IMG/VR virus record: IMGVR_UViG_3300045988_074363 | From: a virus | Strand: one strand, 5' to 3' | DNA: 48,689 nucleotides | Part shown: piece after piece, positions 1 to 48,689 of the stretch | How positions within the stretch are numbered: position 1 is the first letter of the stretch | How the letters are laid out: each line of letters begins with the position of its first letter | The notes under the pieces: generated by a model | The model's database searches: none | The model's input: the letters and a program-made list of their open reading frames with translations, nothing else | What the model was told of the DNA's origin: nothing | Program-made: the position numbers and the translations under genes

Positions 1-55
1 CCCCCCCCGATATTCCACGGGGCGGTTAGGCCGTCGGTTTCCGGGGTGTAGAAGT
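1..55. repeat. Terminal direct repeat, copy 1 (identical to 48635-48689). Most likely a circular-assembly overlap.
   Basis: Read directly: the first 55 nt (ccccccccgatattccacgg...gtagaagt) recur as the last 55 nt of the window. Genes run continuously across the junction. Confidence 0.85.
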
Positions 56-185
56 TCTTGCATTTTGCGCTTTTCTCCGTGGCCGCCGCGTCCAAGGTGA
101 AATGAAACTCTGCGTTCAGGGTGTTGAAAAAGCCCTGCGGTGTGCAGTAGTCCATTTTCTTGCTGCTCAAAAGTGCGCTGTTCAT
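1..185 (-). pseudogene. Phage Dam-family DNA N6-adenine methyltransferase, 5-prime portion. It continues across the circular junction into 48363-48642.
   Basis: ATG at 185-183 overlaps the upstream stop (ATGA). Translation is MNSALLSSKKMDYCTPQGFFNTLNAEFHFTLDAAATEKSAKCKNFYTPETDGLTAPWNI, the typical N-terminus of phage Dam (pfam05869-type) enzymes. It runs into the poly-G tract at the window edge. Confidence 0.8.
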
Positions 186-424
186 CTTCCGTTCCTTTCA
201 TGGCGCGGCATTTTCACCGGCACAGCGTCCGGCCCAACTGCCCAAACTTCCACATCGTCGATGATCTCCAACCAGTCACAACCCCAATACTCCGCCGCGT
301 TCAGCATGGCGGCATAGTTGGAGGTGTGCGGCACGATCACCTCACCAAATCGCGGGTGAACCACCCGTGCGCAGGTCTTAGCGTTCCAGCGGCTTTCCCG
401 TGCCCGCCGGGCGGCAAGGGTCAT
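182..424 (-). CDS. Hypothetical protein (80 aa)
   Basis: ATG at 424, 4 nt after the upstream stop. Its stop overlaps the Dam start. No clear SD, so translational coupling is assumed. No recognisable motif. Confidence 0.5.
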   Translation of the reverse strand: MTLAARRARESRWNAKTCARVVHPRFGEVIVPHTSNYAAMLNAAEYWGCDWLEIIDDVEVWAVGPDAVPVKMPRHERNGR

Positions 425-428
425 GTCA

Positions 429-755
429 TTATACGGATTCACGCAGCCACTCCGCCTTGTCGGCCTGCCCGTAAAACCCGTGGGCCAGCCACACGCCGAA
501 AACGAACAGGAACAACCCGGCCAAGCCGTAACCGATGATCTGCCCGATCTCGCACATACCGCCAGCGCCCAGCAGCATAAGGAACCCCAGCATGGCAAGC
601 GCGGCACCGACACGCTCCTGCAGGCGGGTCAGCTTGCGGGCGCGGGCGGCGGCATTTTTCCGCCGGGCCATTTCCTTTTTGTACTGCTCCGGGGTATAGG
701 CTCTAATGATTTGCCCCGCCGGGCCGGTCTTGATCTCAATGTACCGCACTTCCAC
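429..755 (-). CDS. Small membrane protein (108 aa)
   Basis: GTG at 755 preceded by AAAGGAGGAAG. Basic N-terminal half, then two hydrophobic helices (ALAMLGFLMLLGAGG, GLAGLFLFVFGVWLA). Confidence 0.7.
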   Translation of the reverse strand: MEVRYIEIKTGPAGQIIRAYTPEQYKKEMARRKNAAARARKLTRLQERVGAALAMLGFLMLLGAGGMCEIGQIIGYGLAGLFLFVFGVWLAHGFYGQADKAEWLRESV

Positions 756-770
756 TTTTGACTTCCTCCT

Positions 771-1007
771 TTAATGCCGCTCCTGCAACTCCTGCCGCCG
801 GGCGTAGATTTTACTTTGTGCCAGTTCGGCGCTGTAACCGCCGCGCCCGTTCTTGTCCATCTGCCCGGTGTCACCTCGCGCCCTCTCGTGGTAGACCGTC
901 GCCAAACTAACACCCAGCTTTTCGGCAATGTCGTTCATGTGCCAGCCTTGGAGGTAGAGCTTCTCCATTTCTTGGCGGTCACTGTAACTCAAATGCTTAT
1001 ACTTCAT
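771..1007 (-). CDS. Stand-alone HTH protein homologous to the N-terminal DNA-binding domain of IS30 transposases
   Basis: ATG at 1007 with AAGGAGGGAGG RBS. MKYKHLSYSDRQEMEKLYLQGWHMNDIAEKLGVSLATVYHERARG aligns with TYKHLTMTDRLRIEKWLKMGMKPREIADKLRVHVSTIYRELKRG of the neighbouring transposase. Confidence 0.8.
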   Translation of the reverse strand: MKYKHLSYSDRQEMEKLYLQGWHMNDIAEKLGVSLATVYHERARGDTGQMDKNGRGGYSAELAQSKIYARRQELQERH

Positions 1008-1039
1008 GGTGTCGTCCTCCCTCCTTGCCGTTTTTGGGT

Positions 1040-1087
1040 AAAAAAAAATAAGCGCGGAAGAAGTTTTTCAACTTCTTTCGCACTTAT
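1040..1087 (-). terminator. Rho-independent terminator (long stem followed by T9 on the minus strand)
   Basis: Inverted repeat ataagcgcggaagaagtt / aacttctttcgcacttat (17 of 19 pairing), followed on the minus strand by nine T. Confidence 0.7.
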
Positions 1088-1239
1088 TCTAATATCTCGG
1101 CTTGAAAAATTCAATAGTCAAATGCAACAACTTTTTGCCTATATTTTTGTACATTTTATCGTACCACAACAAGGCCGTCAACATCCACTCTTTTGTTGGC
1201 AGCCTGTTATAACCCCTATTCTATTGCACCGACTATACC

Positions 1240-2470
1240 ACATCACGCCTTTTTCAACGATTTATCTATATTTTGCTCTCTTTATCTACCCATCATGCCG
1301 CAATGCCCAGTTCCCGCAGGCACTCCCTAAATACGATCTCGCTTGACCTGTACCCCAATATCTTCCGTGGATAATTATTTATCCAGTTTTCGGCCTGCGC
1401 GATCTGCGCGTTCGTCACCGCCGCAAAGTTCGTGCCCTTGGGAAACCGCCGCCGAATCATGCCGTTGGTGTTCTCGTTGGTGCCCCGCTCCCAAGAGGAA
1501 TACGGGTGGCAGAAATACACTTTAGTCCGTGGCAGGCGCTTGTTGACGCAAGAGCGTTCCAGCCCCTCCGCCGCCGCAAACTCGGTGCCGTTGTCAAAGG
1601 TAATGCTTTTGAAGATTGCCCTAAACCGCCGGGCACCAAGTTTCCGTTCCAGTGCGTCCAGCGCCTTGACCACCGTTTCAGCCTTGCGGTTCGGTATCGC
1701 TATAATGATCTCTTTCCGGGTCTTGCGCTCGGTCAGGGTCAGCAGGGCGCGGGTGGTCTTGCGCTTTCCCCTGCCACTGTACACGGTGTCGCCCTCCCAA
1801 TGGCCGAACTCCTCCCGCTCGTCGATCTCCTCCGGGCGCTGTTCAATACTTTCACCCGCCGGGGCGCGGCTGGCGCTTTTATTCTTTTTCACTTTCTTAT
1901 ATTTATGTTTCTTCTTTCCGTGCCGGGGCAGCTCCTCTTGCGTCAGGTTCAAGAACAAGCCCTTGGCAATGTACTTGTAGATCGTCGGCACCGACAAACT
2001 GGTTTTGAACTTCTTCCCCTCGATCATGGCAAACCCCAGCACCGCCGCCGGGCTGCAATCCTTGTTTATGATCGTGGTTTCAATGTAGTTTGCCAGCTCA
2101 TGGTCATTGCCTATTTTCAAGTCCGGCCCTTTCTCCCGTAGGTGGGCTTGGTATTTATCCTCGGCAATGTCCGGGCTGTACGCGGTCTTGACCTCCCATG
2201 TCGCGCCGTCCAGCCTGTCATACGCGCCGCGCTTCAACTCCCGGTAAATAGTCGAAACATGAACGCGCAGCTTGTCCGCGATCTCTCGCGGCTTCATCCC
2301 CATTTTCAGCCACTTTTCTATGCGCAAGCGGTCTGTCATGGTCAGGTGCTTATAGGTTCGCACTGTGTTTCCTCCTCTCCAATATCTGCGCTGCAAGTGT
2401 CGGCTTCTGCCGTTCTGTGCAGCTTTAGCACACAATACCATTCAAAAATAGCGGTCTGCGGCACTTTTGT
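1240..2470 (-). mobile_element. IS30-family insertion sequence. Ends are approximate; terminal inverted repeats were not resolved.
   Basis: A single DDE transposase ORF sits between the lysis-cassette terminator and an AT-rich segment (about 1090-1290) whose composition differs by eye from the GC-rich phage. I could not identify convincing inverted repeats or a target duplication. Confidence 0.5.
1293..2363 (-). CDS. IS30-family DDE transposase
   Basis: GTG at 2363 behind GGAGAGGAGG. N-terminal HTH, then a catalytic core with HWEGDTV, ITFDNGTEF and SSWERGTNENTNGMIRRRFPKG, which are characteristic IS30 D-D-E region motifs. Confidence 0.9.
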   Translation of the reverse strand: MRTYKHLTMTDRLRIEKWLKMGMKPREIADKLRVHVSTIYRELKRGAYDRLDGATWEVKTAYSPDIAEDKYQAHLREKGPDLKIGNDHELANYIETTIINKDCSPAAVLGFAMIEGKKFKTSLSVPTIYKYIAKGLFLNLTQEELPRHGKKKHKYKKVKKNKSASRAPAGESIEQRPEEIDEREEFGHWEGDTVYSGRGKRKTTRALLTLTERKTRKEIIIAIPNRKAETVVKALDALERKLGARRFRAIFKSITFDNGTEFAAAEGLERSCVNKRLPRTKVYFCHPYSSWERGTNENTNGMIRRRFPKGTNFAAVTNAQIAQAENWINNYPRKILGYRSSEIVFRECLRELGIAA

Positions 2471-2480
2471 CAACCTCTCC

Positions 2481-2532
2481 GCATAACAGAAAAGGCCCCG
2501 GCCACCGTTCAAAACGAACAGCAACCGGGGCC
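2481..2532 (-). terminator. Rho-independent terminator ending the lysis cassette
   Basis: GGCCCCGG / CCGGGGCC stem (2494-2501 with 2525-2532), with inner gttc/gaac pairing. Followed on the minus strand by TTTTCTGTTAT. Confidence 0.65.
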
Positions 2533-2544
2533 ATATCTTAGTAT

Positions 2545-2919
2545 TTAGTTCTGCGGGGTCTGCTCGGTGTCAGAAAAAATTTTCCCGATCTCCCCAATGG
2601 CGTTTTTCTCGGCAAGGTCAAGTTCTTTCACCGCCGCCTCAATAAAGGCGTCGATCTCCGGGGTAACAGTAATGCCGTTTGCCTCCAACAACTCCACGAC
2701 AAAGCGTTTCTTGGTCGCCTTGTCAATGGTGCCCGCCTCGGCCTGCTTCTCGGCGGCCTCCACGAACTTCTTCACGATGGAGTACAGGCGCTTTTCTTTC
2801 AGCCAAGGCAGGCCGGTGTCTTTCAGCCACGGGATAACCAGCGCGGTAAAGGACGCGCCCAGCACCGCAAACACGATTTCCAGCAGATTGTTCACAACGA
2901 TGGTCACAACTTCATTCAT
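2545..2919 (-). CDS. Holin, LL-H-like (N-terminal TM helix plus soluble tail)
   Basis: ATG at 2919. VVTIVVNNLLEIVFAVLGASFTALVIPWL is a TM segment, followed by a charged helical region as in Holin_LLH proteins. Lies immediately downstream of the endolysin. Confidence 0.65.
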   Translation of the reverse strand: MNEVVTIVVNNLLEIVFAVLGASFTALVIPWLKDTGLPWLKEKRLYSIVKKFVEAAEKQAEAGTIDKATKKRFVVELLEANGITVTPEIDAFIEAAVKELDLAEKNAIGEIGKIFSDTEQTPQN

Positions 2920-2945
2920 GATCTTTTCCTCCTATATATAGTCGG

Positions 2946-4430
2946 TCAGTTGGGCAGCTTCAAAACCTGCCCGGCGTGGATGGTGTTATTTTTCAACCCG
3001 TTCAGGGTCTTGATCTCCTTGTAGCGGGCACCGTTGCCAAGCTGCTGCGCAGCAATGCGCCACAGGCTGTCGCCCGCTTTCACGGTGTAGGTCTTGACCG
3101 CCGGGGTAGCGCTTGCTTTGCCGGTAATGGCCGCCGCGTCCACCCAGCCATACACGGTGCTGGTGCCGTCCGTATGTACAAGGTGGTAGGGGTGCTTGCC
3201 CGCCGTGGCAACTGCCGTCACCTTGGCCGGGCCGGGCTTCACGGTGGTGCCGCTGGTAGCCTGCGCGTTGGCGTAGTGCTTGCCGCCCGCAAACTGCACA
3301 ATGTCGCCCACCTTGTATGTCAGCGCAGTGTTGCCCGTGGCGGTGCCGGTGTTCGTGCTGCCGCCGATCTGCCCGCCGGGGGTAGCTGCACCAAGGCGGG
3401 CTTTGAACGCGGCCCACTTGGCGGCGCTGCCGGTGTCCTCGTTCCAGCCGATGATGCCGGGGCACGGCTTGCCGTTCACATCATAGTGGCGGATAACATG
3501 GGTGGCGTCAATGCCGTATTCTGCCATCAGGCACTTCACCAGCTCCACAAGGTTGCTCACAACCTTGTCCGTAAAGCTCCAATGGCTGTCGTTGGCAACA
3601 GTCATTTTGCCGGTGTCGTTGGTAGAGCAAACCTCAATACCAATGGTGTTGCGGTTCGTGGCCTTGCCGTAGTAAGCGCCGCCCTTGGTGTTGTACTTTC
3701 CGCCGCCGCAGTGCCAAGTGTAGCGGTTGCGAATGTCACCGTTGTACTGCACCGCACCGCCGTCGTCCACGATGAAGTCCGCCGAAACCTGCTTAGAGGT
3801 GCCGCCAAAGTAAGAGGCCGTGCCCGCCGCGCTGCCCGGCTTAGAGGTCACACCGGCGGTGTAATGCACAACGATGTACCGGATTGCGCGGCCTGCTGCC
3901 GCCGTGGTGTTGTGGGTACTGGTTTTCTTGGTAATGCTGATATTCATACTCGTTTTGTCCTCCTGTTCCGCCTTGCCGTCGTACACGGTCAAGCCGTATT
4001 TCTCAATCAACCCAATCAGCTTTTGCGGGTAGCCGGGGTCGGTGGCATAGCCCGCCGCCTTGATCGCTTTGCAGGCCGCCTTGTAGTCGCGCTCGCCAAC
4101 CACTGCCGCATACCGCTTGTTCGCCAGCAAAAACGCGCTATGGTCGGCAACGCTTTCTGCCCAACTGTCATAGGCGCGGAATAGCGCGTTAATGGTGGTA
4201 TAGGTTGCACCGTCGTAACACTCCTTGGTGTCCTTGCTGTACGCTTTCCCGCTCCACCGCGCGTCGGCCTTAATGCCGAACAGGGCGTTAGCCTTGGTGG
4301 CAAGCTCCGATGTTCCCCAGCCGCTTTCCAAGATTGCCTGCGCAATGGTCAGGCTGGCAAGGATTCCGCTTTTCTGCATATCTGCCTGTGCCAGCGGCCC
4401 CACCATTGCGAGAAATTTTCTTTGTTCCAT
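2946..4430 (-). CDS. Multidomain endolysin: GH73 glucosaminidase, N-acetylmuramoyl-L-alanine amidase and C-terminal LysM
   Basis: ATG at 4430 with GGAGGA RBS. LTIAQAILESGWGTSELATKANALFGIKA is a GH73 motif. IRYIVVHYTAG...GIEV...RHYDV..K.CPG is amidase_2. YTVKAGDSLWRIAAQQLGNGARYKEIKTLNGL...IHAGQVLKLP is LysM. Confidence 0.9.
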   Translation of the reverse strand: MEQRKFLAMVGPLAQADMQKSGILASLTIAQAILESGWGTSELATKANALFGIKADARWSGKAYSKDTKECYDGATYTTINALFRAYDSWAESVADHSAFLLANKRYAAVVGERDYKAACKAIKAAGYATDPGYPQKLIGLIEKYGLTVYDGKAEQEDKTSMNISITKKTSTHNTTAAAGRAIRYIVVHYTAGVTSKPGSAAGTASYFGGTSKQVSADFIVDDGGAVQYNGDIRNRYTWHCGGGKYNTKGGAYYGKATNRNTIGIEVCSTNDTGKMTVANDSHWSFTDKVVSNLVELVKCLMAEYGIDATHVIRHYDVNGKPCPGIIGWNEDTGSAAKWAAFKARLGAATPGGQIGGSTNTGTATGNTALTYKVGDIVQFAGGKHYANAQATSGTTVKPGPAKVTAVATAGKHPYHLVHTDGTSTVYGWVDAAAITGKASATPAVKTYTVKAGDSLWRIAAQQLGNGARYKEIKTLNGLKNNTIHAGQVLKLPN

Positions 4431-4494
4431 ACGGTTTCCTCCAAAAAAGAGAGAGGGCCACACCCGCAGCCCTCCGTGGTTTTCTGTTTACGCA

Positions 4495-4839
4495 TTATGC
4501 GCCGGGCATATCGCCGGGCGGTACCTCCGCCGCCTCGGCCTTTGCCTCCTGCTTGTCCTCCTGTTCCCACTTCCGTTCCCGGTTGCGGTCTTTGGTGGTC
4601 TTAATCCAGCCCATAATGCCGCACTCACCGCCAAGGGTAGCAAAAACGCAGGTAATCAAGGTGTCCGGCACCGTGCCGTATACCTTGAAAAGCTGAATCA
4701 TAACGATGGTGAACACCAACAAAGAAACGCCGACGATCACCAAGATCAAATCCATAACCTTGATGTTCCGGCGTTCCTTTTTCTCTGCGGCGTTTTCAAC
4801 ACTTTCAACGCTATTCTTCACATTCCCGCGCCCCCTCAC
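4495..4839 (-). CDS. Holin-like membrane protein (two TM helices)
   Basis: GTGA overlap with the upstream gene. An internal ATG (MDLILVIV...) is a possible second start. TM helices are LILVIVGVSLLVFTIVMIQLF and LITCVFATLGGECGIMGWI, followed by a charged C-terminus. Confidence 0.6.
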   Translation of the reverse strand: MRGRGNVKNSVESVENAAEKKERRNIKVMDLILVIVGVSLLVFTIVMIQLFKVYGTVPDTLITCVFATLGGECGIMGWIKTTKDRNRERKWEQEDKQEAKAEAAEVPPGDMPGA

Positions 4840-5144
4840 ATACCGATCTGCTTAAACAGGTAGCCAAGCACAACGCCCACAATCGCCGTGGCAATGTAGC
4901 CCATGACCTTGCGCCACTTCTCGCCGTCGCGGCCCTCCAACGCTTCCAGCCGTTCGCCCTGCTTTTCCTGCTCTTTCAGCATACTTTGCATACTCACGGC
5001 CAGCTTTTCCACGCTGGTTGCCAACGCGCCGATCTGACGCACACTGTCCTCCAAAATGCCAATGCGGGCGTCCTGCCGCTTGTTTTCCTCCTCCAAGCGG
5101 CGGCGGAACTCCTCATGCTCCGCCCGTGTGATAGGGTTCTCCAT
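4836..5144 (-). CDS. XhlA-like lysis-associated protein (coiled coil plus C-terminal TM)
   Basis: ATG at 5144 with AAGGAGGAG RBS. Heptad-rich N-terminus and a C-terminal anchor (VMGYIATAIVGVVLGYLF), as in the XhlA (hemolysin XhlA) family. Confidence 0.65.
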   Translation of the reverse strand: MENPITRAEHEEFRRRLEEENKRQDARIGILEDSVRQIGALATSVEKLAVSMQSMLKEQEKQGERLEALEGRDGEKWRKVMGYIATAIVGVVLGYLFKQIGM

Positions 5145-5346
5145 CGTCCTCTCCTCCTTGCTCCGCCCAGTCCGGCCACTCGTCGCCGCCTATGGCGTCG
5201 CGGTATGCTTTGTCGGCCTGCGCAATCTCGTCACGCCCGGTCACAGTGTCACCCAGCTCTGCAAGCCGGGTTGCCATGATCTTGATAACCCGTGCCTGCA
5301 TTTCCGTCACCGTTTCCAGCTCCGCTATGATCTGCAAATGGCTCAT
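5113..5346 (-). CDS. Hypothetical acidic protein (77 aa)
   Basis: ATG at 5346 behind GAGAGGAGG. Overlaps the RT 3-prime end by 98 nt and the XhlA start by 32 nt. No motif recognised. Confidence 0.5.
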   Translation of the reverse strand: MSHLQIIAELETVTEMQARVIKIMATRLAELGDTVTGRDEIAQADKAYRDAIGGDEWPDWAEQGGEDDGEPYHTGGA

Positions 5347-6484
5347 GCTGTGCCTCCTCTCGCAGTTGTTTTTGTTTGGCCTTTTCCAGTTCCGCCCGGT
5401 AAATCTCGTTCAGCCGCCACCGCAGGCTTGCGCTCTCCGTGTGCTTTAGCAGCCCCCTAATGCTGGCAATGCGCCGGTAAAAGTCCTGCCGTGTCATATC
5501 GCCAGCAGCATACAAAGCACTGATCTTGCGCACCTCCCGCTTTATGCGGCGCACGGTGCTTTTCCGCAGCTTCATGTGGGTGGGCCATATCCGTACACCA
5601 ACAAATTCAACCCCTTGGCGCACCGGGCGTATGCTGGTCTTGCTGTTCAAATCAAGCGCCAGTTCCTCCCGCAAGAAAGTTTCCACCGCCGCTTTCCAGC
5701 GGTGCAAGGTTTCCTTGTCCGGCCCCAAGATGATTACATCGTCCATGTAGCGGATATAGTAATGGATTTTCAGCTTGTGCTTGCAATACTGGTCAAGCTC
5801 GTTTAAGTAGATGTTTGCAAATAGCTGGCTTGTCAGGTTGCCTATTGGCATACCCACTTCGTATAGCCATTCTTCCGGCGGCGTGTCCTGCGGTGTCCGC
5901 CAGCGCGGCAGGCCAAACGGCTCTGCTCTGCTGTTCACCACGCCCCGTATAAACGCCATCATGGCGGGGTCTTTCACCCGCCGCTCCAAGATCGCCAGCA
6001 GCTTTTCGTGGTTCACCCGGTAAAAGTATTTGCTTATGTCCAGTTTCAGGCAGTACCAGCCCGTCCCCGGCTTGCGCTGCACTTGGCACATCCAGTATTG
6101 CAGGCGCTTGGCGGCCTTATGGCTGCCCTTGTCCTTTCGGCAAGCGTAGGAATCCTCAATAAAAAGCCTGTCATAGATCGGATTCAAATACAGGTACAGG
6201 CTCCATTGCACAATTCTGTCCGGGTAGTCCAGCGCCATCACCAGCCGCTTCTTGGGCACATACACCCACAGCTTGCGGTATGGCCCCAGCACATAGCTGC
6301 CGTTCATCATACCTTGCTGTATGGTGAACAGGTTATCTTCAAGCCGCGCGGTAAAATTCAAAACCTCGGCTCGGTATCGCTTGCCCTTGCGGGCGTTCCT
6401 GTCGGCCTCAATCAGCCAACCAAAATTGCACACCACCGGCCAAGCGTTTTGAATCACCGTCATTTCCTGCTGACAGTGTTTCAT
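5249..6484 (-). CDS. DGR reverse transcriptase
   Basis: ATG at 6484 (GGAGAG RBS); a GTG at 6526 is an alternative start. Motifs: PKKRLVMALDYPDRIVQWS, LKLDISKYFYRVNH, the DGR-typical GMPIGNLTSQLFANIYLNELD, and YIRYMDDVIILG (YxDD). Lies directly downstream of the TR. Confidence 0.93.
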   Translation of the reverse strand: MKHCQQEMTVIQNAWPVVCNFGWLIEADRNARKGKRYRAEVLNFTARLEDNLFTIQQGMMNGSYVLGPYRKLWVYVPKKRLVMALDYPDRIVQWSLYLYLNPIYDRLFIEDSYACRKDKGSHKAAKRLQYWMCQVQRKPGTGWYCLKLDISKYFYRVNHEKLLAILERRVKDPAMMAFIRGVVNSRAEPFGLPRWRTPQDTPPEEWLYEVGMPIGNLTSQLFANIYLNELDQYCKHKLKIHYYIRYMDDVIILGPDKETLHRWKAAVETFLREELALDLNSKTSIRPVRQGVEFVGVRIWPTHMKLRKSTVRRIKREVRKISALYAAGDMTRQDFYRRIASIRGLLKHTESASLRWRLNEIYRAELEKAKQKQLREEAQHEPFADHSGAGNGDGNAGTGYQDHGNPACRAG

Positions 6485-6665
6485 CCAATAATCTCTCCAA
6501 GCCGTGTGTGGCGTTTCCGCCTCCACGGCAATACAAATTTTTTCCCACCCTGTCTAAGCGGGAACGGAAACAGGCCCCTTTTAGTCTGCACTTCCTGCTG
6601 TACCCCGTAGGCCACAGCCCCCTTGCGGCGCAGAACCACCGCCCTAAATTGGCATTTAACAGACG

Positions 6666-6783
6666 AAAAGCGGAACGGCCCCCGATGTTGCCGTTGGCAT
6701 TGGAGCGCGGGTTGTTCAGGTTGGAATTGAACACCCCGGCGTTGCCGCCATTGTTCCAGTTGCCACCGCGAATCAGGCACCGT
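6666..6783 (-). repeat. DGR template repeat (TR)
   Basis: About 118 bp matching VR1 (7387-7504) and VR2 (45955-46063) except at TR adenines on the coding strand. On the coding strand it reads as Asn-rich GGNWNNGGNAGVFNSNLNNPRSNANGNIGGRSAF, with no upstream protein domain. Confidence 0.9.
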
Positions 6784-6810
6784 AAATGGCCCGTTCCCAA
6801 AGAAAAACGG

Positions 6811-7197
6811 CTACTTTTTCACGCTGGCAATATACTTGCCCAGCAAGCAGCCGATTTCTGTATTGTACCTTGCCCATGTTTCGTACTGGTGCATGGACAG
6901 CGGCGGGGCAAACTTCGCACCGCAAAGGTCTTTGCTTGCCGCCATCCTCACCAGATTGCGCAGCCATTCCAGTTCCACATCAAGCTCCTGCGCGGTAGTC
7001 TTACGGTAGTATTTCTTTTCCAGCTCAACGGCCAAATGGTACATTTTCAGCATGGAATCCCGCAATCCGTCCGCAAGGTCACGATCTTTACGGCTGAACC
7101 CCTTTGTCAGTGGTCTGCCGTAGTCCATCATTTCCCCGATTTTCTCTTTCAGGCGGAACGGCTCATAGCTGCCCGGCGCGGGCATTTCGCTCTGCAT
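6811..7197 (-). CDS. avd: DGR accessory variability determinant (Avd-like four-helix-bundle protein)
   Basis: 128 aa, ATG at 7197 with GGAGGAGGTG RBS. Helical and basic, and positioned between the target gene and TR as in BPP-1 mtd-avd-TR-brt. Profile similarity to bAvd was judged by eye (LDVELEWLRNLVRMA, EIGCLLGKYIASV). Confidence 0.8.
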   Translation of the reverse strand: MQSEMPAPGSYEPFRLKEKIGEMMDYGRPLTKGFSRKDRDLADGLRDSMLKMYHLAVELEKKYYRKTTAQELDVELEWLRNLVRMAASKDLCGAKFAPPLSMHQYETWARYNTEIGCLLGKYIASVKK

Positions 7198-7263
7198 AGC
7201 TTGTTCACCTCCTCCAAAATTTCCCCCAAACCCACCCGGCGCATTGCGCCTGCCATAGGCCCC

Positions 7264-7291
7264 AAAAAATTTGCCCGCGCACAGCGCGGGG
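7264..7291 (-). terminator. Hairpin/terminator between DGR target 1 and avd
   Basis: CCCGCGC-aca-GCGCGGG perfect 7-bp stem (7274-7290), followed on the minus strand by caaaTTTTTT. Confidence 0.55.
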
Positions 7292-7329
7292 CGTTGTTCC
7301 CGTTGCTGTGCGTGGGCTTGTCCTGCTTA

Positions 7330-7363
7330 CCGCCTCACTATCGTTCGGCGTTCAGTGTTTCAG
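7330..7363 (-). promoter_or_regulatory. Conserved element 3-prime of VR1 (GC stem with GATA loop plus CTGAAACACTGA). Candidate DGR target-recognition structure.
   Basis: The minus strand reads ctgaaacactgaacgccgaacgatagtgaggcgg. About 29 of 34 nt are identical to the sequence at the same distance downstream of VR2. It is absent downstream of the TR. Confidence 0.5.
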
Positions 7364-7377
7364 GGCGCAGTGTACAG

Positions 7378-8457
7378 TTATTCGTAAAAAGCGGAACGGC
7401 CCCCGACGGAGCCGTTGGCATTGGAGCGCGGGGAGCGCAGGCTGGAATAGAACACCCCGGCGCCGCCGCCACCGTCCCAGCCGCCACCGCGAAGCAGGCA
7501 CCGCTCGGCCTCGGCGTTGTTGATGTAGAAATAGTCGCCGCCGTAGGTGGCGTCAATGCCTTCACCCGTCAGCGCAGCGTCGGGCAGCATGGCAAGCGCC
7601 TGAAGCAGCAGCTTTGCCGCAGCGCCAATGCTGCTGTCGCAGGTAACATCCTTAAAACTGCAACCGTTCGCGCCGGTGGTGTGGGCAATAGTGGTGCTGT
7701 AAGTCCATTTGCCGCTGATAAAGTCCAGCTTCACGGTGCCCTGCGTGGTGCCGTTGCCGTCCGGGGCCACCAGCTCGCCGGTGGCGGCGGAAATGGCTTT
7801 CCACGCAGCGCTGCTTGCGCTCATGTCACAGGTGGGCGCGGCGGCGTTGTTGTCTGCGATCACCTGCACCTCGCCTTTCACAAGGCGCAGTCCGGCGCAC
7901 CACTCCCACACATTGCCGTTCAAATCCCAAATGCCCTCCAAGGTGCCGTCATGGCTCCAAGTAACGGGGCCGGTGCCGGTGGCAACGCGCCCGGTCTTGT
8001 CATTGTCCTTGCCGGTGGGGATTGCGCGGTACAGGCTTTCGCGGGTGTCCTTGCCGTAGTTGTTGTTGCCGTAGGGTTCCTTGCCCGCCTTGTGGCACCA
8101 CAGGGCAATAGCTGCCCACTCGGCGCAGGTGATCTCGTGGAACTTTCCGCCCTTGGCGCGGTTGTAGCTCACAAAGGTATCAAGGCCCGCCGTGTTAGCC
8201 GGGTTCTCGCCGGGCAGGCTATACGCTCTGCCGTTGTAGTGGCTGGTCTGATACTTCCCAACCCAAAAGCCGTCGATCTCCACGCCGTTCACCCTGAACG
8301 CGGGGTGTACGCTGGTGTCGGCGGTAGAAAGTACATCACACAGGCGGAATTTCGGGATGAACACCATAATGCTCGGCATTTCCTTGTCGTCGTACTTCAT
8401 GGCGTTGTTGGGGCAAACGCTTTTCAGGGCCAGTTCAGCCATATCAAAATTAGCCAT
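7378..8457 (-). CDS. DGR target protein 1 (FGE-sulfatase / C-type-lectin fold). Likely the receptor-binding tail fibre tip.
   Basis: ATG at 8455-8457 with AAGGAGGA RBS. Contains WDLNGNVWEW (FGE/CLec hallmark). The C-terminal 39 codons are VR1. It is the last gene of the tail-fibre region. Confidence 0.9.
   Translation of the reverse strand: MANFDMAELALKSVCPNNAMKYDDKEMPSIMVFIPKFRLCDVLSTADTSVHPAFRVNGVEIDGFWVGKYQTSHYNGRAYSLPGENPANTAGLDTFVSYNRAKGGKFHEITCAEWAAIALWCHKAGKEPYGNNNYGKDTRESLYRAIPTGKDNDKTGRVATGTGPVTWSHDGTLEGIWDLNGNVWEWCAGLRLVKGEVQVIADNNAAAPTCDMSASSAAWKAISAATGELVAPDGNGTTQGTVKLDFISGKWTYSTTIAHTTGANGCSFKDVTCDSSIGAAAKLLLQALAMLPDAALTGEGIDATYGGDYFYINNAEAERCLLRGGGWDGGGGAGVFYSSLRSPRSNANGSVGGRSAFYE
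7387..7504 (-). repeat. DGR variable region 1 (VR1)
   Basis: Manual alignment to the TR gives 17 substitutions (18 with a boundary base). All are at TR coding-strand adenines. It sits at the extreme 3-prime end of the target CDS. Confidence 0.9.
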
Positions 8458-8474
8458 AGGTTCGTCCTCCTTTA

Positions 8475-8852
8475 TCAGTGAATCATAATGCCATCAATGG
8501 CAAACAGGTACAGGGTCACAGCCTCGGTGTCCAGCGGCTCCGGGGTGCGGATCACGGTTTCGCGGTTCATGCCCTCGGTGCTTTCGCCGCCCTCGGTCTG
8601 CGCGTCGTTTTCCTGTGCCGGAGTTACGGTTTCGGTGTACTTCCGCGCGGGGATTTCCACCTGCGCCGCGTAGTACAGGCCGCGCCCGGTGGTCAAATAG
8701 CCCTCGCTGTCCACCATAATGTCGCGGGTCACGGGGTCGTCCTGCTGGTAGCGGGCAAGGTCAAGGGTCAGCGCACCGTCCGCAAAGTCCAGCTTTGTGC
8801 CTGTCAGGTTGTAGTTGATCTTCTTGCCCTCGTTTTTCTCGATGATCTTCAT
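8475..8852 (-). CDS. Hypothetical protein (tail fibre region)
   Basis: ATG at 8852. Tightly packed within the operon. No motif recognised. Confidence 0.7.
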   Translation of the reverse strand: MKIIEKNEGKKINYNLTGTKLDFADGALTLDLARYQQDDPVTRDIMVDSEGYLTTGRGLYYAAQVEIPARKYTETVTPAQENDAQTEGGESTEGMNRETVIRTPEPLDTEAVTLYLFAIDGIMIH

Positions 8853-8865
8853 GCTCTTATCCTCC

Positions 8866-9318
8866 TTACTCGGTGGGTGCCGGGTCGGTCATGCCGCCCG
8901 TCACTCTGATCTGCACTTTCACGGTGGTGGCGCTGCCGTCATGTACCAGCTTAAAGCCGTTGCGGGCACGGTCAGTCACCCGGATATTGCCCAGCCTGCC
9001 GCCGCTGTATGCCAGCACTGTTACCTCCACGCCGTAATTGGTGCTTTCGCGCAGCTGCGCAAGGGCAATGGTGGTGGGCGTGTTGTTAAACGGCCACTTG
9101 CTGCCGGTCTGCGCCAGCGTGGCCGTGTGCATCTCGTCGGCGTAGTTGTAACCGTCCTGCACCGCCTTAAACTGCATAATTGCCCCGGCAAGGGTCATGT
9201 CGGAAATGCCCAGCTCCATATTGTTAAAATGCTGCTGGTCAAGCAAGGTGCCCTGCTGGATAACCTCGCCGCTCTGGTCAGTTACATGGTCTTTCCAATA
9301 ACTGCGGTCATAAGCCAT
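8866..9318 (-). CDS. Hypothetical tail-fibre-region protein
   Basis: ATG at 9318 behind GAGAGGAGGA. The N-terminus (DRSYWKDHVTD...GTLLDQQHFNNMELGI) resembles conserved N-termini of Firmicute phage fibre or knob proteins. That functional call is tentative. Confidence 0.65.
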   Translation of the reverse strand: MAYDRSYWKDHVTDQSGEVIQQGTLLDQQHFNNMELGISDMTLAGAIMQFKAVQDGYNYADEMHTATLAQTGSKWPFNNTPTTIALAQLRESTNYGVEVTVLAYSGGRLGNIRVTDRARNGFKLVHDGSATTVKVQIRVTGGMTDPAPTE

Positions 9319-9337
9319 GGGTTTGTCCTCCTCTCTT

Positions 9338-9649
9338 TTACTCCTCGGTTTCAATCAGCGGGAATGTAAAGCGCAGCAGCGCCACATTCAGGCTGGTGCG
9401 TTTCAGGCTGATACTCTGCTGTCCGGCCAGTGCGCCGTTGATGTCGTACACCCTTACGCCCGTGATCGTGTCGGCCTGCCCAAAATTCGGTACATTCACA
9501 AACACGACCACATTCGTGCCGATGATTTCCTTGCTGTTAACGGTGCCGGTCTGCCATGCCCCGCCGTTCAACTGGTATTGGAACCTGTCAACGCTGCGCA
9601 GCAGTTCTTCCCGCCGGTCATTCAGGAATTTGTCGGTAAAAAACGCCAT
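9338..9649 (-). CDS. Hypothetical protein (103 aa)
   Basis: ATG at 9649 with AAAGGAGGAAAA RBS. In-operon position. Confidence 0.7.
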   Translation of the reverse strand: MAFFTDKFLNDRREELLRSVDRFQYQLNGGAWQTGTVNSKEIIGTNVVVFVNVPNFGQADTITGVRVYDINGALAGQQSISLKRTSLNVALLRFTFPLIETEE

Positions 9650-9676
9650 GCTCGGTTTTCCTCCTTTCCCGGTTGT

Positions 9677-9859
9677 TTATGGCATCGTACCGCAGCGGTC
9701 TTGCCCGCTGGCGGACGGTACGGCTGTAAATGCTTCGGCGGCCTCCACGCCGCCCTTGCTCCCGTGCAGCTCTGCACGGATAGAATAGCCCGCCGTTCCT
9801 TGGTACATAAACAGCGGGTTTTGCTTTCCGTACTGGCCGTTAGCCTTTTCAGTTTCCAT
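9677..9859 (-). CDS. Hypothetical small protein (60 aa)
   Basis: ATG at 9859 behind GGAGGAGG, overlapping the gpI stop. The longer ORF-track version (to 9925) would overlap gpI extensively. Confidence 0.4.
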   Translation of the reverse strand: METEKANGQYGKQNPLFMYQGTAGYSIRAELHGSKGGVEAAEAFTAVPSASGQDRCGTMP

Positions 9860-10667
9860 GCTGTGCCTCCTCCGGCAATGTGCCTGCAAATTCAGGGCTT
9901 GCGGTGTAGCCGGTTGCAACTCCACCGCTCCGCAGCGCCCCGCAAACTGAATAGCCCACCGTCGCCGGAACGGGCAGTGTGCCGGTAAACTCCGGGCTTA
10001 CAGCAAACGCTCCCGGCTGGCCGCCTGTCAACAGCGCATGGTGTGCCGTATAACCCAAAGTGGCAGGCATCCACCACACGCCGCAGTAGATCGTGCCGCA
10101 CTCCGGCACGGTGTATGCCCACTTGTCCACCCTGCACCCGGTAGCCAGCGTGTGGCGCACCATGTAGCTAAGGCTTTCAAGGTGGGCGCTCCACCGTTTT
10201 GCGGTAATAAGGCGGCGCTCCATTTCCGCCGGGCTGTAAATAATGGCCGGGTGTTCCTCCGTTGTGTCTGTCACATTGATATACAGGCGGAAAGTGCCCG
10301 GCTGCCCGCCGTACTCGAACCATTCTTCCAGCATAGTGCCGGGGTAAATGGCGTCGGCTTGCAGCTTTACCGCGCCCACAGTGCCCATTAGGCGGCGCAC
10401 CGTCAGGGCCGTCTTGATAATGCGGCGCTTTTGCTCTACGCTGTACCCGGTATCGTACCAGTCCACTTTCCAGTTGATCGCCAGCGCGTCAAGCACGGGT
10501 TCGGTGGCGGTGTCAAGGCTTGTGTAAATTTGGCTGTCGTCGATATAGCGCAGCGTTCTTTCGTGCAGCACACCCACTGCCTCGCTAAGCGCCCGCACCC
10601 AGTCCTGCCCGGCAACCACGCGGGGCACGGCGTCCACAAGGCGGGCGTCCCGCAGGTCTTTAATCAT
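9849..10667 (-). CDS. Baseplate/tail protein, P2 gpI-like
   Basis: The N-terminal 130 aa (DAVPRVVAGQDWVRALSEAV...DALAINWKVDWYD...KRRIIKTALTVRRLMGT) match the tail protein I family. Follows the J-like gene. Confidence 0.8.
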   Translation of the reverse strand: MIKDLRDARLVDAVPRVVAGQDWVRALSEAVGVLHERTLRYIDDSQIYTSLDTATEPVLDALAINWKVDWYDTGYSVEQKRRIIKTALTVRRLMGTVGAVKLQADAIYPGTMLEEWFEYGGQPGTFRLYINVTDTTEEHPAIIYSPAEMERRLITAKRWSAHLESLSYMVRHTLATGCRVDKWAYTVPECGTIYCGVWWMPATLGYTAHHALLTGGQPGAFAVSPEFTGTLPVPATVGYSVCGALRSGGVATGYTASPEFAGTLPEEAQHGN

Positions 10668-11814
10668 CTTCCAGCCCTCCGTATGTCACGGTCTGCCCGG
10701 TGCATTTCGGCAGTTGCGTTTTGCCTACCACAATATCCGCCGGGGCGGTCAGCTTCACACGCTTGGCCCCTGCCTCGCGGATTTTGGCGATCAGCTCCGT
10801 GGGGTTAATATCTCGCCCAAGGTGCCGCTGCCAGCTTTGGTAGCTCTGCACCGCCGCCGTCACCTTTTCCTGTATGGTTCCGGCGCTGCGCTGGTCGCCG
10901 TCGCCAATCCAGTAGGTAAACGCTATGTTGTAGGGCACCTCCTCCGGCTCCACGCACACCACCTTGTCGCACAGCGGGCGCAGGTTCTCGCCACTGATAT
11001 ATTCGGTCAGCTCCTCCCGCTCCGTGGCGTTCGGCAGCCGCCCGCCCTCCATCACAAAGTAAATGGCAATCACGCACGGCTCCGGGCTGGTGATCTGCAC
11101 ATCCGTCACATCACTGCGCCATTCCCGCACATGGTATTCGTAGGCGTCGCGCGGCCCGGCGCAGCTAAACCGGCTCGGTGCCAAATAGGCCCGCTCGGTC
11201 AGGCTGTCGTCGTCCTCCACATCAAGGCCGCCGGTGCTTTCGTCCACATTGCTCACACTGGCTATGTACGGGATGGGGTCAACAAGGATGTTGATTTCCC
11301 CGGCCAGTATGCCGCTGCTCTCCGCTCCGGCCTCCTCCGCCTGCACGATGGTGTCCACATAGGTTGCGCCGGGCGGTATCTCCGCATAGTCCAGCGTATT
11401 AAAATACCGCCCGCCCTGCGTTTTCACCCGCGTACCGGCGGGCACCGCCACGGTGTCGGCTCGTGCCTCTGCCAGCAAAAAGCGTTCCTTGGCCGTGGCC
11501 TTTTTGCTTTCCTGCCGTGTCAGCCCCAGCAACGCAACCAGCGCGTCCAGCGCCTCGCCGGTGCTGGTTTTCAAAAGCTCTGCCTGTCCCTTAATGTCTG
11601 CGTACTGCATGGTTTGGTATTCGATCAGGGCAAACGCTTTCAGCAGCAGGGCCTTGGCGTCGGCCTCCCCAAGCACCAGCTCCTTGCCGGTCTGCTCCCG
11701 GTAAATCCGGGCGTACTCGGCCTTTAACTGCTCCTCGGTTTCCTGCAAAGTCATGTTCTCGATAAAACTGATCTGTGGCACATTCGCCAGTTCACTGATA
11801 TTAGACAAGATCAA
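10660..11814 (-). CDS. Baseplate J-like protein
   Basis: 384 aa. Position is W-J-I. Family-typical length and conserved central region. TTG start at 11814. Confidence 0.85.
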   Translation of the reverse strand: MILSNISELANVPQISFIENMTLQETEEQLKAEYARIYREQTGKELVLGEADAKALLLKAFALIEYQTMQYADIKGQAELLKTSTGEALDALVALLGLTRQESKKATAKERFLLAEARADTVAVPAGTRVKTQGGRYFNTLDYAEIPPGATYVDTIVQAEEAGAESSGILAGEINILVDPIPYIASVSNVDESTGGLDVEDDDSLTERAYLAPSRFSCAGPRDAYEYHVREWRSDVTDVQITSPEPCVIAIYFVMEGGRLPNATEREELTEYISGENLRPLCDKVVCVEPEEVPYNIAFTYWIGDGDQRSAGTIQEKVTAAVQSYQSWQRHLGRDINPTELIAKIREAGAKRVKLTAPADIVVGKTQLPKCTGQTVTYGGLEDD

Positions 11815-12115
11815 TCACCACCTTTGGGGTCATGTTGCCGTCGTGGGCTTTGCTGTCCGTCCATTCAACGCGCACCACCCGCGCCCTCGGCTCATACATC
11901 TTGGTTTTGCGCACATACTCCGCCGCAAGCAGCGCTTGGGCGCTCTCCTGCGGGTAGTCGGTTGTGTTTATGTCAATGCCAAAATCCCGGTCTAAAGCCT
12001 GCTCCCCGGTGTGGGTGCCATACAGCACCTGCAGGTTGCGGTAAACCTCCTGCGCTTCGCTGTCGTCCACCGTACCGGCGGCAATCTCAATAACCGGGCT
12101 GTCTGCCAAAATCAC
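11801..12115 (-). CDS. Baseplate wedge protein, gpW/gp25-like
   Basis: GTG at 12115 with AAGGAGGG RBS. 104 aa. GPW_gp25-like features (RDFGIDINT...EPRARVVRVEW). Confidence 0.8.
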   Translation of the reverse strand: MILADSPVIEIAAGTVDDSEAQEVYRNLQVLYGTHTGEQALDRDFGIDINTTDYPQESAQALLAAEYVRKTKMYEPRARVVRVEWTDSKAHDGNMTPKVVIDLV

Positions 12116-12127
12116 ACCCAGCCCTCC

Positions 12128-12520
12128 TTACAGGTATTCTTCAATGGTCAGGCTCACTTTACATTCCACCAGCACACCGCCTTGCAGCACGGCGTCCCAT
12201 GTTTCGCTTATGTCCGTGATCTTGAACGGGTAGGGCGAAAGTGGAACCCCGCCCACCACAAACCAGTCCACGGCGCTGCTCTCCGCCATACGCTGGAAAT
12301 AATCAAGCGTACTGCGCGGGGGCACACCGTCCTGCGCCCGCAGTAAAAGGTCGAATGTATAGCTTTTCAGTTTCGGGCCTACCCACTCGCTGCGGGCCTT
12401 GCCGCCCACGACTTCGTGTGTTGCCCAGTCGCTTCCCGTGCTGCCTTTCAGGTTGCTTGGGGTAAAAATCTTTGTGTGGCTCACGGTGAACACGCGGCCC
12501 ATAAAACTGCCTATTGCCAT
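12128..12520 (-). CDS. Phage tail protein, P2 GpU-like (tentative)
   Basis: 130 aa, ATG at 12520. The pattern FTVS...W..HEVVGGKARSEWVGPKLKSYTFDLLL...PL.PYPFKITDISE resembles the GpU family. Confidence 0.6.
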   Translation of the reverse strand: MAIGSFMGRVFTVSHTKIFTPSNLKGSTGSDWATHEVVGGKARSEWVGPKLKSYTFDLLLRAQDGVPPRSTLDYFQRMAESSAVDWFVVGGVPLSPYPFKITDISETWDAVLQGGVLVECKVSLTIEEYL

Positions 12521-12531
12521 CTGGCACCTCC

Positions 12532-13494
12532 TTACGGTAACGGCTGGCTGCTCTCGCTGCCCGGCGCGGCGCTGGTGTGCTTGTGCTGCACAAGGCTGAT
12601 ACTCTGCACTTTCACATCACCGCTGGCACCCTCGGCGTTCAAGACCGGCGCACTCACTTCAACCTTGGTCGGGCTGGTAATGCTTATGTCGCCGCCCGCG
12701 CTTATCGTAATGCTGGCCCCGTTTATGCTAAGGGTCACATCCCCGGTCACATTGCGGGTCACGGTGCCCGTTATGGTCTGCTTTACATCCCCGGTCACGG
12801 TTTGTTCCAAGTTGCCCGTCAGGGTCTGCTTTACATCCCCGGTCACTTCCTGCTCCACATCGTCAAGGTATTCTTGCTTCGTGGTGCCCTTGCGCTTTTC
12901 CTCGCTGTCGCCGCCAATATTAAACTTGAAGTCGCCGCCCGCCGATATGCTCATAGCGCCGGTGGCCTCCAAACTCATAAAGGTGCCCGCTTCAATGGCT
13001 ACGGTGGTTCCGGCTACAATGCCCATGCCCGTTTTGGCCTGTATGCTAGCGCTGGCACCGCTGCTTTTTAGCTGCAGCTGCCCGCCCGCAATCACGCTTA
13101 CCGGGCCTTTTGCCTCGTCGAAAATTTCACCGTTGCAGGTGCGCCCGGTGCGCTTGTCCACATACTGCGTGTACACGCCTGTGTTCTCGTCGTACCGGCT
13201 GTACGCCTGCCCCTTGCGGCTGGTGCCGTATTCCTTGCGGTACAGGCCCTTGTATCCCTCCGCCGGTTTGTTGGTTTTGTTCCAAACCGTGCCGGTGGTG
13301 GTGCCCGCCGCCGTGCCGTTGCTGTTGTGGGCAACACTCACGACCTGCCCCACGCAGGGCATTTTGTATTCGCCGTTGCTCATGGCGTTTATCTGCCGGG
13401 TCACGCTCTTGCCCCGGTCAAAGTAGGTCACTTCGTAAGTTCCGGCCTCGTAGTCAATGGCACTCACGCGCCCGGTTCTGTTGGTGCTTGCCAA
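12532..13494 (-). CDS. Baseplate spike/hub protein, gpV-like, with beta-helical repeats
   Basis: TTG at 13494 behind GAGGAGG. N-terminal OB-like region (GRVSAIDYEAGTYEVTY), then repeats VTGDVKQTLTGNLEQTVTGDVKQTITGTVTRNVTGDVTL. C-terminal apex (HKHTS). Confidence 0.8.
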   Translation of the reverse strand: MASTNRTGRVSAIDYEAGTYEVTYFDRGKSVTRQINAMSNGEYKMPCVGQVVSVAHNSNGTAAGTTTGTVWNKTNKPAEGYKGLYRKEYGTSRKGQAYSRYDENTGVYTQYVDKRTGRTCNGEIFDEAKGPVSVIAGGQLQLKSSGASASIQAKTGMGIVAGTTVAIEAGTFMSLEATGAMSISAGGDFKFNIGGDSEEKRKGTTKQEYLDDVEQEVTGDVKQTLTGNLEQTVTGDVKQTITGTVTRNVTGDVTLSINGASITISAGGDISITSPTKVEVSAPVLNAEGASGDVKVQSISLVQHKHTSAAPGSESSQPLP

Positions 13495-13506
13495 TGCTGC
13501 GCCTCC

Positions 13507-14883
13507 TCACTTCGTCGTAATCCCGCCGCCGTTGCAATAGCTGGCTGGCACCCAGCCGGTAACATTCTTGCCCACGGGCAGCTTGCCGCACCTTGCGGCG
13601 GTGTTGGTAATGCGGTATCGGTTATTCACCAAAATACCGTCATAGAAATAGAATGTGCCGCTCTTGTAGCAGCTCGGCTTCGGTGCAACGCTTGTGTAAT
13701 AGAACGGTGCCTTGGTCAGCGTCACCGCCGCTCCCGCCGTTGCGCCCGCCGCCGCGCTGGCCGCATTGGCCGCCGGGCTGGTGGTTTCGTAGGCGCTGTT
13801 GTAGCTTTCGCTGCTGCTGTCCTCGCTTTGGTGGTATTCGATATGTCCGCCCACATCCCAGTAATGGAACGGGTCAAAAATACCGCTGCACTCAAAGCTG
13901 GTCACAAAACCGCCGCTCTTGGTGTACTTGTGCGTCACCTTGTCCACAAAGTATTTGCCGTTGATTCCTCCGTTCAGGCCGTCCCCGTACCCAGTCAGGC
14001 GCAGGTTGTTTCCGGCGCTCACGCCCCAGTTGCCCATAACGGAAAATTTCAGCTTCACCCTGCCGTGGTTGGCATTGTTGATCTCGGCGCAAAGCTGTAC
14101 GCTTGCGTCAAAAACGCTGGTGGCGCGGCGGTTCACATTCTTGGTGTGGTTGCCGCCGCCTACGCTGCACACAATGTCCAAATCCTTGTCGGCATCGGTG
14201 TAGGTAAAATACCCGCCTGTATAGGTGCCGGACAGGGTCGTGTTGTAACTCAAGCTGCCGGGTATAATGTTCGTGCGGTCAAAGTCCTGCACGGCTCGTT
14301 TTCCCTTGTAGCGCTCCCGGTCATATACCCACAGCCGCTTTGCGTACACTTTTAAGATCAGACCGTAGTTTTTGCAAAGGGTGTTGTAGTAGCTGCTGTC
14401 GGTGCCGTCCTGTTCGTCGCACTCTATGTCGTAATCGTCTGCGTCATAGGTGAACCCCAGCCCGTACCGCCCGGCAATGCTTTCCCCAATTCGCTTTATG
14501 GAGGTGTTCTTCCAAATGGTTTCCCGCTCCAACTCGCTAAAATCGGTGTCGCTCGGCTTGCTCACGCCGCCCACCTGTAAAGTGGTCGGCGCGTCTTGGT
14601 AGGCTACATCGTCAAGGATAAATAGCCCGCACTCCATCACATGGGTGTCACCGGGGCCGTTCCAATCCCGCCCGATAATGCGCGGGCGCAGCGTCGCGCC
14701 CTCCTCCGGCAGCCAGCCGTGCAGCCATTTACTGTCCTGTGCGTCCAGCGTAATGTCTATGCTGTCGCTGTCGTCGGCGGCATTGTCAACATAGGTCAGG
14801 CTCTCGATCTCCGCGCCTACCTGCCCGGCAAAGGGGGCATTGTTGTAGGTTACATCCAATTCAACCCGTCTGCCGTTATTCAT
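13507..14883 (-). CDS. Tail/baseplate hub protein, P2 gpD (late control D)-like
   Basis: ATG at 14883 overlapping the gpX stop. 458 aa. Gene order is X-D-V. There is a C-terminal extra domain of about 70 aa (FYYTSVAPKPSCYKSGTFYFYDGILVNNRYRI...). Confidence 0.8.
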   Translation of the reverse strand: MNNGRRVELDVTYNNAPFAGQVGAEIESLTYVDNAADDSDSIDITLDAQDSKWLHGWLPEEGATLRPRIIGRDWNGPGDTHVMECGLFILDDVAYQDAPTTLQVGGVSKPSDTDFSELERETIWKNTSIKRIGESIAGRYGLGFTYDADDYDIECDEQDGTDSSYYNTLCKNYGLILKVYAKRLWVYDRERYKGKRAVQDFDRTNIIPGSLSYNTTLSGTYTGGYFTYTDADKDLDIVCSVGGGNHTKNVNRRATSVFDASVQLCAEINNANHGRVKLKFSVMGNWGVSAGNNLRLTGYGDGLNGGINGKYFVDKVTHKYTKSGGFVTSFECSGIFDPFHYWDVGGHIEYHQSEDSSSESYNSAYETTSPAANAASAAAGATAGAAVTLTKAPFYYTSVAPKPSCYKSGTFYFYDGILVNNRYRITNTAARCGKLPVGKNVTGWVPASYCNGGGITTK

Positions 14884-15088
14884 AGCTTGCCTCGTACTTC
14901 CACGGTGGCAGCAGTCCGTCGCGCTCCTCCTCCAAAACCGGGGTGGCAAGCACCACCCCGGCCTCAAAAAGGAAAGTGTCGATCTGCTGCGGGTTGGCCG
15001 CCATCAGAATGTCCGCATGGTATTCACTGCCGTACACCTGCTTTGCAATCACATCCCAAGTGTCACCGCTCTTTGTTGTGTATGCCAT
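14876..15088 (-). CDS. Tail protein X-like (LysM-like fold)
   Basis: 70 aa. YTTKSGDTWDVIAKQVYGSEYHADILMAANP matches the Phage_tail_X pattern. Sits between the tape measure and the D-like gene. Confidence 0.8.
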   Translation of the reverse strand: MAYTTKSGDTWDVIAKQVYGSEYHADILMAANPQQIDTFLFEAGVVLATPVLEEERDGLLPPWKYEASYE

Positions 15089-15101
15089 ATCGTTTCTCCT
15101 G

Positions 15102-18100
15102 TCAGTAGGCCGTCCGCGCCTTTCGGCGCATCATTTGTTCGTACCAAAGTTCAAATCGCTGCTGCGCGTCGTCCAAAACGCTTTCCAGTACAGCCCGGTC
15201 AGCGTTTCCCTGCACGACGATATGCGGCGCAAATACAACCTGCCCGCCGCCGTCCGGGGTTCCGCTGCCGCCCTGTTCCGGCTGCGGCTTGCCGGTGTCG
15301 ATCTCTTGCAGCTCCACAGCGTTGTTGCCCTGCGTTGCCTCAATCGTCGCCAGCTCTACCGCACCGCCGCCGTCGGCATACGGTACACCTGCCGCCACGG
15401 CGGCCTGCTCTCCGCTTACCCCCAGCATACGGCCCGCCTGCGTCCAAGTGTTGATGTTGTCGCTGCGTACTCCGCGCTGGAAGCTGATTACCGCCTCGGT
15501 TCCGGCTTCACCGGCGATAGAAACACCGTCCGTAAAGCCGCCCTTTGCCAGCATGGGCAAGGCGGGGATATTGATAGAAAAGCTCTGGCCGCCAAGTATG
15601 GGCACCCATTTCGGGATAGTCAGGCCCAAACCGTTAATGCCGGAAATCGCCTTGTTGATGATCGCAATAACGGCGTTCAACGGCGCTTTGCACAGCGCCA
15701 CCAGTCCGTCGAAAGCAGAACCGAAAATCTGCTTGATTCCCTCCCACGCTTGGCTCCAACTGCCGGAGAACACCCCGGTAATAAAAGTAATCAAGCCTTG
15801 GAAGAAACCTTGAATCGCACTCATAACTGCGCTGATTCCTGCGCTGAACGCTTCAAACCCGGCCAGCAGTGCGGGCACAACCACGCTGCCAATGGTCATA
15901 ATCACGGTAATAATGCCCTGTATGATCGGCATTGCCGCCTGAATGGCGCTGCCAATGATCTGCATACCCGTCATAACCGCACTGCCAATATTGGAAATTA
16001 TGCTGGCTATCGTCGGCGCTGCCGCCGTAAAGGTCTGCAAAATAATGGGCAGCACCGTACCCGTGATAAAGGTAAATACATCCTGTATGATCGGCTTGAC
16101 CGTGCCCGTCGCAAAGGTCACGATCTGCCCAACCACACCCATGATGGATTGCAGGATAGTCACCACGCCGCCAAAGGCCGCGCCTGCGTTCTCGCCAAAC
16201 AGGTTTGTGATCGTGTTCTGCAAGGGGGCCAGCGCAGCGGCCACGCCTCCCTCGCTGAAAAGCCCCGTCACAAAGTCGGCCACGCCTTGCAGCTTGCCGG
16301 TGAACACATCAAATACCTGCCCACCGGTTTCACCAAACACATTCACGACTATGCCGCGTATGTCCTCCAAGTGGTCGCCCAAAATGCTTACCACGGCAAT
16401 AATGCCGCTGATCGCAGCAATTACCGGGGCTGCCCCGGCAAACAGGCTGCCAAAGCCTCCTGCTACCGGCCCCCAAACGCTGCCCAGCAGTCCGGCCCCG
16501 GCTCCGGCAAAGTTGCCCAGCGCACCCAAGGCGTTAGAGCCAACGCTCACCACGCCCTTTGCCACGCCGCCAACCTTGCCCGCCGCGCCGCCGATTGCCT
16601 GCCCCACGCCGCTGTTCGCTACGGTGGAGATCACATTCCCGGCTTTTCCGGCCACCCAGCCAGCACCGTTCTGTGCAAGCCCCTTGGCACCGCTCACAAG
16701 GTTGGTCAGGCCCAAGCCCTCCGGCCCTGCAATGCCCGCAAGGATTTCTTTGCTCACACCAATGGTGCCCTTGCCGAAACCTGCGATCTTGCTGCCGATG
16801 GTGGTATTCGCCACATTCCCGGCTGCCGCGCGGATTCCGCCAAAATACTGCCCTATGGGGCTGCCCGTCACAGCGTTCTTTGCCATACCCAGCAGTCCGC
16901 CGCCTTGCTTTGCGTCGGTGATCTGCCCGGCCACGCCCATAAGGCCCTGCATAAACTTGTAGTCGGTTCCCTTTTGGTTGGTCAGCGTTCCACGGTTTTT
17001 AATGCCAAAGTAAGCACCAATGGCGCTGTTCTCCAACCGCTGCATAAAGCTGCCGCTCCCGTTGCTGGTAACGGCTCCCCACTGCGTCCGTGTCATGTTG
17101 GAGTTTGCCATTGTCGCGCCAACGCCTGCGGCCTCGGCCACATTGCTGATTGTGCCAACGGCATTGCCTGCAAACTTCTGTCCGCCGGTGAACAAACTGC
17201 CCACCGCGCCCAGCAGGCCGCCGCTTCTCTCGCTGCCGCCCGCCGCCACGCCAAGCCCGCCGCTCTCACCAAACAGCAGGCTCCCGGCTCCCTCCAAAAG
17301 ATTCCCGGCCAGCGGCGCAAACTTCATGGCCGCAAAGGTTCCGGCCATCCCGCCAAGGATTCCGGCCACCTGCGGCCCGTTGTCTGCTACATAGTCCAGC
17401 GCCTTTTGCACATAGGGCAGGGCTGCTTGCAGTGCGTCGCCCAGCTTGGAAATACCGGCGCTCAACAGGTCAGCCAGCGTTCCGGCCAGCGTTTGCAGCT
17501 GCGGCATATCCTTACGCACACCGTTCATGAGGTCGATCACAGCCAGCGACAAGGTTTTCTTCACGGGCAAAAACTCCGTGCCAATGTCCTGCTTTAGCGC
17601 TGTCACGGAGTTTTTCACCATCGTGTCAATGCTTTCGCTGGTGCTGGCCTGAATAATAAACTCCCGCTCCATACTTCCGGTGTACAGGCTTGGGTCGCTC
17701 ACCATTGCAAGCGCCTTTTCGTAAGCGCCTAAATTGTTGGTGATCTTTGCGCCGCCCTCAATGGCCCACTGCCCAAACAGGGTGCTAAGTGCAGCAACCT
17801 TGCGTTCGTCCGGCATATCCTGCAAGGCGGTAAAAACTTCCCGCAGGGTGCCCACGCCGTCGGTCTGCATACTCTTGGCTATGCCCTCGGCAGTAAAGCC
17901 CAGCTCCTCCCACATTTCCTTTTGGGCCTTGGTAGCGTTGCTGCCCTTGCTCAAATTGGTGTAAATGCGGGAAATGCTCGTGCCTACCCGGTCAGTGGAA
18001 ACGCCGGTAGCCTGCATGGCCGTTGCCATGGCGGCAGTAGCCGCCGGGTCAACGCCTGCAATCTGGCCCATCGACGCCGCGCTGTTCACGCTCAGTGCAA

Positions 18101-18719
18101 TTTCCGCCGCCGTCGTCGCGTTGTGTGCGCCAAGGTAGTTGATCTGATCCATCAACTCCATAACCTGTTTGTGGTCAAAATTGAAGCTGGCCTCCCACTT
18201 TGCCACATAGTTACCGGCGGTTTGGTCGTCCAAGTCCATTGCCGTTGCGCTCACAGCAGTATCACGCAGATACCCCGTTGTTAGCTGCTTGTCTACCCCA
18301 ATGCCCGATTGTCCCAGCGCGGCGCTCATGGCCGTTAGCTGGTCGGTGGTTCGCGGTATCTCGGTACTAAGGTCTTGAATGTAGGTTTTCAGTGCGCCGT
18401 AGTTCTGCTTAAAGGTCTTGCCGTTGTCGGCAATCGCGTCACTCACCGCACCGCTGGCGTCCGCCAAGCCGTCCACATAGCGCACCACGGGGGCCATAGC
18501 GCTTTCAAGCGCCTGTGCCTCCTTGGTGCAGTCCGCAATGCCCACCGCTGCGGCCGTGGCAACCGCGCCCATAGTGGCAAGGCCGACGGTGCCAATGTTG
18601 CTTATGCTCTTGGTTAAACTGCCAATTTTGCTTTGTGTACCGTTGATTGCCGCCGTCAGGCTTTTGTCCATCCGGCCCGCAATCTTGATACTAAGCTCTA
18701 ATGTTTTGCTCGTCGCCAT
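15102..18719 (-). CDS. Tail tape measure protein
   Basis: 1205 aa. Helical N-terminal third, then long Gly/Ala-rich hydrophobic repeats. Lies immediately downstream of the chaperone frameshift pair. Confidence 0.9.
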   Translation of the reverse strand: MATSKTLELSIKIAGRMDKSLTAAINGTQSKIGSLTKSISNIGTVGLATMGAVATAAAVGIADCTKEAQALESAMAPVVRYVDGLADASGAVSDAIADNGKTFKQNYGALKTYIQDLSTEIPRTTDQLTAMSAALGQSGIGVDKQLTTGYLRDTAVSATAMDLDDQTAGNYVAKWEASFNFDHKQVMELMDQINYLGAHNATTAAEIALSVNSAASMGQIAGVDPAATAAMATAMQATGVSTDRVGTSISRIYTNLSKGSNATKAQKEMWEELGFTAEGIAKSMQTDGVGTLREVFTALQDMPDERKVAALSTLFGQWAIEGGAKITNNLGAYEKALAMVSDPSLYTGSMEREFIIQASTSESIDTMVKNSVTALKQDIGTEFLPVKKTLSLAVIDLMNGVRKDMPQLQTLAGTLADLLSAGISKLGDALQAALPYVQKALDYVADNGPQVAGILGGMAGTFAAMKFAPLAGNLLEGAGSLLFGESGGLGVAAGGSERSGGLLGAVGSLFTGGQKFAGNAVGTISNVAEAAGVGATMANSNMTRTQWGAVTSNGSGSFMQRLENSAIGAYFGIKNRGTLTNQKGTDYKFMQGLMGVAGQITDAKQGGGLLGMAKNAVTGSPIGQYFGGIRAAAGNVANTTIGSKIAGFGKGTIGVSKEILAGIAGPEGLGLTNLVSGAKGLAQNGAGWVAGKAGNVISTVANSGVGQAIGGAAGKVGGVAKGVVSVGSNALGALGNFAGAGAGLLGSVWGPVAGGFGSLFAGAAPVIAAISGIIAVVSILGDHLEDIRGIVVNVFGETGGQVFDVFTGKLQGVADFVTGLFSEGGVAAALAPLQNTITNLFGENAGAAFGGVVTILQSIMGVVGQIVTFATGTVKPIIQDVFTFITGTVLPIILQTFTAAAPTIASIISNIGSAVMTGMQIIGSAIQAAMPIIQGIITVIMTIGSVVVPALLAGFEAFSAGISAVMSAIQGFFQGLITFITGVFSGSWSQAWEGIKQIFGSAFDGLVALCKAPLNAVIAIINKAISGINGLGLTIPKWVPILGGQSFSINIPALPMLAKGGFTDGVSIAGEAGTEAVISFQRGVRSDNINTWTQAGRMLGVSGEQAAVAAGVPYADGGGAVELATIEATQGNNAVELQEIDTGKPQPEQGGSGTPDGGGQVVFAPHIVVQGNADRAVLESVLDDAQQRFELWYEQMMRRKARTAY

Positions 18720-18862
18720 TCCTCCGCCACCTCGTCGTTCAGCTTGGCGAACTCACGGGTCGGCAAATTCAGGTAAAAATCAACGCCTGTCCGCGTCACA
18801 GCGGCAAGGCGTATGGCGGCCTTGCGTAATGCTTTCGCACCGCCCTTTACTCGAAAAAACCC
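18698..18862 (-). CDS. -1 frame extension of the tail assembly chaperone (analogue of P2 E+E-prime / lambda GT)
   Basis: From the slippery site, the -1 frame is open for 54 codons (GFFRVKGGAKALRKAAIRLAAVTRTGVDFYLNLPTREFAKLNDEVAEEWRRAKH). It fills the otherwise non-coding 127-bp gap and ends 22 nt inside the tape measure gene. Confidence 0.7.
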   Translation of the reverse strand, partial: GFFRVKGGAKALRKAAIRLAAVTRTGVDFYLNLPTREFAKLNDEVAEEWRRAKH

Positions 18863-19503
18863 GCGTCGTTCACGGCGTTTTTAATTTTCAGCACTTCGTA
18901 CAGCGGCAGCCCGGTAAAGAACTCCTCCGGCAAGCCCGTTGCCATTCCGGCAAGGATACAGGCGTACAGGTAGTTGTAGCTGGTGTCCGTCACCATAAAG
19001 CCCGCGCGGGTCAGGCGGTTTTCCGCCGCGCTCTCGTTCAGGCTGTTCAGGTCGGCAACGCCGTTCAGGTCAATCTCCGTGTACTGCTTGCCCTCAAAGT
19101 AGTAGGGCTTTCCCAGCCGCATAATGTGGTTCTCGGTGTTGCTGTCCACATTCATGTACCCCATCACCATGCCGTAGATTCTGCGGGAAACGCTGCGCGG
19201 TGCCAACTTGAAAAACTCAATCGGCAGGCCGGTGGCCTTGGCAGCCAAAATGCGCACAAAGGCGGTGGTGGTTTCGCACAGCAGCATGGCGGCAGGCTCC
19301 CGCTCGTTGAAAAGCTGCCGCTGCGCGTTGATCGCGTCCTGCACGGTCAGCTTGTCCAGCCCGGCAAGGTCGATCTCTGCATACTCCTTGCCCTCAAAAA
19401 CATAAGGGTGGTTCAGCTTCAAAAGGTACTGGCTTTCGGTCTTGGGTGCCGCCGCCTCGGTTTTCTCCTCGGTTGCCACGGTCATATTCTTTTCTTCTGC
19501 CAT
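18847..19503 (-). CDS. Tail assembly chaperone (internally duplicated)
   Basis: 218 aa with two homologous halves (LNHPYVFEGKEYAEIDLAGLDKL... and LGKPYYFEGKQYTEIDLNGVADL...). Located between the tube and tape measure genes. Confidence 0.8.
   Translation of the reverse strand: MAEEKNMTVATEEKTEAAAPKTESQYLLKLNHPYVFEGKEYAEIDLAGLDKLTVQDAINAQRQLFNEREPAAMLLCETTTAFVRILAAKATGLPIEFFKLAPRSVSRRIYGMVMGYMNVDSNTENHIMRLGKPYYFEGKQYTEIDLNGVADLNSLNESAAENRLTRAGFMVTDTSYNYLYACILAGMATGLPEEFFTGLPLYEVLKIKNAVNDAGFFE
18856..18862 (-). promoter_or_regulatory. Programmed -1 ribosomal frameshift slippery heptamer G_GGT_TTT
   Basis: The minus strand reads gcG GGT TTT TTC GAG TAA. This is an X_XXY_YYZ heptamer in the zero frame, 3 codons before the chaperone stop. 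Confidence 0.7.
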
Positions 19504-19539
19504 AATGTACAGCTCCTTTTCAGTGTGTCAGTGTTTCTC

Positions 19540-19583
19540 AAAAATAAAAGCATACCCGCCTCCGGCTCATTCCGGGGGCGGGT
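19540..19583 (-). terminator. Rho-independent terminator/attenuator after the tube gene
   Basis: A 12-bp stem acccgcctccgg / ccgggggcgggt with one mismatch, followed on the minus strand by atgcTTTTATTTTT. Confidence 0.7.
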
Positions 19584-19606
19584 TCATGCTCTTGGGTTTG
19601 TCCGGG

Positions 19607-20131
19607 TTAGATCAGGCTGCGCACCTTTGCCAGCATATCCACGCCCTTGACCTTGTAAACGCCGTTCAACTTGTCGATCTCGATAAGCTGCTCACCGTCA
19701 ACCTCGATCATAATATAGGTCAGTTCCAGCGTAACGGTGGCCTCCATGCCCTCGCTTTTCTCAATCTTGCCGGGCTTGAACTTCTTCACGCGGCCCATCT
19801 CGACCACGCGCAGGCCCTTAAAGTCATAGCCGCCGGTCTTGTCGTACACCTGCTGCGCTGCGCGGAAAGTCAGGTTTACCACGGTCAGGGGGTTCAGCAT
19901 ATCAACCGCGCTGGAATACAGCGTGTTAAACTGCACCTCCTGTTCAAAGCTCTCCCACTGTCCGATGGTGGGGGAATCGATCTCGCCGCCAACGCCAAAG
20001 CCCTCCACGGTGCCGGTTTTCATGTTCACTTCCGGCAGGTCAACGCTGGCGGCAACGCCGATCATCCGCGTGCCGTCAAGGTAGGCGTTCGCGTCGTTGA
20101 TTTTTTCCGGGATATAGTTGTTGCTAATCAT
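19607..20131 (-). CDS. Major tail tube protein (P2 FII-like)
   Basis: 174 aa. IPEKINDANAYLDG...GVAASVDLPEVNMKT...FGVGGEIDSPTIGQ is typical of the Phage_tube family. Follows the sheath gene. Confidence 0.9.
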   Translation of the reverse strand: MISNNYIPEKINDANAYLDGTRMIGVAASVDLPEVNMKTGTVEGFGVGGEIDSPTIGQWESFEQEVQFNTLYSSAVDMLNPLTVVNLTFRAAQQVYDKTGGYDFKGLRVVEMGRVKKFKPGKIEKSEGMEATVTLELTYIMIEVDGEQLIEIDKLNGVYKVKGVDMLAKVRSLI

Positions 20132-20149
20132 AGCTCTGTACCTCCTTTA

Positions 20150-21601
20150 TCAGCTCAAAGCCGTGGTCAGTGCGTCCGGGTCAAACTCGATAACATCCTC
20201 GATGTCCTCCGCCGGGGTGTAGGGGGTGATGTACTGGTGGAAAGTGATCTTGCCGTCCAGCAGGTCGGCGGTGGTGTTCTCCGCCTCGTCGTAGATCACC
20301 TCATAGCGGGCGCACACACCACGGGCCACAAAGCCGTTGCCGCGCACATTCTCGCTGTCCACAATGGCCTCGATCAGCCGCTTGTTGGCGGGGCTGTCCA
20401 CCTTGGAAAAGTAGGTCAGGATGAAACTGTTCGCCGCCCAAGAAAGGAAGCGCCGTACACTGAACCATCTGTCTTTCGGGTCGGTGGTGCCGGGGTATGC
20501 GGCGGTGTTGTTGCCCCACAGGCGGAAACCGCTCATGTTCAGGAAAGTGGCAACGCCAAAGCCGTTCACGGTGTTGGCCTGTTCTTGGTCAAGCACAACC
20601 TCGGTGCCGTCAGCAAGGCAGGCGGCGCTGATCGCCAGCGTCTTGTTGGACGGGCTTACATTCGGGGTATCGGCGTTCACCGCGTCAGTGTAGGCAGTCA
20701 GGGCGGCGGCAAGGGCGCTGCCGCTGTAAACCACTTCGCCCACCTTGGCGCAGGGCCACACAGCGTAAGCGTTCGCGTCGCTCACAGCCTGCGCCTCCTT
20801 GCGCTGCTTCACATCGGTGTATTTGGTAGCACCGCTCTCGGTGCTGTCAATGTCCACAATGCACACAGCCTTGAACACGCCGTTGATCTCCTTGGTCTTG
20901 GCCTGCAAAGCAGCGGCCACGGTGGCGTCCATGCTAAAGCGCGGTGCCAGCAGAATCCCCGGCGTCATGGACAGCTTGGGGTAAATCTGCCGCACCACCT
21001 CAAGGCCGGTTTCCTTGCCCGTGGCCGCGTCCACGCCGCCCACAATGTCGGCGGCCTTAACCTTGCTGGGGTCAAGTTTCTTGCCGGTCACGGTCAGGGT
21101 GGTGGCACTGGCTGCCTTTCCGCCCGCCAGCGGCACAATGTTCAGGGTGCCATCGTTGTTAAAACTGGCCGTGTAGTCGGTGTCACGGGTCAGGGCAGTG
21201 CTGCCGCTTTTCACGGTCAGCTTGTCCAGCAGCACACCTACCGCATCCAGCACGGCAACACCGCTGTTCACCTGCACGGTGGTTTCGGCAATGTCCGCCG
21301 TATGCTTAGCAGGGTCAAGCACATTGATAAGCACCAGCGGGCCGGTGCCAACCACACTGAACGCCGCGCTGATACTCTCGCACAAGGTATAGGCGGCAAA
21401 GTCGTCATGGTAGCCAACGGCGGCCACGGCCTCCTTGTAGTTGTACACCAGCAGCGGGGTATTCACAGCCTGCTCCGGGTGTTCCAGCATATTCACGGGC
21501 GCGGTGCCCACAACCACCTGCAAACCGGCGGTGCCGGTCACGGGGGCGGTCATACTGGTGGCCTGTTCGCTGGTGTATACGCCATGTTTGTATGTAGCCA
21601 T
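20150..21601 (-). CDS. Contractile tail sheath protein
   Basis: 483 aa. N-terminus MATYKHGVYTSEQATS...APV and a C-terminal sheath domain (RWFSVRRFLSWAANS). Confidence 0.9.
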   Translation of the reverse strand: MATYKHGVYTSEQATSMTAPVTGTAGLQVVVGTAPVNMLEHPEQAVNTPLLVYNYKEAVAAVGYHDDFAAYTLCESISAAFSVVGTGPLVLINVLDPAKHTADIAETTVQVNSGVAVLDAVGVLLDKLTVKSGSTALTRDTDYTASFNNDGTLNIVPLAGGKAASATTLTVTGKKLDPSKVKAADIVGGVDAATGKETGLEVVRQIYPKLSMTPGILLAPRFSMDATVAAALQAKTKEINGVFKAVCIVDIDSTESGATKYTDVKQRKEAQAVSDANAYAVWPCAKVGEVVYSGSALAAALTAYTDAVNADTPNVSPSNKTLAISAACLADGTEVVLDQEQANTVNGFGVATFLNMSGFRLWGNNTAAYPGTTDPKDRWFSVRRFLSWAANSFILTYFSKVDSPANKRLIEAIVDSENVRGNGFVARGVCARYEVIYDEAENTTADLLDGKITFHQYITPYTPAEDIEDVIEFDPDALTTALS

Positions 21602-21616
21602 ATCGGTTGTTCCTCC

Positions 21617-21925
21617 TTACAGTTCGTTTTTGATCTTGTTGTACAAAATGCTTTCCGCCGTGCCTGCCGTTTCCAGCGCCTTGCGCGTCTGTGCAAAGCG
21701 TTCCACCGGCACAAGCAGGTTCTTGGCCGCCGGGTGCTGCTTCACAAACTCATCCAGCGCCGCCGGGGTGTTGCCGCTGGCGTACACGGTGTACTGCCGT
21801 GCCACGCCGCGCACGCTCGGCCCGCAGTAAACGCACGGGGTCTTGTGTTCGGTCTTTGCTTCGGTTTCCCCGGTGATCTCCGGGGTGGTGGCCGCCTCGG
21901 CGGCCTGCTCCTGTTTCTTGGTCAT
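21617..21925 (-). CDS. Hypothetical protein (102 aa)
   Basis: ATG at 21925. In the operon between the head-tail genes and the sheath gene. Confidence 0.7.
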   Translation of the reverse strand: MTKKQEQAAEAATTPEITGETEAKTEHKTPCVYCGPSVRGVARQYTVYASGNTPAALDEFVKQHPAAKNLLVPVERFAQTRKALETAGTAESILYNKIKNEL

Positions 21926-22449
21926 AGGTACTCCTTTAACTGTTCATCCTGCGTCATGGCAGGTGCCGTGCAGGTCAGGGTACACGCTCCAAAGTAATAG
22001 GGGTGCGTGTCGTCCTCCTGCAAGGCCCAAGTGATCGGCTTCAAAACGGTAAACGCGCCGCCAAAGTAGGGAGCCTTGCATACTCGCTGGATAATGTCCT
22101 CTTTGATGTTCGCCACATCCTGCCAGCCCTCACGGTCAAGGCCGGTGTCATAGGCGCACACGATCAGGCTAAAGTCCACGGTCTGCGGGCTGTCGTCGTC
22201 CTCAATCTGTCCGCCGGTCATCCGCACCACAATGTAGGGTGCCTCGGCCTTGTCTGTGTCCACATCGGCATCATCACTCTGCGGTATGGGCAAGTCCTGC
22301 TTGTAGATTTTCAGTGCCTTGCGCCCCTCTTGGCCGCAAAACAGCTTACCCGCAAACAGTTCTTTCAGCATTTCGATCAGCGCGTCTTGGCAAAGCTGCG
22401 GGGTGCGGCCAATGTCCGCCCTCGCTGCCGTTGTTGGGTGATTTCTCAT
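21922..22449 (-). CDS. Hypothetical virion protein (tail completion/terminator candidate by position)
   Basis: 175 aa, ATG at 22449. The function is inferred from position only. Confidence 0.65.
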   Translation of the reverse strand: MRNHPTTAARADIGRTPQLCQDALIEMLKELFAGKLFCGQEGRKALKIYKQDLPIPQSDDADVDTDKAEAPYIVVRMTGGQIEDDDSPQTVDFSLIVCAYDTGLDREGWQDVANIKEDIIQRVCKAPYFGGAFTVLKPITWALQEDDTHPYYFGACTLTCTAPAMTQDEQLKEYL

Positions 22450-22455
22450 GGTGGC

Positions 22456-23151
22456 TCACTTCTTTCCGGCTCTCGCCAATACTCGCTCAACCTGTGCCTG
22501 CAACCGTTCTTGCAGGTATTCTTCCACGCTCGGCTCAACCTCCGGCCAAATGGTGTGGTGCATGGCGGTGGCGCTGGGGCTGCCCATCGTCACCAGCTTT
22601 TCCACATTGCCCTTGGCGTTCGTCCAGCGCTTGTACCCCTTGGCGGTGCGCGTATGGCTCGACTTGGAACCAATGCGCCGCTGCACCATACCCACATGGC
22701 CGCTGCTGAACTTCACCAAAAAGCCCTTGCTCATGCCGCCCGCGCCGGGCAGCGTTTTCATGCCGCTGGATTTTAATACCTTGGCTTTCCAAACGCTCGG
22801 CCCGTCCTTAAAGTCCATGCCGGTAAAGTGCGTCGGCACCGCTGGGCTGGTCTTAAAATAGCCAAGGTCGTTGCGCATTTTGGCTATGTGCAGCTCCGCC
22901 AGCAAGCTGCTGTTGCTGGCTTTCTTGCGCTGCACAAGGTCTTTCAGGTGCCGTCTGCCTGCGGCGTTCACGGCATAACGGGTCTTTGCTTTGGCAACCA
23001 TCAGCTTTCGCGCCTGCCGGGCCGTGGCGTTGATCGCCACCTTGGCCGCCGCCGGGGTCTTGCGCTTCAAGTCGCCAAGCGCCTGCTCTACCGTGTCCAG
23101 CCCCGCAACGGTAATGGTCAGGTTTCCGGCGCTGTAAGTTACATTGCTCAC
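22456..23151 (-). CDS. HK97 gp10-like head-tail joining protein
   Basis: GTG at 23151 (GTGA overlap); the ORF track extends to 23202. The N-terminal region (LDTVEQALGDLKRKTPAAAKVAINATARQARKLM) resembles the gp10 family. Confidence 0.6.
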   Translation of the reverse strand: MSNVTYSAGNLTITVAGLDTVEQALGDLKRKTPAAAKVAINATARQARKLMVAKAKTRYAVNAAGRRHLKDLVQRKKASNSSLLAELHIAKMRNDLGYFKTSPAVPTHFTGMDFKDGPSVWKAKVLKSSGMKTLPGAGGMSKGFLVKFSSGHVGMVQRRIGSKSSHTRTAKGYKRWTNAKGNVEKLVTMGSPSATAMHHTIWPEVEPSVEEYLQERLQAQVERVLARAGKK

Positions 23152-23561
23152 TGCCGTGTCCTTTCCATCGTCATGCGGTACACGCCGCTTTCCTCTTGGC
23201 AAAGGTTGATAGTAAAAGTACGCTGGCTCTTGGTTCCCTTGTCAAGCACCAACTGCTTGCCAATCTTCGGCTTCGGCCCGTAGTCCTCCACCCGGATATA
23301 CAGGATGGTGTGCGCCGTGTATAGGCCGGTATCAAAGTTCTGCTTTGCCCCGGCCTCCCAGTGCGCCGAATGCTCGCGCAAATCGTCGTCCTCTAAGACG
23401 ATCAGCACATCTTTACCGTCAACGGTGTGGCGGTCCGCGTGTTCGTTCTCCTCAAAAAAGGCCGCGTCAATATCCGCCGCCACGCAGTCCTTGAATGTGG
23501 GCGGTGCCCACGGTGCTGCCGCCCCGCTCCCGGTGTCCTGCTTTAACTCAAACAGTGCCAC
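23148..23561 (-). CDS. Hypothetical head-tail connector-region protein
   Basis: 137 aa ORF directly after the capsid gene. No motif recognised. Confidence 0.7.
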   Translation of the reverse strand: MALFELKQDTGSGAAAPWAPPTFKDCVAADIDAAFFEENEHADRHTVDGKDVLIVLEDDDLREHSAHWEAGAKQNFDTGLYTAHTILYIRVEDYGPKPKIGKQLVLDKGTKSQRTFTINLCQEESGVYRMTMERTRQ

Positions 23562-23614
23562 GCTCTCACCTCCACAGTAAAAAGCCCCCGCCCGTCACCG
23601 GGCAGGGGTACATA

Positions 23615-24667
23615 TCAGCAAACGGTGGCAACAAACCAGCTATCCACCTTGTCGGGAATGGGCAGCGGGTGGGCCTGCAATTCCAGCATACGGCGGTCAG
23701 GCTGGTGCTTGATAAAGCTGCGCAGCAGGCGGTTGGTCTGTGCCGTAACCCACTGCTGGGTGCTGTCCTCAATGTAGGTGCAGGCACCGTAGGCCATCAT
23801 GTAGTCGGGGTGGCTGGCGATCAGCACGACCTTGTTCTCCGGCACAAGGGGCTTGGTTTCCGGGGCTTCGGGGTTCGTCCAATCGTCCAAGTACACCTCG
23901 GCGTAGGTGTAAATGTCGATGTTGGGGCTGTTCAGGTGGCCCACATACTTCACACCGTTGGGCAGGTCGCGCGGGTGGATAAGGCCCATTTCCACGCGGC
24001 GGTTGTCCAGCATTTTGCTGATCTTCTCGTCCGCCAAAAAATTGCGCAGCGCGGTTTTGCCCATGATCGCCATGTCCACATTGGCAAAGCCGTTGGTCAG
24101 CACCTTGTCGGCCCAGTCCTCCAAGTTGTCGGTGATCTTGGCGGCGCTCTTGCCCCACTGGGCGGTGCCGGTCAGGGTTTCGGTATTGGTAAAGCCAAAG
24201 TCGATAATCTCATTCACGCCCTCGCCAACAATGGGAATCTGCCCGGTCACAATGGCCTGCACGGCCATCCACTCCTCACGGCGGGTGGTGGCGTCGTTCA
24301 GGCGGCTGTACTCCTCCATCAACTGCTGTGCGCTGCGCTGTGCGGGGGTCATGCCGCTGTACAGATCTTCGCCGGGCATACGGGTCATGTAGCGGTCAGC
24401 GGTGGAAACATCATAGGGGTTCACCAGCGGGGGTGCGTAGTTCTCGGTCTTGTAGCCGCTGGCTTTCAGCACCTTGCCGCCAATGCGCGGGTGGACAAAG
24501 GCCGCCATGCGGCGATCACCTTTCACAAGGTCAATGTCCACGCGCTCCGTGGTAAAGTTCTTCACATTGGTAAAGAAAGTGTCACGGAAAAAGGTATGCA
24601 CAGGCGGTGCCTGTCTCACTACCTCCGCAAGGTAGCGCGGGGTATAAATATTTACTTCGTTTGCCAT
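23615..24667 (-). CDS. Major capsid protein, lambda gpE family
   Basis: 350 aa. IYTPRYLAEVVRQAPPVHTFFRDTFF...VDIDLVKGDRRMAAFVHP is characteristic of the Phage_cap_E family. Confidence 0.9.
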   Translation of the reverse strand: MANEVNIYTPRYLAEVVRQAPPVHTFFRDTFFTNVKNFTTERVDIDLVKGDRRMAAFVHPRIGGKVLKASGYKTENYAPPLVNPYDVSTADRYMTRMPGEDLYSGMTPAQRSAQQLMEEYSRLNDATTRREEWMAVQAIVTGQIPIVGEGVNEIIDFGFTNTETLTGTAQWGKSAAKITDNLEDWADKVLTNGFANVDMAIMGKTALRNFLADEKISKMLDNRRVEMGLIHPRDLPNGVKYVGHLNSPNIDIYTYAEVYLDDWTNPEAPETKPLVPENKVVLIASHPDYMMAYGACTYIEDSTQQWVTAQTNRLLRSFIKHQPDRRMLELQAHPLPIPDKVDSWFVATVC

Positions 24668-24682
24668 GTTGGTTGCTCCTCC

Positions 24683-25033
24683 TTACTTCAAAAAGATACC
24701 GATGTTGCGCAGGGCCGCTTCAATGTCTGCGGCGGTAACGCCGTCAGGCAAAGCCAGCCCCTCCGCGAAAAACTCACCCGTCAGGTAGATCACCGCGTCC
24801 TCGCCCTTGGCGGCGTCCTCGGCGGCAATGCCGTACAGGCCGGTCACATTCAGCGCGTGGGTGCCGTCCACGGCGGCAAGGGGCTTCACCTTGTCGTCAG
24901 CCAGCAGCACAAGGTTGTGCGCGGTCACGGCCTCGTCGGCCTCCTTGGCGGCGGTCACAATGCCCACCGTGGTGCCCGCAATAAAATAGTCTGGCGTGGT
25001 GGAATAGGTCTTTTTCGCCAAATCCATGCTCAT
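24683..25033 (-). CDS. Head decoration protein (lambda gpD-like)
   Basis: 116 aa. The pattern ...YFIAG...G....LVLL.......PL...........GIAAEDAA.GEDAVIYLTGEF, and the gene's position before the capsid gene. Confidence 0.8.
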   Translation of the reverse strand: MSMDLAKKTYSTTPDYFIAGTTVGIVTAAKEADEAVTAHNLVLLADDKVKPLAAVDGTHALNVTGLYGIAAEDAAKGEDAVIYLTGEFFAEGLALPDGVTAADIEAALRNIGIFLK

Positions 25034-25047
25034 AGTCTTATCCTCCC

Positions 25048-26172
25048 TTACTGCTTCTTGCCAAGGCCCTTGATTGCGTCCATGAACTCGTCGGGCTTCT
25101 CACCGCCGGTTGGGGCGGGGGCACTGCCCACGCTGTTCACGCCGCTGGCGTTTGCGCCCTGCTGCATGGTGTTCAGCCAAGCCGCGCCCTGCTCCTTGGC
25201 GTTCTTCATGGCGGCCTTGGCATAGTCGCTGGCGCTCATGGGCTTATCGTACTTGGCCTCGTTGGTGATCTGCTCACTGCCGGGCAGGGCCATTTCTTCG
25301 ATGTCGCGGATACGCTGCCGCTCCGCATTGGTAGCCCGCAGCGCCGCCGCCTGTTCGATCTGGTCAACCAGCGCGGGGTAAGCGCCGCGCAGCTCGTCCA
25401 CGGTCTTGATCTCGTTTGCCATGTTCGTGTCCTCCTTATGGCTGTTGTCTCCCGGCTGTTCCGCCGGGGTCGGTGTATTTACAAAACCGCTGGCGGCGGG
25501 GGCTGCTGCCACGCTGTTCTGTACAAATTTAGGTGCCTTATTAAAAGGCAGGTTCATGTTTACGCTGTTCACAAACAGCAGGCCGCCCCGGTTCTCCACA
25601 ACGGTTTTCTCTCCGTCGTCCACCAGCTCGTCCACAAAGCCGTTGGTCTTAGCCTCCTCGCCTGTCCACCAGCTTGTAGCATCCATCCACGCGGCCACTT
25701 CATCCTTTTCCCGGCCCGTCTTTTTGGTGTACAGGTTCAGGATATTTTCGCGTATGGTATTCAGCGCACCAATGTACTGCTGCAGGGTCACGGCGTCGGC
25801 AAAATCAAAAATGCCCATCCGTACCGGGTGTATCATGTAGGTGCTGTCATTGGCTGCCACCACCTTGTCGCAGTGGCAGGCAATGATCGTGGCGGCGCTG
25901 GCACACAGCCCGTCAATGCGGGCCGTTACCTGCGCGGTGTGCTGTTCCAGCAAATTGCCAATGGTCTGTGCAGCAAACACATCACCTCCGCCGGAATTGA
26001 TACGCACTGTCAAGCTCGTCAGCGCCCCCAGTGCGTTCAGCTCGTCGGCAAAGGTCTTGGGGGTCACTTCGTCGCCCCACCAACTGCTGTCCGAAATATC
26101 GCCGTACAGCAGCAGTTCCGCGCTGCCTGCCGCTTGGTTTCTAAACTGCCAAAACTTCTTAGGCATGGTCAT
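25048..26172 (-). CDS. Head maturation protease (ClpP/S49-like) fused to a scaffold-like C-terminus
   Basis: LLLYGDISDSSWWGDEVT...INSGGGDVFAAQTIGNLL...ASAATIIA is a Clp/S49 fold. The C-terminal half is helical and acidic. An alternative ATG lies at 26166. Confidence 0.85.
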   Translation of the reverse strand: MTMPKKFWQFRNQAAGSAELLLYGDISDSSWWGDEVTPKTFADELNALGALTSLTVRINSGGGDVFAAQTIGNLLEQHTAQVTARIDGLCASAATIIACHCDKVVAANDSTYMIHPVRMGIFDFADAVTLQQYIGALNTIRENILNLYTKKTGREKDEVAAWMDATSWWTGEEAKTNGFVDELVDDGEKTVVENRGGLLFVNSVNMNLPFNKAPKFVQNSVAAAPAASGFVNTPTPAEQPGDNSHKEDTNMANEIKTVDELRGAYPALVDQIEQAAALRATNAERQRIRDIEEMALPGSEQITNEAKYDKPMSASDYAKAAMKNAKEQGAAWLNTMQQGANASGVNSVGSAPAPTGGEKPDEFMDAIKGLGKKQ

Positions 26173-27779
26173 TCCTCCTGTTGCCCGCCGGGCGGCTTGG
26201 CCTGCGGGTTTGTGATCTCGTCAACCTCCCGCTTGCGCTTGGCTTCGATCACGCGCTGGCGGATATTGCGGCTGTAGTCGCCGCCGGTCATGGTGGCGGT
26301 TTCCTCCTGCGCCGTGCTGAATCCGGCGTCCACACGCTTCACAGCGGCGTCCACCTCCTGCACGGGATTCAGGTTGGTACGGGCCGGGCCGTTCCACACG
26401 CAGGCGGTGTATGCCTTGCGGATTGCCGGGTCAGCAAAAAAGCCCGGTGCCGCAATGCGGCCCCGCGCCACTGCCTCGGCAAACCATTCCTCGTAGATCG
26501 GCTGGCAAAAATCATCGGTGAACCAATCACGCTGCATACTGCAACTGCGCCAAAACTCGTTCAGCGCACCACGCGCCGCGCTGTAACTCGTCGTAAACTG
26601 TTTGAACAGTACCTCCGGCGGGATTTCCAGCGCCGCGCCGATCTGCCGTATCAGCGCATTGGTAAAGGCGTCATACCCGGTGTTCGGGTGCTTGGGGTCT
26701 GCAAACTGCACATCCTCGCCGGGGTTCAAGCTCAAAATAGCGCCGGGGCCAAGTTCAATGCTGCTTTGGTCTTGCGCGTCAATCAGCATATCCGGCGGCA
26801 GCATTTCACCAAACGGGCGGGCATCGCTTGCCACGCTCTGCTTCACAAACACGGTAAACATGGCACTAAGCACCGCTGCCGTGATTTCGGCGTCCGTGTA
26901 GCGGCCCAACTGTTTCAGGGCTTCCAGCACCGGGGCCAGCATAGGCACACCGCGCCGCTGTCCGGCCCGCTCCCGGTTCATCACATGGAGTACATTCCGC
27001 CGCCCGGTGGTCTTGGTGTAGGCTTCAACCCGCGTCCAGTGCGGCCCGCCGCTGGTGTAGGCGTTGCTTGCCAGCGGGTGGCGGTCACATACCCAGTAGG
27101 CTATCACCATGCCGTCGGCGTCCGTTTCCACGCCCTGCACAATGCAATGCACATCATGGCCCTGCACCGTGCAGGGCACCAGCCGGTCAAAGCCGTCCGG
27201 GCTGCAAACCCGGTCAGCCTCCACCAGCCTCACCCGTAGGCTGTACGGCTGCCCGGTCTGCTCCTTGGTGGGCAGCAGCACAATGGCGTCACCATTCATG
27301 GCATAGCTCAAAAAGGTTAGCTGCTGCAGCTTGTAAAAGTTGTCCATCCGGTCAGCGTCGCACACCGGCGTGTCCGCCCAAAGGGCAAACTCTCGCACGA
27401 TCTGCGCTTGCAGCTTTTCGGCGTCCTCCGGGGTCAGCCCCAAAAACTCCGCGTCGATCTGCGGCGCGGGCATAAGTCCGCCTGCAATCACATTCGTGCG
27501 CATGGTTTTCAGCGCGGCGCTGGCCGTGGGGATTCCCATGTAGGCGTCGCGGCTGCGCTGGCGCAGTATGTCGATATTGTCCTCAATATCTTCCTTGGCG
27601 CTGCCGCCGTAAAACTCCCACCCGCGCATAGATTTCTTGGTCAGGTTCGCCCCGTAGTTGCCGTACCCGCTGTCAATAATTTTCAGCGCGGCGCGGGCGG
27701 CTGCCCGCTTGGCGGCGTGTACCGGGGCCACGGCGGCCACGGCTCTGTCAAATACATTCACGGTGTCGCCCTCCCTCAC
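26169..27779 (-). CDS. Portal protein, lambda gpB family
   Basis: About 530 aa following a gpW-like gene. GTG at 27779 overlaps the upstream stop. An alternative GTG at 27761 has a GAGGGAGGG RBS. Confidence 0.9.
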   Translation of the reverse strand: MREGDTVNVFDRAVAAVAPVHAAKRAAARAALKIIDSGYGNYGANLTKKSMRGWEFYGGSAKEDIEDNIDILRQRSRDAYMGIPTASAALKTMRTNVIAGGLMPAPQIDAEFLGLTPEDAEKLQAQIVREFALWADTPVCDADRMDNFYKLQQLTFLSYAMNGDAIVLLPTKEQTGQPYSLRVRLVEADRVCSPDGFDRLVPCTVQGHDVHCIVQGVETDADGMVIAYWVCDRHPLASNAYTSGGPHWTRVEAYTKTTGRRNVLHVMNRERAGQRRGVPMLAPVLEALKQLGRYTDAEITAAVLSAMFTVFVKQSVASDARPFGEMLPPDMLIDAQDQSSIELGPGAILSLNPGEDVQFADPKHPNTGYDAFTNALIRQIGAALEIPPEVLFKQFTTSYSAARGALNEFWRSCSMQRDWFTDDFCQPIYEEWFAEAVARGRIAAPGFFADPAIRKAYTACVWNGPARTNLNPVQEVDAAVKRVDAGFSTAQEETATMTGGDYSRNIRQRVIEAKRKREVDEITNPQAKPPGGQQEE

Positions 27780-28012
27780 ACATCACGGGCAACAAAGTGG
27801 TACAGGCGGTTGCGTCCGCCGCTCTTTTCCTCGGCCTCCGCCTCGGATAATTTTTGTGCCCAGTATTCCATTTCCTCGCGGATTTGTTTCAGGTCTGCCC
27901 GCGTCAACATTCTTGTGCCGATCTGATAGCTTTGCCCGGTGGCTACACTTTCCTCCGCCGCAAGCCATGTATTCAATTTCTGCTGGCACATTTCTTTTGA
28001 AAAAATAGCCAT
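27776..28012 (-). CDS. Head-tail joining protein, lambda gpW-like
   Basis: 78 aa. LNTWLAAEESVATGQSYQIGTRMLTRADLKQIREEMEYW matches the gpW family signature. TAATG overlap with TerL. Confidence 0.8.
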   Translation of the reverse strand: MAIFSKEMCQQKLNTWLAAEESVATGQSYQIGTRMLTRADLKQIREEMEYWAQKLSEAEAEEKSGGRNRLYHFVARDV

Positions 28013-29808
28013 TAAATACCTCCTGTAATGCGGCGGCGGCCTGCCCGCCGGGTTCTTTGCGCCATGCCCGGCTCCGGCTTTGCCAGCACGGGGTTGGCAA
28101 TTTCCAAAGCGGCAGTGGCATAGTTGCGCAGGTCAAGCGGCTCGTTGCGCTTGTACTTGCTGTCTTTCAGCTCCCACACGGTAACGCTGCGCCCCTTGCG
28201 GAACCGCACCACCATCTTCTCACTGGTTAGGCCCTTAAAGTAGGTTTCATCGTACCCGGCCTCCTCGTTCGCGGGGAAGTGGCAGTAGTTCGGCCCCTTG
28301 GTGCTATGCCGCAACCGCTGGTATAACAGCGCCTTGCCCGCGTCCACACCGATGATGAACAGCGGCGTTTTCACACGGTTGTTGGTGGTGGGGTTGCGGA
28401 TGTACGGCACCTCGGCACCGCCCTTGCCCTTGATCGCCCACACGCCGCGCTCGTACCGTTCCTTGGTAAAGCGGTACACTTGGTCGGTGTGGTGGCCGCC
28501 GCTGTCAATGCAGCAGCTTATAATGCGCAGCGCGGTTCCATCCTTTTTGCACCACACGGTTTGCAAAAAGGCGTCCAAGTCCTCCCATACCTGTTCTTTC
28601 AGCATATCGCCGTAAATCTTCTGGTATCGGATTCCCCAGCTTTCCTTGCCAACGCCCCAACCCACGATCTCAACCTCAAAACGGTCATCCTGCACATCCA
28701 CACCGGCGGTAAGCACAAGCACTTCTTCGGGCACCACCGCGTCGTAAATCTCGCGGCGGTTGTACAGTTCGGTGTCCTCCACCTGTTCGCCCCGCTCCTC
28801 CCAAGTTTCGCCCAGCTCGGTATTTACCCAAACTTTCATGCCCTCCGGGTTTCCTTGGTCAAGCTGTTCTTTCGCCACTATGAATTTTTGCACGATCTCT
28901 TTCCACCCGCAAAAGGTGGAGGCAAGCGTGTTCAGGTGGAACCCCCGCGTTTCTGCGCCGGGGTTTTCAGGCACAAAGCGGCCCTGCTGGCTCTGCTGTT
29001 TCCAGCGGTATTCGTTCGCCACGCACCCGCAGCGTTCGCATTTGTAAACGATCTCTTTTTGCAAATCGTCCGGGTCAAAGATCAGGTTTGCCCACACAAA
29101 GGGCTGGTAGTGCCCGCACTCCGGGCACGGCACATTCCATTCCTCGCGGGTGGATTGGTTGTACTCGGTTTCAATGCGGCTGTGCCCCTTGATAACCGGG
29201 GTCGATACCATAACCGTTTTCTTATCCCAAAATGTCGTTTGGCGCTTTTGGGCAAGGCTCAACGGGTCGCCCTCGGTTCCGGCGCTGCCGGGGTAGCGGT
29301 CTACCTCGTCGGCCAGCAGCACTTTAATAGGGCGGCTGGCAAGGCCGGTGGCGCTGTTCGCGCCCACTATGGTGATATGCCCGCCGGGGAAATTCTTTTT
29401 CAAGATCGTGTTCCCGGCGTATCGGCTTTTCACATCCACCAGCCCGCGCAGCACCGGCGTGTCGCGTATCATCGGGGCAAGGCGGTCTTTGCTGAATGTC
29501 TGCCCCATGTCCAAGGTCGGCTGCATAACCAAGATGGGCGCGGGGGCGTATGCCATAAAATAGCCAAGGATATTCAACAGCAGTTCGGTCTTGCCCAACT
29601 GCGCCGCGCACATAATAACCACCCGCCGTATGTGTGGGTTGCCTATGGCGTCCATGATCTCCCGCTGGTACGGTGCCTTGTCGGTGTGCCACCGCCCCGG
29701 CTCGGCGCTGCTCTCCGCGCTCAACATACGGTAGCGGTCAGCCCATTGGGATAGTGTCAGTTCCGGGGGCGGTTTCAGCGTCGCCACACACCGCGCCAGC
29801 ATTTCCAT
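28012..29808 (-). CDS. Terminase large subunit, lambda GpA family
   Basis: 598 aa. LSQWADRYRMLSAESSAEPGRW..DKAPYQREIMDA, a Walker A-like motif AAQLGKTE, and a zinc ribbon (CPECGHYQ...YKCERCGC). Confidence 0.92.
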   Translation of the reverse strand: MEMLARCVATLKPPPELTLSQWADRYRMLSAESSAEPGRWHTDKAPYQREIMDAIGNPHIRRVVIMCAAQLGKTELLLNILGYFMAYAPAPILVMQPTLDMGQTFSKDRLAPMIRDTPVLRGLVDVKSRYAGNTILKKNFPGGHITIVGANSATGLASRPIKVLLADEVDRYPGSAGTEGDPLSLAQKRQTTFWDKKTVMVSTPVIKGHSRIETEYNQSTREEWNVPCPECGHYQPFVWANLIFDPDDLQKEIVYKCERCGCVANEYRWKQQSQQGRFVPENPGAETRGFHLNTLASTFCGWKEIVQKFIVAKEQLDQGNPEGMKVWVNTELGETWEERGEQVEDTELYNRREIYDAVVPEEVLVLTAGVDVQDDRFEVEIVGWGVGKESWGIRYQKIYGDMLKEQVWEDLDAFLQTVWCKKDGTALRIISCCIDSGGHHTDQVYRFTKERYERGVWAIKGKGGAEVPYIRNPTTNNRVKTPLFIIGVDAGKALLYQRLRHSTKGPNYCHFPANEEAGYDETYFKGLTSEKMVVRFRKGRSVTVWELKDSKYKRNEPLDLRNYATAALEIANPVLAKPEPGMAQRTRRAGRRRITGGI

Positions 29809-29951
29809 TGTCGCCTGCGGTATTTCCAGCAGCTTTTGCTTTTTTGCTACCCCACAGTCTGTCGTACTCCTTTCGCCTGCAATCCGGGAAAAAGCACAGG
29901 CCTCTTTCGTCGCCTGTCCAAATTCTCCACACGCACCCCGCGCAGGGGTCT

Positions 29952-30437
29952 TTATTTTTCTTCCGTCCTTTCATCGGCGGTGTCCTCCACAGCAAAGGCC
30001 ACGCGGTAGTCGCTCAATTCTTCCAGCGTTTCGTCGATGGCCTTTTTCATTTCGTCAAAAATAGCGGCTTGGTTTCCGTCCATAGCCGCCAGCGTAGGCG
30101 ATAGTTTGGCAGGCATAGCCAAAAACCGGCTGCGGATATTCAGGCACATGGTCTGTATGCCCTTTTCAATATCCTGCGTACTGTGCAAATCGCCCCGGCG
30201 CAGGTCGTTGTCCATTTCCGCCGCTTTCCGCTTTTCGGCGGTCAACTTCATGCGCTCGGTGTTCAGGCTCTCTTTTCCTGCTCCACCCAAATACTTGATG
30301 TACCGGGCCACGGTGGGTTGCAGCTCATACAGCCCCGGCCTTGCCTCCACGATCACGCCCTCGTCGCGTAACTGCCGCACCCGGCGTTCGGTCAGGCATA
30401 ACCACTGGGCAATAACCTTGCTGGTGTACAGTGTCAT
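29952..30437 (-). CDS. Nu1-like terminase small-subunit / DNA-binding packaging protein
   Basis: 161 aa. N-terminal winged-HTH (KVIAQWLCLTERRVRQLRDEGVIV), then a coiled coil, as in the Phage_Nu1 family. ATGA overlap with the upstream gene. Confidence 0.65.
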   Translation of the reverse strand: MTLYTSKVIAQWLCLTERRVRQLRDEGVIVEARPGLYELQPTVARYIKYLGGAGKESLNTERMKLTAEKRKAAEMDNDLRRGDLHSTQDIEKGIQTMCLNIRSRFLAMPAKLSPTLAAMDGNQAAIFDEMKKAIDETLEELSDYRVAFAVEDTADERTEEK

Positions 30438-31216
30438 TCCTCCGTGTCCTCCTCCAAAGGCGCGTCAAGATCATCTGCCGCCGTCCCGTCGGGGTCGGGC
30501 ACATCCACCGCGCCGGTGGCTCTCATGCGCAAAATTTCAAGCCGCTGCTTTTCCAGCGCCATGCGCCTGTCGCTCTCCTCCAAGGCCCGCAGGCTGTCCG
30601 CAATCTTGGCAATGCGGCCCTGCACCTTGTATAGCGCTTCCTGCAATTTCAGCACCCGGCTAAAGGCGCTGTCCTTGCTGTACATCCCCATGGTTTGGTT
30701 GGCACCGTCTTTTTTGTCCTTGCCCCGCCCGCCGGGGGTGCGCATATCCAAAAGGCTGCTCACAAACAGCGTGTCCTCCGGTTGGCTCTCATACTCGGCA
30801 ATTTTTGCCAGTATCTTGTGTTCGCGGAACTTCAAAATCTTCATTTCATGTTCCAGCGCCTCACGCCCGCCCAGCGGCACACTCTCGGTGATCTTCAATT
30901 CTTCGGCAGAAAGCATATCAAAAAAGACGGCGCTGTACGCTCCGTCTTTCTCTGCGTTCTTATTGCCGGGCGGCGCACCGTCGTGGCTGCCCGCCGCATT
31001 GCGCTTGCCCTTGCTGTTTTGGTTGCCCGGCTGCCCGCCGCGCTTTTTCTTGGGTAACGCTTCTTCCCACTTGTCCGCCGCTTTCCAGTTGCGCAGGGTT
31101 TGGTAACTCACACCCAGCTCCCCGGCCAGCGCCCGCAGGCTTACTTCCTCGCCCTTTTTCTTCTTGGCGATATATTCAGCCTTGGCGGTGTCGCGCTTCT
31201 CGCTCCGCTTCGGCAT
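30434..31216 (-). CDS. Terminase small subunit-like HTH protein
   Basis: ATG at 31216 with GGAGGTG RBS. N-terminal HTH (SLRALAGELGVSYQTLRNWK), then GQPGNQNS / GAPPGNKNA repeats common in Firmicute phage TerS proteins. Confidence 0.7.
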   Translation of the reverse strand: MPKRSEKRDTAKAEYIAKKKKGEEVSLRALAGELGVSYQTLRNWKAADKWEEALPKKKRGGQPGNQNSKGKRNAAGSHDGAPPGNKNAEKDGAYSAVFFDMLSAEELKITESVPLGGREALEHEMKILKFREHKILAKIAEYESQPEDTLFVSSLLDMRTPGGRGKDKKDGANQTMGMYSKDSAFSRVLKLQEALYKVQGRIAKIADSLRALEESDRRMALEKQRLEILRMRATGAVDVPDPDGTAADDLDAPLEEDTEE

Positions 31217-31351
31217 TTCACACCTCCAAAAAGTAAAGCCCGCCCCCGCCGGGCAGGCCCAAAACAAAAGGCCCGCAGCGTTCCCGCCACGAGCCTTTAT
31301 ATTTTCATGCTACTAATATACCACACAAAACCTGTCAAAGTTGCTAACTTT

Positions 31352-32542
31352 CTAAAAAAAATTTCTCGCCACCAAATAGTGCCATGCGCTTTGATAGGTC
31401 GCCGTCCGCTTGTTCAGCTTTGACCAGCCAAATTCAGGTATGTGCAAAATGTATTCCAACTGCTTTTTCGTTGGCACAAACCCGGCAAACTCCGGCGCGT
31501 CGCTCTCTATCGGTGCATGACCAAACGGATGCCCGGTTTCTTGGCAGTACACCGCATAGCAGAACATAGCCGGTTTCCGTTCGTCCGGCACTCCATCCCA
31601 AATACAGGTGATAACGGATTCCGGCTCTTGGAAGTGCGACACGCGCACCCGGTACTTCGTCGCCATGTTGAACAGGTAGCGCGGGCACTGGTGGTCGTTT
31701 TCATCTTCGTACCGTGTCAGCAGCGCCCCAACATCCGCCGCGTTCGCCAAATACGGGTAGGGTATCTCCGCCCCGTGCAGGTAGCCGTATTGCCCCTCCG
31801 ATGGAACAATGTCCATGATCTCAACCTTGAACGGCGGCACAAGCCCTAATTCCTGCGCGGCAGTCACCGCGTCGGTGTCGCTGATTGCATTTACCGTCAC
31901 GGTCTTTTTTCTGCTGGTGGGCTTGCCTGTCTTTTCGCTCACGCCCTCCAACTTCCCGGTCACACTATACGGGTACAGGTTTGTGTAGCCAACTCCCGTC
32001 GGCTGGCTGGCATAATCCCAGTAGATCGGAACCGTCTTGCCCTCCCGGTTTGTGCGGGAATATTCATAGCGCGGTATAGGTCTTTCCATCTGCGCATACC
32101 GCCCGGTGTGCAAGGCAAAGTAGATCATGTGCTTGCAGGGGGAATGACCTTTCTTAAAGTCCTCACACTCGCAGCTCGTCATGGTCACATGGTACACCTT
32201 CCCGCTGCTCTTGCTCAAAATATCCGCCGCCGCTTTCGCTTCGCCCTGCATGGTTATGATCTTAAAAGATTCCGTCCGTGCCCGCAAAAGCCGCGCCTCA
32301 TAATCCCGCCCCTCACAACGGCGCACTGCTGCCGTCGGCTGCGCCTGCGGCTTGATCGGGGAAGATGGTGCTTTAGGTTTTGCCGTTGGCGGTGCTGTCG
32401 TCGTGGCTGTGCCGCCGTCCTTGTTCTCACCAGATTTGCCTATCACGATCAGAACCCCCAGCACCGCCAGCGTGGGAATAGGCCACTTGAACAGCGCATA
32501 AATTCCCGCCATAACCATAAGCACCGTAAATACCACTGCCAT
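31352..32542 (-). CDS. Membrane-anchored SWIM zinc-finger protein
   Basis: ATG at 32542 (AAGGAG 7 nt upstream); the ORF track uses a TTG at 32548. Two N-terminal TM segments, a Pro/Thr/Ala linker, a CxCx(n)CxH SWIM motif (TSCECEDFKKGHSPCKHMIY), and a C-terminal domain of about 250 aa that I do not recognise. Confidence 0.8.
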   Translation of the reverse strand: MAVVFTVLMVMAGIYALFKWPIPTLAVLGVLIVIGKSGENKDGGTATTTAPPTAKPKAPSSPIKPQAQPTAAVRRCEGRDYEARLLRARTESFKIITMQGEAKAAADILSKSSGKVYHVTMTSCECEDFKKGHSPCKHMIYFALHTGRYAQMERPIPRYEYSRTNREGKTVPIYWDYASQPTGVGYTNLYPYSVTGKLEGVSEKTGKPTSRKKTVTVNAISDTDAVTAAQELGLVPPFKVEIMDIVPSEGQYGYLHGAEIPYPYLANAADVGALLTRYEDENDHQCPRYLFNMATKYRVRVSHFQEPESVITCIWDGVPDERKPAMFCYAVYCQETGHPFGHAPIESDAPEFAGFVPTKKQLEYILHIPEFGWSKLNKRTATYQSAWHYLVARNFF

Positions 32543-32590
32543 TGCCAAACTCCTTTTCTTTGAACACTCCTTGCGAAAATTTCAACCCAC

Positions 32591-32653
32591 TGTAAATCTT
32601 TCTTGCATTTTGATTTACTTTTTTATGATTTGTAAATCTTTATTACAAGATTA
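32591..32653. promoter_or_regulatory. Divergent intergenic control region with a repeated TGTAAATCTTT motif
   Basis: An exact 11-mer occurs at 32591-32601 and 32631-32641, plus the near-palindrome taaatctt-tatt-acaagatta. The spacer between the SWIM gene and the XRE gene is AT-rich. Confidence 0.45.
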
Positions 32654-32696
32654 AGCGTAAAAAATGCTATTGTCAAGTAAAGTGAGGTGAAAAGGT

Positions 32697-32945
32697 TTGA
32701 AGATTTATACATACGATGGCAAGGCCAATATCTCCGGCGATAGAATCCACCAAGCCCGCACCGCGCAGCGCCTCTCGCAAGATGCACTTGCCGCCAAACT
32801 CCAAGTGGCCGGTCTTGGCATAGGGCGCGAGGCGATCAGCCGCATAGAAACCGGCCTGCGCTTTGTAACCGATTATGAACTTGTCATATTTGCCCGCGTT
32901 CTCGGCGTAACCATTGAATGGCTCACCGGCGATATGCAGGATTAA
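32697..32945 (+). CDS. XRE-family (Cro/CI-type) HTH transcriptional regulator
   Basis: TTG start behind GAGGTGA. RIHQARTAQRLSQDALAAKLQVAGLGIGREAISRIETG is a canonical HTH_3 motif. Confidence 0.85.
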   Translation: MKIYTYDGKANISGDRIHQARTAQRLSQDALAAKLQVAGLGIGREAISRIETGLRFVTDYELVIFARVLGVTIEWLTGDMQD

Positions 32946-32947
32946 AA

Positions 32948-32984
32948 AAGGCTTGCACAAACCTGTGCTTGCCTTTATTTTTTT
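32948..32984 (+). terminator. Rho-independent terminator after the XRE gene
   Basis: aaggcttgcac / gtgcttgcctt stem with two central mismatches, followed by TATTTTTTT. Confidence 0.6.
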
Positions 32985-33179
32985 GCCCAATTTTATTTTT
33001 TGACCCCCCTCTACTTTTTCCGCCCGGCCCAAGGGGAAGTGAAAAAACGCCCTCATACCTACCCAACTTTTGCGCTCTCGAACCCGCAAAGCTAAATGTA
33101 CGCGCGCGCAGTACCTACCGCGCACAGGCGGGCGCGGGTGCGTACAGGCGCGTTTAGTAATTACCGCGCGGGCGGTATA

Positions 33180-33431
33180 ATGCGCGGGCGTTTAGAAACT
33201 GCGCAGGCGGCGCGTGCGGGCGTTCCGCTGGTGATCGTCGGCGCGGCGGCCTGCCGGGCGGCGGTGCTGGCCGCTGGTGTTCCGCCGGGTGTGGTGTGCT
33301 TGGGTGTGGGCGGTGTGCTGGCTGGTGGTGTTGGGGCTGGTGCTGGTGTGGCGGTGGTGTGGTGCTGGCTGGTGAGCTGCTGCCCGGTGCTGCTGGTGGT
33401 GGGCGGCCTGCTGGCTGGTTGGCTGGTGTAG
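33180..33431 (+). CDS. Possible small Gly/Val/Ala-rich membrane peptide. Coding status is uncertain.
   Basis: An open frame ends 10-20 nt before a strong terminator, and the product has 2-3 hydrophobic segments. However, there is no SD. The ATG overlaps a TATAAT box (33176-33181), and an in-frame GTG at 33231 is an alternative start. The sequence is a low-complexity GCTGGTG repeat. Confidence 0.35.
   Translation: MRGRLETAQAARAGVPLVIVGAAACRAAVLAAGVPPGVVCLGVGGVLAGGVGAGAGVAVVWCWLVSCCPVLLVVGGLLAGWLV
33227..33428 (+). repeat. GT-rich island: eight GCTGGTG heptamers, two of them exact GCTGGTGG octamers, all on the plus strand
   Basis: Heptamers start at 33227, 33273, 33321, 33336, 33342, 33368, 33392 and 33422. 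The octamers are at 33321-33328 and 33392-33399. Confidence 0.8.
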
Positions 33432-33440
33432 ATAGTGGGA

Positions 33441-33484
33441 AAAAGAAAAGCCCTTGCAGGCGGTGCGCTTGCAGGGGCTTTTGT
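33441..33484. terminator. Bidirectional rho-independent terminator
   Basis: An 11-bp stem gcccttgcagg / cttgcaggggc (two G-U pairs), flanked by an A-run upstream and TTTTG downstream. It lies between the converging 33180-33431 (+) and 33496-33717 (-) ORFs. Confidence 0.7.
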
Positions 33485-33495
33485 GCTGATCTGTT

Positions 33496-33717
33496 TTATT
33501 TTTCTTCTTCATCGGCGGCGGGCTGGTCGATGGGCAGGCCGTCGCGCTCCATGCGTTCCCGGATTGCCTGCAAAATATATCCTTGCAGACTTTGCCCGGC
33601 ATTTTCGGCGGCAGCTCTGATTTTTGCCCCCTCCGGCTTTAGTGGGCGAATGTTTATATAATCGCATTTCGCCGTATAATTCGCGTTATTTCGTTTCTTT
33701 GCCTCTGATATTGGCAT
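33496..33717 (-). CDS. Ribbon-helix-helix (Arc/CopG-like) DNA-binding protein. Candidate switch repressor.
   Basis: ATG at 33717 behind AAGGGGG. 73 aa. The N-terminal basic strand, then two helices (IRAAAENAGQSLQGYILQAIRERMERD), are typical of RHH regulators. Divergent from the plus-strand operon. Confidence 0.7.
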   Translation of the reverse strand: MPISEAKKRNNANYTAKCDYINIRPLKPEGAKIRAAAENAGQSLQGYILQAIRERMERDGLPIDQPAADEEEK

Positions 33718-33748
33718 ATAATACCCCCTTGTTGTTTTAATTATAAAT

Positions 33749-33873
33749 AATATAGCACATTGCCGCTCGGCATTCAACTGTGCAAATTGCACAACATTCA
33801 ACCGTGCCGAATTGTGCAAAACGCAGAAAGCACGGTTGAATGCTTGACAAACGGCATTCAACCGTGCTACCAT
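33749..33873. promoter_or_regulatory. Divergent promoter/operator switch: four CATTCAACCGTGC operators plus two face-to-face promoters
   Basis: Operator copies are at 33771-33783, 33796-33808, 33830-33842 (inverted) and 33856-33868. The plus promoter has TTGACA at 33844-33849, an 18-nt spacer and TACCAT. The minus promoter has TTGAAT (33772-33777), a 17-nt spacer and TATATT (33749-33754). Extra palindromes are tgcaaattgca and ttgcacaa/ttgtgcaa. Confidence 0.65.
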
Positions 33874-33948
33874 GCAGACACAGCAAGCGACACGGCACAC
33901 AGCCGAACGCCGCAAGCTGAATACCCGGACAGGAGGAGAAAGGACACC

Positions 33949-34086
33949 ATGAACGACACGACAGCGAAAGAGCTTGACCGGCTGGCCGATTGGCTCCGGG
34001 CGCAAGGCATGACACCGGCGCAGGTGCTTGACTGCCTGAAATACATTGCAGGCACGACACCGCCCACCAACACTGCAGGGAAATAA
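33949..34086 (+). CDS. Hypothetical small protein (45 aa), first gene of the plus-strand operon
   Basis: ATG at 33949 behind AGGAGGAG. Confidence 0.6.
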   Translation: MNDTTAKELDRLADWLRAQGMTPAQVLDCLKYIAGTTPPTNTAGK

Positions 34087-34238
34087 AAAATAGGCTTGGC
34101 ACCCATCAAAGCCGCCAAGCCTAACACCCTGCAAGGGTGGCCGCTCCTGTCAGCGGCTACCCCCATTTTATCAAAACATCCGGCCCGCTGCAAGCCCGCC
34201 GGGCCGATCTAATAAAAAATATTTTGGAGGTTTTCACC

Positions 34239-34730
34239 ATGACTAACAACGAGATCATCATCAATCAGGCAATCGCACACGGCATTTACACCAAGGCAGA
34301 GGCGCAGGCCATCGTGGCCGCCAAGGGCTGCTTGCCCATTCACACCTTTGCAGAGTGGAAAAAGGCGGGTTACTCCGTCAAGCGCGGCGAACACGCCGCC
34401 ATTACCTGCGATCTGTGGAAGTACACCGAGCGCCCCGGCAAGGCCGCCAAGGCCGCCCGCGCAGAGGCCGCCAAGGCCGGGCAGAACGGCCCCGATGCCG
34501 ACGCCCCCGACCCGCATTACTACATGGCCAAGGCGCACTTGTTCACCCGCGATCAGGTCAAGCCCGCCGGGCAGGACGACGCCCCCAAGTCCAAGACCCC
34601 GGAGGAGATCGCCGCCTATAACAAAAAGCTGGCCGACGAACGCAAGGCCCGCAAGGCAGCGCAGCAGGCCGCCGCAGCTCCCGCCCCGGCACAGCCCGCC
34701 GCAGAATGTGAGCAAATTTCCATGTTTTAA
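34239..34730 (+). CDS. Hypothetical protein with an ArdC-N-like ssDNA-binding motif (tentative)
   Basis: ATG at 34239 behind GGAGG. HTFAEWKKAGYSVKRGEHAAI resembles the ArdC N-terminal domain core. The C-terminus is Ala/Lys-rich and low in complexity. Confidence 0.75.
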   Translation: MTNNEIIINQAIAHGIYTKAEAQAIVAAKGCLPIHTFAEWKKAGYSVKRGEHAAITCDLWKYTERPGKAAKAARAEAAKAGQNGPDADAPDPHYYMAKAHLFTRDQVKPAGQDDAPKSKTPEEIAAYNKKLADERKARKAAQQAAAAPAPAQPAAECEQISMF

Positions 34731-34738
34731 CCCACGCA

Positions 34739-34816
34739 ACCCGCAAGGCCGACGGCACCCGCCGCCGCTGGTGCAAGCCCAGCCGCCCCCACACGGGGCG
34801 GGCGCTCATGGGTACA
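34739..34816 (+). repeat. Structured GC-rich intergenic repeat, copy 1
   Basis: acccgcaaggccgacggcacccgccgccgctggtgcaagcccagccgcccccacacggggcgggcgctcatgggtaca. Nearly identical to copy 2. It lies between a stop codon and the CA-rich leader and SD of the next gene. Confidence 0.85.
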
Positions 34817-34856
34817 AGATCACCCACACACAACACAAAACAGGAGGCCGCACACT

Positions 34857-35054
34857 ATGACCACTTACACGCTTTTCCGTCTGTCTGACCGTCAAGCACA
34901 AAAAGAGCTTGCCACGCAGCGCCGCTATATGCAGCGCCACCGGGCAGAACTGGCCGACACCCGCAACCCTGACACCCTCCGCCGCTACATGGAGTTTAAC
35001 CGGCTTTCGATCATCTGCGCCAAGCGCGGCTATATGCTTTGTATCTCCAACTGA
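34857..35054 (+). CDS. Hypothetical protein (65 aa)
   Basis: ATG behind AGGAGG. Confidence 0.65.
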   Translation: MTTYTLFRLSDRQAQKELATQRRYMQRHRAELADTRNPDTLRRYMEFNRLSIICAKRGYMLCISN

Positions 35055-35062
35055 CCCACACA

Positions 35063-35140
35063 ACCCGCAAGGCCGACGGCACCCCGCCGCCGCTGGTGCA
35101 AGCCCAGCCGCCCCACATGGGGCGGGCGCTCATGGGTACA
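35063..35140 (+). repeat. Structured GC-rich intergenic repeat, copy 2
   Basis: Differs from copy 1 by only a few substitutions or indels. Same context: stop codon, repeat, CA-rich leader, AGGAGG, ATG. Confidence 0.85.
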
Positions 35141-35186
35141 CAAAACCACCCACACAAAACACAGCACAAAACAGGAGGCTTTCACA

Positions 35187-35630
35187 ATGGCAGCAACAGA
35201 ACGCAAAATTCCCGGCACCTTTGCCCCGGTTCCCGGTGGCTACTCCCAGCAGATCGGCGCAAACACGGCGCTTTTCATCCCGGATTTTTCCGTTTCCCGC
35301 TACGACCCCAGCACCGGCGAGGTTTACGGCTACGCCCCCGATTATGACGCATTGGAGGCCGCCAAGGCCCCCGCCGTGCAGGCCACCACCCCCGGCGAGT
35401 ATTCCTACTGCTACGAAATGCAGCAGGCCCCCACGGGCTGCGACTACGCCGCCGATCTTGCCTACTATGGCAAGCACTACTTTCTGCGCCCCCTGCGCGA
35501 CGGCCTGCCCCCGCTCCACGGGCGCGGCATTACCTACGACGCAGAACAGGGAACCTATATGGTCACGCTCCGCGCCTATGACAAAATCAAGGCGCAGTAC
35601 AAAATCAAGCGCGAAACTTGCCTTGATTGA
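35187..35630 (+). CDS. Hypothetical protein (147 aa)
   Basis: ATG behind AGGAGG. No motif recognised. Confidence 0.75.
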   Translation: MAATERKIPGTFAPVPGGYSQQIGANTALFIPDFSVSRYDPSTGEVYGYAPDYDALEAAKAPAVQATTPGEYSYCYEMQQAPTGCDYAADLAYYGKHYFLRPLRDGLPPLHGRGITYDAEQGTYMVTLRAYDKIKAQYKIKRETCLD

Positions 35631-35704
35631 CCCGCAAGGCCGACGCCACCCGCGCCGCCGGTGCAAGCCCGGCCACCCTGCAAGGGGTGGGCGCTCATGG
35701 GTAA
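35630..35704 (+). repeat. Structured GC-rich intergenic repeat, copy 3 (diverged, with compensatory stem changes)
   Basis: acccgcaaggccgacgccacccgcgccgccggtgcaagcccggccaccctgcaaggggtgggcgctcatgggta. The central stem ccaccc/gggtgg replaces ccgcccc/ggggcgg of copies 1 and 2. Confidence 0.8.
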
Positions 35705-36026
35705 CAAACACGATCACAAACCCGGCACGAATTTACAACGCGCACCCATCGCCAACAATGGCCGCCAGCCCGCCGGGGCGCTGGCATAAGTCCAACGGGA
35801 GCCGGTACACCTCCCCACAAAACAGATTGTACCCGCCGCCGGGCGGCCCCGGCACGGTTTACGGGCAGCTTATCACCACAAAAACAAGCCCCGCCCGCCC
35901 TGCGCAATGGGCACCGCCGCCGGGCATAAGACCACACGGCAGCCCCCAGCGGCACAACGCCACGCCGGGCCAGTTGTAAAGCGGCCCGTTCCCATTACCC
36001 AAAACACAAAACAGGAGGTACACAAA

Positions 36027-36923
36027 ATGCAATACTACGAAATCAACGAACAAACCGCCCGCCGGGCAAACGATGTTAATTCTATGAGCGACTACCGCCC
36101 CGGCAGCGCCACGGAAGAATACCGCGCCGCCGTGGACAAGGCCGCCGCGCTGGTACAGGCACGAAAAGCCAAGATCAGCCCCTACTATCACGACAAGCTG
36201 GATGCCCTGCTTGACCGCTACGCCCGCCGCCTTGCCGACTACTACAACGCCTATTACCGCAACGAATCGGCTTGCCCCTCCATCCTTGTTTGCGGCGGCA
36301 GCAACTTCCCGGTACGCAAAAAACAAAAGCAGAACGCCCGCCGCGAATCTCTTTGGCAGGAGTACAAGGAGATTGACGCCATTCTTGACAAAATCCGCAG
36401 CGTTGGCACCGGCGCGGTAGACCTGACCGACCCCCACGCCCGCGAACTGCTCCAAGATCGCTTGCAGCAGGAACAAAACGCCCTTGATTATTGCAAGGCC
36501 GCCAATGCCTACTACCGCAAGCACAAAACCCTGCGCGGCTATGCCAGCCTCACCGATCAGCAGGCCGACGCACTCACCGACCCGGACGCCTTTTCCGTCA
36601 AGCTGTACGGCAAACCCTACGGCGATTTTGAACTGTCCAGCCTGCGCGGCAAGATCAAGCGCATACAAGCCCGCCTTGCCGATCTGGACAAACTGCAAGC
36701 CGCCGCCCAGCAGCCCGACAACACCACGAAATTTGACGGTGGCGAGATCGTGCGTAATGCCGAAGAAAACCGCCTGCAAATCCTGTTCGACGAAATCCCC
36801 GACGCAGACACCCGCGACGCGCTGAAATCCAACGGTTTCCGCTGGTCGCCCCGCAAAAAAGCATGGCAGCGCCAGCTAACACAAAATGCCGAATACGCCG
36901 CCCGCCGGGTGCTTGGTCTGTAA
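36027..36923 (+). CDS. DUF3560-like protein
   Basis: ATG at 36027 behind AGGAGG. The C-terminal LQILFDEIPDADTRDALKSNGFRWSPRKKAWQRQL matches the conserved end of DUF3560 proteins of mobile elements (recalled family pattern). Confidence 0.75.
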   Translation: MQYYEINEQTARRANDVNSMSDYRPGSATEEYRAAVDKAAALVQARKAKISPYYHDKLDALLDRYARRLADYYNAYYRNESACPSILVCGGSNFPVRKKQKQNARRESLWQEYKEIDAILDKIRSVGTGAVDLTDPHARELLQDRLQQEQNALDYCKAANAYYRKHKTLRGYASLTDQQADALTDPDAFSVKLYGKPYGDFELSSLRGKIKRIQARLADLDKLQAAAQQPDNTTKFDGGEIVRNAEENRLQILFDEIPDADTRDALKSNGFRWSPRKKAWQRQLTQNAEYAARRVLGL

Positions 36924-36970
36924 ATTGTGCCCCGGATAACAACCCCAAAACAAAAACCGCGCCGCCCCGG

Positions 36971-36999
36971 TTCACCGCCGGGGCATTGCGTGGTATAAT
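36971..36999 (+). promoter_or_regulatory. Candidate sigma-70-type promoter (TTCACC, 17 nt, TGgTATAAT)
   Basis: -35 TTCACC at 36971-36976. Extended -10 TGgTATAAT ending at 36999. It overlaps a gccccgg/ccggggc hairpin (36964-36984), about 40 nt upstream of the 37038 ATG. Confidence 0.45.
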
Positions 37000-37037
37000 A
37001 GACCCAACACAAAACACAAAACGAAAGGGTGTAACGC

Positions 37038-37373
37038 ATGAATAACGAAAACATGACCGTTTATCCGCCTTACCGCCTTGTGGCCCAATTTGCCGACGGT
37101 GCCCGCCTGCTGTTCGACGGTCTGACCGAAGCGCAGGCACAGCAAAGCATGGAGGCCGCCCAAGCCCAACACGGGGATATTGCGTGGTATGACGGCGTGA
37201 CCGATCTGCACTACGAAAACGGCAAATATTATAAGCTCATACCCCCGCCGCCGGAAGTGGCCTTGATTGACCTCACAGAATACACCGGCCCGCTGGATGA
37301 AAACGGCCTGCCGCCGTCCTTGACCGGCAACCCGCCCGCCAATCACGAAACAGGCCCCGACGATCACAAATAA
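37038..37373 (+). CDS. Hypothetical protein (111 aa)
   Basis: ATG ORF with AAAGGGTG upstream. No motif recognised. Confidence 0.7.
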   Translation: MNNENMTVYPPYRLVAQFADGARLLFDGLTEAQAQQSMEAAQAQHGDIAWYDGVTDLHYENGKYYKLIPPPPEVALIDLTEYTGPLDENGLPPSLTGNPPANHETGPDDHK

Positions 37374-37428
37374 CCCCGCCCCGGACACAAAACCGCCCGC
37401 CGCAATAACAAAACCTGCGCAAACAGCA

Positions 37429-37482
37429 ACACCCCCAGCCAAGGCCACACGGCCCGCCGGGGGTGTTTTCCTGTTGTTTTTT
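37429..37482 (+). terminator. Rho-independent terminator (partial?) within the plus-strand operon
   Basis: acaccccc / gggggtgt outer stem with an inner ggcc-acac-ggcc hairpin, followed by TTTTCCTGTTGTTTTTT. Confidence 0.65.
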
Positions 37483-37539
37483 GCCTGAAATCGCTGTATT
37501 ATAGGCATTGCACAAAACAATTTTGGAGGTTTAGCTATT

Positions 37540-37758
37540 ATGTGGATTTATCGCTCACCAGTTGGCATTTTGAAGATCGTGCGCCAGCCTGACGGCACTT
37601 TCGGCCTGTGCCATAACGAAACAGTTTGGGAGGCTTGCGACACGCCGCAGGCAGAAGCCGACAATGTTTTTTGTCATGTAACAGGCTGTGACGAATGGGA
37701 TTCATGCCCCGACGCTGGCCCCTCCGATCTGTCCGAATGGGAATACATTCCCTCGTAA
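37540..37758 (+). CDS. Hypothetical Cys-rich small protein (72 aa)
   Basis: ATG behind GGAGG. It is the last plus-strand gene. Its 3-prime end overlaps the converging minus-strand ORF. Confidence 0.6.
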   Translation: MWIYRSPVGILKIVRQPDGTFGLCHNETVWEACDTPQAEADNVFCHVTGCDEWDSCPDAGPSDLSEWEYIPS

Positions 37759-38015
37759 CTTTCCGCCAGTTCTGCGGCCATACGCCGCCCATCAATGGTG
37801 CTTACCTTGTTCTTGTGCAAAAGCCGGGTAAGCGCCGTTTTTATTTGTTCCTCGGTTTCCAAATGCGGGTACGCCTCCAAAAATGCCTCGCTTTCCAGCA
37901 AATCCGCCGCTACGCGCATGACCAAGCGCCGTTTCAGTTCGGGGGTTTTACGCAATCCCTCCAAAAGCTGCTCCTCGCTCATGGTTTCACCGTGGGTCAA
38001 AATATCCTCGTTCAT
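37674..38015 (-). CDS. Hypothetical protein (113 aa)
   Basis: ATG at 38015 (GAGG 6 nt upstream); an alternative ATG lies at 38027. The helical N-terminal two-thirds look coding. The last 28 codons overlap 37540-37758 on the opposite strand. Confidence 0.55.
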   Translation of the reverse strand: MNEDILTHGETMSEEQLLEGLRKTPELKRRLVMRVAADLLESEAFLEAYPHLETEEQIKTALTRLLHKNKVSTIDGRRMAAELAESYEGMYSHSDRSEGPASGHESHSSQPVT

Positions 38016-38247
38016 ATCCTGCCTCATTTCTGCCCGGTTCACCGCCGGGCGTTTTTTCGTTGTCGATGATCTTCCAGTTTCTCCGCAGGGCGGCCAGCGT
38101 GGAATACGGGCAAAAGCCTTGCCCCTGCACATCCCGCACACACAAATACCCGCTCCGCCCGGCGCTGATCTCGATTTCATAGTATTTCTTGCTGACAAAC
38201 CCGCAAGAGGTCTGCCCCACAAACTGCGCCGTCACGATCTGCGCCAT
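37987..38247 (-). CDS. Hypothetical protein (86 aa)
   Basis: ATG at 38247, 3 nt after the upstream stop. Confidence 0.55.
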   Translation of the reverse strand: MAQIVTAQFVGQTSCGFVSKKYYEIEISAGRSGYLCVRDVQGQGFCPYSTLAALRRNWKIIDNEKTPGGEPGRNEAGYERGYFDPR

Positions 38248-38249
38248 GC

Positions 38250-38504
38250 TCACCCCTCCGCCGATTCCCGCAGCCAATCCAAGCAGCACTTTATGCAGGT
38301 TTTCGCGTCACCGGGGCCGGGGCATTTATCGTCGTCGTGCGGGCACATGATCGCAACCGCCAGCGCCTCGTCGTCCATTTCCCTGATCTTGTCCGCATTG
38401 GTAAAAACCACATCCGGGCAATGCTTCTTTCGTGCCTCTTTGCAAGCCTTGCCGCCATAGTCCAGCAGGCAGCCGGGCACCCTGCACCTGTCACACAATT
38501 TCAC
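38250..38504 (-). CDS. Hypothetical Cys-rich protein (84 aa)
   Basis: GTG at 38504 (GTGA overlap, GGAGGC RBS). Contains 11 Cys in CxxC-like spacing. Confidence 0.65.
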   Translation of the reverse strand: MKLCDRCRVPGCLLDYGGKACKEARKKHCPDVVFTNADKIREMDDEALAVAIMCPHDDDKCPGPGDAKTCIKCCLDWLRESAEG

Positions 38505-38698
38505 TTTTCATGCCTCCGTTTCAGCCAGCGCCGCAGCGGGCGCACCACAAAACAGTCTGCCGTAATATACGCGATTTTTCGCCAGTTCTGTTGCTCCACA
38601 AGCTGCCTTGTACTCTCCAACTGCATTTTCAAGCCGCATATCTGTTCAACTTCTGCCACAACACGCCGGGCAAGCACCCGGCTTACAAGCCTTTTCAC
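38501..38698 (-). CDS. Hypothetical protein (65 aa)
   Basis: GTG at 38698 behind AAGGAGG. Confidence 0.6.
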   Translation of the reverse strand: MKRLVSRVLARRVVAEVEQICGLKMQLESTRQLVEQQNWRKIAYITADCFVVRPLRRWLKRRHEK

Positions 38699-38736
38699 AA
38701 AAACGCGCCTCCTTTACCCGGCTACCCGCCGGGCCT

Positions 38737-39054
38737 TTATGTTTCTATCCAGTAGTCCATCAACGACCACCCGCCGTTGCTGTGTACACGCTTGATTTTC
38801 TTACGGGCGATTTTCTCCGGCACAGTGCTTTTCAGGTTTCCGTATTGATACTCAATCTTCACCTGCGCCTCGTACCACTTTTGCCCGGCCCTTTGGATGT
38901 AGAAAAAGCCCCATTCGCACGGGTTTCTTTCCAAAACGGCTTTTACAAGCTCCTGCACCGTCCATTCTCCGCGCAGTTCCACAGCATACGAACAGCAGCA
39001 GTCGCCATACGGCCCGCCGGTGCAAACCAGCTTAAAATCCCGCTCCGCTTTCAC
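38737..39054 (-). CDS. Hypothetical protein (105 aa)
   Basis: GTG at 39054 behind AGGAGGAATAAGG. Confidence 0.7.
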   Translation of the reverse strand: MKAERDFKLVCTGGPYGDCCCSYAVELRGEWTVQELVKAVLERNPCEWGFFYIQRAGQKWYEAQVKIEYQYGNLKSTVPEKIARKKIKRVHSNGGWSLMDYWIET

Positions 39055-39204
39055 GCCTTATTCCTCCTATTCGCAAATTGTTTTTCCAGCGGCTTTTCCC
39101 GTTCAGCGGAAAAGGTTACGCCCGCCGGGTGAAATCTTTTGATCAAAACACTTTTTTCGGCCAGTTTTCCCGCCGTGTTTCCCGCTCCAAAAGAGAGGTT
39201 TTTA

Positions 39205-39250
39205 CACGCAAAAAATCCCGCCGGGGCAGGGGCGATTTTACGGGATTTTT
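39205..39250 (-). terminator. Hairpin/terminator after the activator gene
   Basis: aaaatcccg / cgggatttt arms (39212-39220 and 39241-39249) around a GC-rich loop. There are T-runs on both strands. Confidence 0.5.
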
Positions 39251-39261
39251 CCCGGCGCATG

Positions 39262-39744
39262 TTATGTACGCGCGCGCGTGGCCCGCTCGGCCAACTCGTC
39301 CACCATCGGCACTTCTTCCAGCACCTCGCCCAGCCGTTCCACAGCTCTGCCGTGCCAATTCCGCGCCGTGCTGTCCGGCACACCCAGCTTGCCGGAAATT
39401 TTTGTCCAACTGTACCCACGAATCAGCCGCATGATTATGACCGACTTGTACTTACCGTTCACCGCGTCCAGTGCGCCCCGGATGTTGGCCGCGTCGCCCT
39501 CCAAGACTTCCACCTGAACGCTGATCTCCTGCAGGCGGCTCTTCACGCCGTTTTCGATCACGCGCACGGCCAGCGCCTCGGTGGGGTTGCCGGGTGCCGA
39601 ACTATGCGGCATACCGTCCATAGCAAGGCCGCCCAAGCCGTTGTATTCATCTTCCAGCGCGTCACGCTCCCGTTTAAGCAGCTTGATAGCCTCCGGGATT
39701 CCCCCGTAATATTTGACGATATGCTTTACCGTTTCGCTCCGCAT
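39262..39744 (-). CDS. Phage transcriptional activator with a sigma-70 region-4-like HTH (RinA/ArpU-type)
   Basis: ATG at 39744 behind GGAGGTG; an alternative ATG lies at 39759. The C-terminal YKSVIIMRLIRGYSWTKISGKLGVPDSTARNWHGRAVERL is a sigma r4-type HTH. Confidence 0.7.
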   Translation of the reverse strand: MRSETVKHIVKYYGGIPEAIKLLKRERDALEDEYNGLGGLAMDGMPHSSAPGNPTEALAVRVIENGVKSRLQEISVQVEVLEGDAANIRGALDAVNGKYKSVIIMRLIRGYSWTKISGKLGVPDSTARNWHGRAVERLGEVLEEVPMVDELAERATRART

Positions 39745-39769
39745 ACCCAGCACCTCCATTGCCTGTAAG

Positions 39770-40399
39770 TCAGAACAGCGTCTTGCCGAAAACCGGCTCC
39801 GTTGCTCCGCTGGTGTCCACCTCCACCGTGTCGTGAATGATCTGCCCGATCTTCCGCGCCAGCACGGCGTACCCGTAATACTCGCCGTCCTTGGTACACT
39901 CGCCAAACTGGCGGAAATTGTTCTCGGTTTCTTCCACCACCACGGCCACGCTGTCAGCGCCAAAGCCCAGCGCCTTGTGCATGGCCTGCACATAGATTTT
40001 CATAACCGTGTCCGCCGCCTCACGCCGGGCGGCCAGCTGCACGGCCTCCCGCTCCGTCTTGGGGGCAGACAGCGCAGGCAGCAGAAACGGCGGCATGATC
40101 TGCTGCACCGCAGCGGCCAGCGTGGCCTTGGCCTGCTTTTCGCCGCGCACCTGCTTGTCCAACGCATACTTGGCCGAAAACTCGTTGGCACAGTCCACAA
40201 CGCGCCGCAAACGCATTTCTCCAATGCCGTATTTGTCATAGATTGCCGCCAAAATGCACACAATCAGCACATTTCCCGTTTCTTCCCGGTGATCGTCCAG
40301 CCGTTCCGCCTCGGTCTTGCGGGTACGCAAAAAGCGCCGCTGCGCCTGTATGGCAGCGTTCCGGGCGAAATAACGCGGTGTAGTATGCCGTCTTTTCAT
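39770..40399 (-). CDS. Hypothetical protein (209 aa)
   Basis: ATG at 40399, ATGA-coupled to the upstream gene. Confidence 0.75.
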   Translation of the reverse strand: MKRRHTTPRYFARNAAIQAQRRFLRTRKTEAERLDDHREETGNVLIVCILAAIYDKYGIGEMRLRRVVDCANEFSAKYALDKQVRGEKQAKATLAAAVQQIMPPFLLPALSAPKTEREAVQLAARREAADTVMKIYVQAMHKALGFGADSVAVVVEETENNFRQFGECTKDGEYYGYAVLARKIGQIIHDTVEVDTSGATEPVFGKTLF

Positions 40400-40611
40400 C
40401 CCAGGGCCTCCTGTTTCTCAATTTCCCGGCCACAAAGCGGGCAAAAATCAATGCACAGCACATTCAGTGCGCCGCCGTCGTGCAGGGTGTCAGTGCAAAG
40501 GCGCGGGTTTCCGTCCTCGCCCCACTCCACCCAAAACAGCATACCGCTGGTGGTTTGCATACGCTGGTGCCGCTCACACAGCGGGCACCGGCTCTTTTCT
40601 TGGCTTTTCAT
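40396..40611 (-). CDS. Hypothetical zinc-ribbon protein (71 aa)
   Basis: A CPLC...CPLC pair. Confidence 0.7.
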   Translation of the reverse strand: MKSQEKSRCPLCERHQRMQTTSGMLFWVEWGEDGNPRLCTDTLHDGGALNVLCIDFCPLCGREIEKQEALG

Positions 40612-40615
40612 GGGT

Positions 40616-41113
40616 TCAGCCCTCCTTTGCCAGCTCTCGCCAGCGTTTCAAGTCGTCTTTGTCCTCGGCGGTGATGATCTCGGTGAATTTCCACCCCGCC
40701 GGTCGGGCAATCTGTTCCAAGAACACCCGCCGTCGCACAGGGTAGTCACGCTGCATACGCCGAACAAACTTGCTCTTGATCTCCACGATCTCAACGGTGC
40801 CGTCGGCGTATTTCAGCCGAAAGTCCGCTGTATAGCGTATGGGGCGCAGCTTCATGGTGCCGTATTCACCCGCCGGGAACAGCGGGAACGCGGGGTGCTG
40901 CTCACACTCCACGATCTCGCCCCGTGCCATCTTTGGCAGTACGATTCCCGTGTAAAATTCATACTCGCCCCGGCTATCAAAATCCCTGCCTGCTGCCTTG
41001 GCCTGCTTCACCGCCTCGGCCAGCGGGTCAGCGGCGCGGCGTTTCCGGGCGGCAAGCTGCTGTTCAGCCTGCGCACGGTAGCGCGGTGGCAGGTCGTCCA
41101 ACTCCATGTTCAT
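40616..41113 (-). CDS. DUF1064-family protein (PD-(D/E)xK-like nuclease/resolvase fold)
   Basis: FDSRGEYEFY...G.I......P.F.L........YTADF...YADGTVEIVEIKS matches the DUF1064 pattern. Confidence 0.75.
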   Translation of the reverse strand: MNMELDDLPPRYRAQAEQQLAARKRRAADPLAEAVKQAKAAGRDFDSRGEYEFYTGIVLPKMARGEIVECEQHPAFPLFPAGEYGTMKLRPIRYTADFRLKYADGTVEIVEIKSKFVRRMQRDYPVRRRVFLEQIARPAGWKFTEIITAEDKDDLKRWRELAKEG

Positions 41114-41682
41114 TGCTGCGCGTTCTCTTTCTGTTCTGCCCGCATATCGGCAGCATGGAGTGCATAGACAAGCGGCGTTGCGGCCATAGCGGCGGACAAA
41201 ACCTTACTGCCGCCCTTGGCCGCGTCGTCATACGCGCCCATGTGCCAGCGGATAGCCAGCGCCTCGGCGTCGGTCAGCAGCATAAAGCGCTGCACCAAAA
41301 AGGCAGACTTCTCCCCGTGACCGAACGGGAATTTTTCGCGCACGGTATAGCAGGGCACAGTTTCCCACTTGCCGTCGCTGTTCTTCTGATTTCTTGTGCT
41401 TTTGGCATAGAAATCTGCCTTGCAAATGTCATGCAGCAGCGCTACAACGGCATAGGTTTCTGCCGTGGGCACACCCGGCACCCGCCCCGCGCCGATCAAC
41501 TCGTAGTACACATTCAGGCTATGCTCCACCAGCCCGCCGGGGTAGCTGCCGTGGTAGTGGGTGCTGGCCGGTGCCTCGAAAAAGTCCGTGCTTTCCAGCC
41601 ATTCCAGCAGCTCCGCCGCACCCGGTCTGTGAATCTGCGAGGTGAAAATCTCAATAAAGCGTTCCTTGTTGTCCATAGTCAT
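41110..41682 (-). CDS. HD-domain phosphohydrolase
   Basis: HYHGSYPGGLVEHSL and ALLHDICK (H...HD signature). 190 aa. Confidence 0.8.
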   Translation of the reverse strand: MTMDNKERFIEIFTSQIHRPGAAELLEWLESTDFFEAPASTHYHGSYPGGLVEHSLNVYYELIGAGRVPGVPTAETYAVVALLHDICKADFYAKSTRNQKNSDGKWETVPCYTVREKFPFGHGEKSAFLVQRFMLLTDAEALAIRWHMGAYDDAAKGGSKVLSAAMAATPLVYALHAADMRAEQKENAQQ

Positions 41683-41954
41683 TGCCTCCCGACTTCTGCA
41701 ATCCCGTACACGCTGTCAACCTCCCGCTTGGTAATATTCCGGCGTTTCAGCATTGCGGTGATCTCCTGTTTCTGTTCTTGGTAGACTTCTTCATACGCGA
41801 AGAAATAGCGCAATTCCGGGTTGAACATTGATCGCAGGCTCAAACGCACAACCGTGTGTTCGTCAATTTCCATCGGAACCACATACACGGCAATTTGCCC
41901 GGTCTGCCTGTTTACTTCCCGGCAAATCACGATAACTTTTTCTATGCGCAGCAT
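41679..41954 (-). CDS. Hypothetical protein (91 aa)
   Basis: ATG at 41954, in the operon. Confidence 0.7.
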   Translation of the reverse strand: MLRIEKVIVICREVNRQTGQIAVYVVPMEIDEHTVVRLSLRSMFNPELRYFFAYEEVYQEQKQEITAMLKRRNITKREVDSVYGIAEVGRQ

Positions 41955-41972
41955 AGACCCATGCCCCCTTTC

Positions 41973-42833
41973 TTATCTGTTCATTCTCGGCGTGACCTTG
42001 CGCCCCGGTGTGCCGTGCCAACACTCCGCCCGGCGCATAATCACGGTGGTGTGCCGCCACCCGGCATTGCTTACCCGCGTTTCCACCCGGTTCAGGGTGT
42101 AGCCGGGGTATTTTCGCTCCCAGTACGCCACATCGTCGATGTACAGGGTGCTTGCCTCGTCCAGCTTCTTGCGGCTCCACTTGGTATCGTTCGGCGGCGG
42201 TGTTTTCGGCTTTTCAAGGCCACGGCTCTGCCGCCAGCTCCGGGCGCACCGCTTGTTCTTGCTGATATACCGCACAAGACTTTCAACGCTGCCGTGGTCA
42301 ACATCCAAGTATTCACAGCGGGTAAAGCCGATCTGCCCGGCCTTGTCTGTCCATAGCTGTTCCAGCACATCGCGGGTCAGGCCGTCCGTGTGCTGTATGA
42401 TCGCGTGGTGGTGGTGCCGCCCGCAGGTCGTGCCATCCTCCTGCACAGTGCAATACTCGGTGGCCGCAACCCACTTGGGGCGCTGTACGCCGTTCTTATC
42501 GCACCAACGGTACAGGCGCTTTATGTAGTTGGTTAGATCGCGGTCAGCCTTGGCCGTGTCGCCCGGCTCCGGGTGGTGGTCGTCGTCATAGGTGCCCGTC
42601 CACGAAAAATCCCCCTTGCCGAAGTTGGCATTGACAAGCTGCACATGGTAGCGCTTGGCCCTGTTGTCGTTGTAGGTCTGCTGTGCAAGGGTGCTGGCCT
42701 CCTTGCGCTTGGCACGGCGGCCTGCTTTGTGCTGTTTCGGGGTCACGGGGTATAGATCAACCTCCATGTAGGGGGCAGTGGCGTAACTCTTGCCGCAGAT
42801 GTGCTTTTGCTCTCTGTAATAGATCGACTTCAC
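41973..42833 (-). CDS. HUH-superfamily rolling-circle replication initiator-like protein
   Basis: GTG at 42833 behind GGGAGAGGGG; an alternative ATG at 42869 directly abuts a hairpin. Motif I-like FSWTGTY, motif II GRHHHHAII (HUH), motif III VRYISKNK (YxxK). Confidence 0.7.
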   Translation of the reverse strand: MKSIYYREQKHICGKSYATAPYMEVDLYPVTPKQHKAGRRAKRKEASTLAQQTYNDNRAKRYHVQLVNANFGKGDFSWTGTYDDDHHPEPGDTAKADRDLTNYIKRLYRWCDKNGVQRPKWVAATEYCTVQEDGTTCGRHHHHAIIQHTDGLTRDVLEQLWTDKAGQIGFTRCEYLDVDHGSVESLVRYISKNKRCARSWRQSRGLEKPKTPPPNDTKWSRKKLDEASTLYIDDVAYWERKYPGYTLNRVETRVSNAGWRHTTVIMRRAECWHGTPGRKVTPRMNR

Positions 42834-42868
42834 AGCTTTTGCCCCTCTCCCAAGGTGGTTACTTCCCA

Positions 42869-43168
42869 TGCGGGGGCTACACCCCCGCACCCCTGTATTA
42901 TTTTCTTCTTGCTGGAATACCACACTCTGCTCCGCAGGCAAGGGGAAACACCGGGCGGCTCCCTTTCCGTCCTGCTGTTGGTCAGGCAGTGCCCGCCGCC
43001 CTCGTTTCCCCCTTGACCCCTTTCCCCGGCATTTCTGCCGTGGTGCTTAACTTACTACTGGTATACCAGCCCCAAACCGCCCAAGGCGGTATTTTTTTAG
43101 CCCGCCGCAGCGCGGCAAGGCTAAAAAATCAAGCAGCCGGGCGGGGCACAATCCCGCTCCACGCCCGG
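42869..43168. promoter_or_regulatory. Highly structured non-coding region upstream of the Rep gene. Candidate replication origin and/or promoter.
   Basis: It holds four structures. First, an 8-bp stem tgcggggg/cccccgca (42869-42889). Second, a 20-bp imperfect inverted repeat caaggggaaacaccgggcgg / ccgccctcgtttcccccttg (42939-42958 and 42996-43015). Third, the palindrome tttttagcc-c-gccgc-agc-gcggc-aa-ggctaaaaa (43092-43128). Fourth, a ccgggcg/cgcccgg hairpin (43137-43168). Confidence 0.5.
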
Positions 43169-43194
43169 CCTGTAAGGCTTATTCTGTTTTCGGC

Positions 43195-44019
43195 TCACCC
43201 GTCATAGCACCCACACGGCGCACCGCACAGGCACCCGCCCGGTGCCTCCGGGAAAAGGTCGTCAAAGGTCAACTGCGCTTTTTCAAACTCCTGCGCTTCA
43301 ATAAATTCGTCGTGGTAGCTTTCCCATGACCACTTGCGGCCAAGCCCTTTAATGCTGGTCAGGCTGTCCGCCGCGTTGTGTTCCATGTCAACCGCCCGCT
43401 GAAATAGCTCCGGGTTGTTCTCCCACAGCGCTTGAATTTCTTTCTTTTTCATCGACGGGCAGAAATAGCAGCTCGACTTGCCCGGCTTTGGCAGCCCGGC
43501 CCGCTCGATCACGCGCACACATTCGGCTCTATCCCAACCCCATTCATAAAGCGGGTAGTGCTTTTCATATTTCTTGTCTACCTCGTCAATGGCAGCGGCG
43601 TGTTGAATACGGCGGGTTTCGCCCGCGTCATAGCCAATGTACTTGTTGACGCGGCCACCGCTTTTCCATACCTCCACGCAGGGCGGATAGTGGTTGCAGA
43701 ATTTTTCCTGCGTTCCGATCTTGTGCTTCAAAGAACACTTCTTGAAGCCGTAGGCGATAGAGGGCAGCGTGTGCGAACGGAAACATTCTTCCTCCAAGGT
43801 CAGCCGGTTTCCGTCCTTGTCGGTATAAAATACCGGCGTGATCTTGGGTAGGCCGTGCTTGTCCAGCCAAGCATTGAACACCCGGATAAATTCATAGGTG
43901 TGCGGCTGTTCGCCGCCCGTGTCTGCAAACAGGATAAGATCAATCGGGATTTTATGCAGATACATCCCGATAATCATTGCGGTGCTGTTTGTACCACCGC
44001 CGAAAGAAACAATGTTCAT
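43195..44019 (-). CDS. PAPS reductase-family (adenine nucleotide alpha-hydrolase) protein
   Basis: ATG at 44019 behind GGAGGG; the ORF track uses a TTG at 44025. Has a PP-loop (VSFGGGTNST) and a C-terminal Cys cluster (CLCGAPCGC). Confidence 0.8.
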   Translation of the reverse strand: MNIVSFGGGTNSTAMIIGMYLHKIPIDLILFADTGGEQPHTYEFIRVFNAWLDKHGLPKITPVFYTDKDGNRLTLEEECFRSHTLPSIAYGFKKCSLKHKIGTQEKFCNHYPPCVEVWKSGGRVNKYIGYDAGETRRIQHAAAIDEVDKKYEKHYPLYEWGWDRAECVRVIERAGLPKPGKSSCYFCPSMKKKEIQALWENNPELFQRAVDMEHNAADSLTSIKGLGRKWSWESYHDEFIEAQEFEKAQLTFDDLFPEAPGGCLCGAPCGCYDG

Positions 44020-44037
44020 TTCCAACCCTCCGCCGGT

Positions 44038-44481
44038 TTACAATTTCTTGCCCCACCTTGTTTTCATTTCATGTGGGTACTGATCTTCTGTTTTAGGCTT
44101 GCTCCTGCCGTTCCATTCCAGCCCACCAGCCTTGCCCTCACAGGTAAAGCCCGCAGCCTGCAGCGAAACGCCCGGCTCACTCGCCAAAATGTAGGTGATG
44201 ATCTTTTTATATCCCATATCCCGCGCAGCTCTCGCCGCTGCTGCATACAGGATAGAGCAGGCATTGCGGGTTCCGTCCGTACACAGGCGGTTCACTTCAA
44301 GCGTTGTGCCGTTGTCCAGCCTCCGGCTTACCGGCCTGCCACAGATTGCAACGCCCACCAGCTTGCCGTCCTGTGCAACGCCAATGCTGAACTTATGCCC
44401 GGCAACCTGCTTGTGGTGTCGGTGGTACTGCTGCACAAACCCGTTTGCCTCCCGTAATGTGACCGGCACAAGTTCAAGCAT
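44038..44481 (-). CDS. XF1762-family / GNAT-fold protein
   Basis: ATG at 44481 behind GGAGGG. VTLREANGFVQQYHRHHKQVAGHKFSIGV...LVGVAICGRPVSRRLDNGTTLEVNRLCTDG matches the recalled XF1762 family pattern. Confidence 0.7.
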   Translation of the reverse strand: MLELVPVTLREANGFVQQYHRHHKQVAGHKFSIGVAQDGKLVGVAICGRPVSRRLDNGTTLEVNRLCTDGTRNACSILYAAAARAARDMGYKKIITYILASEPGVSLQAAGFTCEGKAGGLEWNGRSKPKTEDQYPHEMKTRWGKKL

Positions 44482-45076
44482 GGTATCCCTCCGCACTTTC
44501 CGGGCGCTCGGTTCGTTCAAACTCGATCACCCACACATCCGGGTTTGCTTTCCAGCCCATCGTCTGAACGCTGGCCGCCGGTAGTGTACTATCCCACAAC
44601 CTGCGAAACGATACCATGTAGCGCCACCACTCGTAGGCGTCGCGGTTTGCACACGGTCTTTCTGTGCAGCCCTCTTGTGCCCATGCACATTTACAGCCGC
44701 CCGGCCTGTTTTGTGGCCTTACGCCCTCTTTTTGGAAGTCCACAACCTCCATACCTCGAAGTGACCCGCGCTCGACGCTTTTTACTCGCAGAAAAATCCT
44801 TGCAATGTCCTTGCCCATGTGGATTGACGGGTGCCACCTGTCGTCGCCGTCCATTTCCGGGCAAGCTCCTTGCGGCCAGTCTGCCCGGTAGTGCGTTCCG
44901 AAAGTGTTAATACACCATGTTTCCCGCACATACAGGATGTCGCCCGCCACAAAGGGCGGTTTCTCACCCTTGGCAATCCTCCGGGTGCAGGTCTTTTCGC
45001 CTGCCAAGATTGCCCGCACCATTTCCGTGTTGAATAGAATGGGCTTTAGGGTGCCGGGCGCACTACTCGTTTTCAC
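44474..45076 (-). CDS. ASCH-domain-like protein
   Basis: GTG at 45076 behind GGAGGA. ILFNTEMVRAILAGEKTCTRR...GDILYVRETW is typical of phage ASCH/PUA-like proteins. Confidence 0.7.
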   Translation of the reverse strand: MKTSSAPGTLKPILFNTEMVRAILAGEKTCTRRIAKGEKPPFVAGDILYVRETWCINTFGTHYRADWPQGACPEMDGDDRWHPSIHMGKDIARIFLRVKSVERGSLRGMEVVDFQKEGVRPQNRPGGCKCAWAQEGCTERPCANRDAYEWWRYMVSFRRLWDSTLPAASVQTMGWKANPDVWVIEFERTERPESAEGYHA

Positions 45077-45729
45077 TTTCTGCGTCCTCCATCCCGATCT
45101 GCTCCGCGTCCTCGTCCTGCTTGTCCGGGTCTGCCTCGTCTAAAGCCCGTTCCTGCTCCCGCATATACTGGCTCACACAGGCGCTTTCAAACTCGCTCAA
45201 ATCCTCCAAGAACTGCTTGGTTATGATCTTCAATGGCACAAACCCGGCCAGCACCTCAAACCCGTCTTTGATAACCACATAGGGCGCACCGCCAGCGGTC
45301 TTGCGCACAACGGTCTGTATGTAGTCGCTGTTCTTGACCACATCTGCAATGGGTGCAATCAGCGCGGAATCGTAGAAGATCAGCTCCCCGGCGTTGCCAT
45401 ACATAAGGCCAACCAGCCCCCATGCCCTTGTAGAACATTTCCAGCGGCACCCGCCGCGCCTCCTGTTCCAGCGGGTCAGCGTCCGTCAGGTTCACGCCAA
45501 AGGCCGCCCCTGCGGTTTCGGCGTACTTCTCGTCAAAGAACATCTTTTCCCACGCCTTGCTGTCAATGTCCAGCACTGCGCCTACCTGTTCCTTGCCCTC
45601 CATTTCGGGCAGATCCGTGGCGTTGTACAGCGCCAAGCGGGTGCCCAGCCAAATGCCGCTGTCGTCCGCATGGATTACCATGCAGTAGCTTTCGCTCTTG
45701 GCCCGTTTCACAAACTTGCTCAACTTCAT
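45063..45729 (-). pseudogene. Hypothetical gene split by a +/-1 frameshift at a G5 run (C5 on the plus strand, 45417-45421)
   Basis: ATG at 45729 behind AAGGAG. After the G5 run, the original frame decays into a Cys/Arg-rich tail that stops at 45256. The neighbouring frame is open and protein-like through to 45063 (LVGLMYGNAGELIFYDSALIAPIADVV...). Confidence 0.55.
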
Positions 45730-45742
45730 GGCGCGGCTCCTT

Positions 45743-45877
45743 TCAGCCCAGCAGGCACAGCACACACAGTTTGATAATTGCCAGCGGCCCCAGCACGGCG
45801 GCGATTGCCCACGCAATGCAGGCAAAGATCACCAGCAGGCCAACCAGTGCGGCGAAAATAGCTTTCAAAACTTCCAT
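45743..45877 (-). CDS. Small hydrophobic membrane peptide (44 aa); not in the ORF track
   Basis: ATG at 45877 behind GGAGAAATGAGGG. Sequence is MEVLKAIFAALVGLLVIFACIAWAIAAVLGPLAIIKLCVLCLLG. Lies directly downstream of DGR target 2. Confidence 0.55.
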   Translation of the reverse strand: MEVLKAIFAALVGLLVIFACIAWAIAAVLGPLAIIKLCVLCLLG

Positions 45878-45892
45878 AGTGCCCTCATTTCT

Positions 45893-45926
45893 CCGCCGCG
45901 CTATCGCTTGGCGGTCAGTGTTTCAG
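45893..45926 (-). promoter_or_regulatory. Conserved element 3-prime of VR2 (GC stem with GATA loop plus CTGAAACACTGA)
   Basis: The minus strand reads ctgaaacactgaccgccaagcgatagcgcggcgg. It is the counterpart of 7330-7363. Stem ccgcc/ggcgg plus an inner g-c pair that is a-t in the VR1 copy. Confidence 0.5.
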
Positions 45927-45937
45927 TGTCCGGCGTT

Positions 45938-47116
45938 TCAGTGCTTCTTGAAATAAGCGGAACGGCCCCCGATGCTGCCGCCGGCATAGGAGCGCGGGTT
46001 GCCCAGGCTGGAATTGAACACCCCGGCGCAGCCGCCATAGTTCCAGCGGCCACCGCGAATCAGTATGTACTCGCCCTCGGTGCTGTCCACATAGCACCCG
46101 GCCTTTTCCTCCCCGGCAAACAGGGCCAGCGCCCGTAACTGCTCACTGTCGCAGTCCATGCGCACATCTGCCCACTCGCTGCCGTCGTAGTCGTGGTGAA
46201 TGTTCGGGTTGGTGGTAAAGGTGATCTTTCCGCGGTGTACGGAAACATACAGCGGGCGGCCCTCCACATCGGTGATCGGTTTCCAGCCGTCGCCGCACTC
46301 GGTCAAATCCGTTTCGGGCAGGGCCGCGTTGTTGTTCTCCGCTGCCCACAGCGCCCCGTCACGGATTCTTACACCACGGGCAAACTCCCAAATGTTGCCG
46401 CAAAGATCATGTACGCCGCTGTCCGTGTGGTCGTGCGTCCAAGTGGCCGGGCCGCTGCCGGTCAGCGTTTTGTAGCTGTCCTCAATGATAACGCCCCGCT
46501 CCTTGTCGTCACCGTGCCAGTGGGAACAATTCGTGTTGCCGTGGGGCAGGGTGCCCAGCTTCAAACTGGTGTCAGCCAGCAAGCCCCACTCCGCCGCCGT
46601 CAGGCAGTGCCAGCCCTCGCCCTTGGAGAAACACGCCTGCGCGAAATCCTCCATCGTGATATTTGTGACCGGCTCCTGCAATGGCAGGCTGTACGGCTTG
46701 CCGTTAATCATGGTGTTTTCATAGACAGAAATATAAATCTCGTCATACACCTCGCCGCCGATGATGAACGCCGGGTGTACCGCGTCACTTCCGCCGAAAA
46801 GTTCCTTGTTAGTCACGCGGCGGAACCTGTGCATGATGGAGGGAATACCCGCGTTGTCGTAGATCGCCACCACATCATGCTCCACGCCCGGCGCGGCCTG
46901 CTCTCTGCGGCGCAGCTCCTCGTCGTTGCGCAGGATTTCCCGCTTGATCTCCTCCGGCGCGTCGCTCAAATCCTCGGCACAGCCGCAGTTTGCGGCGCAG
47001 CGCTCCGCGTCCTGCTGCACATAGCCCAAAAAGGCGGCGGCCTGCCTACCTACAAAATCGCTCTTGCCCTCGGCGGCCATACTAAGGCCAAAGTATTTGC
47101 ATAGAATCTTTGCCAT
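45938..47116 (-). CDS. DGR target protein 2 (FGE-sulfatase / C-type-lectin fold) with a unique N-terminal domain of about 95 aa
   Basis: ATG at 47116 behind AAAGGAGA. Paralogous to target 1 from IPSIMHRF onward. Contains HDLCGNIWEF. The C-terminal 36 codons are VR2. Confidence 0.9.
   Translation of the reverse strand: MAKILCKYFGLSMAAEGKSDFVGRQAAAFLGYVQQDAERCAANCGCAEDLSDAPEEIKREILRNDEELRRREQAAPGVEHDVVAIYDNAGIPSIMHRFRRVTNKELFGGSDAVHPAFIIGGEVYDEIYISVYENTMINGKPYSLPLQEPVTNITMEDFAQACFSKGEGWHCLTAAEWGLLADTSLKLGTLPHGNTNCSHWHGDDKERGVIIEDSYKTLTGSGPATWTHDHTDSGVHDLCGNIWEFARGVRIRDGALWAAENNNAALPETDLTECGDGWKPITDVEGRPLYVSVHRGKITFTTNPNIHHDYDGSEWADVRMDCDSEQLRALALFAGEEKAGCYVDSTEGEYILIRGGRWNYGGCAGVFNSSLGNPRSYAGGSIGGRSAYFKKH
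45955..46063 (-). repeat. DGR variable region 2 (VR2)
   Basis: Manual alignment to TR 6668-6776 gives 12 substitutions, all at TR coding-strand adenines. The substitution pattern differs from VR1. Confidence 0.9.
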
Positions 47117-47121
47117 TTTCT

Positions 47122-47664
47122 TTATCTCCTTTCGCCCACGGTAACATAGGCGGTTTTTCTGCTGTTCAGTTCCAAATCCACCGGCGCTTTGCAGGCAAGG
47201 CAGGTGTGCGTCACCCGGTCAGCGGTCAGATTTGTTTTGTAGCTGAAACTCTTGCCGCACTTGCAGTGCATAAACAGCGGGCGCAACTTTTCAAGCGGCG
47301 TTTCGTGACCGCACTCGCTGCACTTGTAGCCGTATGTTTCATGCTTGGCACAAAACGCCTTGATCGCGCCGCACTCCTCGCACTGCACAATCAAGAAACC
47401 TTTGTACGGCCCTTGGTCTGCGTCCGGGTCTGTGCTTTTCCAAGTGTCGCGGGCACCGAACATCCGCTCCACACGGCTGCCGCGCCTGTCCTCCCGGTGT
47501 GGTGCTGCCCGGCGCTCCGTGTTGGCCGGGCCGCTCTCGCCTGTCAGCGGTGCCACCTGCCCGGTGGCCGTGTCCTCCAAGAACACCTTGCCGCCCTGCA
47601 CATACGCCCGGAACGCGCCGCGCTGGCACATCCTGCGTACATCCGAAATACTGGTACTTTCCAT
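47122..47664 (-). CDS. Hypothetical multi-zinc-ribbon protein (180 aa)
   Basis: ATG at 47664 behind AGGAGG. Zinc-ribbon pairs are CEECG...CSECG, CKCG...C.AC. Confidence 0.75.
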   Translation of the reverse strand: MESTSISDVRRMCQRGAFRAYVQGGKVFLEDTATGQVAPLTGESGPANTERRAAPHREDRRGSRVERMFGARDTWKSTDPDADQGPYKGFLIVQCEECGAIKAFCAKHETYGYKCSECGHETPLEKLRPLFMHCKCGKSFSYKTNLTADRVTHTCLACKAPVDLELNSRKTAYVTVGERR

Positions 47665-47682
47665 TGTCTTGACCTCCTGTGT

Positions 47683-48375
47683 TTATGTTAGATGGAACAG
47701 GCTTGTTTGGCTGGTGTAGTCCAAAAAGCGCTGTTCCTCTGCAGCGTAATAGATCGGGTCGATCTCAAACCCGATAAAATCCACCCCGGCCTCGTAAGCG
47801 GCAATTCTGCTGCTCCCGCTCCCCAAGTGTGTGTCCAGCACCCGGCACCCCGGCGCGGCGTAGTTCTGAAAAATCCAGTCATACAGCGCCACCGGCTTTT
47901 GCGTCGGGTGGATTCTCTGCTCGTTCAGCTTTTTGTTGCCCTGCATGATATGCCCCTCGGCAACGCTCTTGCCTTGCAGCATACCGTTCCACATGAACCT
48001 GAACAGGCGCACGGTGTTGAATAGGTCAGTTGCGGCCAGCTCACAGTCTGAAAAGCTGGTGCCTTTCTTGCACTTATCCCACACGATTCTGCCGGGCGCA
48101 AACTCATAGTTGAAGTAGTTGCAGCCCCACACAATGTAATGCTTGGCTACCCGGCGCAGCTCGTCAAAGTATGCCCGCCCCGGTATCTCCCACACAGGTG
48201 ATACCGGGTAGTCGCGGTGCACGCCGATCTTGCTAACCTTGCTGCCGTAATAGCCCCGGCGCTCCGGCCCGCTGAAATACGGCGGGTCAACCACCGCAAG
48301 ATCAAAGAACCCGTCCGGGAATTGCGCCATGCCTTTCATGCAATCCATGTTGTAGCACTGGTTTAGTTCAAGCAT
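47683..48375 (-). CDS. DNA methyltransferase, N6_N4_Mtase family (DPPY motif)
   Basis: FDLAVVDPPYF is motif IV. HPTQKPVALYDWIFQNY and VLDTHLGSGSSRIAA form the AdoMet-binding region. Confidence 0.88.
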   Translation of the reverse strand: MLELNQCYNMDCMKGMAQFPDGFFDLAVVDPPYFSGPERRGYYGSKVSKIGVHRDYPVSPVWEIPGRAYFDELRRVAKHYIVWGCNYFNYEFAPGRIVWDKCKKGTSFSDCELAATDLFNTVRLFRFMWNGMLQGKSVAEGHIMQGNKKLNEQRIHPTQKPVALYDWIFQNYAAPGCRVLDTHLGSGSSRIAAYEAGVDFIGFEIDPIYYAAEEQRFLDYTSQTSLFHLT

Positions 48376-48633
48376 TGATGATCTCCGTTGTAGATAACGA
48401 CCATCGACGGAAACGGTGCGGGCGGGAATCTGTTCCCGTCCTCGTCCTCAAAGTGCAGCCGCCCACGCAAAAAGCGTATTTCTGCTTTCCCGTATATGTA
48501 GTCGTGGAAGTAGGCCGTGTCTGTCCTTGCCGGTATCAGCAGAACCACCGTTGTTCCGGCTTGCGCCTCCTCGTAGGCTTTGCGCACCCACGCGCCCAGC
48601 GCCCGGCCATACGGCGGGTTGCAAAATACGCTG

Positions 48634-48642
48634 CCCCCCCCC
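48634..48642 (-). repeat. Homopolymeric tract (C9 on the plus strand, G9 in the methyltransferase sense strand)
   Basis: Counted directly: ctg-ccccccccc-gatatt. It lies at the exact start of the 55-bp assembly overlap. Confidence 0.9.
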
Positions 48643-48689
48643 GATATTCCACGGGGCGGTTAGGCCGTCGGTTTCCGGGGTGTAGAAGT
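48635..48689. repeat. Terminal direct repeat, copy 2 (identical to 1-55)
   Basis: See the 1-55 feature. Confidence 0.85.

Follow-up and report, generated by a model that had tools for sequence, protein, structure and literature searches.

Evidence for a second, remote target of the single DGR of a phage, encoded among DNA-modification genes

Introduction

Phage DGRs are commonly taken to diversify receptor-binding tail proteins. The Mtd system of Bordetella phage BPP-1 resembles the one described here in its adenine mutagenesis, its Avd, the GC-rich end of its VR and the CLec fold carrying the VR (Liu 2002; Guo 2011, PMC3240598), and its VR is likewise followed by a hairpin whose loop has 4 nt (PMC3240598), but the system has a single target instead of two. 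Like target 2 of this study, TaqVP from a Thermus aquaticus prophage (5VF4; Handa et al. 2019, PMC6328139) consists of a single domain with the FGE-type CLec fold and has a C-terminal VR. Unlike target 2, it is the adjacent and sole target of its DGR, and it has no equivalent of an 85-aa N-terminal module, the match beginning at target 2 residue 77. The phage DGRs nd4 and nd12 (tentaclins; Babkin et al. 2023, PMC10743442) likewise pair a single TR with two CLec-containing targets, but both lie inside the cassette and have different topologies, one of them with an N-terminal VR (PMC10743442).

Targets located away from the cassette have also been described. Wu et al. 2017 (PMC5758913) reported phage DGRs in which one target beside the cassette and another away from it belong to the same prophage (<50 kb), at survey level and without gene-context analysis. 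A 2025 study found distal second VRs beside methyltransferases in four gut prophage species, without a functional test; the situation is the same in the phage studied here. Faecalibacterium phage FP_Lagaffe (Lagaffevirus) has a DGR with two variable regions, in gp26 and gp40 (PMC11792537; PMC5883640), and adenine-specific variation at both has been published (Gulyaeva et al. 2024, PMC11792537). The arrangement is thus already in the literature, as two VRs in Lagaffe (2024), in gut prophages (2025) and as non-adjacent prophage targets (2017). The original prediction had regarded a diversified non-structural target as unusual; remote second targets had, however, been reported for related gut phages.

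Lagaffe and the gut phage studied here are collinear, in the order tail/baseplate, target 1, Avd, TR, RT, lysis, IS30-family integrase, HTH, target 2 and early genes, and both targets are Mtd/TaqVP-like in each phage. Target 1 is 54% identical to Lagaffe gp26. Over the genes with a tblastn match, amino-acid identity is only ~23-58%, so the two phages look like members of different genera. They also differ at target 2: Lagaffe gp40 lacks the N-terminal module and carries a helical extension of ~115 aa after the VR, which makes its VR internal, and the neighbouring genes are exonuclease, Gam and ERF in Lagaffe but methylases, a zinc-ribbon protein and Mom here.

Results

A single DGR cassette and two variable repeats

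The window, meaning the whole 48,689-nt stretch of phage DNA analysed, has a direct terminal repeat of 55 bp and closes to a circle of 48,634 bp. Its features are listed in Table 1. The DGR cassette avd-TR-RT spans 5249-7197, with the TR between avd and the RT gene. The RT carries the DGR-diagnostic IGxxxSQ motif, and its start is likely the ATG at 6484.

Table 1. Features of the window that bear on the DGR and its two targets.
Feature	Position	Strand	Remarks
Left prophage end / integration junction	1079..1101	-	L015 and L004 lose homology exactly here
IS30-family DDE transposase, the phage integrase	1293..2441	-	NCBIfam transpos_IS30, 248 bits vs cut-off 80
Holin	2545-2919
Endolysin	2946-4463
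DGR reverse transcriptase	5249..6526	-	RVT_1 E=6e-20; IGNLTSQ and YMDD motifs present
TR, between avd and RT gene	6668..6776	-	24 adenines, all at codon position 1 or 2 of the target frame
avd, accessory variability determinant	6811..7197	-	Pfam bAvd E=9e-16; NCBIfam DivGenRetAVD E=2e-16
Hairpin 3′ of VR1	7331-7350
Target 1 CDS, 359 aa, end of baseplate/tail module	7378..8457	-	phrog_2889 E=3e-116
VR1, 3′ end of target 1	7389..7497	-	92/109 vs TR
44-aa hydrophobic peptide	45743-45877		downstream of target 2
Hairpin 3′ of VR2, CCGCC-AA-GCG[ATAG]CGC-GGCGG	45893..45914	-	DNA fold prediction; candidate target-recognition element
CACTGAAA-type short repeats, between VR2 and hairpin	45915..45943	-
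Target 2 CDS, 392 aa, TaqVP-type CLec/FGE-fold DGR variable protein	45938..47116	-
VR2, 3′ end of target 2	45955..46063	-	97/109 vs TR; adenine sites polymorphic
N-terminal extension of target 2, residues 1-85	46862..47116	-	absent from target 1
Double zinc-ribbon protein	47122..47664	-	directly upstream of target 2, 5-nt gap
N6/N4 DNA methyltransferase	47683..48375	-	Pfam N6_N4_Mtase E=6e-13; same tight gene string as target 2
Dam-like methylase	spans circular junction

An ungapped scan of both strands was done with the 109-nt TR as the query and a threshold of at least 60 matches. Only three sites passed, all on the minus strand: the TR itself, VR2 and VR1. VR2 had been predicted to be the TR with 12 substitutions, all at adenines and in a pattern unlike that of VR1. 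The computed alignment bears this out: 12/12 mismatches fall at TR adenines, none at any other base, and the mismatch patterns of the two VRs are unlike each other. With 24 A in the 109-nt TR core, the chance of 12 mismatches all falling at adenines is ~1.3e-8. In VR1, the 17 mismatches to the TR are likewise all at TR adenines. Thirteen TR adenines occupy codon position 1, eleven position 2 and none position 3. Identity to the TR drops to background directly 5′ of 46063 and 3′ of 45955, giving VR2 sharp edges; the homology of VR1 to the TR reaches 6 nt further 5′. The stop codon of target 2 lies 17 nt past the end of VR2.

TR, VR1 and VR2 have the same GC-rich 16-mer at their 3′ end, GGGGGCCGTTCCGCTT, beyond which their flanks part at once; from this shared sequence, the 16-mer may act as an IMH-like end. 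Next to each VR come a CTGA-rich stretch, which is conserved, and a GC hairpin with a loop of 4 nt, which the TR does not have. In related lineages, an equivalent hairpin with the same loop length stands behind each VR but behind none of the TRs, and 4/6 pairs of the consensus hairpin show compensatory changes. Support for the hairpins comes from this conservation and covariation, since folding the VR flanks as single DNA sequences gave z-scores that were not significant. On the 3′ side of VR1, positions 7352-7378 hold a region resembling the CACTGAAA-type repeats, which turn up again in both relatives and Lagaffe. DGR hairpins were described as GC stems of 7-10 bp that have a GRNA loop and lie at a variable spacing from the VR (Guo 2011, PMC3240598), and the hairpins flanking the VRs here agree with these features. 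They lie ~40 nt from the VR end, as against 4-34 bp in the published set (PMC3240598).

Variation at both repeats across relatives

VR2 was compared among 17 close relatives and VR1 among 14. Every TR-adenine site of VR2 was polymorphic (24/24, mean of 3.46 alleles), compared with 7/85 non-A sites in VR2 and 163/1070 sites outside the VR (Fisher p ~1e-18). Pairwise difference in target 2 amounted to 0.62 at A sites vs 0.046 outside the VR. The window differs from one relative (L001) at a single position outside the VR and at 12 A sites, and from another (L002) at 2 positions outside the VR and 14 A sites. All 24 adenine sites of VR1 were polymorphic as well, with a diversity (0.59) on par with that of VR2. 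TR-adenine positions are the sole hypervariable positions in VR1 and VR2 across natural populations. The dN/dS ratio of target 2 was 0.125 in the body, 0.18 in the N-terminal module and 5.1 in the VR, and outside its VR the gene is under purifying selection.

VR2 is therefore very probably a genuine and currently active second target of the single DGR of this phage. Its activity in this particular population is suggested by comparisons between samples. The prediction that one TR and RT diversify two paralogous CLec-fold proteins draws support from the population data, from the conservation of the cis-elements and from homology to TaqVP.

If the mechanism follows that of BPP-1, TR RNA would be reverse-transcribed with misincorporation at adenines, and the cDNA would home in trans to DNA bearing an IMH-like end and a hairpin. 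Because homing would take place in trans, the cDNA could rewrite VR2 both when the genome is circular, from 9.2 kb away, and in the prophage, from ~39 kb.

Two old paralogues, one with an accessory module

The profile match of target 2 to TaqVP (5VF4) covers residues 77-392 (E=2e-49). Its AF2 model also matched 5VF4 in Foldseek (E=1e-20, TM 0.66); this model is of moderate quality (pLDDT 68, <40 in the VR, and poor in the linker too) and serves for fold assignment only. Target 2 further matches phrog_2889, whose function is not assigned there, and, weakly, Pfam FGE-sulfatase and a "tail protein" PHROG. It is a single-domain TaqVP-type binding protein with a C-type-lectin fold, whose ~13 variable residues would form the ligand site. 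By homology to TaqVP, the VR would occupy the C-terminal ligand-binding face of the FGE-type fold.

Target 1 and target 2 share 33% protein identity over 340 aa and fall into separate clades (bootstrap 500/500), with Lagaffe gp26 grouping with target 1 and gp40 with target 2. The pair goes back to an old duplication that several phage genera have retained, the Lagaffe gp26/gp40 pair being one example. Within a genome, the residue states of VR1 and VR2 were uncorrelated (3.0 vs 2.9 of 13), in a sample (n=4) too small to exclude a shared ligand.

A unique N-terminal domain of ~95 aa had been predicted for target 2. Its absence from target 1 was confirmed, but it is shorter, ~85 aa, as homology starts at residue 86. 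This lineage-specific extension consists of a conserved module of ~45 aa, predicted to form a beta-hairpin (residues 2-17) and a helix (19-43), followed by a variable acidic linker. A module carried on such a linker looks like a docking handle. A search with residues 1-80 against 1.84 billion representatives returned 27 hits, all apparently target 2-family proteins or fragments, with no other architecture carrying the module and no functional lead among them. An HMM of the module detected no paralogue among the window ORFs, and no known virion anchor matched it in the HMM and sequence searches.

Target 2 lies outside the structural module

Across the circular junction formed by the 55-bp terminal repeat, the TR and VR2 are 9,238 nt apart, close to the ~9.2 kb given by the original prediction. 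The other statements on the surroundings of target 2, namely its remote position outside the structural module and its two neighbours, a zinc-ribbon protein upstream and a 44-aa membrane peptide downstream, are borne out too. The genes upstream of target 1 are baseplate-type. Target 2 is flanked by methylase/zinc-ribbon genes and by Mom/Rep genes, outside the tail-fibre/baseplate module, and its homologues lie outside the structural module in all 15 lineages examined. Their same-strand neighbours include methyltransferases, SSB, RecU, helicase loaders, primase, MazF, Rep and integrase, and a single packaging/virion family figures among the 25 commonest neighbour families. Across many lineages, target 2 keeps its place behind the lysis genes, IS30-family integrase and methyltransferases.

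The gene string is tight and operon-like: the Dam-like gene overlaps the second methyltransferase gene, 18 nt separate the latter from the zinc-ribbon gene, and target 2 follows after the short gap given in Table 1. A promoter/terminator scan of 43000-48689 gave counts at or near shuffle expectation and was uninformative on the transcription unit. Linkage of the zinc-ribbon gene and target 2 is kept in five lineages, and the two are nearby in three others. Searches of PHROGs, Pfam and NCBIfam with the zinc-ribbon protein returned nothing meaningful; it has no named homologues, and some of its relatives are fused to dUTPase.

In one of these five lineages (L026), target 2 seemed to lie ~2.6 kb upstream of tail-end genes and target 1. 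We rejected this as evidence of a structural role, as it is a decayed prophage; its locus contains a methylase-sheath fusion and an RT-transposase fusion.

An IS30-family gene serves as the phage integrase

Target 2 had been predicted to be separated from the cassette by the lysis cassette, an IS30 element and two methyltransferase genes. The first and the last are in place, but the IS30-family gene is not an insertion element: it is kept in relatives, and prophage/host junctions adjoin it. L007 and L046 carry it at the same place (97%), as does Lagaffe (gp37, 50%; annotated integrase), and it is the phage's own integrase. At the left prophage end, the flanks of L015 and L004 are unrelated to each other, and L007 and L046 are continuous across this site. 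Judged by eye, the flank of L015 carries a host gene resembling a GH2 beta-galactosidase.

Discussion

As in Lagaffe, a second ancient paralogue is diversified here as intensely as the tail-module target, from the early/DNA-modification region and across the integration junction from the cassette. We give roughly even chances to target 2 being a second diversified receptor- or glycan-binding protein, which its accessory module would hold on the virion. It would be made along with the DNA-modification genes, which in the circular form come downstream of the late/lysis genes. Other members of the fold family are encoded in tail-fibre loci (BalMu-1, VHML, Klebsiella phages), the BFVD matches include tail fibre proteins, target 2 has no signal peptide, and in both genera an accessory module sits on an acidic linker, N-terminal here and C-terminal in Lagaffe gp40. 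A virion role is disfavoured by the zinc-ribbon/dUTPase context, which is unlike a fibre-chaperone setting, by the placement outside the structural module in every lineage examined, by an N-terminal module that matched no known virion anchor and by the uncorrelated residue states of VR1 and VR2 (n=4). Compared with Mtd, target 1 shares the location in the tail module but target 2 does not, and the N-terminal trimerisation/attachment domains of the Mtd type (beta-prism, beta-sandwich) are not found in target 2, which has a TaqVP-like domain and the beta-hairpin/helix module instead. A structural target 2 would mean that the gene for a receptor-binding protein can sit at a distance from the tail genes, with consequences for automated annotation and host-range prediction.

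Target 2 could also be an active DGR target that acts away from the virion, as an intracellular or lysis-released hypervariable binder of variable host or competitor factors such as defence proteins, a reading that we hold only tentatively and consider rather doubtful. It would be co-expressed with a counter-defence/DNA-modification cluster (Dam-like, N6/N4 methylase, Mom-like and PAPS-reductase-like). The placement in a methylase/replication region, kept across lineages, is in line with a non-virion role, as are the tight operon-like string, the zinc-ribbon partner with its dUTPase-fused relatives and the lack of a signal peptide in target 2. The 2025 gut-prophage study likewise interprets distal second VRs beside methyltransferases as belonging to an arms race. 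All this is guilt by association, however, and the fold family is otherwise tail-associated; in Pfam, PHROGs and NCBIfam, target 2 belongs to no defence or anti-defence family. Nor does the neighbourhood fix timing or location, since DNA-modification genes are late in some phages, such as mom in Mu. The narrower version, in which an intracellular hypervariable lectin-fold binder works with the methylase/Mom cluster and the zinc-ribbon partner and is tuned by the DGR against defence or competitor factors, is in our judgement unlikely. If true, it would amount to a counter-defence repertoire on the phage side, long kept beside a conventional diversified tail protein. Any non-structural role would extend the uses of phage DGRs past host recognition. 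Lagaffe is cultured and inducible, so the role of target 2 is directly testable.

That VR2 is a relic, either a former DGR target or the product of gene conversion between the paralogues, in which diversification has ended, is highly improbable. Gulyaeva et al. observed no read-level signal for Lagaffe_CP in culture (PMC11792537), as would suit a relic. Against it, near-identical target 2 genes differ at 12-14 of 24 adenine sites but at 1-2 of 1,070 sites outside the VR, adenine-only differences from the TR are not what gene conversion from VR1 would give, the hairpin is intact and conserved, and the diversity of VR2 equals that of VR1. The similarity of VR2 to the TR is almost certainly not mere general paralogy between two FGE-like genes: the two targets are indeed paralogues, but the 109-nt block ends sharply at background, and 33% protein identity outside it stands against 89% of nucleotides inside, with all mismatches at TR adenines.

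One TR matches two VRs

The 109-nt core of the template repeat (TR) was used to scan both strands of the window with a threshold of at least 60 matches. Exactly three places reached this threshold: the TR itself, VR2 in target 2 (T2, 97/109) and VR1 in target 1 (T1, 92/109). All 12 mismatches of VR2 and all 17 of VR1 fall at TR adenines, and the substitution patterns of the two VRs are not the same. Because only 24 of the 109 bases are adenines, the chance of finding 12 out of 12 at these positions is ~1e-8. Similarity to the TR falls to background directly beyond the VR2 block at both edges (homology of VR1 to the TR reaches 6 nt further 5'), while the T1 and T2 proteins are 33% identical over 340 residues. 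Even divergence along the whole gene, which would explain the match without a VR, is therefore excluded, and the original prediction of a second VR with 12 substitutions at adenines and a pattern of its own is confirmed. A 55-bp direct terminal repeat is present at the window ends, and the window therefore assembles as a 48,634-bp circle. The distance from TR to VR2 over the junction is 9,238 nt, close to the ~9.2 kb first estimated. The DGR core is complete, and the gene neighbourhood of T2 had been listed correctly.

DGR cassette, target genes and genes around target 2. From RT to target 2, genes are read along the minus strand, over the circular junction.
Feature	Coordinates	Strand	Remark
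Target 1	7378-8457	minus	carries VR1
VR1	7389-7497	minus
Hairpin of VR1	7331-7350		GC stem, 4-nt loop
bAvd	6811-7197		DGR core
TR	6668-6776	minus	DGR core
RT	5249-6526		DGR core; motifs IGNLTSQ and YMDD present
Three small ORFs			between RT and endolysin
Endolysin	2946-4463		glucosaminidase-amidase-LysM
Holin	2545-2919
IS30-family transposase	1293-2441
Small HTH protein	771-1007
Dam-like methylase	1-185 and 48363-48689		window ends; frameshift-split at C-homopolymer
N6/N4 methylase (MT2)	47683-48375
Double zinc-ribbon protein (ZnR)	47122-47664		end 5 nt ahead of target 2
Target 2	45938-47116	minus	392 aa; carries VR2
VR2	45955-46063	minus
Hairpin of VR2	45893-45914		GC stem, 4-nt loop
2-3 CACTGAAA / CTGR-type short repeats	45915-45943 (VR2 side) and 7352-7378 (VR1 side)		VR end to hairpin
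44-aa hydrophobic peptide, then small ORFs			downstream of target 2
phrog_874 protein	44474-45076		downstream of target 2
Mom-like protein	44038-44520		downstream of target 2
PAPS-reductase-like PP-loop protein	43195-44025		downstream of target 2
Rep protein, HD protein, DUF1064 protein			downstream of target 2
Sigma-70-region-4-like protein	39262-39993		downstream of target 2
FP_Lagaffe gp40	L060 32599-33060		VR internal; ORF runs ~115 aa past VR (acidic DSDTLDDLDSD linker and helical domain)

Both VRs are diversified among related viruses

We retrieved 59 related viral loci, 17 of which carry the same 1,179-nt T2 gene without indels. Among these 17 relatives, every TR-adenine position of VR2 is polymorphic (24/24, with a mean of 3.46 alleles), as are 7/85 non-adenine positions of VR2 and 163/1,070 positions of T2 outside the VR (Fisher p ~1e-18 for the excess at adenine sites). 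In the T2 gene, 12 adenine sites and a single position outside the VR separate the window from relative L001; for L002 the counts are 14 and 2, respectively. TR adenines take codon positions 1 and 2 only. Across 14 relatives, the adenine sites of VR1 are likewise all polymorphic (24/24), with a pairwise difference of 0.59 at these sites vs 0.025 outside the VR. This polymorphism at both VRs supports the proposal that a single TR/RT cassette diversifies two paralogous CLec-fold targets, the second of them remote. The dN/dS ratio reaches 5.1 in VR2, compared to 0.125 for the body of T2 and 0.18 for its N-terminal extension; T2 is therefore functional and constrained except in its VR.

When clustered at 90% identity, the closest homologue of T2 falls in a cluster (P0001) of 14,370 distinct member sequences, a size consistent with hypervariation. 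Other clusters are also very large (P0062, 6,007; P0080, 2,957), and such clusters may be a database-level mark of DGR hypervariation.

A repeat-plus-hairpin element follows the VRs

TR, VR1 and VR2 have the GC-rich end GGGGGCCGTTCCGCTT in common, and the sequences part immediately after it. About 40 nt downstream of VR1 and VR2, a common stretch of CACTGAAA-like repeats was found, followed by a GC-stem hairpin whose loop is 4 nt long. This arrangement occurs after every VR of both types in all related lineages and is absent 3' of their TRs. In an alignment of 13 elements, 4/6 consensus hairpin pairs show compensatory double changes. The experimentally defined BPP-1 recognition element is described, in the relevant passages of Guo et al. 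2011 (PMC3240598), as a 7-10 bp GC stem in which structure and not sequence counts, with a loop of 4 nt (GRNA), at no fixed distance from the VR, and as occurring in other phage DGRs. The hairpin downstream of VR1 and VR2 agrees with this description. Targeted terms retrieved no account of the short repeats from the same passages; these repeats may be a binding site. They are kept across lineages (L018-L059, and at 22560-22600 and 32720-32760 in Faecalibacterium phage FP_Lagaffe, L060), and some homologues have them inside the coding sequence, where they encode a C-terminal tail (…TLNPDTLTVER…).

Target 2 belongs to an ancient paralogue clade with accessory modules

A T2 profile built from 40 full-length homologues matched TaqVP (PDB 5VF4, E=2e-49), with the match covering T2 from residue 77 to its C-terminal end. 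TaqVP is the variable protein of a Thermus aquaticus prophage DGR, monomeric and with a single domain of the FGE-type C-type-lectin fold (PMC6328139). The AlphaFold model of T2 (pLDDT 68, pTM 0.66) also matched 5VF4 (Foldseek E=1e-20), as well as, in BFVD, FGE-like and tail-fibre proteins of phages. The N-terminal extension that had been proposed is present, at ~85 residues instead of ~95, and comprises a conserved module of ~45 residues, for which a beta-hairpin and a long helix are predicted, and then a variable linker of acidic character. No paralogue of the extension was found within the window, and its 27 hits among 1.84 billion representative proteins are all apparently T2-type proteins or fragments.

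The phage is a distant collinear relative of FP_Lagaffe, with ~23-58% amino acid identity in matched genes. Both phages carry VR1 in T1 (gp26 in Lagaffe), adjoining baseplate genes, a TR flanked by avd and the RT gene, and VR2 in T2 (gp40), located past the lysis genes and a gene of the IS30 family that is annotated in Lagaffe as the integrase. Unlike T2, gp40 is devoid of the N-terminal module and has its acidic-linker and helical extension 3' of the VR; no obvious hairpin directly follows the gp40 VR. A distal target with an accessory module and a tail-module target without one are thus found in both genera. When six T1/T2 pairs were analysed by neighbour joining, VR left out, T1-type and T2-type proteins formed two clades (bootstrap 500/500), including gp26 and gp40, respectively. 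Since each clade has a Lagaffe member, the duplication is older than the split of these genera.

Sections of three published accounts describe related cases: many phage-associated DGRs with an adjacent and a non-adjacent target in the same prophage (Wu et al. 2017, PMC5758913), phage DGRs with two targets, whose role is unclear there (Babkin et al. 2023, PMC10743442), and the second VR of Lagaffe, with adenine-specific variation at both VRs and the proposal that two VRs double host-range adaptation (Gulyaeva et al. 2024, PMC11792537). The two-target arrangement is therefore already known, and the window is a well-supported further case. In these sections, targeted terms retrieved nothing on the division into T1 and T2 clades, on accessory modules of distal targets, on the linkage to the zinc-ribbon gene, on where T2 lies with respect to the integration junction, or on the repeat-plus-hairpin element common to both VRs.

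Genomic environment of target 2 and prophage ends

Synteny mapping revealed the gene order Dam-MT2-ZnR-T2-...-Rep-HD-DUF1064 in close relatives, with ZnR-T2-...-Rep kept in lineages to ~66% identity. In five relatives (L007, L046, L059, L037, L045), an RT is found 6-9 kb upstream of T2. We then considered 86 same-strand ORFs flanking T2 in 15 diverse lineages. The families found were DNA methyltransferases, SSB, RecU, DnaC/IstB-like loaders, primase, Rep, ParB, glycosylases, MazF, SAM synthetase, IS30-type transposase domains and 3D-domain proteins, the last read as lysins. Among the 25 most frequent neighbour families, only one is a packaging family and none is a tail or capsid family. Homologues of ZnR are without annotated function; P0225, P0236, P0237 and P0244 carry a dUTPase domain (PF00692) joined to the ribbon region. 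Likely DNA-modification genes form a cluster (43195-45076) just downstream of T2.

L026 (IMGVR_UViG_2788500350_000005; loci 4072-5598 and 8444-10021) was rejected as an exception to this placement, being a prophage in decay that sits in the genome of an isolate and has fused, truncated genes. A C5-methylase N-terminus is joined there to half a tail-sheath gene, and a DGR RT N-terminus to an IS30-type transposase C-terminus. The prophage still has its avd, its TR and the genes of both targets.

The IS30-family gene encodes a bona fide transposase. Its original reading as an inserted IS30 element was not borne out, as the gene is kept in place in relatives and in Lagaffe, and a prophage junction adjoins it. 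In relatives L015 and L004, homology to the window stops exactly at ~1101, just past this gene, and the flanks beyond are unrelated to one another (that of L015 resembles, by eye, a GH2 beta-galactosidase-like host gene). No such break occurs in L007 and L046, which are continuous through this position. The phage therefore appears to integrate via the IS30-family enzyme, a DDE transposase that would serve as its integrase, and the two different host flanks suggest low target-site specificity. In the prophage, T2 is ~2.6 kb from the left end and the DGR cassette near the right end, ~39 kb off. In both the circle and the prophage, the cDNA must act in trans.

Possible role of target 2

The main interest of the case is the testable question of the distal target's function. 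We put the chances at about even that T2 is a second binding protein displayed on the virion. Its fold family otherwise occurs in tail-fibre loci, its accessory module, borne on a flexible linker, resembles a docking handle, and inspection of the sequence revealed no signal peptide, the lack of an export signal being in line with such a role. The circular form also puts T2 and the DNA-modification genes directly downstream of the late/lysis genes; DNA-modification genes are late genes in some phages, as is mom in Mu. That T2 is instead an intracellular or counter-defence binder seems rather unlikely, even with its conserved placement among methylase and replication genes, a zinc-ribbon partner whose relatives are fused to dUTPase, and an N-terminal module unlike any known virion anchor. 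Other roles take up the remaining probability. VR1 and VR2 residues agree at 3.0/13 positions within a genome vs 2.9/13 between genomes (n=4) and, being no more alike within than between, lend no support to a common ligand.

Other features of the window

The Dam-like N6-adenine methyltransferase occupies two frames, with the break at a C8-C9 homopolymer inside the terminal repeat; the split may stem from a mistake in assembly or sequencing, or the tract may be phase-variable. In relatives, tblastn matches to the N- and C-terminal parts of the gene follow one another, and several relatives (for example L001, L004, L006) have additional N-terminal fragments. Only one block of genes is on the plus strand (34137-38460). 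It converges with the early genes, diverges from those for packaging, and includes a primase-like protein (35907-36923; phrog_19458, E=3e-136) as well as a weak anti-restriction-like protein (34137-34730).
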